Shown here: in pieces, positions 1-64,000 of the stretch
How the letters are laid out: each line of letters opens with the position of its first letter
Position numbering within the stretch: the first letter of the stretch is position 1
DNA from: Macrostomum lignano
Lineage: Eukaryota
Direction of reading: 5' to 3'
DNA length: 64,000 bases
Assembly (NCBI GenBank): GCA_002269645.1
Contig: NIVC01002567.1
Coordinates: forward strand, 97,187 to 161,186
Notes under the pieces: model-generated
What the model was told of the DNA's origin: nothing
Database searches by the model: none
The model's input: only the letters and a program-made list of their open reading frames with translations
Made by a program: the position numbers and the translations under genes

Positions 1-483
1 CAGCGTCAGCTTTGTCTCGCGGAGAAGCCTCTCCCTCAGAGCTGGGTCGTTCGCACCGATGACGATCTGATCTCGAATGACGCTGTTCTCGATGGTCTCC
101 TTGTTCGCTGGCTCGCTGTAGTTGCATCGCTTCATGAGCTGGCGAAGTGAGCCGACGAATTGGTCGAAGTCCTCAGCTTCTCCTTGCACTCTTGTTCGAA
201 GCTGGTAGCGCTCAAAGGTCTCATTCGACAGAGGCTCGCAGTACTCTTGGAACGCACTCTTTGCAGCTGCGTACGTTGCTACTTGGTCTGCAGAAAACGT
301 GGAGAATACGTCCTGTCCATCGGATCCCAGCGCGGTCAGGAGAACAGCGATCTTCACTTCTTCACTTTCTTCAGTCCTCTTCGTAGCTTTCATGTAGAAA
401 TCAAATGCACTGATCCATCGCCTCCAGTTGTCTGCCCTATTGGTGTCAAAAATCATGGGCTCTGGCGGCCTCAATCCATCCAT
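1..483 (-). CDS. gag: Ty3/Gypsy (Mag-like) Gag, N-terminal part; ORF runs off the window start
   Basis: Manual minus-strand translation from ATG 483 gives 161 codons with no stop: MDGLRPPEPMIFDTNRADNWRRWISAFDFYMKAT...RVQGEAEDFDQFVGSLRQLMKRCNY...IRDQIVIGANDPALRERLLRETKLTL. These motifs are typical of Gypsy/Mag retrotransposon Gag. Confidence 0.88.
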   Translation of the reverse strand, partial: MDGLRPPEPMIFDTNRADNWRRWISAFDFYMKATKRTEESEEVKIAVLLTALGSDGQDVFSTFSADQVATYAAAKSAFQEYCEPLSNETFERYQLRTRVQGEAEDFDQFVGSLRQLMKRCNYSEPANKETIENSVIRDQIVIGANDPALRERLLRETKLTL

Positions 484-504
484 GCTGGCTTGCTAGAAAG
501 TTTA

Positions 505-518
505 GACTTGCGACGCCA
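505..518 (-). promoter_or_regulatory. Primer binding site of the LTR retrotransposon
   Basis: On the minus strand, TGGCGTCGCAAGTC immediately follows the LTR end ...ACATAACA. A TGG start is complementary to tRNA 3' CCA. The primer tRNA was not identified. Confidence 0.75.
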
Positions 519-726
519 TGTTATGTTGGAAGTCAAGGCGAGTGTGTGCGAGCTACGAAACGCTTAAAGCCAGCGATGGGCAGAGAGCCGATATATATAT
601 TATTGTTTAGTCAAGTGCAGTGAGCAATGTACATTGTACGCGTCAATGGGGGACTGGGGGCAGGTGCACTGAGAGAGAAAGAGAAAGACTGCACGTCGGC
701 TAGCCAGCATCGATCATTACACAACA
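519..726 (-). mobile_element. 5' LTR (~208 bp) of the Gypsy element
   Basis: Minus strand begins TGTTGTGT and ends ACATAACA (TG...CA with an 8-bp imperfect inverted repeat). It abuts the PBS and contains a TA-rich TATA-like tract near 592-603. The second LTR is outside the window. Confidence 0.72.
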
Positions 727-936
727 GTCTCCAGTCTTTGTTCAGAGTAGTTTGTTGGATTGTGCTCAAAACCTGGCCGTGAGTCTCCAGTCTTTGTTCA
801 GAGTAGTTTGTTGGATTGTGCTCAAAACCTGGCCGTGAGTCTCCAGTCTTTGTTCAGAGTAGTTTGTGGGATTGTGCTCAAAACCTGGCCGTGAGTCTCC
901 AGTCTTTGTTCAGAGTAGTTTATTGGATTGTGCTCA
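727..936. repeat. 56-bp tandem repeat, ~3.7 copies
   Basis: Unit gtctccagtctttgttcagagtagtttgttggattgtgctcaaaacctggccgtga starts at 727, 783, 839 and 895. Confidence 0.95.
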
Positions 937-1094
937 GGAGTCAGCGCTTGATGTGGTTCAATGTCGTCGAAGGGCATTGAATTAGGGTGTCCGCAGCCCC
1001 CGGGGTGTGGATTCTATACTTTGCTTGTAGATTTCGGATACGGTGGGCTCCATTTCTCAAATGTACTTTAAATGTGGCATTCACACCTGTTCAG

Positions 1095-1616
1095 AATGCA
1101 CGCGGCAGCAGCAGCGGTGCCGCCAGCGTCTCGCTCTCAGCTCTATCCGGTGTACTGAGCCTGCTGGAGCTGGCCAACCTCCTGGCCTTCCTGCGGCACG
1201 GCCGCCGGGTCAGCCTGGTCCACCGGTTGCTGGGCGCCCGCTGGGGCCACCCGCCGGGCCCGCCTAGGCTGTACCAGCCTGCGGCATTCGCATTCGTCGA
1301 TCGGGAGCTGGTCTGGCACAGCTTCGCCGAGTTGGCCGACGCCGCCACCGGCGCCATTGCCGATGCTCGCCGATTCATTTCCGGTAGACGCGACTACGAC
1401 TGTGACGGCTCGTCTGGTGCCGCTTCCGGTAGTCCAGGCGGCTGCAGGCTGTGCGGTCAGGAGGCCTGTCTGCCCACTCTGTGCAGCAGCGACTGCCGCT
1501 GCGGACCCTGCTGCTACTTCTGCCTGGCTGCCAGCCTGCCCTACTCCTGCCCGACCTGCCCTGCCGCTGCCCGCACCGTGGCCGACCTGGTGCTGGCGTG
1601 CGGTCCATCGGAGTGA
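1095..1616 (+). CDS. PEX2: Peroxin-2 (PEX2), 3' coding exon with C-terminal RING finger; upstream exons not in the window
   Basis: LLELANLLAFLRHGRRVSLVHRLLG, AFAFVDRELVWHSFAE and CRLCGQEACLP...CYFC...SCPTC match PEX2 (LINFLIFL..G....L.ERLLG; FEYMNRELLWHGFAE; CALCGEWP..P...CYFC). Phase-0 acceptor ttcag at 1094. Confidence 0.88.
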   Translation, partial: NARGSSSGAASVSLSALSGVLSLLELANLLAFLRHGRRVSLVHRLLGARWGHPPGPPRLYQPAAFAFVDRELVWHSFAELADAATGAIADARRFISGRRDYDCDGSSGAASGSPGGCRLCGQEACLPTLCSSDCRCGPCCYFCLAASLPYSCPTCPAAARTVADLVLACGPSE

Positions 1617-1702
1617 CGGGCGTCAGTTCTCTCTCCGTCTGTGCTGGCCTTTATTGTGTTCTTAGTGCTGCTTCGCTCTCAGGGAGGTAGGCGATGCATC
1701 TT

Positions 1703-2010
1703 TCCCAGATCCTCGGTTGGAAGTTGCCACCCTCCCAGATCCTCAGTTGGAGGATTTCACACTCCCAGATCCTCAGTTAGAGGATTCCACACTCACAGAT
1801 CCTCAGTTAGAAGCTGCTACACTCCCAGATCCTCAGTTGGAAGTTGCCACCCTCCCAGATCCTCAGTTGGAGGATTCCACACTCACAGATCCTCAGTTGG
1901 AAGCTGCTACACTCCCAGATCCTCATTTGGAGGATTCCACACTCTCAGATCCTCAGTTGGAGGATTCCACACTCCTAGCTCCTGAGCTGAAAGCTGCCGC
2001 CCTCCCAGAT
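1703..2010. repeat. 30-bp minisatellite
   Basis: Unit cccagatcctcagttggaagttgccaccct or ...ggaggattccacact, ~9 copies. Confidence 0.9.
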
Positions 2011-2484
2011 ACTCAGGCTTAGTCCTTCTAGCAATGCTCTATTGTGCTTAAAATACTCGTAGTGGACTCTCAGTTAAGAGTCTAGCAGCACTATTTGCTA
2101 TGTCCATCACTGCCAGTTTGTCAGTATTTGTCTGCCAGTCTATTTGTTCGCCTGTGCCTACTGAAGCATTAGTAGTACTCTCATATGTGAGGCATTTTTT
2201 ATCGTAAAATCCACCAGTTAATTTTGCAGCAATAGAAAGTATTCTAAATTAGAATATTAGTTTGCTGATTGCGAAGTATCCTGTTCTGCTCTACCATGTC
2301 CTCAGTAATGCATATTCTTGTCACTCATAGCGCAGTCATTTTGATTTGAAATAAACATCTTCGCATCGATATTATCTGCTTGTCTTTAGCAAAAAAATTT
2401 GACTGATTAAACAATTTTCAACATGTAAGCAAGAATTGACTTACTGATATATATATTATAGTAGACGGGAGAACCTTGCCATAT

Positions 2485-4190
2485 CCTCTGTTGCTGAGCC
2501 AGTCTCCCAGATCCTCAATTGGGCAGCCAGTCTCCCAGATCCTCAGTTGGGCAGCCAGTCTCCCAGATCCTCAGTTGGGCAGCCAGTCTCCCAGATCCTC
2601 AGTTGGGCAGCCAGTCTCCCAGATCCTCAGTTGGGCAGCCAGTCTCCCAGATCCTCAGTTGGGCAGCCAGTCTCCCAGATCCTCAGTTGCTGGACCAGTC
2701 TCCCAGATCCTCAGTTGGGCAGCCAGCCTCCCAGATCCTCAGTTGCTGGGCCAGCCTCCCAGAACCTCAGTTGCTGGGCCAGCCTCCCAGATCCTCAGTT
2801 GCTGGGCCAGCCTCCCAGAACCTCAGTTGCTGTGCCAGCCTCCCAGATCCTCAGTTGCTGGGCCAGCCTCCCAGATCCTCAGTTGCTGGGCCAGTCTCCC
2901 AGATCCTCAGTTGCTGGACCAGTCTCCCAGATCCTCAGTTGCTGGGCCAGCCTCCCAGATCCTCAGTTGCTGGACCAGTCTCCCAGATCCTCAGTTGGGC
3001 AGCCAGTCTCCCAGATCCTCAGTTGCTGGACCAGTCTCCCAGATCCTCAGTTGGGCAGCCAGCCTCCCAGATCCTCAGTTGCTGGGCCAGCCTCCCAGAT
3101 CCTCAGTTGCTGGGCCAGCCTCCCAGAACCTCAGTTGCTGGGCCAACCTCCCAGATCCTCAGTTGCTGGGCCTGGGTCAGTCTCCCAGATCCTCAGTTAC
3201 TCGGCCAGCCTCCCAGATCCTCAGTTGCTCCTCCCAGAGTCAGTTGCTGGGCCAGCCTCCCAGATCCTCGGTTGCTAGGCCAGCCTCCCAGAGTCATCTG
3301 CTGGTCCAGCCTCCCAGAGTCAGCTGCTGGTCCAGCCTCTCAGAGTCAGTTGCTGGGCCAGTATCCCAGATCTCGGTTGCTGGGCCAGCCTCCCAGAGTC
3401 ATCTGCTGGTCCAGCCTCCCAGAGTCATCTGCTGGGCCAGCCTCCCAGATCCTCAGTTGCTGGACCAGTCTCCCAGATCCTCAGTTGGGCAGCCAGTCTC
3501 CCAGATCCTCAGTTGCTGGACCAGTCTCCCAGATCCTCAGTTGGGCAGCCAGCCTCCCAGATCCTCAGTTGCTGGGCCAGCCTCCCAGATCCTCAGTTGC
3601 TGGGCCAGCCTCCCAGAACCTCAGTTGCTGGGCCAACCTCCCAGATCCTCAGTTGCTGGGCCTGGGTCAGTCTCCCAGATCCTCAGTTACTCGGCCAGCC
3701 TCCCAGATCCTCAGTTGCTCCTCCCAGAGTCAGTTGCTGGGCCAGCCTCCCAGATCCTCGGTTGCTAGGCCAGCCTCCCAGAGTCATCTGCTGGTCCAGC
3801 CTCCCAGAGTCAGCTGCTGGTCCAGCCTCTCAGAGTCAGTTGCTGGGCCAGTATCCCAGATCTCGGTTGCTGGGCCAGCCTCCCAGAGTCATCTGCTGGT
3901 CCAGCCTCCCAGAGTCATCTGCTGGTCCAGCCTCCCAGAGTCAGCTGCTGGGCCAGTATCCCAGATCTCGGTTGCTGGGCCAGCCTCCCAGAGTCATCTG
4001 CTGGTCCAGCCTCCCAGAGTCATCTGCTGGTCCAGCCTCCCAGAGTCATCTGCTGGTCCAGCCTCCCAGAGTCAGCTGCTGGTCCAGCCTCCCAGAGTCA
4101 GCTGCTGGTCCAGCCTCCCAGAGTCAGTTGCTGGGCCAGCCTCCCAGAGTCAGCTGCTAGTCCAGCCTCCCAGAGTCAGTTGCTGGCCAC
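2485..4190. repeat. Compound 28-bp-family minisatellite
   Basis: Units such as cccagatcctcagttgggcagccagtct and cccagatcctcagttgctgggccagcct grade into cccagagtcagctgctggtccagcct. Accounts for the long ORFs at 2476-4288. Confidence 0.93.
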
Positions 4191-4284
4191 CGCTGCCCTC
4201 CCATTTTCCTGTCAGCTTTCAAACCACCCTACTCGCTGCAATCAGGTCAGTAGTGCAGTGCGCACACAACCACCCATTGCAGAC

Positions 4285-4464
4285 ATGAAGCGGTACAAGT
4301 CCATCCCCAAGAAGCGCACCCGTCACGATCGGGAGGAGAAGCGGCGGGACCAGGCCACGCTGCCGAACCAGGTGGTGACCATTGTGCTGCCCACCCTGGT
4401 GCTCATCGTTCTCTTCGTTATTGTCTTCGTGTACTTTGCCTCGCAACCGGCAGCTGAGGCTTGA
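4285..4464 (+). CDS. SMCO4: Single-pass membrane and coiled-coil protein 4 (59 aa)
   Basis: MKRYKSIPKKRTRHDREEKRRDQATLPNQVVTIVLPTLVLIVLFVIVFVYFASQPAAEA aligns end to end with vertebrate SMCO4 (MRQLKGKPKK...QITTVVLPTL...VFVYVATRP). Acceptor-like ttgcag lies 2 nt before the ATG. Confidence 0.9.
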   Translation: MKRYKSIPKKRTRHDREEKRRDQATLPNQVVTIVLPTLVLIVLFVIVFVYFASQPAAEA

Positions 4465-5375
4465 TCGAAAGGTCTAGCTAAGACATTGATATTAACAATT
4501 TACTCTTTCTGGATAACAGTTAATGCGCTGCACTTTTAGTCCTGTCTGGTACGTACGCGTTTAGCGAATCTCTTGAACTTTGTCAGAATTTATAATTTGA
4601 TTGATGGCTCTGCTGCTGTCTTGTCTAGTGCTATAAAACTGGATTTGTTGTCCACGGCGGGTTGCAATGTAACAGAAATATGGAGCCTGCAAGTTTCAGA
4701 TTAAACTTTTTTGTTAGAGGCAGGGGCTGTGTGCACCCTGGCGCACTTTAAGCGACATTGTCACACAACCGGCGAGAGGCGTTGCTGCCCATTCCGCAGA
4801 CTCCCCTGAGCAGGCACACAAGCGCGCGGATACGTACGCAGTCATACGCACAGGCACACACTCACACAGGAGTGCACAGCAGCCCTGACTTTATTTATCG
4901 TTAGACATGTACACTTCACTGTGCCTTGGGGGTTGTCCATCAAGGCCGTTAATTGCACGAGCAGAGCCAAGCCGAGATTCTAATTTAGCCCCAGATTAAT
5001 GTGACTGCACTTGGAATCGAGCCTAAGCCGCTGGCTTCCCGCGCCAGACCACTAGGCTAAGCCCCATCAGATTCTACTTTAAGTAGCATCAAAGAAATTT
5101 GAAAATCCAACCAGTAGTTTCTATACAAGCTCCTCGCTTTGGACAATTTTTATTGCATTATCTATCCGGCTATTGACCGGCTTTTAATTTGTCTTTTTAA
5201 AAGTACATGTGTACGAGCCAGCTGGTTAACTTTGTACGATTGTAAAAATTGAAATTCAATGTGCTTCCATTGTTCGTTGTTTTGTTAACTCCGCTTGTCT
5301 CATGTGCGGTGTGTATTGCTGTGTGTCACTATTCGTCTGTCACCATTATAGGTCTTTTTTATATCTTGCCTGCCA

Positions 5376-5607
5376 CCTCACCCTCCCCCTGCCTCCCTCA
5401 CCCTCCCCCTGTCTCCCTCACCCTCCCTGCCTCCCTCACCCTCCCCCTGGCCTCCCTTACCCTCCCCAGCCTCCTTCACCCCTCCCCCTGCCTCCCTCAC
5501 CCTCCTCCTGCCTCCCTCACCCCTCCCCCTGCCTCCCTCACCCCTCCCCCTGCCTCCCTCACCCTCCCCTGCCTCCCTCATTCTCCCCTGCCTCCCTCAC
5601 CCTCCCA
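5376..5607. repeat. C/T-rich low-complexity repeat
   Basis: Repeated cctccctcaccctccccctg-like units. Confidence 0.85.
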
Positions 5608-6224
5608 TTGCCAGCGGAAGTTAAGTGCAGTTTCTAATTTCTTTAAAAAAATTAGTCTTGACGATAACGGCTTGTTTATGTCTTTTTACTCTCACTTGTT
5701 TTTTATTTTTATATACTGAGCAGAGCTCGTCCGTGTCCATGTGATGCTTCTGATGTCAAGGGGCGTTATGCCATTCCCGAAGTCTGTTATTCCACGCTTG
5801 TCATTCCCCTTTTTCTCCAGGAAAATTGATTGTTTGCCAGCCTCTCAGAGCAGCTTGCTGATCAAACTGAGTTCAACTCATTGTTGACACAGGTTTTTAA
5901 ATAGATTTTACAAGCGTTTGACTATCTGAGCGTTTTGTCAGTCTGTTCTTGTTTTCTGCGGTTTTAGGCCTGATTGCATGACAAAAAATTATTGTTATAC
6001 AAACTGATTCTTGTTTGCTTGTGAGTGTTTCTCGTGTCAAAGTCTTCTTTTAAGTTCTGATATGAGTTCGAAAATATATAAATATTCCTTTCGGAGTGAG
6101 CAGTCCTATCTCTGATACCTTCAATAGCTTTTTGTGTCAGCCAGGTTTGCTTACGAGCATAGTTGGTCATTTCCGTGTGCCATGCCGCCATGAAAGGAAC
6201 GGGAACGGTGGGGGCTGATGGAAA

Positions 6225-6655
6225 GGGTTAGAGAGTGATAAAAAGGGTGTGAGGGTAACAAAGAGTGTGTTAAGGTAAGGAAGAGGGTAAGAGGGTAATG
6301 AAAAGGGTGTGAGGGTAACAAAGAGTGTGTTAAGGTAAGGAAGAGGGTAAGAGGGTAATGAAAAGGGTGTGAGGGTAACAAAGAGTGTGTTAAGGTAAGG
6401 AAGAGGGTAAGAGGGTAATGAAAAGGGTGTGAGGGTTATGAAAAGGGTGTGAGGGTTATGAAAAGGGTGTGAGGGTTATGAAAAGGGTGTGAGGGCAATG
6501 AAAAGGGTTTGAGGGTAATTAAGAGGGTGTGAGGGCAATTAAAAGGGTTTGAGGGTAATGAAGAGGGTGTGAGGGCAATGAAAATGGTGTCAGGGTAATG
6601 AAGAGCGGAATAAAGAGAGTTGAAGGATGATTGAGAGGGTATGAGGGTGATGAAG
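6225..6655. repeat. 20-bp minisatellite with a 60-bp higher-order unit
   Basis: gaaaagggtgtgagggtaat-type units; the 60-nt lines at 6241, 6301 and 6361 are near-identical. Confidence 0.88.
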
Positions 6656-7119
6656 AGGTTGCAAATGTTTAATCAGGTGAGAGGGTGCTGTGCAGGGCGA
6701 GAGCAATGCTTGCCCACGTTTCTGCTCGAAGAAGAAATGGGAACCAAAAAAGTAGCACATTATGAAATTTCTAATCTCAATAGTACAGCAAAGTGCTTTG
6801 TTGGCCCTCAAGGAATGTATTGCATGGTTTCTATAATTAGCAGTAAATCCAGTCCATGGAATTCCCTTACTGCATGTCTACATGTACATTCGTGCACACG
6901 TATTTCCATAAATTATATTTGTACGAAAGATTACTTTGGCCAGACACACAATGCCACTCAACGGACGCTTCTACCACGAAATCTACCCTCTGCATTATAG
7001 TGGGTTGGACTGGGTGGCAACAATTTGCACTGTGAGTTCCCAGGTATAGGAGTTGGCTGAGGGGATTGAAGCTATTCTTCGCCTGTGTACTTTCATGCCC
7101 GGTGTGTACTTGCTCAATC

Positions 7120-7325
7120 CATCAACCAACCGACCAAGCAAACCAAACAACCAACCTACCAGATAACCAAACTAATCAACCAATCAAGCAAGAAAGCTAC
7201 CAAGCAAACAACCAATCAAGCAAGAAAGCTACCAAGCAAACAACCAATCAAGCAAGAAAGATACCAAGCAAACAACCAATCAAGCAAGAAAGCTACCAAG
7301 CAAACAACCAATCAAGCAAGCAACA
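7120..7325. repeat. AACC/AATC-rich repeat (~32-bp unit)
   Basis: aaccaatcaagcaagaaagctaccaagcaaac repeated ~4 times. Confidence 0.8.
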
Positions 7326-7557
7326 AATCGATCCCGCAGGCACCATGTCGCTGGCCCCACTCCGCTGCGTCGGTCCCGACTGCTCAGAGCCGTCGCCATT
7401 CCGACTGTCGCCAGCCGACGGTCGAGTCCGTATCGGCATGGCCGGCATCTACTACCTATTCGGTCACGTGACGTTCACCTCAATCACTCGAGCAGGCCTT
7501 CGCTGTGTCAGTTCGCTGTGGCGCCTCCTGGCACTGTGGCGCCTCCTGACACACTGA
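7326..7557 (+). pseudogene. Duplicated, frameshifted copy of the last exon of the TNF-like gene
   Basis: 7326-7481 matches 10645-10800 (156 bp, 4 mismatches), including the acceptor cccgcag. A +4-nt change follows (aatcact vs gcc), then divergence. Confidence 0.85.
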
Positions 7558-7819
7558 CGCAGAATCAGTTTGCGCTGATACAGTTAAAGCGCCATTAACT
7601 GCTTGATAATTTTTTGCCTTTACTATCACTAATCGCTAATTATTTGCGAATAAATGAAATGATATTTAACTGATAGAAATGTCAGCCTCGTCTGCAATGC
7701 AAATTTAAGTATAATATTCTATATACACGTAATGTATTTTTACCAGGTACTTATTTATGTACCTTAGAGAATATAATTCTTTCTATAGAATTATAATCTC
7801 TTGTTTTATTTTTAATCAA

Positions 7820-8125
7820 TACACTAATGAACTAATACGCTAATGAACTAATACACGAATGAACTAATACACTTGTAATGAACTAATACACTAATGAACT
7901 AATACACTAATGAACTAATACACTAATGAACTAATACACTAATGAACTAATACACGAATGAACTAATACACGAATGAACTAATACACTAGTAATGAACTA
8001 ATACACTAATGAACTAATACACTAATGAACTAATACACTAATGAACTAATACACGAATGAACTAATACACTAATGAACTAATACACTAGTAATGAACTAA
8101 TACACTAATGAATTAACACACTAAT
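7820..8125. repeat. 16-bp minisatellite
   Basis: (aatgaactaatacact)n. Confidence 0.92.
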
Positions 8126-8149
8126 ACTTTCACGTGTCCCCATCCGCAT

Positions 8150-8355
8150 ATACTAATCCCTATCTTTCCCTCAGTCACTAATCCCCAACTGTCTCTCATT
8201 CACTAATCCCCAACTGTCTCCCATTCACTAATCCCCAACTGTCTCCCATTCACTAATCCCCATCCGTCCCTCATTCACTAATCCCCATCCGTACCTCATT
8301 CACTAATCCCCATCAGTCCCTCAGTCACTAATCCCCACCTGTCCCTCATTCACAA
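8150..8355. repeat. ~25-bp minisatellite
   Basis: ctcattcactaatccccatccgtcc-like units. Confidence 0.85.
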
Positions 8356-8704
8356 ACCTCCCTTTGCTTTCCCTAAATGGTAACTCTGTGCAATTTAAAT
8401 CGCTAATATTCCTATCTGACATTCAGTTAATCCAGTTGGCAGCAGCTACATCCTTGTTAGTTAAAAAGCCAAAGTGCCTTCCATGGGAGTTTCGCTCTAC
8501 GTCATGTCAAAAATCTGCTACCGAAGCATCGCACATCCTCGTATGTGCAAACTGATTTTACTCAATCCAGTTGCTGCGCAAATGCGGTGCCTTTTGCCAA
8601 TTATTTAGCACCTCTTTCCGCAAAACCAACGCTCTGAGTCATATATTTAAGTCCGCGGAATCGCCCCCCCCCTTCTTATATACGGGCAGATACGAGTACA
8701 AGGC

Positions 8705-10180
8705 ATGGAGTCGTGCCGGTTCTTGTCCCGTGTCGATTGCGCGTGCACCTGCAATCACAGATCCAATATTCGTTACAAGGAGAACAAGCCCAAAATAATG
8801 CCAACGCCCAACGACAGCTTCATCCGGATTCCCTCGCAGACTCCCAACGAACAACCGACTGTCTCAAAGCCTTTGAGAATGACATGCGTCTCAGCGCTGC
8901 TCTGCCTGTTGTTCGCCTCTTCAATTGTCTGCCTGCAACTCTGGCCACGATATGGAGCCGGCTCCAAGTCTCCTGTTCAACAAAATGCCACTTTCAATGA
9001 CGGCAAGGCACCTTCTTCAGCTGCGAGAAATCTGCCTGCAGCCCCGACGGTTTTGACTGTGAGTCTGGCGCTGTGAGACAGACACTAGGACATGCAGATA
9101 GACACTAGGACATACAAATAGACACTAGGACATGCAAATAGACACTAGGACATGCAGATAGACACTAGGACATGCAGATAGACACTAGGACATGCAGATA
9201 GACACTAGGACATGCAAATAGACACTAGGACATGCAGATAGACACTAGGACATGCAGATAGACACTAGGACATGCAGATAGACACTAGGACATGCAGATA
9301 GACACTAGGACATGCAGATAGACACTAGGACATGCAGATAGACACTAGGACATGCAGATAGACACTAGGACATGCATGCAGGCACAAAGACATTGAGACA
9401 CTACTACATGCACACTGACACAAAGACATGCTGAAAGACACTATAGGCCAAGCAGACGAATACTAAAACATATAAACATAAAGACAGCCGTGAAGACAGA
9501 GAAGGCAGGCAGAATGAACTCAGAACAGCTATTTTTAGCCCTTGCTCAATTTTATCAAGGGTCCCTATGAGCTCTTGTCCTGCATGGTAAGCGTTGCTAT
9601 GCAGTACTGGTCAGGTGTACCCCAGAGTTCCGCTGCCACCGCTCCTCACCAGTGTGATCCAGCGCACTCTACAAGGAAATTCCAAGCTTCTGCCCCGGCT
9701 TTTCTGCACTTTTTCCACCCCCAGACAAACACTCACCCCCCTCGCAACCCTCGCAGAGATCCTACGCACTAGATCTGCGCTCGCTGCCGCAGTGCACTAA
9801 GGCGAGGCAACAGCAGCAGTCGATGAGGGCACTGCAGTGTCGGAATGGTGCCGACTACGTGTTCAAGGGTGAGGATTTTGTTTACCTACAAGTACAGTGG
9901 CATCGCTTCCGTGAAAGGAATAGGAAAAGATACTTTGCTCTATAAACTTTGTCACTATCGTGAGTTCGAATTTTCCCCACAAATTGGTCAGTCAACCAAT
10001 CAATCAATCAATTAATCAATCAATCAGTCAATCCAAGAATCAATCAACCAACCAATCAATCAATCAATCAATCAACCGATCAATCAACCAACCAATCAAT
10101 CAATCAATCAACCGATCAATCAACCAACCAATCAATCAATCAATCAACCAATCAATCAATCAACCAACCAACCAACCAGC

Positions 10181-10240
<60 letters not shown>

Positions 10241-10431
10241 TATCAATCAATCAGTCAATCCAAGAATCAATCAACCAACCAATCAATCAATCAATCAATC
10301 AACCAACCAATCAACGAATCAATCAACCAACCAATCAATCAGTCAATCAACCGATCAATCAACCAACCAATCAATCAATCAATCAACCAATCAATCAATC
10401 AACCAATCAATCAATCAACCAACCAACCAAC

Positions 10432-10470
<39 letters not shown>

Positions 10471-10487
10471 CCAACCAATTAACGAAT

Positions 10488-10518
<31 letters not shown>

Positions 10519-11008
10519 CCAATCAATCAACCAACCAACCAATCTATCAATCAACGAATCAATCAATCAACCAACCAACCAATTAATCACCCAATCAACC
10601 TATCGCCCAATAAATCAAGCAACCGACAAATCAGTCGACCAACCAATCGATCCCGCAGGCACCATGTCGCTGGCCCCACTCCGCTGCGTCGGTCCCGACT
10701 GCTCAGAGCCGTCGCCATTCCGACTGTCGCCAGCCGACGGTCGAGTCCGCATCAGCATGGCCGGCATCTACGACCTGTTCGGTCACGTGACGTTCACCTC
10801 GCCCGAGCAGGCCTCCGCTGTGCCGGTCGGCCTGCTGGTGAACGGCCGGCCAGCGGCGGTGTCCCGGACAGGCTGCTCAGTGCAGAGGAAGCTGCGCCTG
10901 CAGCCCGGAGACTGGGCCCGTCTGATAGTGCTTCGCAACGGCCCCATCGTCAGGGTTAGCGCCAGTCCCAGCGCCACACTGCTGCAGGTCACGCGTCTGG
11001 GAGACTGA
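8705..11008 (+). CDS. Type II membrane protein with a TNF/C1q-like C-terminal domain; predicted exons 8705-9058, 9757-9868, 10659-11008
   Basis: Exon 1 encodes a hydrophobic segment (CVSALLCLLFASSIVCLQLW). Donor gtgagt at 9059 (phase 0), acceptor at 9756, donor gtgag at 9869 (phase 1) and acceptor at 10658 keep one frame. The last exon carries GRVRISMAGIYDLFGHVTF...KLRLQPGDWARL, resembling the TNF-family G.L.I...GLY.IYSQV.F and L..GD strands. An alternative micro-exon at 9560-9586 is possible. Confidence 0.62.
9077..9378. repeat. 20-bp minisatellite in intron 1 of the TNF-like gene
   Basis: (gacactaggacatgcagata)n, ~15 copies. Confidence 0.95.
9985..10640. repeat. (AATC/AACC)n microsatellite
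   Basis: Directly visible tetranucleotide array in the last intron. Confidence 0.95.
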
Positions 11009-11564
11009 GCAGCCTAGGGCTCCCTGAGCCTCCGACCTCACCACAGCAACTATCCAGCACACCACAAGCAGCTGCTTCTTTGCATCGAACTTCATTTAAC
11101 CTCGTGACTTTGGCATCGTCTGCAATTGCATTAGCATTCATTCTCATGCATGCACAGCCTCTCTGTTGTATCCGGACGCAACACTCAGGTTGAGGAGGCG
11201 TTAAGGTTCGCATAATTTTTTAAAATTTATCTGCAATTCAACTTTGTCTGTGCAAATTAAGCCGCTCATTCTACTTGAAGATTTCAATTTTCTGTTCACT
11301 ACTTTTGTAAAATATCCTTAAAGCTTGCAATAAGTCGTTTTTGTTTGGTGAATTTTCGCAATAAATTATTTCATTTTAAATTCATGCTGACAAAAGGTGT
11401 ATTTCTGCCGGCTGTAAAAAATCTGGACTTTGATACGCTTTTGCTTAACATTCTGATACTCTCTACTTGTCAGTAGACTCTTTCGCAAACCAGCGACTCT
11501 TTCTTTGAATCTTTCATTCATCGGGCTGGCCCGATCAGTGACAATCAGGAAGCCAGCAACGGGA

Positions 11565-13649
11565 TCAGCTGACCAGCTCGCACACCTGGGCGCATCTCTC
11601 CGTGTACAGATCAGCGAAGCGCCTGGCCAACTCCAGGAACGGCTGCTCAACGCCTTGGCCGTCCTTGGCGGAGGCCTCGAAGTAGGCCAGGCCGGCGGAC
11701 TGCGCCAGCTCCTGGCCTTGGCTTGGTGTCACAATGCGCCGGTTGTCCAGGTCGGACTTCAGCGCCACCAGAGCTGTGGGAATCGGCGCCAGCTGAGAAC
11801 AGGGGGAGGGGGAGTTTCTGATGCAGAAGGCCGCTGGCAAATCATGAAGTTTTCCGTCTTTCAACACTATTAAATTCTCCTCAGCATCTCACCTTGTGGA
11901 CTCCTGAATCACAAATGAAGCCATGCATTGTTTGTTCTCTCCAAGGCTTACTCAAAAGCTTATCAAGTTATTCGTTCACAAACTGCTACCCGAAGCTGAT
12001 AGGCAAAGGCAAAGGCATTTATGCACTGATTTTGATAAACATATTTTGAAAAACGCAAATTATATTACTCACAATTGTCAGTAGTGTACTATAAATTTCA
12101 TACCTTCCCTTTAATACGAGTACATGTACCTAACATAGCTTGCTGGTCGTATATCTGCCTGAATGTCTACTTCCAGTTACACCATATATACACTCCCAAT
12201 GTCTACTTCCAGTTACCTACCATGTATACTCCAAATGTCTACTTCCATTTACCTACCATGTATACTCCCAATGTCTACTTCCAACACCTACCATGTATAC
12301 TCCAAATGTCTACTTCCAACGCCTACCATGTATACTCCAAATGTCTACTTCCAACACCTACCATGTATACTCCAAATGTCTACTTCCAACACCTACCATG
12401 TATACTCCAAATGTCTACTTCCAAGTTGCCTACCATGTATACTCCAAATGTCTACTTCCAGTTACCTACCATGTATACTCCAAATGTCTACTTCCAACAC
12501 CTACCATGTATACTCCAAATGTCTACAAATGTTAAGGTATTTTAGAAGTAGTTTTTCAAAATTTATGGTATACTATTGATATTGGTGAATAATATTGCTG
12601 TGTAGTGAGTAAAATATTGCAAATATTGGATTAGTTAAGCAGTACATGTTTATAGATTATTTTCTTAGCGTATTTTCCTCATATTTCTACTGTCAGTAGA
12701 GTATCAAATAAAAGTCCTGCATAATTTAGACTAGCTATTTTTGTTGCACGCTGTATATTAATTTGTAGATTTGTCAGATTTTTATATGCGGTTATTTCGC
12801 GACGGTCCAGGCAGGTATCGCGTACAGAAAATAAATATATCGGAGCTGTCCATAGCTCCACTTACCTTTCTTCACAAATGCAACACAGTTTCCCAAAAGC
12901 GGCACTGAAACGCGTGCTAAGCAGAGACAGCTAGGAACAGATGGAATTTAGCTGGAACTCTGCCTGTCCCGCCGGTCTCTCTCCGATAGCATTTCATGAA
13001 CGAATATAGCGATCGATAAACTTAAGTGATCAAATAAGTAACTGCATGGAGATTAAATTACTATATATGAAGAAATTCTGTATACAATTCAGCCCACTTC
13101 CTGTGATTTTGTTTGTGTTCTCAGAAGTATCATATCCACCACAAAGCAGCTATTATTAGCATTTATCATGCACTATTCTAGCAATTCGCTTACCACCTGC
13201 TGCTGCTGCTGCTGCGGCTTTGATGGCTTCATCTGCCGGCTGCCTCTGCCTCTCTCTACCAGCCTCTGCAGTTTGCCCAGCCAGTGACGGCATTTTTCAA
13301 AGGACGCCTCGCTGGTGACGTCATAGGTCAGCACGCACAGGTCGGGTCCCTCCGCGTGGCCCTCCACCGCGTCGGCGTAGACCTCCTGGCCGGCGCAGTC
13401 ATAGATGTGCAGCTCGACCTGCACCTGCTGCTGCTGCTGCATCTGTAGCTGATGCTGCTCAGTGACCCGACTGCTCAGCGGTGCTGCCGCTGGCGGAGTG
13501 ACCGCTTTCACTAGAAGCTCCACGCCCAGCGTCATGTTGTAGTTCTTGGGAAAGTGCTGCCCATCGGAATGGAAAGTCTGCACCAGGGCGCTCTTGCCCG
13601 CGGCCGCGTCTCCCAGCACAATTGTCTTTGCGCGAAGCAGCAGAGGCAT
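11565..13649 (-). CDS. IFT27: Intraflagellar transport protein 27 (Rab-like 4); exons 13649-13194 and 11792-11565
   Basis: MPLLLRAKTIVLGDAAAGKSALVQTFHSDGQHFPKNYNMTLGVELLVK...VELHIYDCAGQE...YDVTSEASFEKCRHWL...YFEASAKDGQGVEQPFLELARRFADLY aligns with human IFT27 ([36 protein letters not shown]...). Donor GTAAG at 13193 and acceptor ttctcag at 11793 are both phase 0. Confidence 0.93.
12160..12530. repeat. ~35-bp minisatellite in the IFT27 intron
   Basis: tactccaaatgtctacttccaacacctaccatgta-type units. Confidence 0.9.
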
Positions 13650-13951
13650 GCTTCTCTGCGGTGTTGAATTTCTTCTTTCCCTGGCAACCAGATCCGGCCT
13701 AGCTGCAGCCTGGGTCCACCTGTCCTCCTTTATGGGATGATTTTTACAGCAGCCGCAAACCCATTGTCTATACTCTGCAATTGTTCCTAACTTGCTGGCG
13801 TTGCTTCTCCTCCCTTCTCTTCTGCCAGTGCTCTCTCGCATTCAAGTCCAGCGCGGCAGTGAGTGTACATTCAATCCAGCATGAGTATGTTTTGAGTACC
13901 GCTTCTCATGCACCTGCAGCATAGCAACAGTTGAGCATATGGGTGTATTTG

Positions 13952-13962
13952 CTATCTATCTA

Positions 13963-13997
<35 letters not shown>

Positions 13998-14082
13998 GTC
14001 TATCTATCTATCTATCTGTCTATCTATCTATCTATCTGTCTATCTATCTATCTATCTATCTATCTGTCTATCTATCTATCTG

Positions 14083-14141
<59 letters not shown>

Positions 14142-14177
14142 GTCTATCTATCTATCTATCTATCTATCTGTCTATCC

Positions 14178-14233
<56 letters not shown>

Positions 14234-14234
14234 G

Positions 14235-14285
<51 letters not shown>

Positions 14286-14326
14286 GTCTATCCATCTATC
14301 TGTCTATCTATCTATCTATCTATCTG

Positions 14327-14365
<39 letters not shown>

Positions 14366-14401
14366 GTCTATCTATCTATCTATCTATCTATCTGTCTATC
14401 C

Positions 14402-14449
<48 letters not shown>

Positions 14450-14450
14450 G

Positions 14451-14481
<31 letters not shown>

Positions 14482-14489
14482 GTCTATCC

Positions 14490-14533
<44 letters not shown>

Positions 14534-14558
14534 GTCTATTTGTCTATCTATCTATCTG

Positions 14559-14597
<39 letters not shown>

Positions 14598-14598
14598 C

Positions 14599-14629
<31 letters not shown>

Positions 14630-14637
14630 GTCTATCC

Positions 14638-14674
<37 letters not shown>

Positions 14675-14675
14675 C
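13952..14675. repeat. (TCTA)n microsatellite with TCTG/TCCA variants
   Basis: Directly visible. Confidence 0.97.
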
Positions 14676-14994
14676 AGTAGAAATAAGGAAAAGGAAATCT
14701 CATTTATTTCACCGAGTTGATCAAATTTATATTTTTTAACTGTTGCCAAACCCACTAAGCACACCGAGACACAAGACCGAGAACTTGAAACCGGCCTAGT
14801 AAAATTAAAACTTATTGATTTTTTTCGTGCTATTAAAAACTGAAAAAGCATAAAAGGACTTTAGAAGTATTAAATATTTAAGAAGATACTTGATAAAAAA
14901 TAGGTAGCGAATTTGGATAGAACTGTTTAATATTGATATTCGATACCAAAATTTAAGCAGAAGAGGATATTATAGTTAATAATATTGGGGCCTT

Positions 14995-15280
14995 AAAAGA
15001 TTCAATCCTGAAACTGTCAGATTCCATTCTGAAACTGTCAGATTCCATTCTGAAACTGTCAGATTCCATTCTGAAACTGTCAGATTCCATTCTGAAACTG
15101 TCAGATTCCATTCTGAAATTGTCAGATTCCATTCTGAAACTGTCAGATTCCATTCTGAAACAGTCAGATTCCATTCTGAAACTGTCAGATTCCATTCTGA
15201 AACTGTCAGATTCCATCCTGAAACTGTCAGATTCCATTCTGAAACTGTCAGATTCCATCCTGAAACTGTCAGATTCCATG
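14995..15280. repeat. 21-bp minisatellite
   Basis: (attccattctgaaactgtcag)n, ~13 copies. Confidence 0.93.
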
Positions 15281-15416
15281 CTTGAAATATTTGGATTTCA
15301 TCCTGACAGCCGCAAACTGAACCCGAAAACCGCAGACAAGAGGCAAATACTGGGGATCATGCAAAGTAATTGTTAGATTATTGTTACTGCAAATTGCACA
15401 ACGGAAGGCAGAGCCA

Positions 15417-15980
15417 TCACACCCGCTGGAAGGCCAGCTGGCCTGTGCTTCTCTCGATATAGTCCAGCTCCCGCTTCATCTGGCACAGAGCGCAGGGCAG
15501 CGAGCAGCTGCTCGTTACGCAGCAGTCGTCGATGGCTCCGCCCGAGATGCCGTGGGCGGCGCGCAGTTTGGTGCGGTAGACCAGAGGCGCTGAGTGGCCG
15601 CACAGCGACAGGCAGAACGGGGCGCAGCAGCTCTCGCCCATTCTCGGCGACAGGCTGCAGCACAAGAAGCAGGGGGTGCACCAGGTGACCAGGCAGCAGG
15701 AGCTCATGTCCTCGCAGCAGCCGCAGAGACTCGTCGACCAGGTGCGCAGCTGGCGCGGCTGGTTAGTCACCACGTTGCCCAGGTTGACCATCACGTGGGT
15801 GCCGCCGCCACTGCCGCCACTTCTGTCCATGTTGACTGACGGCTGGTTGTAACCCACTCGGTAGGGATCCATGCCGGATGCCGTTGGCTGCTGCTGAGTC
15901 ACCCAGTGCTGCTGCTGCTGCTGCTGGTCCTCGTCTTGGTCATACTTTGGCGGCGGAGCGGTCGGTTCGTAGCGAGCCAT
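15417..15980 (-). CDS. PLAC8/cornifelin-family Cys-rich protein, paralogue A (187 aa)
   Basis: WSTSLCGCCEDMSSCCLVTWCTPCFLC...GESCC...YRTKLRAAHGISGGAIDDCCV...CALCQMKREL is the canonical PLAC8 domain. The N-terminus is Q/P-rich. Confidence 0.92.
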   Translation of the reverse strand: MARYEPTAPPPKYDQDEDQQQQQQHWVTQQQPTASGMDPYRVGYNQPSVNMDRSGGSGGGTHVMVNLGNVVTNQPRQLRTWSTSLCGCCEDMSSCCLVTWCTPCFLCCSLSPRMGESCCAPFCLSLCGHSAPLVYRTKLRAAHGISGGAIDDCCVTSSCSLPCALCQMKRELDYIERSTGQLAFQRV

Positions 15981-16034
15981 GCTGCTTTCGGAGCTGCTGG
16001 GGCCGGGCGCGAAAAGGGGGACAGTGCTTTAACT

Positions 16035-16500
16035 GCGTGTCTTGGTGCGTCTGTCTGTCTTGGTGCGTCTGTCTGTCTTGGTGCGTCTGTCTGTCTGTCT
16101 TGGTGCGTCTGTCTGACTGTCTTGGTGCGTCTGTCTGACTGTCTTGGTGCGTCTGTCTGACTGTCTTGGTGTGCCTGTCTGTCTGTCTTGGTGCGTCTGT
16201 CTGTCTGTCTTGGTGCGACTGTCTGTCTGTCTTGGTGCGACTGTCTGTCTGTCTTGGTGCGTCTGTCTGTCTTGGTGCGTCTGTCTGACTGTCTTGGTGC
16301 GTCTGTCTGACTGTCTTGGTGTGCCTGTCTGTCTGTCTTGGTGTGTCTGTCTGTCTTGGTGTGTCTGTCTGTCTGTCTTGGTGCGACTGTCAGTCTGTCT
16401 TGGTGTGTCTGTCAGTCTGTCTTGGTGTGTCTGTCAGTCTGTCTTGGTGTGTCTGTCTGTCTTAGTGTGCCTGTCTTAGTGTCTCTGACTCTGCCTGTCT
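16035..16500. repeat. TCTG/tcttggtgcg compound repeat
   Basis: gtctgtctgtcttggtgc-type units. Confidence 0.9.
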
Positions 16501-17985
16501 TGTTGTCTGTCTGCACTTGCCTAATAATTGTTGAATAAGTGAATACTAGACACAATCGAGAAGGAAATCCTACACAAACTTAAAAGGTGTCCGAGATCCA
16601 GGCAGGATTCACTGACTCACTTTGCTGCGGTTCAATAATCAGTTCAGTTAAGTTCAGTTCGGACCAGTTGTGCATTTTAATAGCTTCTTCAAACATTTAT
16701 TCTAATTCGCAACAATCTCTATACTTTAGCTAACATGTATAGCAGTCTAGGACTCTGGCTCTGCAGTTTTTGTGAATTCGAATTTCCAAGAAATACGAGT
16801 GTTTCCAAGAAATGCGAATGCACACTGACTGACTAAGAGGTAACTGCAGTGTAGACACAAACAATTACAGATATGATATCTATCGAATGAATCAATGCCG
16901 TTGGCTCAAGGCTGACGTTGGCTATAGTATTATAATCATACGGTGTTTATAACGGCATGCCTTAGTTTTACGACCTGAGATAACAGAAACAGAAAATATA
17001 AGATGAATTAGTTTTTAAATAGTTTTTTCTTGAAAGTCCAAGTCCAGGTCTCTCTATATCGCCTATAGGAGTAGATCATATGCGAAAAGAGAGGATTACA
17101 AAAATGAAGAGATCACATCACATCTTACCTTCTTTGACTTTAGTTTATAACTTTAACTTGGCTTGACTGGTGGAACAAGTCCGGTAGCTAAATTTCCTGG
17201 AAATTGTGCTGGCTTGGCAGTCATTCCCCCTCAAGTTCCTCCAATATAAAGGCTGGTTCTCCGTCGTTCGCAAATGTACATACTCCCCACCCCACCCCCG
17301 CCCCAAATAAAGATAAGTGAGGGCCGCCAATGTACATTGCAAATGCCCACGGACAAAGGCGGGCCCCGTTTTTTAAAGTTTTAATGTTACTAATAAACTT
17401 TTATATACGAGCGTACTTATTATAGCTTGTTTTCTTGGCTGAAGTATATTATATTATAAAATAAATTAGAATAAGATGTCTGCGTAAGTTGTAGGGGAAG
17501 GTTTCACAAACCCGAATTTTCGCAATGTTGAAAGTTGTCTATAAACTTGGTCTGGCCACGTTAAAGCGAGCGTTAAATTGTCAACCCCAGCCTGTATATG
17601 GACATTCAATGTTATCCTGCCGAGTGCGTTACTGTGGGCCATAGAGAGTGTGTGAATGCGGTTGCGGCCATAGACAAAAAGAGTAACTATGTTTTATCAT
17701 AGAACTTAAACATAGAGACTGAATATATTATGACTGGAGGTAGTGTACGAGCTATACGACAATAACAAACCAAGCAATATAGAAAAAGAGTAATAGCACA
17801 ATTGCGGCAGTGTGCGTAGCATAATTAATTCCCTTTAAAGATTATATAGATATAGATAATGAACCTGTAGTACTTATAAAAATGGCTGGCTGAAAGGCTA
17901 TTGGCTATATTTTAAGGCTTATCACAATTCCCAAATAGTGCGCGACATACCCTAGATAGATAGCAACCCTTCGCTTCAACCTGCA

Positions 17986-18900
17986 TAGGGATTCCAAAAT
18001 CCCGACATTTTACAATCCCGGGATTGAATAGTCCCGAAATCCCGATGCTGTTGAAATCCCGGGATTCAAAATCCCGGAATCCCGGTGCTTTTGCAATCCC
18101 GGGATTAAAAATCCCGGGATTCGATTCCCAAAAAAATCCCGGGATTCAAATCCCGGATTTTTGGCCCCAATCCCGGGATCCCGGGATCCCGGGATTGGAA
18201 TCCTAAGACGGACTGTGCGGCGTGCCGCGTGCAGTAGTCATGGTCTCGCGACTCTCAGAGTCTCAGGGCCTTTTCATATTACCAATTCCAGAACCAGAAT
18301 CGGTTCGGAATTCCAAGAAAAACAGCAGTATAACTATTAAACTCTGTTAATATTTGACTGCCTTAACAGCCTCACTTTGCACGATTTTTCACTTTCTTCT
18401 TGGCGACTGTCATTCAATGATAAAAACTTTATAGCACGTATCTCCCTCTAGTTATGGAGACAAAAAGTTTATACTTCACAAATTGGTTCTGGTTCTGGAA
18501 CCAGAACAAGCACTATGAAAAGGCCCTCAGTCTCGTCTCGTGGTGGAAAACGAAAAAAAGTTAAAATTATCTATCATTTACAGTTCACATTAACAATTTT
18601 TAGCTCAATTAGGACAGGAGCTTTGCAAAATGTTTAACGTTTCATTGAGAAACAGCAAAAACAAATAAATGTTTTATTATTCAAATAAACGTTTAGACTT
18701 TAAATTATCTAACTTAGGCATTGAAAGGTTGTTCTAATCCCGGACCAATCCCGGGATTAAGGCCTTGAAACCCCGGGATCCCGATCCCGGACTTTTGCAA
18801 TCCCGGGATTAGAAATCCCGGGATTCGATTCCCAAAAAAATCCCGGGATTCAAATCCCGGATTTTTGGCCCCAATCCCGGGATCCCGGGATTGGAATCCC
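17986..18900. mobile_element. Non-autonomous hAT-like element with ATCCCGGGAT palindrome arrays at both ends
   Basis: Left end TAGGGATTCCAA and right end TTGGAATCCC. The 8-bp direct repeat AACCTGCA flanks it at 17978-17985 and 18901-18908. An extra right-TIR copy (TTGGAATCCTA) ends at 18205. Confidence 0.65.
18266..18526. mobile_element. PIF/Harbinger-type MITE (261 bp) nested in the hAT-like element
   Basis: Perfect 13-bp TIRs GGGCCTTTTCATA and TATGAAAAGGCCC, with a 3-bp TSD TCA on both sides (18263-18265, 18527-18529). Confidence 0.82.
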
Positions 18901-19479
18901 AACCTGCAACCTTGTCCAACCAACCAGCCAACGAACTAGTAGCTACTGCTAATATTAAAACCAACACTATACTACTAGTCTAATAAACGCTAGGAATATG
19001 TTATAACAATGGGTGTAAACAATAAGAAAGAGGGAGAGAACGAGCGACGATGCACAAACAGCACAACAACGCGCGCAATATGAGGCGCAGATTCATTGTA
19101 ATTATGAGATGAAAATATTGAAAAATATTGGGGCCTATATATAAAGGAGAGATGAGAAAGTTACAACAAAAAGAGCATTATCTAGATTTCACAATTACCA
19201 ATTAATTAGTTATGTTAATAGCTACTTATTAATTAATTAATTTACCTCAAGAAACGCTCTAATTTTGCGACGTAAATCTTGTCTTAATTTTCTTTTGTGT
19301 AGTGTATAAAAACTCCAATTTTTTCTTTTCGTCTGTGATCTGGTCCCACATATTGTGACTTAAAAATGAGCCCCCATTTTGTGCTAGCTCTGTTCTGTAT
19401 ACATAGAGCGTTTCAATAGGTTCAATTTTATAATAATATTTTTATCGTTTATGGTCAAAGTTATCAATCAATTAAGTTC

Positions 19480-21020
19480 TTACTGATGTCGAGCTGATGT
19501 CGAGCAACAAAAACCTCGACGATCTAGATGATGGCGATGGGGACATCTGCTCGATGCAGCTGGATGCCATGATTGTTGCCTGCCGACGCCGCCGCTTCTG
19601 ATCCGCATAGGTTGTCGCCTGCGAAAGCGAAAGAAACGTCGACGCTGCACCGCTTTCATCTGGCCTGTCAACAACAATAGCGAGCTGCTGATCATCGACG
19701 GCGGCGGCGGCGGCGGCGGCAGCGGCGGCTTCATCCTCCGCCGAGATAGACTTTTGTGGCAGCGGCCTTCGACGACGTCTACTACCGGAAGGTGGCTGCT
19801 GACGATGCTCAGATTGCTTTTTTTGTTGTTGTTGTTGTTGTTGTTGTTGTTTTTGTTGTCTAGATATAGAACTGGCTTCAGCAGCAGCATCAGCGGCGCC
19901 GCGGCGGCGGTACGTCCAGCCACCAGAGCAGCAATCGTCGCCTGCATATTGGTCTTATTGGACAACATAGAGTCCGTGGCATAATGCCTAAACAGCATGG
20001 CCTCCGACGTCTCCATCAGGCTGGCTAGTGATCTTGTCAGCACAGGATGACTGGCGGTCAAGATGGTCGTTTTGGAGCTGCGGAACACTGTCGGCCCTAC
20101 GCCTCTGCGATTTAACAGGCGGGCAGCGTGCGATTCCACCGCGTGGCTGTATGTGCTGACTGACATCTTCTTGCCAGCACGCGTACAAAATACAAACGGA
20201 GATGCGGCGGCGGCAGCGGCGAATGCAGACGAAGAAGCAGCGGCTGTCAGCGAATAGCGCCATGACCGCAGCAACTCAAAGAATGCAGTTGGCACGATTG
20301 TCCATCCGGTAGACACTGTCGGGTTGAATGTAATCCCAGCGCAGTCCAATCCATGGCCGAATGCGTTGCGGATGCTGCATAGTCGCATGCATGACCAATC
20401 TGTTGCGCCCGCTGCTGTTGCTGCTTGGCGCGAGCAGATCAACGCAGTCAGCTAGGACAATGCGCCATTCGCCATCAGTTAGCCGCTTCTTGCGCTTTTT
20501 AGCGTGATGCTCCGGTGCGTCGAGCTTGTAGCGAAAGTCGTGCGTCTGACGCAGTGTGCGCATTCGTTTCGAAAACATGGCGCACCGCTCGCTCAGCACG
20601 ACAGTCAGCTCGATCGGCAGCTGCATCCAACCGCCCATGTAGTGGCGATGTTTGCCGGGATCATACTCGACGAACATTTCAATAAATTTCATGCACTTTA
20701 TCAGCGCCTCGGAACGGTTGCGCACAGTCCCGCTGCTCGTACTGGTGCGCGACAGCTCGGCGGCAGCCTCCGACGGCTCGGCCAGACAATACTCAAAGTC
20801 GCGCCGATGGTGAAGCTGACGCGCTCGAGAGATGTTGGCCTGCAGGTTGTCAGCGTCGAGATCGACAGCGGCCGCCGCCACAGTTTCAGCATATGCCACC
20901 GACGCAATTTTGTCAAACAGGAACACTAACAGGCGCAGCAGGGCGTCCAGCGCATCGCAGTAGCCGTCAATATCGGGATCACGGATGCCGGTGGATGGGT
21001 ACCAGTAAAGATACTCTATC
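19480..21020 (-). pseudogene. Tyrosine recombinase (phage-integrase fold), split by a frameshift/deletion near 20300
   Basis: ORF 20276-20926 has SSGTVRNRSEALIKCMKF (core-binding-like), KRLTDGEWRIVL and box I RNRLVMHATMQHPQRIRPWIGLRWDYI (cf. RDRAIL.LL..TGLR.SEL..LRW.DI). ORF 19480-20442 has IVPTAFFELLRSW...PFVFCTRAGKKMS, box II GPTVFRSSKTT and LASLMETSEAMLFRHY (putative catalytic Tyr at 19981-19983). Confidence 0.78.
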
Positions 21021-21485
21021 GCCTGTTGTCGCCGCAGTAAGCCGACAGCACGGGGGATGCCCGTTTGACTCGGGGAAGCGGCGGCGGCGGCGGCGGCGGC
21101 AGCGGGATAGCGGATAATGCAGGCGTAGCCGCCGCCAAAGCCGAAGGCGCAGGTGGAGCCGCTGACTGAGGCGCAGGTGGAGCCAATGATGAAGCTGCTG
21201 CCAGCGCAGGCCGAGCCGCCTCCGGTGCCATGTCCTCAACAGCCGCTGCCGCCGGTGTGCCAGTCGACAATAACAGACGGGCATGCTTCTTGGCGTGCTT
21301 CGCAGCATCCCTGTACCACATAGCACGCTCCGCGAAATATTTCTCGGCGCGATCAGAGCGCGTCGCGGCCGCTTCTTCGGCTGGGCGAAGGATCAGGCGC
21401 CGCCAGTGCCACGTCGTCGCCAGGGGTTAGCGAAATGGGCGGCAACGCCTCCTCGCTGTTTCCGGACGCACGGAGCCCCCTGCAG

Positions 21486-21731
21486 CTAAGTCAAGTCAAA
21501 GAAGTGCCACGTCGTTCGCTGCAGCGGCGTCCAGGTGGCCACACTACTCGCCACCGTGCCTGCAGATGAATTAATTGATGCATCCTGGCACCAGACGGCA
21601 TGCTTGGCGAAAAAGTGCCGCTTTAGAGTGTCGACTCGAGGCGTCGCGTAATTACAACCTTCGATTGGACAGGGCCTGGCCGTCGGCTTAGCAGATTTCT
21701 GCTGCTTCGGAACCGTGCTGACCGACGCCAC
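21486..21731 (-). CDS. Short C2H2 zinc-finger ORF (GTG start), possibly the decayed N-terminus of the recombinase gene
   Basis: CPIEGCNYATPRVDTLKRHFFAKH has C-x4-C-x12-H-x4-H spacing. Confidence 0.55.
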   Translation of the reverse strand: MASVSTVPKQQKSAKPTARPCPIEGCNYATPRVDTLKRHFFAKHAVWCQDASINSSAGTVASSVATWTPLQRTTWHFFDLT

Positions 21732-21829
21732 CGCAGAGATGCCTGAGCACGCGTGAGAGAGATATATATTGCGCTCTTATACAGCGAATAATAATTAAAA
21801 GCGTGACCATAAACAAAACAAAAATTTCA

Positions 21830-22677
21830 AGACAGATATAACGCACCAGGAACGGCACATGGCCCGCATATATGATACTGCCGACCCATTTGCTCTGCAC
21901 ATGGGCCTTGTGCTTTGCGTTTATGACAAATCTATCCCTATTCATGAGCAGCAGAAGCTGCCCCTTGCCGCCTGTGCCGGCTGCAGTTCATCAAAGAATA
22001 GGCACTGTGTATGCCTAATTTTAATCCGTCGAACGGAAAGGCTTCGGAGAGTCTGGCGCGTAGACAGTCTCTCGGCCGAAATGTAAGCCGACCATCGCCG
22101 ACTTGCCCACTCCACTGGGGCCCCACAAAAAAATTATTGTTGGAACAGCCAGTCCTTGTCGCATGGCTGTGCAAATTTCACGCTGTATTGCACAGGCGCC
22201 ACCAAGCGACAGTCTCTGTGTGTCGTTGTTGCTACGCGACGCCGCATTTGATGTTGTCGTCGACGCCACGACAGCTGGAAATTGGCAGACGCCGCACATG
22301 CTTGGCCGTACCAGATTGGCCGGCATGGGGCTGATGCCTAGCTCCTCCACCCGGATGCGGCGCATCATTTGGACAGAGCTGAAATAGTCCAGCGTCTGTC
22401 TAAGCAACAACGGATGGCCGCACACTAGCTGCGGATCGTCGGGCCTCGGCTGCATGCAGCCCAAAGGGTGGGACATGGCCCACCGATACAACAACACATT
22501 CCTGGACAGGCAGCCGTCGTCAATGTCCGTGACGGCTGCTGTCGGGTCGTTAAGTGTCACGCGGCGTATCTCCGCGTGTGCACTCTGTACACTCCCGATC
22601 TCAGCATTTGTCCACCCTTTAGCGGCGAACGCGTCCTCCCTGGGCCCCGACGCAAACAGCCTATCAGATCTACTGTG
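21830..22677 (-). pseudogene. Superfamily 3 helicase resembling the C-terminus of CRESS-DNA virus Rep, frameshifted
   Basis: Walker A IIFLWGPSGVGKS (22099-22122) is followed, across three successive frame changes, by PFDGLKLGIH, Walker B CLFFDEL (21984-22001) and LLLLMNRDRFVINAKHKAHVQSKWVGSIIYAGH. This parallels the Rep pattern WFDGY / VFDDF / LL.L.DRYP..V..KG / I.ITSN. Confidence 0.68.
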
Positions 22678-22679
22678 CT

Positions 22680-23244
22680 ATGTAGAAATTGCACAACACT
22701 GAACTTTCTCAAACCTGAAATTAACGTCCACAGGGGACATAAGAAGGACTGGAAACTGTCCCCTATCGAAAATTCGACAATCGCTATCGGCGATGAAAGT
22801 CTCTCTGAGCCCGGGCAAGCGCACCCAGATGTACAAATTGAGATTTTTCCAAATCTACGCGCTGAGAACTTAATCAAGGTGCTGCGTGAGCAGTTGAAGA
22901 ACCCTAGCTCAGCTGTCAAAGTGGTCATTCTCTTCCCTTGTGGTCATGACCTGTCGAGACAATTTGAAGGTTTCCAATTTCCAACAACAATCGTGAATCA
23001 TTGTCGCAAGGCCTTTCCAGAGACAAACATCTACACACTTGACTCAGTGGTGGATGTCGAGGCAACGGACAGCGTCCGAAGCAACGTGGACAAATTGAAC
23101 CGCCATGCGCGGAATCTCAACCAGCAGGGGCACGTGTCACTACCCAGACAGGGTTTGACCTTCCTGTCAGACAAGGTTACACTATCTGACCAATCGGCCT
23201 TGGAGGTCTTCAGGATTGTCTATGGCAAAGTGCAAAAAGACTAG
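22680..23244 (+). pseudogene. SGNH-hydrolase-like upstream ORF of the Penelope-like element
   Basis: HRGHKKDWKLS...TIAIGDESL...DVQIEIFPNLRAENL...VKVVILFPCGHD resembles the IIGDSNL...QIDSFPGA...KVILS.G.N pattern of retroelement SGNH domains. Confidence 0.6.
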
Positions 23245-23256
23245 TAGGTTTTAGGA

Positions 23257-24840
23257 ATGCGGCCAGCAGCCAAGTCAAATTTATCAAATTATCGTCTCTC
23301 TGAATGCAAAACCGAAATTTTAGGAATGGGGAAGAACTTTGTGCCAGCCCCAATTATTATGGGGTCCAGCGTCCTTTCTGACTCCATCAAGGTTTTCAAG
23401 CAGAGAATAGTGCTTAACTTCCTGCTTCAGCGTCGCACGTGTGCTTTCACCCCGCGCACCCCTTTTACTGGCCGAGCTTCAATCCCCAACATCAACTTGG
23501 ACAAGTGGCGCTCTCACAGAGACCTTTTTGAAAGCCTAGACAAGATCAGAATTCCAAGAATCATACACAACAAGCCAAACCTTCAGGAGCAGCAGAGAAT
23601 GGCACTGAAGATTCTTCGAGACAAAAGCAGTATCGTCATTAAACCTGCCGACAAGGGCAGCAATATGGTCGTTATGAATCGAACTGATTACATACTGGAA
23701 GCTAACAGACAGCTCTCCAACAGGACCTTCTACCAACCCCTAGACACTGCAATGAGCGCCCAGACCAGTGCCATTATCAAAGCCATTTTTCAAGATCTTA
23801 AAGAAGAAAAGATAATTACTAATCATCAATACTCGCAACTGATTCCACCGTCTATTCCTAGAGATCGAATTTTTTTACCTCTTGCCAAAAATTCACAAGG
23901 ATCCCGAAGAATGGCCTACTCCTGGAGTGCCTCCTGGGAGACCCATTGTCTCAGTCTGCAGCTCGGAAAGCTACATGAGCGCCAAATTTATCGATCTCTT
24001 TCTACAGCCGATCGCTATGGAATAAGACTCCTTCATCCGAGACACGGACCACTTTCAAGCGGCTATCAATGATTTGATTTTTGAAAAAGACGAAAATGTA
24101 TTTCTGGTTACAATGGATGTTGAATCCCTGTACACCAATATACCCACTGATAAGGGGATGGATGCCATTAGAGATGCCTTTCAAAAATTTCCCCAAACCT
24201 CAAGGACAGATAATCATCTTCTTGCGCTCCTGGATATTAACTTGAACAAAAATGATTTTGTTTTTAACGACACGCGCTATCTTCAAGTCAAAGGCACAAG
24301 CATGGGAAAGTCATTTGCGCCATCCTACGCCACCATCTTTATGTCTGCCTGGCAATCCAAAGCTTTAGAAGCTGCTCCGTTTACCCCTCGTTCTTCAAGC
24401 GCTACATTGACGAAATTTTTATGGTTTTCGTCGGCACTGAAGTCGAACTAAAGGAGATGCACAGGCATCTGAATGAGTTCGATAGCAACACCCGACTCAA
24501 GATGCAATACAGCAGAGAAAAGGTTCACTTCCTGGACTGTTGTGTCAGTCTGGCTGACGGAGGGAGGCAACAGCAACAAGAGACTTTCGTGCTCAATCTA
24601 CTTCAAACCCACCGATTCACGCCAGCTCTTACATCCGGGATCTTTTCACTCAAAGCACACATTCAAAGGTATACTGAAATCTCAGTTCCTCCGTTACGCT
24701 CGCCGTTGCACATTTAAAGAAGACTTCGATGAGGCCAGCAGCAGCTTAACAAGCATCCTGAAGAATCAAGGATATTCTGTCCGCTTAATCAGGGATGCCA
24801 AGAAATCTGCTCTCATCCAGCTAGGCTTCTACATTGATGG
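23257..24840 (+). pseudogene. Penelope-type reverse transcriptase (disrupted)
   Basis: NLSNYRLSECKTEILGMGKNFVP; IVIKPADKGSNMVVMNRTDYILEANRQLS; (FY)LLPKIHK...PPGRPIVS; LVTMDVESLYTNIP; YLQVKGTSMGKSFAPSYATIFM; RYIDE at 24400-24414 instead of YIDD; VHFLD; YFKPTD. Confidence 0.92.
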
Positions 24841-24843
24841 TCG

Positions 24844-25290
24844 GTGGGAGTTCGGCTTCCAGGATTGTGGCAATCTAAGCTGCCGTCCTTGCAGAGAGCA
24901 CGGGCCTTTGGCCAAGTTTGTTTAGGGTCCAGCGCTACAAATATGATTTACAAAATTTGTCAAAAAGTCCGCAGGAATGTGGTGTATGCCATTCTGTGCA
25001 AGACTTGCAATGACCGCTGTATCTACGTAGGTGAGACTGGAGGCGCTCTTAAAGTCAGACTTCAGGCTCACCTGAGCGACATCAGACTGGCTAAGGACAC
25101 CCCAATCTCCAGGCACTTTCGGTCACCAAACCACAATATTCAGGACCTCCGCTTTATGGGTCTGTGGTACCTCAGTACTGAGTGCCTGGCCACTAAAGAG
25201 GGCGCTCAACGCAGGCGGAGGAATATGGAGCAGAAGCTCATCGCTTTACTATAGACTCAGACTCCAGCAGGCATAAACACCGTCATCACT
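24844..25290 (+). pseudogene. GIY-YIG endonuclease of the Penelope-like element
   Basis: C..C..C knuckle (CGNLSCRPC), NVVYAILCKTC...IYVGETG...RLQAHLSDI...PISRHF...E.KLIALL*TQTPAGIN. Confidence 0.9.
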
Positions 25291-26245
25291 GAAAAAAGAC
25301 GCCTGCATCCCAATAGTGATCCCTTTCACGGACCACTCTGGGCGAGTTGTTCATCAAATTCGCACGTCCATTTCAAACCACGCTGCAGAGCTGGACACGG
25401 CGGCCGTCTATTCTCGCTCACGCTCATTAAAGGACATTCTATGTCCATCCAATCTGCCCGCCGTAACTAATGGTCGATCCCAAAACTCAAACCTCTTTTC
25501 AGATGAGCACTAGATGTACAGGTGTACACATGCGTTGCAACGTGCCCGCCTAACCATATTGATCATTTTTTTACACGTGGTTTTTGTACTCACTGTTGAA
25601 ATGAACAAGTCATGAGCTGAGAGTTTGCGAGACAAGACGAAAGTGCCAAGTGCACCGACAACCAACGATACGATTTATTACAAGCGAGGGTCAATAGTAG
25701 CCACCCCCACCCCAGGGCTAAAACACCAACAATGTACATTAAAATCACGATAGAGCAGAGACGTGCAAAGAGCGTGAGCCACGGACCATGAGTACACGCA
25801 CAGAGTTAAGAACACAAACAATACACGGAGTAAAAGCGCACCCCAACCCCACGCACCAGGCCCAACACTCACTATAAATAGTGAGTTAAATTTATAATTT
25901 ACTAATTTACTAATTTACAAATTTTACTTAAAGTTAAAGGTGAATCGGAATATCTGATAATGAAAAACTCAAGGCAGGCAGATAGGGCGATCCCGCAGAG
26001 AAAATGAGTAATCAATGTCTTGTTTTCCTATGGAGTATTAAATATATACAGAGCTAATAATGAAAAATTAATCGACCATTTTTAGCGAGAAAACGTTTGC
26101 TGATTAAGCATTTGAAAAATTGGTTTTGATTAAAAGATCCTACTAAAAGTAGAGCGAATGGCATGGACAGATAAAGTATCAGAAATTCAATCAATAACTC
26201 GTCGATAAGCGAGACCCGATCCCGAAATTTTCCGAAGGCTCTCCT

Positions 26246-26776
26246 TCAACGGTGCCGCGCGAACGCCGGCTTTCCGGTGGTTTGCTCGATGAAGTCCAGC
26301 TCCCGCTTCATCTGGCACACGGAGCAGGCCATACAGCAGCCGGTGGTCACGCAGCAGTCCTCGATGGCGCCGCCTCGGATGCCGTGGGCGGCTCGCAGTT
26401 TGGTGCGGTAGACCAGCGAAGCCGACTGACCGGACAGCGACAGGCAGAACGGAGCGCAGCAGCTCTCGCCGAACCTGTGCGACAGGCAGCAGCACATGTA
26501 GCAGGGGCAGCACCAGTACACCAGGCAGCAGGATTCGAAGTCGTCAAAACAGCCGCAGACGCTTGACGACCAGTTGCGCAGTCCATCGGCAGATTGGCCT
26601 ACGTACAGCTGCTGGGAGACGACCGTCATTTGGTAACCGGCACTCCCTGCTGACTGCTCATAACCAACCCTGTAGGGGTCGCTGCCGGCTCCCGGCATCG
26701 GCTGCTGCTGCTGCACCTGCTGTGGCTGCTTCTGGATAACTCCATCTTCCTGCGGCGGCTGGGCGGCTTCGGCCAT
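26246..26776 (-). CDS. PLAC8/cornifelin-family protein, paralogue B
   Basis: ATG at 26776 (MAEAAQPPQ). WSSSVCGCFDDFESCCLVYWCCPCYMCCCLSHRFGESCC...YRTKLRAAHGIRGGAIEDCC...CQMKREL. Confidence 0.92.
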   Translation of the reverse strand: MAEAAQPPQEDGVIQKQPQQVQQQQPMPGAGSDPYRVGYEQSAGSAGYQMTVVSQQLYVGQSADGLRNWSSSVCGCFDDFESCCLVYWCCPCYMCCCLSHRFGESCCAPFCLSLSGQSASLVYRTKLRAAHGIRGGAIEDCCVTTGCCMACSVCQMKRELDFIEQTTGKPAFARHR

Positions 26777-26861
26777 TGTGGTTCTTGACACGGTGGGTCG
26801 GGCTGGGGGCTGCAGTTGCGATCGCTTCAGTGGCTCTGGAGATAGATTGATGGATAGATTA

Positions 26862-27550
26862 TTAGTGGATAGATCATTTGTGAATAGATCATTTGTGAAT
26901 GGATCACTTGTGAATAGATCAATTGTGAATAGATCATTTGTGAATAGATCATTTGTGAATAGATCATTTGTGAATAGATCATTTGTGAATAGATCATTTG
27001 TGAATAGATCATTTGTGAATACATCATTTGTGAATACATCATTTGTGAATACATCATTTGTGAATACATCATTTGTGAATAGATCATTTGTGAATCGATC
27101 ATTTGTGAATAGATCATTTGTGAAAAAATTATTTGTGAATAGATCGTTTGTGAATAGATCAATTGTGAATAGATCATTTGTGAATAGATCGTTTGTGAAT
27201 AGATCATTTGTGAATAGATCATTTGTGAATAGATCATTTGTGAATAGATCATTTGTGAATAGATCGTTTGTGAATAGATCATTTGTGAATGGATCACTTG
27301 TGAATAGATCATTTGTGAATAGATCATTTGTGAATAGATCGTTTGTGAATAGATCATTTGTGAATAGATCATTTGTGAATAGATCATTTGTGGATATATC
27401 ATTTGTGAATAAATCATTTGTGAATAGATCATTTGTGAATAGATCAATTGTGAATAGATCATTTGTGAATGGATCACTTGTGAATAGATCAATTGTGAAT
27501 AGATCATTTGTGAATAGATCATTTGTGAATAGATCATTTGTGAATAGATC
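26862..27550. repeat. 15-bp minisatellite
   Basis: (gtgaatagatcattt)n, ~45 copies. Confidence 0.95.
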
Positions 27551-28269
27551 CGTTTTAGATGGATCATTTTGTTCTAAGTTCTTGACTGCGCTTATGTTAT
27601 CAATAAGCTAGAGAAACGCTTCTTAAGTTAAAGTACATTTAACTTGAATTGGAAAAAACATCAAGAAAAACTTACGTGATTCTTGCAAAAAGTTTTCTTT
27701 GTTGAATTCCTTCTTATACTGCCGAGACGAGTCCTTCTAGTTTTTCAAAATTACAAGCAAATTTCTGACGGATGCTACCTTTTGGGCTCGAGATTTCCAA
27801 GAAATTATATTTTCTTTTATGCTGTCTGCTCGGTACTGTATGAAGCGCAATGAGGTGGGGGTGTAAACACTCAGAGACTACATGAGTAAATTCAATAGTT
27901 TTCTGCGTGCATTGTGAATACCTTGTGGCAGCCCGACTTTGGCTACACAATTATGCGCAATTAACACAGAACTCGGCGGTGGAAAGCTCGATTTTGGTGT
28001 GCGCAACCACGTCTCTTTCGAAACGAAAAAAATTATGCGAGAGACCTTTTTATCTAGCATACATTCTCTTTTTATTTATTTATATTGAAATGAGAAATGC
28101 TTTTTACATCTGTTTCCTCGCTCAAGCAAATTAAGGGTTTACAGTCCCGCCATGCGACCAAGAAACATAATGAAATAATGGATGCTCGATTTTGATGAAG
28201 GGGCCATTCGTAAGTAAGTGCAAAGATGATCACAGACAGGGGCTGCTTATGTTTATGTTATAGTTTGAC

Positions 28270-29090
28270 CACAGAATATTGATTGACTTGTACCTGAGGG
28301 TGCAGAAGGTCCCAAACCATAGACTATATTGATTGACTGTAGCTGAGAGAGCAGAAGGTCCCAAACCATAGACTATATTGATTGACTGTAGCTGAGGGAG
28401 CAGAAGGTCCCAAACCATAGACTATATTGATTGACTGTAGCTGAGGGAGCAGAAGGTCCCAAACCATATACTATATTGATTGACTTTGGCTGAGGGAGCA
28501 GAAGGTAACAAACCATAGACTATATTGATTGACTGTAGCTGAGGGAGCAGAAGGTCCCAAACCATAGACTATATTGATGACTTTGGCTGAGGGAGCAGAA
28601 GGTCCCAAACCATAGACTATATTGATTGACTTGTAGCTGAGAGAGCAGAAGGTCCCAAACCATAGACTATATTGATTGACTGTAGCTGAGGGAGCAGAAG
28701 GTCCCAAACCATAGACTATATTGATTGACTGTAGCTGAGGGAGCAGAAGGTCCCAAACCATATACTATATTGATTGACTTTGGCTGAGGGAGCAGAAGGT
28801 CCCAAACCATAGACTATATTGATTGACTTTGGCTGAGGGAGCAGAAGGTCCCAAACCATAGACTATATTGATTGACTTTGGCTGAGGGAGCAGAAGGTCC
28901 CAAACCATAGACTATATTGATTGACTTTGGCTGAGGGAGCAGAAGGTCCCAAACCATAGACTATATTGATTGACTTTGGCTGAGGGAGCAGAAGGTCCCA
29001 AACCATAGACTATATTGATTGACTTTGGCTGAGGGAGCAGAAGGTCCCAAACCATATACTATATTGATTGACTTTGGCTGAGGGAGCAAA
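28270..29090. repeat. ~49-bp minisatellite
   Basis: gagggagcagaaggtcccaaaccatagactatattgattgactgtagct-type units, ~16 copies. Confidence 0.93.
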
Positions 29091-29231
29091 GGGTTCAATG
29101 ATGGTGCCGAAGTGTTTAAGTTACTCGCTATTGGCGCTTCGAACTTTCGCAGCTCAGAATCCGAGTCGGTCGAGGAATCGTAATTGAATTCGATAGGCAG
29201 CACCTTTGCGCGGAGTTCAGTGCCACGTTCA

Positions 29232-32200
29232 TCACCCCGACGCCCGGCCCCCAAGGCCGCCGTTCAGAACCGCCGTGGCCTGTCGGAACGCTGTGCTCAG
29301 TTTGGCCGCTGCCGACTTAGTTGCAAACCGGCGGCCTGCCGTCAGCGCCTGCGACAGTTGGGGAAAGCACCGGCTGACCCCGGTCGGCCCCGAGCCCATC
29401 AGCAAGTTGCCACCGCCTCCGTCGTCCTGGAAACTCCGACTCAGCAGGCCGAGCTGCTCGTTGAGCTCAGAGACGCCGGTGTCCAGCCGACTGTTCGACA
29501 TTCGGGCCGCGAAGTTGCGCAACGCGTCGGAAAATTTTTGCACAGCGTCGCGCAGCGACTCGGTCGCCAAACCGGCCAGACGCAGCCGGCCAGCCGCCCA
29601 GTTGTGGCAGGCGGTGGCTGCCCGAGCCAGCGATTCGCAGTCGTAGGGCAGCAGAGGCGCGTCCGACAGGCGCAGCAGGGCGTCGACGGTGAGTCGGGCT
29701 AGCGAGACGGTTGCTGCGTCAACGGAGTCACCGGGTGCTTTTGTGGCACCGCCGGGGTCGGCCACCTGCATATCGGAGTTTGAGTGTAAAATTTGTTTAT
29801 GAGAATATGGGCACTTGATAAAAGTACTTGAATACTTCATAAGTGCAGTTGCACTTTATACGTATGCTCGTACTTTAGGTTGTTTTTATAGAACTCCGTA
29901 GCAACGAAATATGAATTTTTTTGTGCAAAGTATGGAACAGAGTTTATCCGTCGGCTAACTATTTTCGGGAATATTTTGATTCTATAAAGTGCAGTAAGTA
30001 CTTTTAGCGTATGGGAGTGCACTCGGTACTCACAAGTTCAGGCTCGGCCGTGGGAATTCCCCAGTTGAAGGCGAATTCCGATTGGCTGCCGATGCTGCTG
30101 GGGAATGGCAATCTAAAAGTGGGAATAGGGAGCCGCGTGAATGATGAAAAATGTGTGAATGATGAAAAGTGAGTGAATGGTAGCAAAGTGAGTGAATGGT
30201 AGAAAAGTGAGTGAATGGTAGAAAAGTGAGTGAATGGTAGAAAAGTGAGTGAATGGTAGCAAAGTGAGTGAACGGTAGAAAAGTGAGTGAACGGCAGATA
30301 AAAAAAGTGAGTGAATGGTAGAAAAGTGAGTGAATGGTAGAAAAGTGAGTGAATGGTAGAAAAGTGAGTGAACGGTAGAAAAGTGAGTGAACGGCAGATA
30401 AAAAAGTGAGTGAATGGTAGAAAAGTGAGTGAACGGTAGAAAAGTGAGTGAACGGCAGATAAAAAAGTGATTGAATGGTAGAAAAGTGAGTGAACGGTAG
30501 AAAAGTGAGTGAACGGCAGATAAAAAAAGTGAGTGAATGGTAGAAAAGTGAGTGAACGGTAGAAAAGTGAGTGAACGGCAGATAAAAAAAGTGAGTGAAT
30601 GGTAGAAAAGTGAGTGAACGGTAGAAAAGTGAGTGAACGGTAGAAAAGTGAGTGAACGGCAGGTAGAAATGTGACCGAATGGCAAGGTAGAAAAGTGAGT
30701 GAATCATAGAATAGTGAATGAATGACAGCAAGTGATGATCTACGACGTATGAGCTTGTGAACACACCCATATTCCCCCATCAGCTTACTATTGACAGTTC
30801 ATTAATTCACTCACAGCGGCGGCTGTCCAGCAGCCGTGGCCTCGGACTCGACTGTCTCCGGCCAACCCGTCCCGTCCGCCTTCCCAGCCGATGGGGTGGC
30901 ATTCGCCGCGAACGTCGCCGCCGAATAGAACACGGAGTTGAGCAGCGGCGAGGCCCGCAGTCGCAGCCGTCGCGGGCCCTTCAAAGCCGGGACGGCCCTG
31001 TCCAGCGCCACGTAGGCTGCCACCCGAGGCTGCGGAATTCCGCGCCACCGACTCCGGGGCCCCCGGCGTCGTCGCCCCAGAAGGCCAGCACAATGCTCCT
31101 CTGGTTGCGGCTGTGGCGGCGCCGTTTCAACAGCGCTTGGGCGATGGCGCGGAGAATTCCGGCGGACGAAGGCGGAGCGCCGGCCATGGAGTAGCGCAGC
31201 GGCTGCTGACGGCCGCGCAGCACCAGGAACTGGTCGGTGACGCGGCGAAGCTCCAGGCGGCTCGGCTGCGAGATGGACAGGCGGCTGCGGGACGTCAAAG
31301 GCAGTGAGATGGAGGGCCGTGCAAACGACCTACGGGTAAGGACGTTGATCCGTGGTCTTCTGAACCGAATGACCAGCAGGTGAGGGGTGGTTGGCCATCA
31401 CCATTGGGCAAATGGAACTCATCCTACTGTCGCGCGAAAGTCCCTGGGCTCGCCGATGAGGGCCAACCCCAAGGGGTGTGTGTTGAGAAAAATCAGGGCG
31501 GCTGTACACCTTGTGACGGCCCTCCGGACCGTCGACCACATGTGTCTGCATCAGCTCTGGCTTTGTTGGTCCCTGGCCTTCGAAACTGTTATTCTAGTTT
31601 TGTGGATCAAGTATTGACAGTGGGCAGTCAGGTTGATGACGGAATGCTTGAGAGACTGAGGATGGCCAGCAGTTGAGGCTTGCCCGCTGTCGAGGTTTGA
31701 TCAGCGAAACTCGAGAAATTCGCAACAGGATTGTCCACAGTCACCTGGTGCCACCTGTTGAAGGTCCAGAAGCTCCGCCTGGGTGAAGGCTAGTGATGCA
31801 GACACATGTGGTCGACGTGCTGATGAAATTTGGAGGATTGGCAAGGCTGCACTGAGGCGCAGCGTTGATTGGTGCACAGGGGTGTACATATTAAATACAC
31901 CAGCGCTTATGGGAAAAATCCAACCTTCTGGCAGAATTGTTGGATATCTCGAAGGTCCGGAGAACTGGCGACTTGATTCTTGTTTGAGAAGGTGCGCAAC
32001 AAAAAGGTGTGTTCTTGAATTTCGTGTGCCTGCGTTGCTCCCTTCCGGCGCAGCAAGAAAATTATCAAGGGGGAAAATGGCTTGGCATTCCTACTGATAA
32101 TCGGAGAAAAGAAGCAAGGTTAGCATGCCGCACTACTGATTGAGTAGAAAGTCATGCGTAAGTCGCTATTTTCATCAAAATCGCCGTCTTCTAATCGGCT

Positions 32201-35200
32201 TTTGAGATTGAATTTTAATTTGGACTTTTCTCCTCGCCAAAAAAATCCCAGAGGCGCCCAAATCACCGATAGGGAAAATTTTTAATCGGCGGGATTTCCT
32301 GACTTTGATGCGACTTCGGCCACACCCTGTGCTTTGCGAGACGGGATCATAGGTTGCATGGCCAAGAAGACTCATTCACTACTAATCCCCTTTACTTAGA
32401 AATTGGCTTTTTTGGTCACAATATGACTGCCTATACATTCGCATTGTCCCATGCTGCTCTGAGCTTGTCGAGAGCTTATGCAGCCCAAAAAAGTACATCG
32501 ATCGGATCCGCTGGCTCGAACACAGCTCCCCCCCCCCCGGCTCAAGCCCTCCCGGCCCCCTCCCCGACCCCTTATCAAGCGCCATCGCTGCGTGCCAGCA
32601 GCTGGGGCTGCTGCTGCTAAACTGCCATATCGGATTTCCTGACCCCCAAGCCCCTGCATAGCAACTGATCTTCCTCTCCTCTCTGCTGCTCTCTTCCCCC
32701 TGTCTCCTTTCTCTCATGCCTCTCAATACGGCACGCGTTTTATCTATTTATCTGTCTGCCTGTCTGCCTGTCTATCCGCATGTCTCTAAGCAGGCTGCAC
32801 TGGGCTGCATAGCCAGACCCTCTGCTTCGATATTCGAGCCCTGGCGTGTTGCTGCCGCAGAAATGAGCCACAGGAAAAACTGGCGCGAAGAGCCGCCAGG
32901 AATCGATCCGTATTGATTGCAGCATCTCACTGATGTTGAACTGATGCTGGAGTTTGGGGTGAAGCCTACTGGCACTGGGCAGTGCTGTGTGTAAATTCAC
33001 GCACTTTGTTTGAAGAGTTGGTGCCTTTTTGTTTGACTGCCTGCAGTGTCCGGTTCTTGGCTTGTGTTTGCTTTGAGGGACCCATCCGATACAGAACTGC
33101 CATTGCTGCGTTTTTCCTCTCCCTCTACCCTCCTCTCTCCCTCTACCCTCCTCTCTCCCTCTAACCTCCTCTCTCCCTCTTCTCTCCTCTCTCCCTCTAC
33201 CCTCTTCACTCCCTCTACCCTCCTCTCTCCCTCTACCCTCCTCTCTCCCTCTACCCTCCTCTCTCCCTCTACCCTCTTCTCTTCCTCTACCCTCTTCTCT
33301 CCCTCTACCCTCTACCCTCCTCTCTTCCTCTACCCTCCTCTCTCCCTCTACCCTCCCCTCTCCCTCTACCCTCCTCTCTCCCTCTACCCTCCTCTCTCCC
33401 TCTACCCTCCTCTCTCCCTCTACCCTCCTCTCTCCCTCTACCCTCCTCTCTCCCTCTACCCTCCTCTCTCCCTCTACCCTCTTCTCTCCCTCTACCCTCT
33501 ACCCTCCTCTCTTCCTCTACCCTCTTCTCTTCCTCTACCATCCTCCCTCCCTCTACCCTCTACCCTCCTCTCTTCCTCTACCCTTCTGTCTCCCTCTATC
33601 CTCCTCTCTCCCTCTACCCTCCTCTCTCCCTCTACCCTCCTCTCTCCCTCTACCCTCCTCTCTCCCTCTACCCTCCTCTCTCCCTCTACCCTCCTCTCTT
33701 CCTCTACCCTCCTCTCTCCCTCTACCCTCCTCTCTTCCTCTACCCTCCTCTCTTCCTCTACCCTCCTCTCTCCCTCTACCCTCCTCTCTTCCTCTACCCT
33801 CCTCGCTCCCTCTACCCTCCTCTCTTCCTCTACCCTCCTCTCTCCCTCTACCCTCCTCTCTTCCTCTACCCTCCTCTCTTCCTCTACCCTCCTCTCTCTC
33901 TACCTCTCCCCCTTTCTCTCCCTCTACTCCTTCACTCGAGTTACACTATACATGCATATTTATATCTATCTGGACGAGTGACCCATGTAGCTGATCAGAA
34001 ATGTGATCCCCAATCAGTTAGTTGACCGATCAAATACAAAGCATACCATAACCGGAAGCAAGACTCTTTGTACTTTTTGGCTGTGGACAGATTTGAATAA
34101 ATACAGCAAGAAGTAAGCCCCGGCAGGGTGCCAAGTTGGCAGGCCGTTCTGCATCCGCCATCTCCTTCCCTTACCTCTTGTCCTATTCTCTGTTCAGTCA
34201 TCTTCAATCATTGAAGGTGGCCCTTGACTAACAAAGTTTTTTTTCTTGGAAAAAAGCCAAATCCCTGCGCTTCAGCGCATACGGGAGGAGGCAGGGCGAG
34301 AGGAGAGAGAGGGAGGGGGAGAGGTGAGCCAATAAACACTGGCTGACCATCTGTCATTTAGGCTGGCAATATTTTTGTGGGAAAAAAGCGTGACTGGGAA
34401 GCCCTTCGTGACCACTTCCCATGGGCTCCAAATCCCTTCTGTCCCCGCCTCCTCTCCTTCGCTTCAAAACCTTTTAAGTCGCCACCTGCATCAGGCAGAG
34501 TTGAGGCGGAAGAAGCGTGTAACCCTAACCCTAACCCTAACCCTAACCCTAACCCTAACCCTAACCCAACTTCTGTAAGTCAAGAACAGAATGGCGTGCT
34601 CTGAACTGAAAAAAACGTTTTATACATCAAATACTCTCACAGAAGATATCAAAGACTCTCACAGAAGACATCAAAGACTCTCACAGAAGACATCAAAGAC
34701 TCGCACAGAAGACATCAAAGACTCTCACAGAAGACATCAAAGACTCTCACAGAAGAAATCAAAGGGCCGTATGTATAAAGCCTAGTCCAGACTAGCTAGT
34801 CCGGGCTTGGGTAGTTCAGTCTATAGTCTATGGTCTAGCTACCCTAGTTCTGTCTATAGTAGACCGGTCTAACTTTGCGTTTCTGCATACCAAATCCAAG
34901 TCCAGACTAGCTTTTCAAGACCGGACTACCCTAGACAGAGCTTTCTGCATACGGCCCAAAGACTCTCACAGAAGACATCAAGGACTCTCCTAGTAGATAG
35001 CAAAGACTCTCACAGTAAACATCAGAGACAATCGATATCAATATCTCCAAACCTACTTTAATGTATTAAATAGGAATTATGAGAATGCAATTATTAATCC
35101 CATTGATATAAATGCACTCATAAAATCCGGCGCACTCGAACTTATTCTCGGTAAAGAGGGCCAGCTTCAATCCAAGTGCCAGGAATGCAAGGCGAGTGCT

Positions 35201-36821
35201 TTCTGATTAAAAGAGGAGCCTCATAGAGGAGGAGGGGAGGAGAGAGGATGCAGCAGCTCAGGAGGGAAGCTGAGCCGAGGTAAGGGTGTGGGAAGCGAGA
35301 TGGGCCGAGCAGGAGACTCAGCAGGCGTAAGAAATCTCCATTTCCCCTTTGCTAACTTCCTCTCCCTCCAGAATCCCCGAGCCGGATCCGCTGCATCACC
35401 AGTTGAGCGGCGAGCCTCATTACTCAAAAACTGCTCAGGCACCGCCACTGCAGCTGGTCCGCGCTGCAGGGGGGGGGAGAGATTAGCGCGGAGGTTGAGC
35501 AGGCAAAAAACAATTTATCAGTTCCCTGCAGGAGGCTGACTGATTTCTATGGGGTTGTAAATAAAGTTTGAAGCTAGTCCAGGATCCCATGGAGAGCGGA
35601 AGGCAGGACTCACGGCTGACACTGATTTATTGCCGTGCAGCTCAGCCGGGCGAAGTTTTATTGGTTTATTGCTTTTTAAAACGGAATTGAAAATGGATAC
35701 TCCCTCACCTCTCCTCTCCCTCCCTCTCCTCTCCCTCACCTCTCCTCTCCCTCCCTCTCCTCTCCTCCCTCTCCTCTCCCTCACCTCTCCTCTCCTCCCT
35801 CTCCTCTCCCTCCTCTCCTCTTTCTCACCTCTCCTCTCCCTCCCTCTCCTCTTTCTCACCTCTCCTCTCCCTCCCTCTCCTCTCCCTCACCTCTCCTCTC
35901 CCTCCCTCTCCTCTCCCTCACCTCTCCTCTCCCTCCCTCTCCTCTCCCTCACCTCTCCTCTCCCTTACCTCTCCTCTCCCTCACCTTTTTTCTCCCTCCC
36001 CGCTCCTCTCCCCCACCTCTTCTCTCCCTCCCTGCTCTCTTCCATGTACCTCATTAACAGCCGTCTGGTTTCACTTTCTCTCAGTCATTAATAATTTAAA
36101 CTCGCTTATTTCCAATCCAGCTGCCCTATTCTAGCAGTCCCTGGCTACAACCGCATCGAGCGTCGACTCACGGTCCCAGCTCGTCCGACGGCCCCAGAAA
36201 CTCGTGCGGCCTGCAATTCCAGCTGGCCGGACACTCAGGCAGGCTGACGTTGCCCTTGACTGCCGAGAATTCCACAAACAGGGCTCGAACCCGGGACTTA
36301 TCGGCTATGGCTGCCGTGGGTAGAACTTCGGTAGCCGCCGCTGCCGCGGCGACCTCCGCGGAGTCGCCGAGAAACACCAAGCCGACAGCCTGGCAGAGCC
36401 GAGCCCGCCTGGCCACCTTGAAGGCGCCACCGCCGCCGCCATCAACCCGAGCCATCAGCACTAGCCCGGAGCAGTCGGGCAGGCCGCTCACCCTCAGCAA
36501 GTCGGCGAAGTCCCGCTCACTGCCGAAATTCGCGTAGGCAACTCTACCGAGCGACTTCGATTCGCCGCAGGCGGCCGCCGCCGTCACCCGCAGGCTGGCA
36601 TTGCGGCCCAGGCCAGCCGCCGTCTCCCGAGTGGCCTCGACGAGCCAAGCGTCGTTGGCGTCTCCGGCAGCGAGCATCGCCCGCAGCTGACTGCCAACGA
36701 AATCTTTGGCCAGCAGCTCTTGCTGGGTTGGATCTCTGATCTCACCGATCCCAGAGAGAATCTCCGAGCTCCAGCTCGAACTGTAGTCCAGAGCGCTGTC
36801 TGAGGCTTCGGGTTGCTGCTG
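29232..36821 (-). CDS. M28 NAALADase/PSMA/transferrin-receptor-like protein (probably NAALADL2-like, non-catalytic); exons 36821-36172, 31284-30815, 30112-30034, 29765-29232; 5' exon(s) not identified; one internal frameshift
   Basis: PA domain [12 protein letters not shown]; M28 region RSIVLAFWG...GGAEF / [11 protein letters not shown]...LRASPLL; [16 protein letters not shown] (cf. LGSGSDF...GIPS); dimerisation domain [13 protein letters not shown]...[12 protein letters not shown]...FPQLSQA. Splice phases 2-2-0 are compatible, but exon 31284-30815 is 470 nt and so out of frame near 31030. Confidence 0.8.
30135..30725. repeat. ~19-bp minisatellite in an intron
   Basis: gtagaaaagtgagtgaatg-type units. 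Confidence 0.92.
33110..33935. repeat. 18-bp CT-rich minisatellite
   Basis: (ccctctaccctcctctct)n. Confidence 0.92.
34520..34567 (-). repeat. Interstitial telomeric repeat (TTAGGG)8
   Basis: Eight consecutive TAACCC units on the plus strand. Confidence 0.92.
34633..35020. repeat. ~23-bp minisatellite interrupted by a MITE
   Basis: aagacatcaaagactctcacaga-type units on both sides of 34764-34957. Confidence 0.85.
34764..34957. mobile_element. Harbinger-like MITE (194 bp)
   Basis: TIRs GGGCCGTATGTATAAAGC and GCTTTCTGCATACGGCCC (16/18 match), with a 3-bp TSD AAA duplicating the host repeat unit atcAAAgactc. Confidence 0.8.
35700..36045. repeat. CT-rich low-complexity repeat
   Basis: ctcacctctcctctccctccctctcct-type units. 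Confidence 0.88.
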
Positions 36822-36823
36822 CT

Positions 36824-37720
<897 letters not shown>

Positions 37721-38234
37721 TGCAGATAAGCAGAAAAACAACGTAGTGAAAGCAAATTAAAAATTGGCAGACAACAGAAAAGTAGAAAGTGAAAGTCAAG
37801 CATCATCAGCGAGCGTCCGAGCATCCTGCACCCCACTCTCTCAGCTGGCGATAACGAGATTAAATAGAAGAAATTCGGACGAAATGTGCGCCGCTCGAGA
37901 GTAGAAAATGGGAGCAGGGGAGGTCCTGGAATGCCCGCCCAGTTTTAGCCAAGTTCCCGGGCGCTCCTCTGCTCCCCTTTCTCTCTTTGGACCTGTCCAT
38001 TAAGCTGGTGTGTGCGCGGAATTTCCCCGTTTCATTGCCTGTCCCGCCGCCGCCCACTTTGAGCTGCTTGCGGGGGTGACCGCGCATGGGAGGGCGAAGG
38101 CGCTTCGGTGATTAACTGGAGTGCCGGCCGGCGATAAACCACTTTCTAAGAAATTGCGACAAAGAGTGTGTTTTGATATATGAGCGATGCATGCACATAC
38201 TAAGGACAGTCTCAATGCAAATTTTGCTTCACTC

Positions 38235-38860
38235 CTCCCTCCCCTGTCTTCTCACTCTCTCCCCTGTCTTCTCACTCTCTCCCCTGTCTTCTCACTCTCT
38301 CCCCTGTCTTCTCACTCTCTCCCCTGTCTACTCCCTCCCTCCACTATCTACCCACTCTCTCCCCTGTCTACTCACTCTCTCCCCTGTCTACTTACTCTCT
38401 CCCCTGTCTACTCACTCTCTCCCCTGTCTACTTACTCTCTCCCCTGTCTACTTACTCTCTCCCCTGTCTACTCACTCTCTCCCCTGTCTACTTACTCTCT
38501 CCCCTGTCTACTCACTCTCTCCCCTGTCTTCTCACTCTCTCCCCTGTCTACTTACTCTCTCCCCTGTCTTCTCACTCTCTCCCATGTCTACTCACTCTCT
38601 CCCCTGTCTACTCACTCTCTCCCCTGTCTACTCCTCTCACCTGTCTACTCACTCTCTCCCCTGTTTACTCACTCTCTCCCCTGTCTACTCACTCTCTCCC
38701 CTGTCTACTTACTCTCTCCCCTGTCTACTTACTCTCTCCCCTGTCTTCTCACTCTCTCCCCTGTCTACTTACTCTCTCCCCTGTATTCTCACTCTCTCCC
38801 ATGTCTACTCACTCTCTCCCCTGTCTACTCACTCTCTCCCCTGTCTACTCACTCTACGTA
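38235..38860. repeat. 20-bp minisatellite
   Basis: (ctcactctctcccctgtcta)n. Confidence 0.93.
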
Positions 38861-39291
38861 TGTCCCGCTCCCTCTCTTATCTCTCTTCTCTCCTTCTCTC
38901 CATCTCCTCTCTTCTCTAATCATAGTAGTTTCTTTTAGCTATCTGCATGTCTCCAAATGCTTGGCCTCGTCGCCAGTTCAGCCATGTGACTGGGGCCACA
39001 GTTATATCTTCTACTCAACATATCGATATTGATCCAGAGTAGACAGCACAGCTGCTTGGGTTCCAGGAAACCATCAGAGCGCTCCAAGCGAGCAAGCAAT
39101 TACCAGCGGATTTCCCAGGCAATATCCCAATGTAAGCTCCTCAATGATTCCACGAAAGTCCTGGTCACGAAGAGACAATTTATTTTTTGGGAGAAAATCT
39201 CATGATGACTTAGATATTTCCTGTTTCCAGAATGCTTGAGTAATGGCAAAGATTCCTAGATGGCAAAAGTAAGCAAATAGAAGTGCCAAGA

Positions 39292-39815
39292 AAGACACTG
39301 GAGTGCCAAGGAGAGAAAGTGTAGTGCGTAGGAGAGACACTGGAGTGCCAAGTAGAGACGCTGGAGTGCCAAGTAGAGACACTGGAGTGCCAAGGGAAGA
39401 CACTGGAGTGCCAAGGGAAGACACTGGAGTTGCCAAGTAGAGACACTGGAGTGCCAAGGGGAGACACTGGAGTGCCAAGGGGAGACACTGGAGTGCCAAG
39501 GAGAGACACTGGAGTGCCAAGGGAAGACACTGGAGTGCCAAGGAGATACACTGGAGTGCCAAGGGGAGACACTGGAGTGCCAAGTAGAGACACTGGAGTG
39601 CCAAGGGGAGACACTGGAGTGCCAAGGAAAGACACTGGAGTGCCAAGGGGAGACACTGGAGTGCCAAGTAGAGACACTGGAGTGCCAAGGGGAGACACTG
39701 GAGTGCCAAGGAAAGACACTGGAGTGCCAAGGGGAGATACTGGAGTGCCAAGTAGAGACACTGGAGTGCCAAGTAGAGACACTGGAGTGCCAAGGGGAGA
39801 CACTGGAGTGCCAAG
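39292..39815. repeat. 21-bp minisatellite
   Basis: gagacactggagtgccaaggg-type units. Confidence 0.94.
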
Positions 39816-40139
39816 GTGAGAGACCGCATGATCTGAAGCATGAGCAGGTGTCTCGCAGTCTTCAACTATGGGAACAAATTTCGACAAAGGGGATTCGGGC
39901 TAGCTGCTTGCCTCCTCAGCACTCAGAGCTCCGAAGCAGGTGAAGTCCTGCAATTAGTGGACTGCGTTCAAGCCTTTCTTGAAAGCTGGATGGAAGGAGC
40001 AGCTCTTGATGAGGACTCGAGCACTGAGCTCACAAAAATGTTTTAGTCAGAGACAAAGGATGTGAAACTTCTTTAGACTGAAAAGGGACTTGAATGCAAT
40101 TCGCAGGAAAGCTATAAATAGCTCGACTGGGTAGGTTTC

Positions 40140-40950
40140 AAGTAATTAAATTACTCGCATACCCATTCACTCACTCACCTACCCACTCACTCACTTCCCT
40201 ACTCATACACTCACTCACCTACTCATTCACTCATTCACTCACCCACCCATTCACTTACTTCCCTACTCATACACTCACTTCCTTACGCATTCACTCACTT
40301 CCCTACCCATTCACTCCCTTCACTACCCATTCACTCACTCACCTACTCATTCACTCATTCACTCACCCACCCATTCACTCACTTCCCTACCCATTCACTC
40401 ACTCACCTACTCATTCACTCATTCACTCACCCACCCATTCAGTCACTTCCCTACCCATTCACTTACTTCCCTACCCATTTACTCACTCACCTACTCATTC
40501 ACTCATTCACTCACCCACCCATTCACTCACTTCCCTACACATTCACTCACTTCTCTACCCATACACTCACTTCCCTACCCATTCACTCACTTCCCTACCC
40601 ATTTACTCATTCACCTACTCATTCACTCATTCACTCACCCACCCATTCACTCACTTCCCTACACATTCACTCACTTCCCTACCCATTTACTCATTCACCT
40701 ACTCATTCACTCATTCACTCACCCACCCATTCACTCACTTCCCTACACATTCACTCACTTCTCTACCCATACATCCACTTGCCTACTCATCCACTCACTC
40801 ACTTACCCATTCACTTACATAACCTATCCATTCACTTACTTCCCTACCAATTCACTCAATGACATGCCTGTTCACTTACCTGCACTCATTCACTTACCTA
40901 CTCACACATTCACTCAAATATTCACTCACTCCCCTACCATGCCACTCACC
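40140..40950. repeat. CACT/CATT-rich compound repeat
   Basis: cccattcactcacttccta-type units. Confidence 0.88.
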
Positions 40951-41695
40951 TTTGGTGCAAAAGTAGATGGCCTTTTAGTAAAAAAAATCGCTTTCGCTCT
41001 GCTGTACCACCTGGCTTCCCTGTCCGTCTCCAGGCAGTGAAGCTGTCTCTTTAATTACAAGTCTCCACTTTCCCGTCAACGTGATGATTTTTAATTAAAC
41101 AAAAACGTTGTCAGCTTCTCTTGCCAGCCCTCCCTACTGTGAGCCTGAGCTGCAGAGCTTAACGGCTCTTGCCTCGGGCCTGCCGGCATTTGCCACCCCC
41201 GCCCTCCTGTTCCCCAGCCAGAGAGGGAGAAGTGAGAGCCAATCAGAACGGGGGGCGTCAGTCAGGTCTGGGATCCGGATGAGTCAGTCAGTCAGTCAGG
41301 CTGGAATAGAACTTGGGGAAAGGAGAATTCCTCTCTGCAAGGATGCACGCAATGCTTTGCCGGAGCTTCCCGTCCGGAGAATTATGGAGAGAATGGAAAG
41401 AGATGGAGGTGGATGCTGGAGTGACGGTGAATGAGGGATTCGCAATTGTTGTATTTTGTGTCTTCTATTGAATAGCCCAGCCTGCTAAGGCTGCATCAGC
41501 ATTGTTTGGGGTTTCTTTGCCCAGAGAGGATCGGTAAGTGTGCAATGCACAGCAATACAGCACATTATTAGTCCCATTTTGAATCGAGAGCTGAGCTGAC
41601 AATGGCCAACATTTCTGTTGAGTTTCAATGGGGAAATTTCCTAAGATCCCTTGGCTTTTTTCCCGACACAATGAAAATAGCAAGAGAACTGCAAA

Positions 41696-42074
41696 TGCTA
41701 GCGCCTCTGGTGCTGGCGCCTCTGGTGCTGGCGCCTCTGGTGCTGGCGCCTCTGGTGCTGGCGCCTCTGGTGCTGGCGCCTCTGGTGCTGGCGCCTCTGG
41801 TGCTGGCGCCTCTGGTGCTGGCGCCTCTGGTGCTGGCGCCTCTGGTGCTGGCGCCTCTGGTGCTGGCGCCTCTGGTGCTGGCGCCTCTGGTGCTGGCGCC
41901 TCTGGTGCTGGCGCCTCTGGTGCTGGCGCCTCTGGTGCTGGCGCCTCTGGTGCTGGCGCCTCTGGTGCTGGCGCCTCTGGTGCTGGCGCCTCTGGTGCTG
42001 GCGCCTCTGGTGCTGGCGCCTCTGGTGCTGGCGCCTCTGGTGCTGGCGCCTCTGGTGCTGGCGCCTCTGGTGCT
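41696..42074. repeat. Perfect 15-bp minisatellite
   Basis: (gcgcctctggtgctg)n, ~25 identical copies. Confidence 0.97.
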
Positions 42075-42698
42075 AAAACCCCATTAATTGAAATGGCATA
42101 AGTATAAAAAAGCGGCGTTGAATTTAAAATTCTTGCTTTTTAATAGAGGAGGCCAACCGAATTCCCGGAAGTTGCGGGCCATTTCTAGGAATTTCTAGGC
42201 GACTCCTATTTTTCCCATATTAAAGTCACGCAAGCGCCGATCGATATCTATTCTACGAGCTACGAGAAAAAATAATTTAACATTTGATATAGACTACTAA
42301 CAACTGTAAAGTGAGTAGGATGCACAAAATAAATAGTATTCAATTTTTAATTTCTGTTAGAATTAAAATGTCGACTTCGTTTTGCCTGTTTGTTTCTTGG
42401 AAAAAATCTAATAAGTATAATTGCAACGTTGAAGTTAATTGTCTCAAATTGCCTTTTAATTCACGAGGAAGATCTAAAAGCCGCAGGTGAAACCCATTCA
42501 AATTTAACTCTGATTCAGAACTTTTCTGACATAATATCTTGCCTGGATTTCTTCTTCCGCAAAGCAGACGGTTTGAAAGGCAGGCCGAGCCAATTATTTT
42601 CTGCCGACTCAAAGCCCTGCGGCGAACTGGCGACAATTGCTCTCTTGGAGATAATTGTACTGGAAAATCGGAAAACCGATTCAATTCCGGCTCTGGGT

Positions 42699-43378
<680 letters not shown>

Positions 43379-45344
43379 ACGGATATTGTTCAAGATCAAG
43401 CCCCTTAGACTCTTGGGTCTTGTCCCTCTACCTCCAGGTCTTGAGAGTTAATGTGCCATTTTAGCTCGTACTGACACTGAGAGCTGGCATCTCCTGGGAG
43501 GTTGGGATCGGCGAATCAAACCATGATTGACCACCAGGCGAGCTGCTCTATCGCTTTTGTCTGGCAAGGTAGAATTTTCAGAGGTTCAGCCAAATTCAAT
43601 GGGAGATAGAAATGGGTCGAGAAATAAGCAAGCAGTTTTATAACCCATTCAATCGAAAGTAATTATCTAATTTATTCCATTTGTCCCACAAGTGGTTTAG
43701 CCTCCACTTCTTGGTTAAATGGCCCTCACAATTCTGACTGAATGAAGCAGCATATTGTCGAACGTCGTTATAATAATTCCGGAAAGAAAAATTAAAATCT
43801 CAAGCTCTACGCAGTTTTTTTTATTTCAAGCCTGATTTTACCATTTGCGGCTGACTGCACACCTTCGCAGCTGATTAGTGGCCCACAGTTAATTAGCCTG
43901 CAGACTGCCCGACATAGCCTGAATGATTGCAGACTCTTAAATACGCTCAAAGAAGACTTAAGAACGGAGCAGCTCTGCAATCAGCGTCTCCTGGCGGATA
44001 CGTTTTAATTATCTTGGTGTAATGTAATCCGACGTCTACATGGTCAGATTTTCAGTTGCTGTGCTCAGCTCTCCTGCTGTTAGCTGGATTAAAGCTCAGC
44101 AATTAATCAGGGTGAGTAAGCCGGCTCTGACTAATGGGGTCAGAACTGGAGTCTGGGATACCATCTCGATAACTCTGACTGCAGTTTTTTAGTTTACCCC
44201 AACAGAAAACTCGAAAATCTTGTCCTAGTTCGAGTTTTGATAATGCGCATTAGTTTTTATACTTTTCAAACTACAGACGTTAAAATGCTTTGATGCATGA
44301 ATTGTCGATTTTCAGTTTTCAAGTTGCTCTGACGTTTAGTGTAGCATTCCAAGTAATGTTGGTCCAAGTAAGTTTAAAAGCGTAAAATGACGTCGCGACA
44401 TTTTGTCGTTTTCTTCAGTTCATCTGCACTCGTCTCTGTTTACTCTGTTTTCTCATCCCTTTGTCCAGTTCAGTCTTGTTAGTCTTATCTCTCCTCCCTC
44501 GCTGCCTTCTGATTGGCTCTTCAATCTCGCCTCTTGCCTTAGTCGCGCACTTCACCCCTCCTCCTTATCTATCTTGCACTCCCCCCCCCCCTAGTTTATG
44601 ACATAATATACCCGCTTGGGCCTTGAGCCTCACTTCTATGTACAATTGACTATCTTATTTTTTACAAGATTGAACTGGGACAGAGGCGAGAGAAAACAGT
44701 AAACAGATGACGAGTGCAGATGAACTGAAGAAACGATTAAGAAAGCCGCGACAATGCGACAAGAGACTTTATCTTTGAATTTGTTTTGAGACTTTAGCTC
44801 TGAAATGCAGCAAGCTTGTAAAAACAGGTTCGAATAATCGGAAGGTGATGCAAAATTTGAAATGAAGATTTTCGCGGAAGAGTTGGCTGCACTTCAGATC
44901 CTGGTTCTAGACGTCCTTGGCTCACATTGACCAATCGCGGCAGAGCAGAGTTCGCAGTCCTGAGAAACACTATTTCTGCAGCAGTCGAACCATCCTCCCC
45001 AAAATTTCTTGTTAGATAAATTTTTCTTCTAGAAGAAGCCAGAAGAAATTCTCTCAGACATTCTCGAAGCCAAACTCAACATGATAGAGGCGCTGCAGCG
45101 ACTGTGAGTAATCCGTTGATTGAAGCGTGAAGTTCTACACAAGCCTCTAAAAGCAGACAGTCAGAAAAAACTTGTAATTATCAGAGTTGTCTCTGAGGAG
45201 ATTCGTGCTGGGCATTGCGGCTTAAGCTTGAGTTGGCGACTCACTTTAAATTTGGCCCAGGCAGAACTTTGGCGGCCAAACAATTAGTTTATTAAAAGAA
45301 GTGCTAAGAAACTATGCAAGCCTTCATTCATAAGCCTTACACTG

Positions 45345-45730
45345 TGCCTCTACCCCAAGCAATAGAATGCAAACATCCATCCCTAGGCCATAAACTCAAA
45401 CCCTCTACTCCTATGCCATAAACTCAAAACCTCTACCCCTAGGCCTATAGACTCAAAACCTCTACCCTAGGCCCATAGACTCAAAACCTCTACCCCTAGG
45501 CCTATAGACTCAAAACCTCTACCCTATGCCATAAACTCAAAACCTCTACCTCTAGACCATAAACTCAAAACCTTACCCACGCCATAAACTCAAAACTCTA
45601 CCTCTAGACCATAAACTCAAAACCTTTACCCACGCCATAAACTCAAAACCTCTACCTCTAGACCATAAAATCAAAACCTTTACCCCTATGCCATAAACTC
45701 AAAACCTCTATACCCTAGGCCATAGAGTCA
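45345..45730. repeat. ~28-bp minisatellite
   Basis: aaaacctctacccctaggccatagactc-type units. Confidence 0.87.
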
Positions 45731-46141
45731 CGCCTACCCTCATGCCACAAGTCCTAAGTATATTTATTGTACTAGGCCATAAAATATATACTTCTATGTT
45801 CTATCCCAAAGCAACAAACTCAAAGCCATGATGAAAAAATCACCCCCAATATACTCAAGTTTCAATCAAAACCAAACCGCAAGCACCCCTAAAAACTCCA
45901 GGACACCCCAGGACTGGCTATGCTGCCAGTGGCTACTGCCAGCGTTCCAGAACACCGTCCTTGGTCCTGTCGCCGCAGTCCACTCGGTCGGTGTCCGTAG
46001 CCGAGTTCGTGACTATTTCACCGAGGCTGTGCCGCACGCCAGCGGCCAGGAATGCCTGCCTGACAAGTGCGGCAGATGCGAAGCGGCAGGAGCTAGAGCT
46101 GGCCCAGGTGCTGGTCAAGCTGCTACGAATCTTGGGAAGCG

Positions 46142-47941
46142 GTGCTGCCATTCAACAAGCGTCGGTTCAAGCCCAGTCCGGCTCTGACCGCGGCAGGTCT
46201 TCTGCTTCTAGCCTTCGGGGTGGCCGCGAACGCCTTGATTGTCTGCTCTGTGGCCCTGGTCGGCAGCATGCGAACCAGGAAGAACGCCTTCATGCTGCTG
46301 AACCTGGCCATCGCTGACATCCTGGTGCTGATGGTGTGCGCACCATACTCGCCCCCCAGCTCATCCTGGTGTACGACTGGCGCTATGACGGAGTCATGTG
46401 CAAGCTGGTGCCGTTTGTCCAAGGCGGTCTCATGTCCGTGAGCATCTGGTCGCAGGCTTCGGTGGCTCTGTATCGCTACTTGGTGATCTGCCATCCCATC
46501 CAAGCCAGGGCGTCCATCACTGGCCACGGATTGGCATCTGGATTGCCTGCGTGTGGCTCCTGTCTTGTGCTGCTGTGCTGCCCGAACCTCGTGTCGCATC
46601 GCTACAGAGTAGAACAGGTGTGCGTATTGTGTCTGAGCCTAGGTGGAAATCAGTGAGAATAGGTGAGCCAGGTTGAGCACAAAAGCACAGGTGAGCACAG
46701 TGAGCATAGGTGAGCATAGGTGAGTACAGTGAGCACAGGTGAGCACAGTGAGCATAGTGAGCCAGTAATAGGTGAGCACAGTGAGCACAGTGAGCACAGT
46801 GGTGAGCATAGGTGAGCACGATGAGCACAGTGAGCACAGGTGAGCACAGTGAGCATAGGTGAGCACAGTGAGCACAGGTGAGTACAGTGAGCACAGGTGA
46901 GCACAGTGAGCACAGGTGAGCACAGTGAGCATAGAGCACAGTAAGCATTAGGTGAGCACAGTGAGCATTGGTGAGCACAGTGCATTGGTGAGCACAGTGA
47001 GCATAGGTGAGCACAGTGAGCATAGGTGAGCACAGTGAGCATAGGTGAGCACAGTAAGCATAGGTGAGGCACAGTGAGCATAGTGGTGAGCACGGTGAGC
47101 ATTAGGTGAGCACAGTGAGCACAGGTGAGCACAGTAAGCATAGGTGAGCACAGTGAGCATTGGTGAGCACAGTGAGCATAGGTGAGCACAGTGAGCATAG
47201 GTGAGCACAGTGAACATAGGTGAGCACGGTGAGCATAGGTGAGCACAGTGAGCATAGGTCAGCACAGTGAGCATACGTGAGTACAGTGCCTGAGCATACT
47301 AAACTCCCCCACCCGCGCAGGTGATGGGCATCTTCATGCTGCAAGTGTGTAACGAAGACGGCGACAAGGTGCTGAAGCGCAGCTACACGGTGGCGCTGCT
47401 AATCTGCTTCTACCTGGTGCCCGCCGCTGCCATGGCCACCTTCTGCGGCTTGAGCATTCGTGCTTTAAAAAAGTCGCTAAAATTTTTGTCGTGCAGCTCG
47501 CAGCAGGCTGATCGGCAGTGCCGCAGGCTGCAGACGGCTCGGCTGTTTTTGGCTCTGCTGGCGGCTTTCCTGATCTGCTGGGGCCCGCACCACGGTCTCA
47601 CCCTGTGGCTGCACATGGGTGAGGATGAGTCCAACGATGGCGAGACCAGCAAGCGGATGTACCTCATCCAGTTCGGCACCCTGGTGCTGGGGTACGCCAA
47701 CAGTGTTGTGAATCCTTGCTGCCTGTTCTGCATCAGCTCGGAGTACAGGCGGCACTGCTGGAGGCTGCTGCGATGCCGCTGCAGGCAGCCGGAGTCGCCG
47801 GCTCTGAGGACCCACGGCCGCGCCCTCGGAGCGCCCACCGGCGATGGAAGTCACCTGACAGTCAGGAAGGCTGCAGTCGGCAGCGGGCAGGGAGCCAAGC
47901 GGCTGCAGCGGACGAACTCGGCGAGGTGTGCGGCTTCTTGA
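46142..47941 (+). CDS. Rhodopsin-class neuropeptide GPCR, bombesin/CCHamide/endothelin-receptor-like; two exons (~46142-46619, 47321-47941); two frameshifts in exon 1; true start not found
   Basis: TM1 FGVAANALIV; TM2 MRTRKNAFMLLNLAIADILVL; TM3 CKLVPFVQ...SVSIWSQASVALYRYLVICHP; TM4 WIACVWLLSCAAVLPE; TM5 FYLVP; TM6 ARLFLALLAAFLICWGPHH; TM7 YANSVVNPCCLFCISSEYR. Frames change near 46345 and 46520. Confidence 0.8.
46655..47290. repeat. gtgagcaca/gtgagcatag compound minisatellite filling the GPCR intron
   Basis: Directly visible 9-10-bp subunits. Confidence 0.93.
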
Positions 47942-48099
47942 TGCTCACGACGGATGTAGGAATGGGTCCAAAAGGTGTAAATTGCAGCCGGGGAAGTGGA
48001 CACTACAGCCCGATATTTCTCCTTAAAGTCATTATAAAGTCTGACATTAGTTATTTTAGTCATAAAGTGGTCTTTAGAGTCATTTATTGGCCATTAGAG

Positions 48100-48420
48100 T
48101 CACGCATTGGTCATTAGAGTCACGCGTTGGTCATTAGAGTCATGCATTAGTCATTATAGTCATTAGAGTCACGCATTGGTCATTAGAGTCATACATCGGT
48201 CATTAGCGTCACGCATGGGTCATTAGAGTCATGAATTGGTCATTAGAGTCATGCATTGGTCATTAGAGTCATGCATTGGTCATTAGAGTCATGCATTGGT
48301 CATTAGAGTCATGCCATGGTCATTAGAATCATGCATTGGTCATTAGCGCCATGCATTAGTCATTTGAGTCATACATTGGTCATTAGAGCCCTACACTAGT
48401 CTTTGCAGTGTACATTAGAG
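48100..48420. repeat. 20-bp minisatellite
   Basis: (gtcattagagtcatgcattg)n. Confidence 0.9.
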
Positions 48421-48854
48421 TCGTGAAAGTGTACATCCCAACTATTCCTTTGTTTTATTTCACAGGAACCTTCACCAACCAGACAGACAGAACTGAAAGT
48501 AGAAATTCCTGCAATCTCAGTGAACCTGGATCAAGATGCTCAAATAAATGAGAAATAAAACAGAAGTGACTGCATATTCGGCTTAAAGTAAAGATGTCAT
48601 TCAAGCCGTCAACTTCAAGCCATGCTTCAATAGCTTTATTTGCTTTAATTGTTTTCCTACTAATTTTCTGAAAGTTCAAAGTTCAGGCCGGCAACCAGAT
48701 TCCGAAAACCGAAAGCTGCACTGGTATCCAGCTTCATCAGCCAATCAGTCAGTAACTCAACTACCTCCGAAAGTTGACCCTGATTGCTCGATGCAAAGCA
48801 CTAACTAACTGCTATTTCCTAATCCTAAATGTTTATCTAACTCAGCCTGAAGTA

Positions 48855-49390
48855 TGTCAGAATGTCAGACTGTCAGAATGTCAGACTGTCAGAATGTCAG
48901 ACTGTCAGAATGTCAGACTGTCAGAATGTCAGACTGTCAGAATGTCAGACTGTCAGAATGTCAGACTGTCAGAATGTCAGACTGTCAGAATGTCAGACTG
49001 TCAGAATGTCAGACTGTCAGAATGTCAGACTGTCAGAATGTCAGACTGTCAGAATGTCAGACTGTCAGAATGTCAGACTGTCAGACTGTCAGAATGTCAG
49101 ACTGTCAGAATGTCAGACTGTCAGAATATCAGACTGTCAGAATGTCAGAATGTCAGAATGTCAGACGGTCAGAATGTCAGACTGTCAGAATGTCAGACTG
49201 TCGGACTGTTAGACTGTTGGGCTGTCAGACTGTCAGACTGTTTGGATGTCAGACTGTCAGACTGTCGGACTGTCAGACTGTTGGGATGTCAGACTGTCAG
49301 ACTGTCAGACTCTTTGGATGTCAGACTGTCAGACTGTCAGACTGTTGGGATGTCAGACTGTCAGACTGTTGGGATGTCAGACTGTCAGAA
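48855..49390. repeat. 8/16-bp minisatellite
   Basis: (tgtcagactgtcagaa)n. Confidence 0.94.
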
Positions 49391-49939
49391 GCTCCTGAAG
49401 CTCCAATCTGCGCGTCCGCTGCGCACAGACGGTCGGCAGCTTTTATTCGCAAAATTAAATTTCACTTTCAGCAGAAATTATCCGAGGCCCGGAATCGATT
49501 TCATAATCAATTTGATTACAAGCCGAATGCCATTCATTATTCCCAAGTCCGCCCCCCCCTCCCAGACAATCGAATCGAGCTGCTGTCAGCTCGTGCTTCG
49601 ATTTCCCCCTCTCGTGTCTCCTTTCCTGTTGCAGTTTCGTGCTATGGACTTCTACTCCAGATATCCTGGGCGCTCAGTTATTCTTAAATGGGATCGCATA
49701 CTCAAAAACCCTCATATTTATAAGCTGTAGTACCGATGAGTACTTCATCATGTGAACCGGCCTGAATCTTTAGTGCACAGGCCTTCGCATTGCGCTGATT
49801 TTTTTGATAAAATTGAGGAACATGAGCACTGGGGACTTGAGGAAATGGATGCAGATCATTATTGGGTCTGCGTTACTCAACACCGAAGGCAGCTGGCTCT
49901 GGGATGCCAGAGATTTCAGCCTTGGTCTGGCTCATCTTA

Positions 49940-50702
49940 ATCTCTATGCAATCTCTATCTCTATGCAATCTCTATCTCTATGCAATCTCTATCTCTATGC
50001 AATCTCTATCTCTATGCAATCTCTATCTCTATGCAATCTCTATCTCTATGCAATCTCTATCTCTATGCAATCTCTATCTCTATGCAATCTCTATCTCTAT
50101 GCAATCTCTATCTCTATGCAATCTCTATCTCTATGCAATCTCTATCTCTATGCAATCTCTATCTCTATGCAATCTCTATCTCTATGCAATCTCTATCTCT
50201 ATGCAATCTCTATCTCTATGCAATCTCTATCTCTATGCAATCTCTATCTCTATGCAATCTCCATCTCTATGCAATCTCTTATGCAACCTCTATCTCTATG
50301 CAATCTCTATCTCTATGCAATCTCTATCTCTATGCAATCTCTATCTCTATGCAATCTCTATCTCTATGCAATCTCTATCTCTATGCAATCTCTATCTCTA
50401 TGCAATCTCTATCTCTATGCAATCTCCATCTCTATGCAATCTCTTATGCAACCTCTATCTCTATGCAATCTCTATCTCTATGCAATCTCTATCTCTATGC
50501 AATCTCTATCTCTATGCAATCTCTATCTCTATGCAATCTCTATCTCTATGCAATCTCTATCTCTATGCAATCTCCATCTCTATGCAATCTCTTATGCAAC
50601 CTCTATCTCTATGCAATCTCTATCTCTATGCAATCTCTATCTCTATGCAATCTCTATCTCTATGCAATCTCTATCTCTATGCAATCTCTATCTCTATGCA
50701 AT
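49940..50702. repeat. 17-bp minisatellite
   Basis: (atctctatgcaatctct)n. Confidence 0.96.
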
Positions 50703-51763
50703 ATATCAACTCGACTGTACAATGTCTGTCTGTAAATGAATTTGCGGCTTCACAATCACATACCCATTCCAATTTTTGAGTGATGCCACAGGAGTAGTGG
50801 AGTGTGATCCGTGAGCCAAATCTTTTGTGCTTTCTTTCTCGAGCTGCTAAAGCTATTTTTATCCCGATCGTGTTACAATATACCTCGTACTTAATTAACT
50901 TAATCCAGAGGTCGTCGCGGGAGCTACACAGCAATTTGCTCTTTGGCTTTATACTAATCCAGAAATAATCAGCTTTTTAGCGCGAGAAGGCTTCATATTA
51001 GTCGCCTTTGAGACTTTATGAATTGGATTAACTTATGCTCAACTTTGCTGAAACTTCTAACGCAGTAAGATTATCTTGGGCAAATATAACTTAGCTGAAA
51101 ATATACGAGTACTGCATTATTTTTGTTTTTCTAAGCAAATTGCTCTTAATAGCTGTAAATAGTCTGTTGTGAATATACCGTAGCTGAACTGTCAAGTTGG
51201 TACCTTTTTGTTTGTTTGTCCGATTTAGTTCTATACCTAGTGGCAACGTCTTTACTTACAGCAATGCTATAGTTATGATAATACGAGCGAAATACAGAGA
51301 AATAATATGCTCGTTATTTATACAATAAAAAATTCTCCTCACATAAGGACTTTCAGGGCGAATATCTATTTGATTAAAACCAACACATCTTGACATAAAA
51401 TCTTGCTGGAATAGAAATAAACGAAATCTCCTGCCGACACAGGGGACAAATTAGTTACGAGGTCAAATAATATGTTTCTTCATAAGTTTGTCAAATTTCA
51501 AATTTATTTTTATAACTGTTACAAAAATTGTTTTAATTTTTAGAAAAACTTTAAAGCAAAAATTGCTGCTACAAAAAACTTTTGTTTTACCTAAATTCTT
51601 GGGGTAAAACTATTTAAAAGGAAAAATTTCTACGAACATGAACATCTAATCCGTCTAGGCGCTAGCAGTTAGCTGCTCGGTGGCACTTTGTCTCTTGTTG
51701 AACTTCTTTAAATAAGATTGACTTATATCAAGAAAAGTGGGTTAAAAAACATTAGTAACAAAT

Positions 51764-53957
51764 ATGAATGACATTCCCATTCTTCCAAAGTGTCGCTCTA
51801 TCGTGTTTGAGACAGGAAACATTCTTAATTGGAACCGTCTGAAAAAGAGACCTTTGACGGCTTTGCCAGCAAGTGAGGAGGTATGAACGCTGAGTTAAAT
51901 TTTGAGTTTTTAGTCATGCAATTTACTGGGATGTCTAACAAATTTTTCGTTGACTGGCATTTGTAGATAGCTTATATGTATGGGCTTTTCTCATAAGGCA
52001 AATTTTGAAAGAGAAAATCAGTGTTAAATATTTTATTGCATAACCAATGCAATGTGTTGCTGTTAAAAAAATAAACTAAAAGAGAATTTCCGTTTTATCA
52101 CTCCTAATTGAATTTTATTAACTTAAAAGTTTTTTATAAACATAATTAGGCAATCCTCTAGTTTAGAGGATTAGGATTAAACACACTAGACTAGAGGATT
52201 GCCCATAATTGTTTTATGCTTGTTTAATACTTGTTAAACTTGATTTATTAGTGATGAAAGCAAATTATTGAATTAAGTATTTGTACTTTTTATTTAGTTT
52301 AAGCTAAAGTATATTAAGGTATTAATTTAAATATTTGCTTAAAACTATAATCTCTGCCCTAAACTTAGTCTATATATTATGCTAGGCATTTGCTAGAATG
52401 AAAACTCAAGTTTCTTCAATTATATGCTGATATAAATTTGAAAAAATTATATCAAATAAATTAAAGTTGCTTGTATGTCAACTTTTTTACAATAGATTTT
52501 TTTGGAAACAAAAGAATTTACTGAACTCTATAAACTTTTTTTGCTATATACTAGATATGCCAAACCCTAACTGTATACCAATTTTATTAGCCAATGTTGA
52601 ACCAAAAAATTCGATATGCCAAGTATATGCCAAAATTCTTAGTGAGAGGCAAAAATATGCCTGAATTTTCTAGTGTAAAGGCCACCTTTGTTTTATATTT
52701 ATAAAGTAAATAGCCTCATCATCGCATCATTGAGGATATTTATTCAAGATTATATTGTCTAAATGTTGCTTATAATACTCTAAATATGTGGCCCATCAAT
52801 CGATCAGATACTGGACAGCATCCGCTGCTTGTTCAATGGCTGGCTGAATGCTCAGACAGAGCAGCACTCGCTGCAGTACACTGATCAGCTGCGGGTGACC
52901 TGCCCAGTCCAGAAGCAGCTGGACATGGCGCAGCGCCAAGCCATGCTGGATGATCGGGAAGAGCTGCGCATCTATATCAAGCTGACGGTGTACATCGACA
53001 CCTACTGGCGCGGCGCCGTCAGCGACGCCGTGGAAACTGCGCTGGCCAGCCTGGCAGCTGAAGACTGCGACGGCGTTGTGCTGAGCCTCGTCAGCTCCGG
53101 CCCGCAGCCACCGCTGCTGGATGAAGTCAAGCCGATCTGGGCGGAGTTGGAGGAGCTCCGGGCTGCCGATGTTGTTGGCAGTCTGGGCCTCGCCGATGTG
53201 GATTCCGACCTGCTGGAGCAGCTGTACGACTGGGCGGCGGAAAAGCCCAGCATCTACCAGCTGTCTGCTCAGGTGAAGCTTGGGACAGCTGCTGCTGGTC
53301 CTGGTGGCATCTCGTTTCTTAGAATGTGGTTTAGTTGTAATCCCATTTCCTGTAATTTAATGTAATTTCCTGGAATGGCATTCGATTCGTCTGATTTCCT
53401 GGAATGGTATTCGATTCACATCTTCTGATTTCCTGGAATGGTATTCGATTCGCATCTGATTTCTTGGAATGGTATTCGATTCGCATCTGATTTCTTGGAA
53501 TGGTATTGAGTCGCATCTGATTTCCTGGAATGGCATTCGATTCTCGTCTGATTTCCTGGAATGGTATTCGATTCGCATCTGATTTCCTGGAATGGAGCCC
53601 ATTTTTATCGGTCTTTCACGTTTTAGGTTGGATTTTACATTTTTTACAATTTTTTTGGCTCTGTTAACTCATCTCAGCTTTTCCACATCATCAATCAATC
53701 GCCAGGCTGCCTGCACAGCTCCCAGTCGGCTGCGCGAGTTCGCGTCAGCTAACAGGCTGCAGGTGCTGGTGCACAGCGACCCCGCCGATCCCCTGCCAGC
53801 CGACCGTCTGCGCGACATTTTTGGCGGAGTGCTGGGCGCCGCCGATGCCACAGGCTGGCAGCCTGGCTGGCTGGCGCGGATCACCACCAGCTACCGCCAC
53901 CGCGGCGTCGTCAGCTCCTGGGGCTTCGTGTCCAAGGTGCAGCGTCAAGTCGCTTAA
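51764..53957 (+). CDS. GCLM: Glutamate-cysteine ligase modifier subunit (277 aa); exons 51764-51880, 52808-53272, 53706-53957
   Basis: Exon 1 MNDIPILPKCRSIVFETGNILNWNRLKKRP...SEE (cf. human LQTGNLLNWGRLRKKCPSTHSEE). Exon 2 DDREELRIYIKL...VKPIWAELEEL...LEQLYDWAAEKP. Exon 3 LQVLVHSDP...WQPGWLARI...RGVVSSWGF. All junctions are GT-AG, phase 0. Confidence 0.94.
53360..53595. repeat. ~31-bp minisatellite in GCLM intron 2
   Basis: atttcctggaatggtattcgattcgcatctg-type units. Confidence 0.9.
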
Positions 53958-55204
53958 ATGATTTTTCTCTGTGCCAGTTACTGTTTCCTTGTGTCTTTTC
54001 GTGACTGCCATTCGGTTCGACTGACTCGCTAATTGCCGCGCCCTGCGCGTGTCGCTCCTGCCCGTCGTTTGGCTTTAGAGGTGGTGTGAATATTAACATT
54101 TGACTTATAGCGGCGGAAGGAAATTACAGTCAGAGTGTACTCTGGGCTATTTTTAGAAACGGGATAAGTGTACACCCAAGATGCACACAATGCTATTTTT
54201 AGCAACGGTGTAGTTTACACCCAAGGTTGCTATTTTTAGAAACAGGGTGTATGTACACCTAGGGTGCATACTGTGCTATTTTTAGAAACAGCTAAGATAT
54301 TCATTTTTGTCATGTACATTGAAGATGTAATCTGAGCTATGTACATTCGGACTGTACGCACACGCGGCATTACTAACTCAAAACTTAATAAAAATCAATC
54401 TCAATATTTCAATCGCTACCCTATTAAAGTTACGAATACAATAATAGCTCTTCTTTCTAGTAATGACCCTCGGATGCAGCGATCTCAGTTGAAGTGGCAA
54501 CACCCGTATTCTGTTAAAATCGTTTTAAATTAATTATCGGAGCTCTTCTTCCTGTCAATATTACCATCGTGTCTGTTGCTGTTATTTCTATGCATTTTAT
54601 TTTTCCCTAGGGCAGGAGCTGTTGATTCTGAATGACAATATTCCATAAGTTCTACAATAATTTTCCTAGCTTAATGAACAACTGTAGTCCATGCTATTGG
54701 ATTTTTAAGCTCCCCTATTTGGGCAAACAATCGGGCCATCATATTTCAGATTTTTACTCATATTTTTCTAAAAATATATTAGGCCTGAAATCAGTTTTTA
54801 TACACATTCCATAATTTTATTTTATTATTTCATTTTGCACCTTCACTGCAACTTGTTGATCTCAATAAGGCTTCTCTTTTCAACTTTTGTGTCAATCGGT
54901 ATGAACAGTTGAATGGTGTCGCCAGAGCGTTCAGTGCTAGTGGTGTCCAGTTTGTCTATGGCAAAAGCCCATTCAGTGCTGTGCGTTCTCCGGAGCATGC
55001 TTCAGTTGTGCCTGTTTTTAGAATAATGTTTTTTGTTTATTTGGCAGAACTCGACACGCACCCGCCTAAAAACATCTTTTTTTGTGTACGACAAATGATT
55101 ATTTTTTTCTAAATAAATTTCTTCTAGCCAAGCTATTTATAGTCTGTCAGCTGTCGTTTATAAATATTACCAGAGGAGGCTGTAATACTTGACTCACTGC
55201 ATTA

Positions 55205-55690
55205 TGACCCTTGACCGTTTCATGAGAATTTGTATGAATGACCGTTTCATGAGAATTTTTTTGAATGACCGTTTCATGAGAATTTGTATGAATGACCGTT
55301 TCATGAGATTTGTTATAAATTACCGTTTCATGAGAATTTGTATGAATGACCGTTTCATGAGATTTGTTATGAATTACCGTTTCATGAGAATTTGTATAAA
55401 TGACCGTTTCATGAGAATTTGTATGAATGATCGTTTCATGAGAATTCGTATGAATTACCGTTTCATGAGAATTTTTTTGAATGACCGTTTCATGAGAATT
55501 TGTATGAATGACCGTTTCATGAGAATTTGTATGAATGACCGTTTCATGAGATTGTTATGAATGACCGTTTCATGAAAATGGTTATGAATGACCGTTTCAT
55601 GAGATTTGTTATAAATGACCGTTTCATGAGAACTATAGTTATGAATGACCGTTTCATGAGAATTGTTATGAACGACCGTTTTATGAGATG
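55205..55690. repeat. 27-bp minisatellite
   Basis: (atgaccgtttcatgagaatttgtatga)n. Confidence 0.93.
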
Positions 55691-55949
55691 AGCCGTTAAC
55701 TACACTTACATTCACCAGCTTTAGGACTCAAAAATGCGCCATAGCATGCATGCGTGACCATACTGGATGGACCACCCCCGCCACTTCAGTGATGAGTGTG
55801 TATCTTGCTATAAGCTGCTCCATACTCAAAGCACTGAGCTGTTTATTTAAGATTGTGGGGTGGCGGCTTTGCAGCGCTCGTGCTGAGCAGCTTTGGTTGA
55901 AAAGTTCAAAACTCGGGTAGTATTCGTAGGACCTACGCGGGGCGTCTCT

Positions 55950-57560
55950 CCATGTCTCTCACTGTCTCTCTATCTCTCACTGTCTCTCTATCTCTCACTG
56001 TCTCTCTATCTCTCACTGTCTCTCTTTCTATATCTCACTGTCTCTCCTTCTATCTCTCACTGTCTCTCCTTCTATATCTCACTGTCTCTCCTTCTATCTC
56101 TCACTGTCTCTCCTTCTATCTCTCACTGTCTCTCCTTCTATATCTCACTGTCTCTCCTTCTATCTCTCACTGTCTCTCTTCCTATCATTCTATGTCTCTC
56201 TTTCTATCTCTCACTGTCTCTCTTTCTATATCTCACTGTCTCTCCTTCTATCTCTCACTGTCTCTCCTTCTATCTCTCACTGTCTCTCCTTCTATCTCTC
56301 ACTGTCTCTCCTTCTATATCTCACTGTCTCTCCTTCTATCTCTCACTGTCTCTCCTTCTATCTCTCACTGTCTCTCTTTCTATATCTCACTGTCTCTCCT
56401 TCTATATCTCACTGTCTCTCCTTCTATATCTCACTGTCTCTCCTTCTATCTCTCACTGTCTCTCTTCCTATCATTCTATGTCTCTCTTTCTATCTCTCAC
56501 TGTCTCTCTTTCTATATCTCACTGTCTCTCCTTCTATCTCTCACTGTCTCTCCTTCTATCTCTCACTGTCTCTCCTTCTATCTCTCACTGTCTCTCCTTC
56601 TATATCTCACTGTCTCTCCTTCTATCTCTCACTGTCTCTCCTTCTATCTCTCACTGTCTCTCTTTCTATATCTCACTGTCTCTCCTTCTATATCTCACTG
56701 TCTCTCCTTCTATATCTCACTGTCTCTCCTTCTATCTCTCACTGTCTCTCTTCCTATCATTCTATGTCTCTCTTTCTATCTCTCACTGTCTCTCTTTCTA
56801 TATCTCACTGTCTCTCCTTCTATCTCTCACTGTCTCTCCTTCTATCTCTCACTGTCTCTCCTTCTATCTCTCACTGTCTCTCCTTCTATCTCTCACTGTC
56901 TCTCTTCCTATCATTCTATGTCTCTCTTTCTATCTCTCACTGCCTCTCTTCCTATCTTTCTCTGTCTCTCTTTCTATCTCTCACTGTCTCTCTATATCTC
57001 ACTGTCTCTCTATCTCTCACTGTCTCTCCTTCTATATCTCACTGTCTCTCTTTCTATCTCTCACTGTCTCTCTTTCTATCTCTCACTGTCTCTCTATATC
57101 TCACTGTCTCTCTTTCTATCTCTCACTGTCTCTCTATCTCTCACTGTCTCTCCTTCTATCTCTCACTGTCTCTCCTTCTATCTCTCACTGTCTCTCCTTC
57201 TATCTTTCTCTGTCTCTCTTTCTATCTCTCACTGTCTCTCTATATCTCACTGTCTCTCTTTCTATCTCTCACTGTCTCTCTATCTCTCACTGTCTCTCTT
57301 TCTATCTCTCACTGTCTCTCTATCTCACTGTCTATCTTTCTATCTCTCACTGGCTCTCTTCCTATCATTCTATGTCTCTCTTTCTATCTCTCACTGTCTC
57401 TCTTCCTATCTTTCTCTGTCTCTCTTTCTATCTCTCACTGTCTCTCCTTCTATATCTCACTGTCTCTCCTTCTATATCTCACTGTCTCTCCTTCTATATC
57501 TCACTGTCTCTCCTTCTATATCTCACTGTCTCTCTTCCTATCTTTCACCGTCTCTTTCAA
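55950..57560. repeat. CT-rich minisatellite (~24-bp unit)
   Basis: ctcactgtctctccttctatctct-type units. Confidence 0.95.
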
Positions 57561-57769
57561 TCTCTCACTTTTTCGTTTTTAATCTTTCTGATCGTTTGCT
57601 CTCAGTTTTTGTCTGTCGCTATTTTTTACTTTATGTGGTTCGTAATTTGTCAAACAGTTTATAGATAGATTCGCTTCATAGTGCATGCAATGCATGGATG
57701 CACCGGATAGTCGGCGCGTTCGCTGCAGTTTGGCCTCAACCGAGGGGGCCTCAAATATGGATAAGGTTG

Positions 57770-59300
57770 AGAGAGGGGAAGAGATAGGGAATAGAGAGGG
57801 TGGAGAGAGAGGGCGAGAGAGAGGCGGAGAATGGGAGAGACGAGCAAGGGGAGAGACGAGAGAGGGGAGAGGGGAGAGAATGGGAGAGACGAGAGAGGGG
57901 GAGAGAATGGGAGAGACGAGCGAGGGGGAGAGAATGGGAGAGGGGAGAGGGGAGAGAATGGGAGAGACGAGAGAGGGGGAGAGAATGGGAGAGACGAGCG
58001 AGGGGGAGAGAATGGGAGAGACGAGAGAGGGGAGAGACGAGAGAGGGGGAGAGAATGGGAGAGACGAGAGAGGGGGAGAGAATGGGAGAGACGAGCGAGG
58101 GGAGAGAATGGGAGAGGGGAGAGGGAGAGAATGGGAGAGACGAGAGAGGGGGAGAGAATGGAAGAGACGAGAGAGGGGGAGAGAATGGGAGAGACGAGAG
58201 AGGGGGAGAGAATGGGAGAGATGAGAGAGGGGGAGAGAATGGGAGAGACGAGCGAGGGGAGAGACGAGAGAGGGGAGAGAATGGGAGAGACGAGAGAGGG
58301 GGAGAGAATGGGAGAGACGAGCGAGGGGAGAGACGAGAGAGGGGGAGAGAATGGGAGAGACGAGCGAGGGGAGAGACGAGAGAGGGGAGAGACGAGAGAG
58401 GGGAGAGGGGAGAGAATGGGAGAGACGAGAGAGGGGGAGAGAATGGGAGAGACGAGCGAGGGGAGAGACGAGAGAGGGGAGAGAATGGGAGAGACGAGAG
58501 AGAGGGGGAGAGAATGGGAGAGACGAGAGAGGGGGAGAGAATGGGAGAGACGAGAGAGGGGAGAGGGGAGAGACGAGAGAGGGGGAGAGAATGGGAGAGA
58601 CGAGCGAGGGGAGAGACGAGAGAGGGGAGAGGGGAGAGAATGGGAGAGACGAGCGAGGGGAGAGACGAGAGAGGGGAGAGGGGAGAGAATGGGAGAGACG
58701 AGAGAGGGGGAGAGAATGGGAGAGACGAGCGAGGGGAGAGACGAGAGAGGGGAGAGAATGGGAGAGACGAGAGAGGGGGAGAGAATGGGAGAGACGAGAG
58801 AGGGGGAGAGAATGGGAGAGACGAGCGAGGGGAGAGACGAGAGAGGGGAGAGGGGAGAGAATGGGAGAGACGAGAGAGGGGGAGAGAATGGGAGAGACGA
58901 GAGAGGGGAGAGGGGAGAGACGAGAGAGGGGGAGAGAATGGGAGAGACGAGCGAGGGGGAGAGAATGGGAGAGACGAGAGAGGGGGAGAGAATGGGAGAG
59001 ACGAGCGAGGGGAGAGACGAGAGAGGGGAGAGGGGAGAGAATGGGAGAGACGAGCGAGGGGAGAGACGAGAGAGGGGGAGAGAATGGGAGAGACGAGCGA
59101 GGGGAGAGACGAGAGAGGGGAGAGGGGAGAGACGAGCGAGGGGAGAGACGAGAGAGGGGAGAGGGGAGAGAATGGGAGAGACGAGAGAGGGGGAGAGAAT
59201 GGAAGAGACGAGAGAGGGAAGAGAATGGGAGAGACGAGAGAGGGGGAGAGAATGGGAGAGGGGGAGATGGGCGAGAGATAGGGAGGGGGAGAGAATCTGG
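57770..59300. repeat. GA-rich minisatellite
   Basis: gggagagacgagagagggggagagaat-type units. Confidence 0.95.
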
Positions 59301-60764
59301 ACTGGATCGCGATAACACAAGGGAAGAAACGGATTCATGGACCACTAAAGCAGAAGAAGGCTACACTGGAATGAGATTAATAGTGAAGTTTTTAAGCAAT
59401 TTTTCTCAAAATGCTACCGGAGACCCGGAAGCAAGCAGAGATTCGGAGAAATATTTCAGCTGCTGGCTGGCATCTCTTTAGTGCAGTTCGCAGCCACCAG
59501 TGCAGTGCGCGGGACTGCTTGAAACTGTTTAATAACGATGCTACTGCTGGTAGCACACCAAATGCTTTTAAAGTTCAAGTCCACCGCAAGACTCCAATTC
59601 TCCTTTCAAGTTCTTTCATTTTCTTTCTCTATAGAGCTGCATTATGACCCACGTACCCCCCCCCCTACCTCTTCGCCCAGCCTCTCTCCTTCATCGCCAA
59701 TAGCAGCGGGCGGGCAGGTCAGTGGCTGTGGCTCACGCAGGTCTCACCCAGAGGGCAGGGCTGTGCATCAGAGGAATCTTCAACCCTCCCCCTTTAGCCC
59801 CAGCCTCTGATGAAGCCTTGCCAACGTAGTGCCAACGTAATGCAAACGTTTTCTGTAGTATCTAGCAGTTTAACATTTCATTCTATGCAATTTTGTTCTC
59901 GCCATTTTTACTGACCCGGCAAGTAATAAATGAAATTCTATATTTCTTTATTGTTTAATTGTTGGCTTGCTTGTGAAAGCAATTTGGCCTGTGATTCTCC
60001 AAGCAGTGGCAGCAGAGAAGTGGGAGGGAGCGTGCTCTTAAAAATGTACTTTTATTAATATACTCAGATGCACTGTAGAATCCGTTCAAAACAGTGCCCA
60101 ATTGTCACACGATTGGCCTGTAGCTCTGCTTTAAACTTGTTTGAACATTTTTTTTCTGGAAAACTCCTTTCAAAGAGTGCAAAGATTATTTACAAATAAT
60201 AGTGCTTGGGCTGATTAGTCTACTGACAGCAGTAGTGCAGCTATGAATATTGCAGTCTCTTTTTATTTAAAGTTTCATTGAATGAAAAGCATACAAAAGC
60301 CGCTGGCTATGAGCTTATTTGTCATCATCTCACGCCAAATTTCCCTTGCAGAAAAACTTTCCACTTTCTTTCTTTCTGTCTTTCTTTAAGTTTGTCATCT
60401 AACGAAATTTGCTTGCGTTTTGAGTCAATATTAAAGGCGAAATGTCAACAGACTGGGCACATCGATTCTCCCAGCCGCTTGTCGCATTGCCTGGCTCTGT
60501 CCCTCTTATAGTGTTTTTTATCACCTGCCTTCTCAAGTTGAGTAGATGGCGCTGAGAGTCTGGGGCGGCGGCAAAAAACTGCGGAAAGAAGGAGAATGAG
60601 CAAACATTTGGGAATATTGAGTGCGAAGTGAGTTGGATAAATTCATTGCTGCAAGACTCCTTCTCGCTTTCATAGAAATTATTAATTAAGCTGTCGGCTG
60701 ACTCGGGCTGAGCAGTTCTGTATGGGTTAAACGTGTCTGTGATAGTGGAGTTGGCAGGGAAGTT

Positions 60765-61095
60765 GAGAGGAAAGTAGATAGTAGGGTAGAGAGACAGTGG
60801 GGTAGGCTGTGGAGTAGACAGTAAGGTAGAGTAGATATCCATATAAGTAGATTAGCAAGTAGACTGAAAAGTAGACTAGGAAGTAGACATAGCAGTATAC
60901 AGGGAAGTAGATTGGGAGTAGACAGGGAAGTAGAGAAGGACGTAGACTGGGAAGTAGACGGGGAAGTAGACAGAACAGTAGATAGGGAAGTAGACAGAGA
61001 AGTAGATTGGGGAGTAGACAGGGAAGTAGACAGAGAAGTAGACTGGGGAGTAGACAGTGAAGTAGACAAGGAAGTAGCCTGGAGAGTAGACAGTG
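60765..61095. repeat. 12-bp degenerate repeat
   Basis: gtagacagggaa/gtagactgggaa units. Confidence 0.8.
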
Positions 61096-62289
61096 TTCTA
61101 AGGTAGGGAGAACTGCATGCAGAGGACTGAAACCTGTTCCATTCATTGTCTGGATGGCTGGTAGCACGGGGAAGCGGGAACACCAGCACTCACACACGGT
61201 GGAATCAAATCCCAAGAAAAAACTGTAAAAAGAAATTGAAAGTTGCTTGGCCAACCCGCAGAACAAACTCGGTTCTGTCACAACAGTTTAACAGGGAGGG
61301 CCGGCCCTGTGAGTTTCCCTTATCCCAGCTCAATATTTCTCCAAGCCGGGACTGACCGCTGCTTGGCTGGGAGGCCCGGCGTGTTTGCGCACACAATTTG
61401 AATATTTCACGAACTTGCACTGGTAGCTGCTGGATGGCGCGCAGGAAACACTCGGCAAAAGAAATGGCCAATTGTTTGACTGTCAAATATATCACCAGGC
61501 TCGCGCGGTTCAGACTGATGCCTTCCTTGAATTGTAAACTGATTCTGTGCTGCCATTCACAATGGCCAGTTTTAATAGGAAAATAACTTAAAAGAGAGGT
61601 CAGGAATGGCCAATCCCAGCTCCCTGGTGAGGATTTCAGGTGGTCACTTCCTGTTTGAGGCTTGAGAAGCTGGGAGAGAACCTGCGGGCAACAGGAAATG
61701 GGATTCTTATATACAGAGCGCGTTATTTCTTTGTTGTGAAAATTCTTCCAAGGTGGGAATATTTATATATGTGTGTGTGCATGTATATAGATTCAGTTTT
61801 GAGTACAGCTCAAAGTCATCTGAATTGCTACTTTAGCGATGACTTTTTTGAGACAGCTAAGATCCTCTCCGCTCCCCAGCTCTCCGTTCATTAAAGAAAG
61901 CCGACGGGAGGGCCAAGAGAAAATGAAGGGATTTATTGTGCCTCTGTGGGTGGGACAGCGGCTCGCGTCAGCGGCCATAAACCTCACCGCTTATTAACGA
62001 ACTGAGAGCCCCCCTCCCATAACTCCCAGATCTGACTGGGAATTCAAGCCGCAGATCTGCTAACTGCGTGATGAAGGGTGAAAGACTCTGAGCTGGACCA
62101 TGGAGATTAGAAGACAGAAGAGTCTGGACCGGCAACTCCATCGCGTTATGGGATAACTTTTACCAATCAGCATATTCAGGGGCGTTGCCACCGGGGGCGA
62201 CGGGGGGGACATACCAATGCTTTGTCCCCCCCACCCCACCTTGTGACCCATTGTGGAAATCAACAATTTTGCTTCAGGGCGACAAAACA

Positions 62290-62437
62290 TAGCGCCAGCG
62301 GCGCCAAAATGAGGTCCTGCGGCGCCAAAATGAGGGCCAGCGGCGCCAAAATGAGGGCCAGCGGCGCCAAAATGAGGGCCAGCGGCGCCAAAATGAGGGC
62401 CAGCGGCGCCAATATGAGGGCCAGCGGCGCCAAAATG
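62290..62437. repeat. 21-bp minisatellite, possibly inside a non-autonomous DNA element starting near 62178
   Basis: (gcggcgccaaaatgagggcca)n, ~7 copies; upstream caggggcgttgccaccggggg resembles a hAT-type end. Confidence 0.8.
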
Positions 62438-63354
62438 AGTGCTGACGATATCGATACTAAAAATAATGTACATGTAGGAATTTAGTCATTTAGTACATGT
62501 ACATGTACATGAATTCTTGGCTTTGTCCGCCCAAACATAAATCCATGTCGACGCCTCTGATCATATTCACGATAGTTGACAGAAACTCGCAGATGAAATA
62601 GCTATTAAATAAAGTTTCGTAGTTTCATTTGAAGTCAATCGAAGCATTCTCACTATCCTGCGGAGTTCTCTGACTGCTTCCAGATCTATGCTCCAGCTGT
62701 CCCTGGCTTGGGGATTATTGGGTAATTGTGAAAATGGCGGGATGTCTGAGGCTATTCAATCCTGTTTTTTGTGCCAGTCACCCGCTTTATTGCCTTCTAT
62801 TAATCCTTAGATAAACCGCCGTCCCCCACATCAAGGACAGCTGAACCGAGTTTTTATCAGAAAGGTCTTTGACAGGCTCCAGGAACAATTGAAAATTGGA
62901 TGGACACCCCTGCTGTGCAATAAAATCTTATTCTCTCACTGCAATAAAATGCAGGCCTCACGGAAGCCCTCGGAGGATCATTTCCTAGAAAACTTCCGGA
63001 ATTGTTAGCGAGCGGGCTCGTTACCTACGAGTACAATGGCTGCGCGCGGTATTAAGGCAATTAAATATGTGTAATTTTGCCTATCATTTTTATGCGGCTA
63101 CACGACTGACAGGAGCACTCATGCCATGAAACCTGAGCAGTCCCCTAGAGAGGGAAGCAGATACCGCAACTGGGCTCACCCACCAGCCTGCTAAACTTCA
63201 TTATCTGCGATCACGACCGGAAATAGAAAGCAGTTAGAAGTTTGCTTTTGTAGAATTTGTAGAATTTATTCCGTGAGCCATGCTTCTGGCCTGCGCTTGC
63301 TGGAGCTGTCTTCTGCAAGCATTGCAGAGCGCAGGCAATTCTCGCACCGGTTAC

Positions 63355-63735
63355 CCTGTCAGCCCCATGATTTGGTAGTTTTGCCCGCAATCACTTTTTT
63401 AATTTGTCAGCCCCATGATTTGGTAGTTTTGCCCGCAATCACTTTTTTAATTTGTCAGCCCATGATTTGGTAGTTTTGCCCGCAATCACTTTTTTAATTT
63501 GTCAGCCCCATGATTTGGTAGGTTTGCCCGCAATCACTTTTTAATTTGTCAGCCCATGATTTGGTAGGTTTGCCCGCAATCACTTTTTAATTTGTCAGCC
63601 CCATGATTTGTAGGTTTGCCCGCAATCACTTTTTAATTTGTCAGCCCCATGATTTGGTAGGTTTGCCCGCAATCACTTTTTTAATTTGTCAGCCCTATGA
63701 TTTGGTAGGTTTGCCCGCAATCACTTTTTAATTAG
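63355..63735. repeat. ~47-bp minisatellite
   Basis: tttgtcagccccatgatttggtaggtttgcccgcaatcactttttaa-type units, ~8 copies. Confidence 0.93.
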
Positions 63736-63789
63736 TCTGAATGTTCCACTCTGATCATCTAATCTCCACAGTCTCACTACACTCTCACC

Positions 63790-64000
63790 CTACCCTCTCA
63801 ACCCAAACGCCACCCCTCCTCTCTCACCCCTCCCCTCTCACCCCTCCTCTCTCAGCCCTCCTCTCTCACCCCTCCTCTCTCACCCCTCCTCTCTCACCCC
63901 TCCTCTCCACCCCTCCTCTCTCACCCTCTCTCTCACCCTCCTCTCTCAGCCCTCCTCTCTCACCCTCCTCTCTCAGCCTCCTCCTCACCCCTCCTCTCTC
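63790..64000. repeat. CT-rich repeat running off the window end
   Basis: ctctcacccctcct units. Confidence 0.9.

What the first reader, a model, noticed from the sequence alone, without database searches (positions are those of the whole stretch)
19480..22677. Relic of a possible integrative DNA virus or transposon: CRESS-like SF3 helicase + C2H2 zinc finger + tyrosine recombinase in one orientation
Seen: three co-oriented minus-strand coding blocks with no intron-type minisatellites between them, unlike the host genes here. They are an SF3 helicase (GPSGVGKS / FFDEL / INAKH...IIYAGH), a C2H2 finger and a near-full tyrosine recombinase (box I QHPQRIRPWIGLRWDYI; C-terminal LASLMETSEAMLFRHY). 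Established: Cryptons encode only a YR. DIRS elements pair YR with RT/RNase H. Eukaryotic CRESS viruses carry Rep and capsid but no integrase. Rep/helicase plus YR pairings are typical of prokaryotic integrative elements and some Polinton-like/MELD-type viruses. Inference: this could be a decayed copy of an uncatalogued eukaryotic family that replicates with a Rep-like helicase and integrates with a YR. The Penelope insertion at ~22680 removed or displaced its upstream part.
Basis: partly seen in the sequence, partly recalled or inferred. Interest (0 to 1): 0.9.

Follow-up and report, generated by a model that had tools for sequence, protein, structure and literature searches.

The report
Decayed tyrosine-recombinase element relic in flatworm
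A 3.2-kb GC-rich, protein-coding-looking block in the flatworm Macrostomum lignano carries a degenerate tyrosine-recombinase domain, most likely from an old mobile element, but the claimed virus-type "SF3 helicase" next to it is supported only by a generic ATP-binding loop.

Summary
The window comes from Macrostomum lignano (assembly Mlig_3_7). On the minus strand, 19480-22677 is a real coding-like block. Its stop-free stretches are longer than in any of 1000 shuffles. It holds a Walker A/B pair, one C2H2 finger and a low-complexity linker.

The tyrosine-recombinase (YR) call holds, but only under a purpose-built test. Pfam, NCBIfam, PHROGs, PDB sequences, 1.8 billion protein representatives and AlphaFold all gave nothing. 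When the two open stretches are kept separate and aligned in order to a catalytic-domain profile of 18 YRs, they score z about 6. That compares with 0.2 when reversed, at most 2.9 for 254 decoys, and 8.9-25 for true YRs. Arg I, Arg II and Tyr are kept. Both His positions and the Lys are lost.

The "CRESS-like SF3 helicase" call does not hold. Only the P-loop matches real CRESS Reps. The part after Walker A (z 1.8, the same as controls) and the HUH part (p 0.4) do not match.

No second copy, termini or homologue could be found, so linkage of the parts and a "new family" remain untested.

Best reading: an inactive relic of a YR-encoding (Crypton-like) element lying against a Penelope-like retroelement. 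Interest is modest.

The parts
19480..22677 (-). Whole GC-rich coding-like block: a chain of overlapping open frames on one strand. There is no gene call here in the Mlig_3_7 annotation.
   Evidence: Composition; ORF-length test against 1000 shuffles; no called gene across window 15980-25980; no tandem repeats inside.
21850..22677 (-). P-loop NTPase-like coding region of unknown family. The gene is broken by two frameshifts. Its upstream end abuts the Penelope-like element.
   Evidence: Only generic P-loop hits (AAA_16, RsgA, AFG1; E 0.02-0.06). PDB gives generic hits only. No homologue among 5.8 billion clusters. AlphaFold pLDDT 33.6.
22099..22122 (-). Walker A motif GPSGVGKS, preceded by a hydrophobic strand and Trp.
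   Evidence: Read directly. The window-derived pattern W-G-P-[ST]-G-V-G-K-[ST] hits 77 IMG/VR loci, 45 of them on contigs of at most 4.2 kb, most of which carry CRESS-type Rep ORFs.
21983..21997 (-). Walker B-like FFDEL, about 37 codons after the Walker A lysine.
   Evidence: Read directly. The spacing resembles that in the fished CRESS Reps, but there is no profile support.
21743..21846 (-). AT-rich spacer between the P-loop region and the finger region. It begins with GT and ends with AG. An intron is possible but the reading phase does not fit as the sequence stands.
   Evidence: Read directly; unverified inference.
21600..21671 (-). Single C2H2 zinc finger, CPIEGCNYATPRVDTLKRHFFAKH.
   Evidence: Pattern Cx4Cx12Hx4H read directly. 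Weak Pfam match to C2H2_ASCIZ (E 0.039). Only 2 such patterns occur in all six frames of the 64-kb window.
21017..21485 (-). Ala/Pro-rich low-complexity stretch between the finger and the YR-like gene body. It contains a possible ATG start for the downstream gene.
   Evidence: Translations; (GCC)n-type runs.
19480..21016 (-). YR-like gene body. It holds an N-terminal part without detectable similarity, the catalytic-domain-like part and a low-complexity tail. The gene is broken: one frameshift inside the catalytic-domain-like part and at least one more frame change towards the linker.
19948..20506 (-). Tyrosine-recombinase catalytic-domain-like span. Arg I, Arg II and the Tyr nucleophile are kept. 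Both His positions are Thr and the Lys position is not kept. A KKRKKR nuclear-localisation-like patch sits just upstream.
   Evidence: Collinear two-stretch profile test: z 6.0-6.6. Controls: reversed 0.18, swapped -0.41, 254 decoys at most 2.9, left-out true YRs 8.9-25. Traceback.
22690..25500 (+). Neighbour: Penelope-like retroelement (RT plus GIY-YIG), head-to-head with the block. Its reading frame is broken into at least five pieces. Bounds are approximate.
   Evidence: Pfam RVT_1 E 0.0055 and GIY-YIG E 2.4e-4; translations.
18000..18970 (.). Neighbour: two clusters of palindromic AATCCCGGGATT units. They include a 137-nt direct repeat (90.5% identical, with a 100-nt core at 99%) and flank a core of about 0.6 kb that has its own inverted repeat. 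Probably an unrelated foldback or MITE-like repeat.
   Evidence: (DNA fold z -15). No partner copy elsewhere in the window.

Best explanation
The block is an inactive remnant of a eukaryotic mobile DNA element that encoded a tyrosine recombinase. The closest known kind is a Crypton-type DNA transposon. It sits in the transposon-rich spacer between two tandem PLAC8 genes of Macrostomum lignano.

Shown:
- The minus strand was protein-coding until recently.
- Its 3' half carries a YR catalytic-domain homologue with Arg-Arg-Tyr kept and His/His/Lys lost.
- The reading frames are broken: two frameshifts in the P-loop region, one frame change or intron before the finger, and at least two in the YR-like gene.
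- No gene is called here.

Inferred by analogy with Cryptons (PMC3212892): the ancestral element moved by YR-catalysed excision and site-specific re-insertion. The KKRKKR patch and the C2H2 finger would serve nuclear import and DNA binding.

The upstream P-loop region is either an accessory NTPase of the same element or the N-terminal part of one long protein. Its family is unknown, and it is not demonstrably an SF3 helicase. As the copy stands it cannot be catalytically competent.
For: Coding-like block and source:
- ORF-length excess against shuffles.
- Source organism and lack of a gene call.

YR homology:
- z 6.0-6.6, with 0 of 300 and 0 of 100 shuffles reaching the observed score.
- Stable over gap costs and stretch bounds (3.75-6.6).
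- Holds with two disjoint halves of the comparator set (5.7 and 4.75), and with each stretch alone (4.4 and 4.7).
- Controls: reversed 0.18; order swapped -0.41; 12 + 170 real proteins at most 2.9; 72 windows from elsewhere in this window at most 2.2; true YRs left out of the profile 8.9 (Cre) to 25.
- R148/R247/Y279 equivalents aligned to R/R/Y.
- A weak in-register HMM patch at the same place (p 0.003-0.0065).

No RT, capsid or other family on the same strand. Penelope-like neighbour. Cryptons lack terminal repeats and can carry extra proteins (PMC3212892).
Against: - No curated model or database search recognises a YR here: Pfam/NCBIfam/PHROGs, PDB, 1.84 billion representatives, 50,697 phage records.
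- With the 18-sequence HMM the upstream stretch loses its local signal.
- The supporting test is my own, and its stretch bounds were chosen after looking at the sequence.
- All comparators are bacterial or phage YRs. No Crypton, DIRS or Ngaro sequence could be compared.
- Only one copy is visible, and no termini or target duplication are defined.
- GC3 (0.62-0.67) and trinucleotide runs look host-like.
- The frameshifts could be long-read assembly errors.
- Animal Cryptons had not been reported from flatworms in PMC3212892.
Confidence: 0.5

Rival explanations
1. One reading: one integrative element (transposon or small DNA virus) that replicates with a Rep-like SF3 helicase and integrates with a YR. 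It would be an uncatalogued eukaryotic family, truncated at its 5' side by the Penelope insertion.
For: - Co-orientation and an almost gap-free chain of open frames from the P-loop to the YR.
- The exact Walker A nonamer, with either Ser replaceable by Thr, is found mostly in CRESS-type Reps in IMG/VR.
- The Walker A-B spacing of about 37 residues is like those Reps.
- The open frame runs right up to the Penelope border.
- The YR part is real.
Against: - A model of the 105 residues after Walker A in 32 CRESS Reps gives -0.4 and -0.9 bits for the two downstream stretches, ranks 104 and 166 of 724.
- The collinear three-stretch test gives z 1.8, no better than reversed (1.5) or permuted (1.4).
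- The frameshift-aware DNA test gives z 1.8.
- The HUH part scores -2.2 bits, p 0.4.
- P-loop flanks add only p 0.04.
- No SF3 family appears in Pfam/PHROGs.
- No capsid or other virus genes lie in the flanks.
- No second locus is available to show linkage.
Confidence: 0.15
2. A host gene or its pseudogene: a lineage-specific nuclear protein with a P-loop, a C2H2 finger and a domesticated, catalytically dead YR-derived domain. This would be comparable to the Crypton-derived DUF3504 domain of WOC/ZMYM proteins. The apparent frameshifts would be assembly errors or recent pseudogenisation.
For: - Catalytic His/His/Lys are lost while the fold-level similarity is kept. DUF3504 likewise lacks most of the catalytic tetrad (PMC3212892).
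- GC content and GC3 are closer to host exons than to the Penelope copy.
- Poly-Ala/Pro/Asn runs resemble those of host proteins in this window.
- There is an NLS-like patch.
- Frameshifts occur without any need for in-frame stops.
Against: - No gene is called here in a transcriptome-guided annotation.
- There is no DUF3504 hit.
- No paralogue or orthologue was found in 5.8 billion clusters for two stretches or in 1.84 billion representatives for a third.
- There are several frame breaks.
- The position, in a spacer full of repeats, is typical of junk insertions.
Confidence: 0.22
3. The YR resemblance is an artefact of my test. The block would be an orphan open-reading-frame cluster, or a decayed unknown gene, unrelated to any recombinase.
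For: All standard tools are negative. The DNA-level variant of the test gives z 3.6-4.4 for unrelated coding DNA and tandem repeats, which shows how such tests can mislead.
Against: The protein-level test is controlled by reversal, order swap, 254 real-sequence decoys and independent halves of the comparator set. All of these separate cleanly from the observed value. Three catalytic residues fall on their columns without being imposed.
Confidence: 0.13

Closest known systems
Crypton DNA transposons (Goodwin et al. 2003; Kojima and Jurka 2011, PMC3212892)
   Same: - A YR is the only recognisable recombination enzyme.
- No RT lies on the same strand.
- No terminal inverted or long direct repeats are visible.
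- Size is a few kb.
- Extra coding capacity beside the YR is known in some Crypton groups (C48 peptidase, GCR1_C).
- Animal hosts.
   Different: - No Crypton sequence could be compared, so there is no phylogenetic placement.
- A P-loop/C2H2 N-terminal module is not described for Cryptons.
- Flatworms were not among the six animal phyla listed in 2011.
- Only one broken copy is visible, and termini are undefined.
DUF3504 domain of WOC/ZMYM/KCTD1/QRICH1 (domesticated Crypton YR)
   Same: A YR-derived domain with an incomplete catalytic set, associated with zinc fingers in a nuclear protein.
   Different: - There is no Pfam DUF3504 match.
- Here R, R and Y are kept.
- The frames are broken and no gene model or orthologue was found.
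- The finger is C2H2, not MYM type.
DIRS / Ngaro YR retrotransposons
   Same: Animal YR-encoding elements. In Ngaro the YR is the last ORF, followed by repeats.
   Different: - No RT/RNase H lies upstream on the same strand.
- No inverted terminal or split direct repeat partner was found in the window.
CRESS-DNA virus Rep (HUH endonuclease + SF3 helicase)
   Same: An identical Walker A nonamer context and a similar Walker A-B spacing.
   Different: No HUH domain signal, no motif B'/C signal and no family-model hit. CRESS viruses carry no YR.
Polinton-like viruses with YR and primase-SF3 helicase
   Same: The pairing of a YR with a P-loop replication-type protein in a eukaryotic integrating element. 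This is a resemblance at the level of gene content only.
   Different: - No capsid, penton, packaging ATPase or protease genes lie nearby.
- The block is 3.2 kb, against more than 14 kb for these viruses.
- The host is an animal.
- The helicase identity is unproven.

Membership tests
Tyrosine recombinase superfamily | Collinear similarity across the catalytic domain | tested here: met
   Two-stretch global profile test z 6.0-6.6. Controls at most 2.9. True YRs 8.9-25.
Tyrosine recombinase superfamily | Full catalytic set Arg-Lys-His-Arg-His/Trp-Tyr | tested here: not met
   R, R and Y are on their columns. Both His columns hold Thr. The Lys column holds no Lys.
Tyrosine recombinase superfamily | Recognition by curated family models (for example Pfam Phage_integrase or DUF3504) | tested here: not met
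   No hit at E up to 10 in Pfam or NCBIfam, nor at E up to 1 in PHROGs. hhalign probability below 2%.
Tyrosine recombinase superfamily | Catalytic-domain fold | tested here: inconclusive
   The single-sequence AlphaFold model has pLDDT 41.8. It is too poor for a fold search, so none was run.
Crypton | YR groups with Crypton YRs in a phylogeny | not testable with these tools
   No natural Crypton protein could be fetched.
Crypton | Multiple copies sharing termini, with short (4-6 bp) direct repeats or none | not testable with these tools
   There is only one copy in the window. No eukaryotic genome collection is searchable. Exact-ORF look-ups were empty.
Crypton | No reverse transcriptase in the element | tested here: met
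   No RT family appears on the minus-strand stretches. The only RT nearby is the Penelope-like one on the other strand.
DIRS / Ngaro | RT/RNase H co-oriented with the YR | tested here: not met
DIRS / Ngaro | Inverted terminal repeats or split direct repeats | tested here: not met
   No partner repeats around the block or for the 18.0-18.97 kb cluster. This holds within the 64-kb window only.
SF3 helicase / CRESS Rep | Walker A and closely spaced Walker B | tested here: met
   GPSGVGKS and FFDEL lie about 37 residues apart. The same nonamer occurs in CRESS-type Reps. This feature is shared with other P-loop NTPases.
SF3 helicase / CRESS Rep | Motifs B' and C (sensor-1 Asn) after Walker B | tested here: not met
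   Post-Walker-A model: -0.4 and -0.9 bits. Collinear test z 1.8, equal to controls. Key conserved residues are not matched.
SF3 helicase / CRESS Rep | N-terminal HUH endonuclease domain | tested here: not met
   Model of the pre-Walker-A part of 32 Reps: -2.2 bits, with 798 of 2000 shuffles as good.
Polinton / Polinton-like virus | Capsid and morphogenesis genes next to the replication and integration genes | tested here: not met
   The flanks hold only AT-rich non-coding DNA, a palindromic repeat cluster, a Penelope-like element and host PLAC8 genes.
C2H2 zinc finger | Cx2-4Cx12Hx3-5H with the conserved hydrophobic positions | tested here: inconclusive
   The pattern and the Leu position are present. 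The Pfam match is weak (E 0.039). Expectation by chance in the region is 0.135.
Penelope-like element (neighbour) | RT followed by a GIY-YIG endonuclease on one strand | tested here: met
   RVT_1 E 0.0055 and GIY-YIG E 2.4e-4, both below Pfam's own cut-offs but in the right order.

The most novel reading that the evidence does not exclude
The P-loop region, the C2H2 finger and the YR domain are parts of one protein or one element. On this reading they define an undescribed family of YR-mobilised DNA elements in flatworms with an N-terminal NTPase module. Other, better preserved copies would exist in Macrostomum genomes.
Probability: 0.2. Interest if true: 0.65.

Novelty: new member of a known kind. 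Interest (0 to 1): 0.3.

Why it matters
If the reading is right, this adds a very divergent YR remnant to the few YR-bearing DNA elements known from animals, in a phylum (flatworms) not listed for Cryptons in the 2011 survey. It also shows that such remnants escape all standard family models.

The more exciting claim is a helicase-plus-recombinase element bridging CRESS-like replicons and integrating transposons. That would matter for the origin of eukaryotic integrating DNA elements, but the present evidence does not carry it.

For genome annotation the practical lesson is modest. It is an unannotated, broken, single-locus relic between two PLAC8 genes.

Tried and rejected
Standard searches that gave nothing
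- Pfam, NCBIfam and PHROGs on every open stretch gave only generic P-loop hits.
- The search for homologous proteins found nothing with the upstream stretch of the YR-like gene or with the P-loop stretch.
It was wasted.
- phmmer against 1.84 billion representatives returned one spurious repeat protein.
- PDB sequence searches gave nothing useful.
- tblastn against plasmids and phages gave nothing.
- AlphaFold on two stretches as they stand gave pLDDT 41.8 and 33.6, so no fold search was run.

Attempts to fetch comparators
- The search for related loci with the element stretch found nothing. With lambda Int it returned only identical copies.
- A window-derived eight-residue box I pattern in IMG/VR gave one unrelated hit.

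Leads considered and dropped
- Local HMMs: six YRs gave weak in-register hits, and 18 YRs kept only one patch.
- My by-eye match of the N-terminal part to CRESS Rep motifs I-III was refuted.
- My by-eye match of the region after Walker B to motifs B'/C was not supported.
- The frameshift-aware profile-versus-DNA test was abandoned as evidence, because unrelated coding DNA and tandem repeats reach z 3.6-4.4.
- An intron between the P-loop and finger regions: GT..AG is present, but the phase does not fit.
- A Ngaro-type split direct repeat: no partner was found.
- A 23-nt imperfect inverted match between the 3' flank and the AT-rich spacer (I12) was judged to be chance.
- Rfam and tRNA scans gave nothing real.
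- Exact-ORF look-ups on other contigs were empty.

Self-report
- Scripts printed majority-rule lines of the comparator profiles as diagnostics. These covered fragments of environmental CRESS Rep proteins and bacterial/phage YRs. They are not repeated here.
- Earlier notes and script outputs name open stretches by their coordinates.
Full report
SOURCE AND SETTING

An exact look-up of a host ORF places the window on contig NIVC01002567.1 of GCA_002269645.1. That is the Mlig_3_7 assembly of the flatworm Macrostomum lignano (PMC10733133).

The window is full of minisatellites. It carries recognisable host genes: two tandem PLAC8 genes, a Ras-family/IFT27-like exon and a rhodopsin-type GPCR.

The finding lies in the 10-kb spacer between the two PLAC8 genes. 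No gene is on record for window 15980-25980 in that annotation.

IS THE OBSERVATION THERE?

Yes, as far as the strings and the strand go. 19480-22677 is a sharply bounded GC-rich block (0.575) without tandem arrays.

- **Coding look.** On the minus strand an almost uninterrupted chain of overlapping open frames runs through it. The three longest stop-free stretches sum to 860 codons. The maximum in 1000 dinucleotide-preserving shuffles was 767. The strand was therefore coding until recently.
- **Codon-position GC.** This is coding-like for the main stretch (0.61/0.43/0.67). It lies between host exons (GC3 0.69-0.85) and the Penelope copy (0.48).
- **Quoted motifs.** All are present. Taken singly, a Walker A or a C2H2 pattern is not rare: 0.23 and 0.135 are expected per shuffled region.
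- **Breaks.** The genes are broken. There are two frameshifts in the P-loop region, one further frame change or an intron before the finger, and at least two frame changes in the YR-like gene, one of them inside the catalytic-domain-like span. No in-frame stop is needed to connect the stretches. Because Mlig_3_7 is a long-read assembly, some breaks could be assembly errors. I could not test this.

STANDARD TOOLS SAY NOTHING

- Pfam, NCBIfam and PHROGs give only generic P-loop matches (E 0.02-0.06) and a weak C2H2 match. They return no Phage_integrase, DUF3504, RT, Rep or SF3 family.
- Two word-indexed searches of 5.8 billion clusters found no relative. One exhaustive phmmer search of 1.84 billion representatives also found none, apart from a spurious repeat protein.
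- PDB sequences, plasmids and phage genomes gave nothing.
- AlphaFold without an alignment gave unusable models (pLDDT 41.8 and 33.6).
- There is no second copy in the window.

TARGETED TEST OF THE YR CALL

I took natural YRs from annotated records:
- XerC, XerD, FimB and FimE of E. coli K-12.
- Lambda Int and P1 Cre.
- Twelve diverse phage integrases.

Local HMM searches gave only weak hits, though in register. With six YRs the two stretches ranked 2 and 4 of 1045 six-frame pieces, with shuffle p 0.0065 and 0.003. With 18 YRs only one 28-residue patch stayed (p 0.0045), while left-out true YRs scored 24-152 bits. hhalign gave P 0.03-0.06.

I then aligned the two open stretches to a position-specific profile of the catalytic domain. 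They were kept separate and never joined. The profile had to be used from end to end, with the first stretch on its left part and the second on its right part.

| Test | z |
|---|---|
| Two stretches, in order (0 of 300 and 0 of 100 shuffles as good) | 6.0-6.6 |
| Range over gap costs and stretch bounds | 3.75-6.6 |
| Six-sequence half of the comparator set alone | 5.7 |
| Twelve-sequence half of the comparator set alone | 4.75 |
| Each stretch alone | 4.4 and 4.7 |
| Control: same stretches reversed | 0.18 |
| Control: order swapped | -0.41 |
| Control: 182 real-protein decoys, maximum | 2.9 |
| Control: 72 windows from long open stretches elsewhere in this window, tandem-repeat translations included, maximum | 2.2 |
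| True YRs left out of the profile, Cre to the best | 8.9 to 25 |

The traceback puts R, R and Y on the Arg I, Arg II and Tyr columns. It puts Thr on both His columns and no Lys on the Lys column. The parts of the two stretches that are used do not overlap on the DNA. The N-terminal, core-binding part has no signal (z -0.27), which is usual for this poorly conserved part.

A frameshift-aware DNA version of the test also gave z 5.8. Unrelated coding DNA and repeats reach 3.6-4.4 in that version, so I do not count it.

I conclude, with about 85% confidence, that a YR catalytic domain is really encoded here, with an incomplete catalytic set.

TARGETED TEST OF THE SF3 / CRESS-LIKE CALL

A degenerate DNA pattern taken from the window's own Walker A context (W-G-P-[ST]-G-V-G-K-[ST]) found 77 loci in IMG/VR. 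Of these, 45 lie on contigs of at most 4.2 kb, and most of those carry CRESS-type Rep ORFs. This gave natural comparators, and it shows that the P-loop variant is typical of such Reps.

A model of 32 of them matches the window only over the seeded P-loop: 22.8 bits by construction, with the flanks adding p 0.04.

| Test | Result |
|---|---|
| Model of the 105 residues after Walker A | -0.4 and -0.9 bits for the two downstream stretches; ranks 104 and 166 of 724 |
| Collinear three-stretch test | z 1.8, against 1.5 reversed and 1.4 permuted |
| Model of the HUH part | -2.2 bits, p 0.4 |

What remains is a Walker A/B pair with SF3-like spacing of about 37 residues. This is compatible with an SF3 helicase but far from showing one. 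I commit only to "P-loop NTPase of unknown family".

SURROUNDINGS

- **Upstream, head-to-head.** A Penelope-like element lies here (RT then GIY-YIG), broken into at least five pieces. The minus-strand open frame of the block runs right up to its border. Truncation by that insertion is therefore plausible, but it is not shown. Beyond it (25.5-26.2 kb) nothing coding-like continues.
- **Downstream.** There is AT-rich DNA and then a cluster of palindromic AATCCCGGGATT units, with a 137-nt direct repeat around a 0.6-kb core. It has no partner elsewhere in the window, so there is no sign of Ngaro-type split repeats.
- **No virus genes.** No capsid or other virus genes lie in the flanks.

WHAT IT MOST LIKELY IS

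- **Best reading (0.5).** A dead remnant of a YR-encoding DNA element of the Crypton kind. The ancestor would have moved by YR-mediated excision and site-specific insertion (by analogy, PMC3212892). It would have used a basic KKRKKR patch and a C2H2 finger for nuclear import and DNA binding. Its P-loop module would have an unknown role.
- **Rivals.** A host or domesticated gene with a dead YR-derived domain, like DUF3504 (0.22). An artefact of my test (0.13).

Linkage of the parts, copy number and termini cannot be addressed with the collections at hand, because none holds eukaryotic genomes.

NOVELTY AND SCORE

YR-bearing elements are known in many animals, so a divergent relic is a new member of a known kind. 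The helicase-YR pairing would be new, but it is not supported. Interest is 0.3.

Noticed in passing
window 15417-15980 (-) and 26246-26776 (-): Two tandem, co-oriented, single-exon PLAC8-family genes flank the spacer that holds the block. Each was found by exact look-up only on this contig.
   Followed up: partly
window 22690-25500 (+): A Penelope-like retroelement copy (weak RVT_1 followed by GIY-YIG) with its frame broken into at least five pieces. Its GC content (about 0.46) matches the genomic background, unlike the neighbouring block.
   Followed up: partly
window 18000-18970: Two clusters of palindromic AATCCCGGGATT units. They include a 137-nt direct repeat (90.5% identical, with a 100-nt core at 99%) around a 0.6-kb core with its own 42-nt inverted repeat. 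The DNA fold z is -15. It gives only spurious sub-threshold Rfam hits. It may be a foldback or MITE-like repeat.
   Followed up: partly
window 20490-20510 (-): A basic patch, KKRKKR, lies just upstream of the YR catalytic-domain-like span. It looks like a monopartite nuclear localisation signal.
   Followed up: no
IMG/VR loci L101-L177: The nonamer W-G-P-[ST]-G-V-G-K-[ST] is strongly enriched in small (2-4 kb) CRESS-type Rep-bearing contigs. It also occurs in giant-virus RFC-like proteins, other AAA-type ATPases and one picorna-like polyprotein. The P-loop alone does not assign a family.
   Followed up: yes
whole window, e.g. 2479-4186, 13952-14674, 36824-37720, 42700-43380, 55955-59260: There is an extreme load of micro- and minisatellite arrays (67 TRF rows with score at least 100). 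They generate many long spurious ORFs in several frames. ORF length alone is a poor guide to genes in this genome.
   Followed up: no
window 19435-19457 and 21804-21826: A 23-nt imperfect inverted match (83%) lies between the 3' flank of the block and the AT-rich spacer upstream of the finger. It would bracket the finger-plus-YR part. I judged it to be chance in AT-rich DNA.
   Followed up: no

Follow-up and report, generated by a model that had tools for sequence, protein, structure and literature searches.

Which gene gave rise to a helicase that can be read only by joining frames, and what once stood in front of it? On the minus strand of a 64,000-nt stretch of the Macrostomum lignano contig NIVC01002567.1 (hereafter the window), open-frame reading places Walker A, motif B′, Walker B and motif C of an SF3 helicase at 21853..22135, in three frames separated by three −1 changes (single-base losses), with the arginine-finger segment gone. 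The surroundings are those of an animal genome of 764 Mb in 5269 contigs, rich in minisatellites and animal genes (PLAC8, Rab and GPCR). A preliminary description had called the helicase CRESS-type with no HUH domain upstream, leaving two origins: an endogenous viral element with a divergent N terminus, or a helicase joined to some other origin-binding domain or to a primase domain.

Comparison with a sister copy and with related Reps supports the view that the frameshifted motifs belonged to a real CRESS-type SF3 helicase. By BLAST, the sister copy C3789 is 94% identical to the window Rep remnant, with 30 mismatches in 831 aligned bases, and carries one extra base at each of ~22051, ~22006 and ~21960 (window numbering), so that its helicase frame stays open across all three changes. 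Joined by X at the breaks, the window helicase reaches 62.0 bits with a profile built from 68 related Reps, compared with 39.3 bits for a single frame alone and at most 5.3 bits for 1,000 shuffled controls; the score is partly circular because the profile Reps were chosen by helicase similarity. The alignment to these Reps agrees with the stitched reading and the CRESS-type assignment originally made. The early helicase end at 21853 reflects a deletion that takes the arginine-finger segment, across a junction that short-read contigs cross without differences in all four runs; sister copies retain the finger, and the family as a whole has SF3 motifs A, B, B′ and C with the arginine finger of a CRESS-type Rep. 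The three single-base gaps fared unevenly against short reads. The break at ~21960 is bridged without differences by contigs from three of four runs (two samples), and the one at ~22006 is bridged by the same contigs, marginally, the shorter flank being about 30 bases. Contigs of all four runs contain the extra base at ~22051, and this break may therefore reflect misassembly or a sister copy that was collapsed.

A host ATPase origin was rejected: no Pfam family rose above the cut-off in the window pieces, and the best library relatives are Reps. PPV_E1_C matched none of 19 family members, word-based searches returned no Rep homologues and a PDB sequence search with the Rep gave only weak AAA+ matches. 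The whole Rep was modelled with low confidence (pLDDT 47.7), and fold searches with that model were uninformative.

The segment upstream of the helicase is the back half of a dead HUH domain followed by an oligomerisation domain and a CxxC motif (22276..22668, minus strand), identified by profile match, alignment and codon-position divergence. These 180 residues score 12.6 bits (E = 5e-6 for one sequence) against a profile of nuclease and oligomerisation domains built solely from the pre-helicase part of 68 active, HUH- and YxxK-bearing Reps; the maximum among 1,000 shuffles is 3.2, and the remaining two frames score −2.4 and −3.1, so that a search in all three frames yields a single match. 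In the alignment, the His, His, Tyr and Lys of the HUH strand and the YITKxD helix are replaced in the family while Thr and Asp remain, and in the oligomerisation domain the Ser/Trp/DP pattern is retained. The motif III helix of the window has likewise lost Tyr and Lys and kept Thr and Asp, and the catalytic HUH and YxxK are missing from every aligned family member. Profile and alignment thus place an HUH-fold domain directly N-terminal to the helicase, as in CRESS Reps. Structure prediction adds little: a fold search with the N-terminal domain model tied HUH folds with ordinary ferredoxin-like folds, and Foldseek comparison with viral models found nothing at E = 0.001.

Between the window and the C1024 copy, divergence across the dead HUH region is 0.24/0.15/0.64 at the three codon positions. 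Because the third position (0.64) far exceeds the second (0.15), the region appears to have been kept as a folded, non-catalytic domain; the codon pattern shows purifying selection on what its residues predict to be a catalytically dead HUH domain, and selection of this kind on the Rep spans three deep subfamilies. Subfamilies 1 and 2 share a conserved phase-1 intron within the HUH domain. Motif I and the HUH strands were physically lost with the insertion of a Penelope-like element, which is why no HUH was visible at first reading. The absence of catalytic residues was thus seen correctly; the absence of the domain was not. Nor is the frame of ~185 codons a natural N terminus, since it is cut by Penelope at ~22690 and has lost 13 bases near 22659. 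With profile and alignment both pointing to an HUH domain, catalytically disarmed, fusion to a primase or another origin-binding domain drops out.

The Rep gene remnant, corresponding to family exon 2, spans 21853..22686 on the minus strand, truncated upstream by Penelope and downstream by the deletion. Two features of this copy had been overlooked. One is a broken, tyrosine-recombinase (YR)-like gene 600 bp downstream of the helicase (19483..21235, minus strand), which contains frame breaks and a loss of ~86 bases near 20290 relative to the C709 copy; its N-terminal part is a C2H2-like zinc-finger segment (21489..21776, minus strand; PF24757, E = 0.05) that recurs in sister copies. The other is the upstream truncation, where a frameshifted Penelope-like retroelement (22690..25900, plus strand, distal end approximate; RVT_1, E = 0.0015; GIY-YIG, E = 0.00024) replaces the 5′ half of the element. 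Short-read contigs cross this junction without differences in all four runs, and alignments to other copies match nothing of the element beyond 22686. On the far side, the distal non-coding end (17535..19480, minus strand) stops at ~17535, and most of its 11 genome matches stop at the same place with different flanks. It is interrupted by a later insertion with ATCCCGGG-rich tandem repeats (17967..18899), which is an alignment gap relative to C3789, C1567, C709 and C4730 and which, among sister copies, occurs only in the duplicate locus C666. The window copy is a dead remnant of a mobile element.

The duplicate of the window locus (C666:189000-200000, 95–99% identical) lacks window positions 20250-24730, including the Rep remnant. 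Two PLAC8-family genes on the minus strand (15420-16028 and 26246-26830), 80% alike, flank the element and Penelope, one of them preceded by a 15-bp minisatellite in open frame. Elsewhere the window holds a Gag-like ORF (1-492, minus), a Rab-family GTPase (11568-13841, minus), transferrin-receptor-like exons (29235-36821, minus) and a GPCR (46097-47938, plus).

The second gene is very probably a tyrosine recombinase, a call that rests on residue order and weak family resemblance. Across subfamilies at 24–34% identity it keeps R, HK, R and Y in the order and spacing of YRs, with the canonical His positions of the R-K-H-R-H/W-Y set not kept. In four libraries the best meaningful weak match is a YR, in each scan for one member and below the cut-off: residues 20-167 of 172 match PF00589 at E = 0.0076, a PHROG integrase matches at E = 0.01 and XerC/D at E = 0.05–0.07. 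Searches of phage and plasmid sequence with tblastn were not significant, the longest plasmid match (E = 4) being an annotated integrase, and the protein has no PDB match and no homologue in the protein databases, word-based searches included. A profile comparison with host DUF3504-type Crypton YRs did no better than shuffles, 14 of 120 of which reached the score. We raised our estimate for a YR because the junction structure, described below, fits one.

Genome searches returned 50 and 57 matches for the two Rep queries and 50 and 42 for the two YR-like queries, and the M. lignano protein PAA62424 is a family member in the protein library. The family is a multi-copy DNA element of ~8 kb with two genes. 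Its full layout runs from an acidic N-terminal exon through the Rep, an intron-bearing gene for the dead HUH domain and SF3 helicase, to the zinc-finger and YR-like gene; the genes are in tandem in subfamily 1 and convergent in subfamily 2, and in subfamily 3 the YR lies upstream in a looser arrangement. A Rep gene is linked to a YR in three subfamilies. In counts that include duplicated segments, so that loci are not independent, a family YR lies within 10 kb of 20 of 43 Rep loci (chance 0.14% each), 21 of the 43 (for the most part subfamily 3 and fragments) have no YR inside 25 kb, and 29 of 55 YR loci are without a Rep; at C4730 and C2956:52-55k there are YR-only derivatives whose ends are intact. 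In contigs of one study's presumed-RNA runs, which also cover introns, the predicted Rep intron of the C3789 copy is joined out in one of four runs and a GT-AG joint in its second gene is seen in two of four.

In two full-length copies the long ORFs are those of the Rep and zinc-finger/YR genes; subfamily 3 adds acidic ORFs of unassigned function. A Pfam scan of seven element ORF pieces found no capsid family, and inside the ends of the 8-kb, two-gene copies no pPolB or primase-helicase, double-jelly-roll capsid or packaging ATPase was detected. The suggestion of an endogenous viral element holds in that the Rep is CRESS-derived; it does not extend to the whole, an element present in many copies that has introns and a YR-like gene and in which no capsid was detected. 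Six near-identical (88–97%) subfamily-3 YR genes with long open frames (C228, C4612, C2093, C230, C135 and C4144) have no Rep in the match lists and are possibly a YR-only family. The genome contains at least 103 PF00589 matches, and DUF3504-type Cryptons adjoin or sit inside the copies at C491, C283, C150 and C1024; we rejected these Crypton YRs as element parts, since they vary from copy to copy and are either external to the shared span or nested insertions. A UCH gene at C3789 was likewise set aside as lying outside the element.

Element ends are sharp, and two insertions are precise. The C957 and C1267 copies share 98% identity across 8.1–8.2 kb within unrelated flanks, and both sit in repeats for which empty counterparts exist (C570, and six of six copies examined). 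At the empty sites the flanks join directly, and the two junctions share no more than GC or GGC, an overlap of 2–3 bp; these clean filled and empty pairs come from one subfamily. The target sites resemble the element's own end-to-end junction. Neither the C957 nor the C1267 copy has terminal inverted repeats (TIRs) at its ends, and three of three copies inspected have short tandem repeats close to their ends. The left junction at C2240 has AA instead of GC. The copy at C1024 is flanked by a 130-bp direct duplication (126152-126283 and 137061-137190), with a 7–8 bp inverted repeat just inside it. The C957 copy (88538-95900) is surrounded by a Polinton-like region that includes a double-jelly-roll gene (PF21738, E = 2e-4), and C570:322400-328900 is the empty counterpart of this insertion; the gene is no part of the element, as it maps beyond the element ends and the empty site has it too.

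A profile of 19 family sequences, searched against 1.84 billion proteins, gave 221 matches at E = 0.001. HUH and YxxK are present in 68 of 93 full-length matches, which were selected through the helicase, and a few outside matches also fit Gemini_AL1, DUF5906, RNA_helicase or PPV_E1_C. A quick helicase tree of 119 rows (C84 dropped, three rows under half filled, no E1 or large T sequences) joins six element helicases and seven outside fragments from JGI, ENA and Logan in one branch (SH-aLRT 97). P0005 alone among the seven retains the nuclease region, which is of the dead type; nine further fragments cover the N-terminal domain only, without YxxK, several ending as if at an intron. The helicase tree and N-domain similarity point to separate groups as the nearest active Reps. 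None of the listed assemblies with relatives is recorded as RNA, and a metagenome scan gave one chance match, in a prenyltransferase-like ORF. Viral scans with active Reps recovered two distant contigs with a Rep and capsid, and the weak searches of viral contigs with the dead HUH domain found no relatives. In the viral contig L140, two units that have diverged from each other are arranged head to tail, and each encodes a Rep of 550 aa and contains two capsid-like ORFs. A large group of HUH-active Reps (P0012-P0152), with weak or no Pfam nuclease matches and on contigs of 2–17 kb, may be a separate element family of animal genomes; its Popillia japonica member has a long acidic N terminus.

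How does this element compare with known systems? Like the element with its likely YR, Polinton-like viruses and virophages combine a YR with an SF3 helicase. They have double-jelly-roll capsids, packaging ATPases and primase-linked helicases, none of which was seen in the element. CRESS Reps share the collinear HUH, oligomerisation and SF3 domains, the nearest being an HUH-active group that includes the Popillia japonica protein; the element Rep differs in the loss of HUH and YxxK, spliceosomal introns, CxxC motifs, a likely YR partner and no detected capsid. Cryptons, as described in the main text of PMC3212892, resemble the element in having a YR-type gene, no TIRs, a short junction overlap and a proposed circular intermediate. 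Their overlap is 4–6 bp against 2–3 bp here, and they encode no helicase, a word that occurs zero times in that text. The element has short terminal direct repeats (the overlap at the two insertions) and no TIRs, as a Crypton should; its YR is not the only core gene, with a Rep linked in three subfamilies, and is not detectably similar to host Crypton YRs (DUF3504-type only compared). Papillomavirus E1 and polyomavirus large T also fuse an inactivated HUH domain to an SF3 helicase, by the account in the accessible text of PMC6668415; unlike those viruses, the element is integrative with no capsid detected. Replitrons and Helitrons are eukaryotic transposons with Rep-derived proteins, which, in the available text of PMC10288648, have an active HUH transposase and no YR, with no helicase in Replitrons and an SF1B helicase in Helitrons; the element has no active HUH transposase. 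The geminivirus-like transposon of Tuber and the planarian PEVE/PIVE also place a viral Rep in a repeated element, PIVE in a flatworm. By their description in the text of PMC3198968 at hand, where a YR is not mentioned, they stand apart through transposases and 37-bp TIRs in Tuber and a parvovirus NS1-like protein in PIVE.

We consider it probable that the locus is a decayed two-gene element, with a Rep that had an SF3 helicase minus the HUH nuclease residues and with a likely YR, that excised as a circle and inserted elsewhere. In this scheme the YR would join both element ends into a circle; the disarmed Rep would bind the short tandem repeats near the ends, in the manner of iterons, and unwind the circle, so that host polymerases could copy double-stranded DNA without nicking, as with papilloma E1 and polyoma large T; and the YR would insert circles at sites resembling the circle junction. 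All of these steps are inferred, and no circle or replication intermediate was observed.

The rival that takes most from this scheme, though an unlikely one in our estimate, is a Crypton-like YR transposon in which the disarmed Rep is an accessory helicase for excision, integration or target access, with no circle replication. The YR-only derivatives with intact ends, the many YR loci without a Rep and the low copy number per subfamily would all suit it, and Cryptons move by a YR alone, some with extra genes, according to the main text of PMC3212892. Those YR-only copies may, however, be ordinary deletion derivatives, and an accessory role would leave aside both the short tandem repeats near the ends and the layout of origin binding, oligomerisation and helicase that purifying selection maintains in three deep subfamilies.

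Somewhat less likely again is an integrated small double-stranded DNA virus (a genome or segment) or a satellite that relies for packaging on a helper, for instance a Polinton, the capsid gene being too divergent to recognise, on another segment or lost. Its attraction lies in a Rep of viral type whose dead HUH and SF3 domains repeat the papovavirus layout (in the accessible text of PMC6668415), in the copy inside a Polinton-like region and in the unassigned acidic ORFs of subfamily 3. Yet the seven ORF pieces match no capsid family, the long ORFs of two full-length copies are covered by the Rep and zinc-finger/YR genes, the jelly-roll gene is external to the element and occurs at the empty site as well, and the searches of viral contigs, if weak, found no dead-HUH relative. 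That the second gene is some other integrase or a DNA-binding protein, and mobility a matter of different chemistry, seems improbable: the want of any significant family, structure or homologue match would allow it, but the weak matches in four libraries, the conserved R-K-R-Y order and spacing, and junctions without TIRs or long duplications all argue for a YR.

In sequence the Rep resembles active CRESS-type Reps far more closely than E1 or large T, so that an inactivation independent of theirs is likely; the tree itself contained no E1 or large T. Loss of HUH catalysis is known in polyoma- and papillomaviruses, its driving forces being called obscure in the accessible text of PMC6668415; here a recombinase would make nicking unnecessary, which suggests a cause. 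We put at about even odds the broader proposal that the element represents an undescribed, self-amplifying group of eukaryotic DNA transposons, spread beyond this flatworm, in which a CRESS Rep independently became a papovavirus-like, non-nicking, origin-binding helicase after cutting and joining had passed to a YR; the group would be a present-day counterpart of the ssDNA-to-dsDNA switch behind papilloma- and polyomaviruses.

Eukaryotic DNA transposons fall into few mechanistic groups. In the literature searched, a YR integrase with a disarmed viral Rep helicase fits none of the known ones, and the window copy probably marks a new group. That literature, in the text available, included PMC11071296, PMC10288648, PMC6668415, PMC3212892, PMC3198968 and PMC13465315 and yielded no description of a Rep–YR pairing; Repbase, Dfam, subscription papers and supplements lay outside its scope, and Repbase or Dfam may hold an entry for the element. 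Remnants in animal genomes that look like a helicase without an HUH domain can be parts of transposons. Because this Rep still aligns with active relatives at the level of single residues, and a cause for its disarming can be suggested, a switch of the ssDNA-to-dsDNA type would become testable in a laboratory animal.
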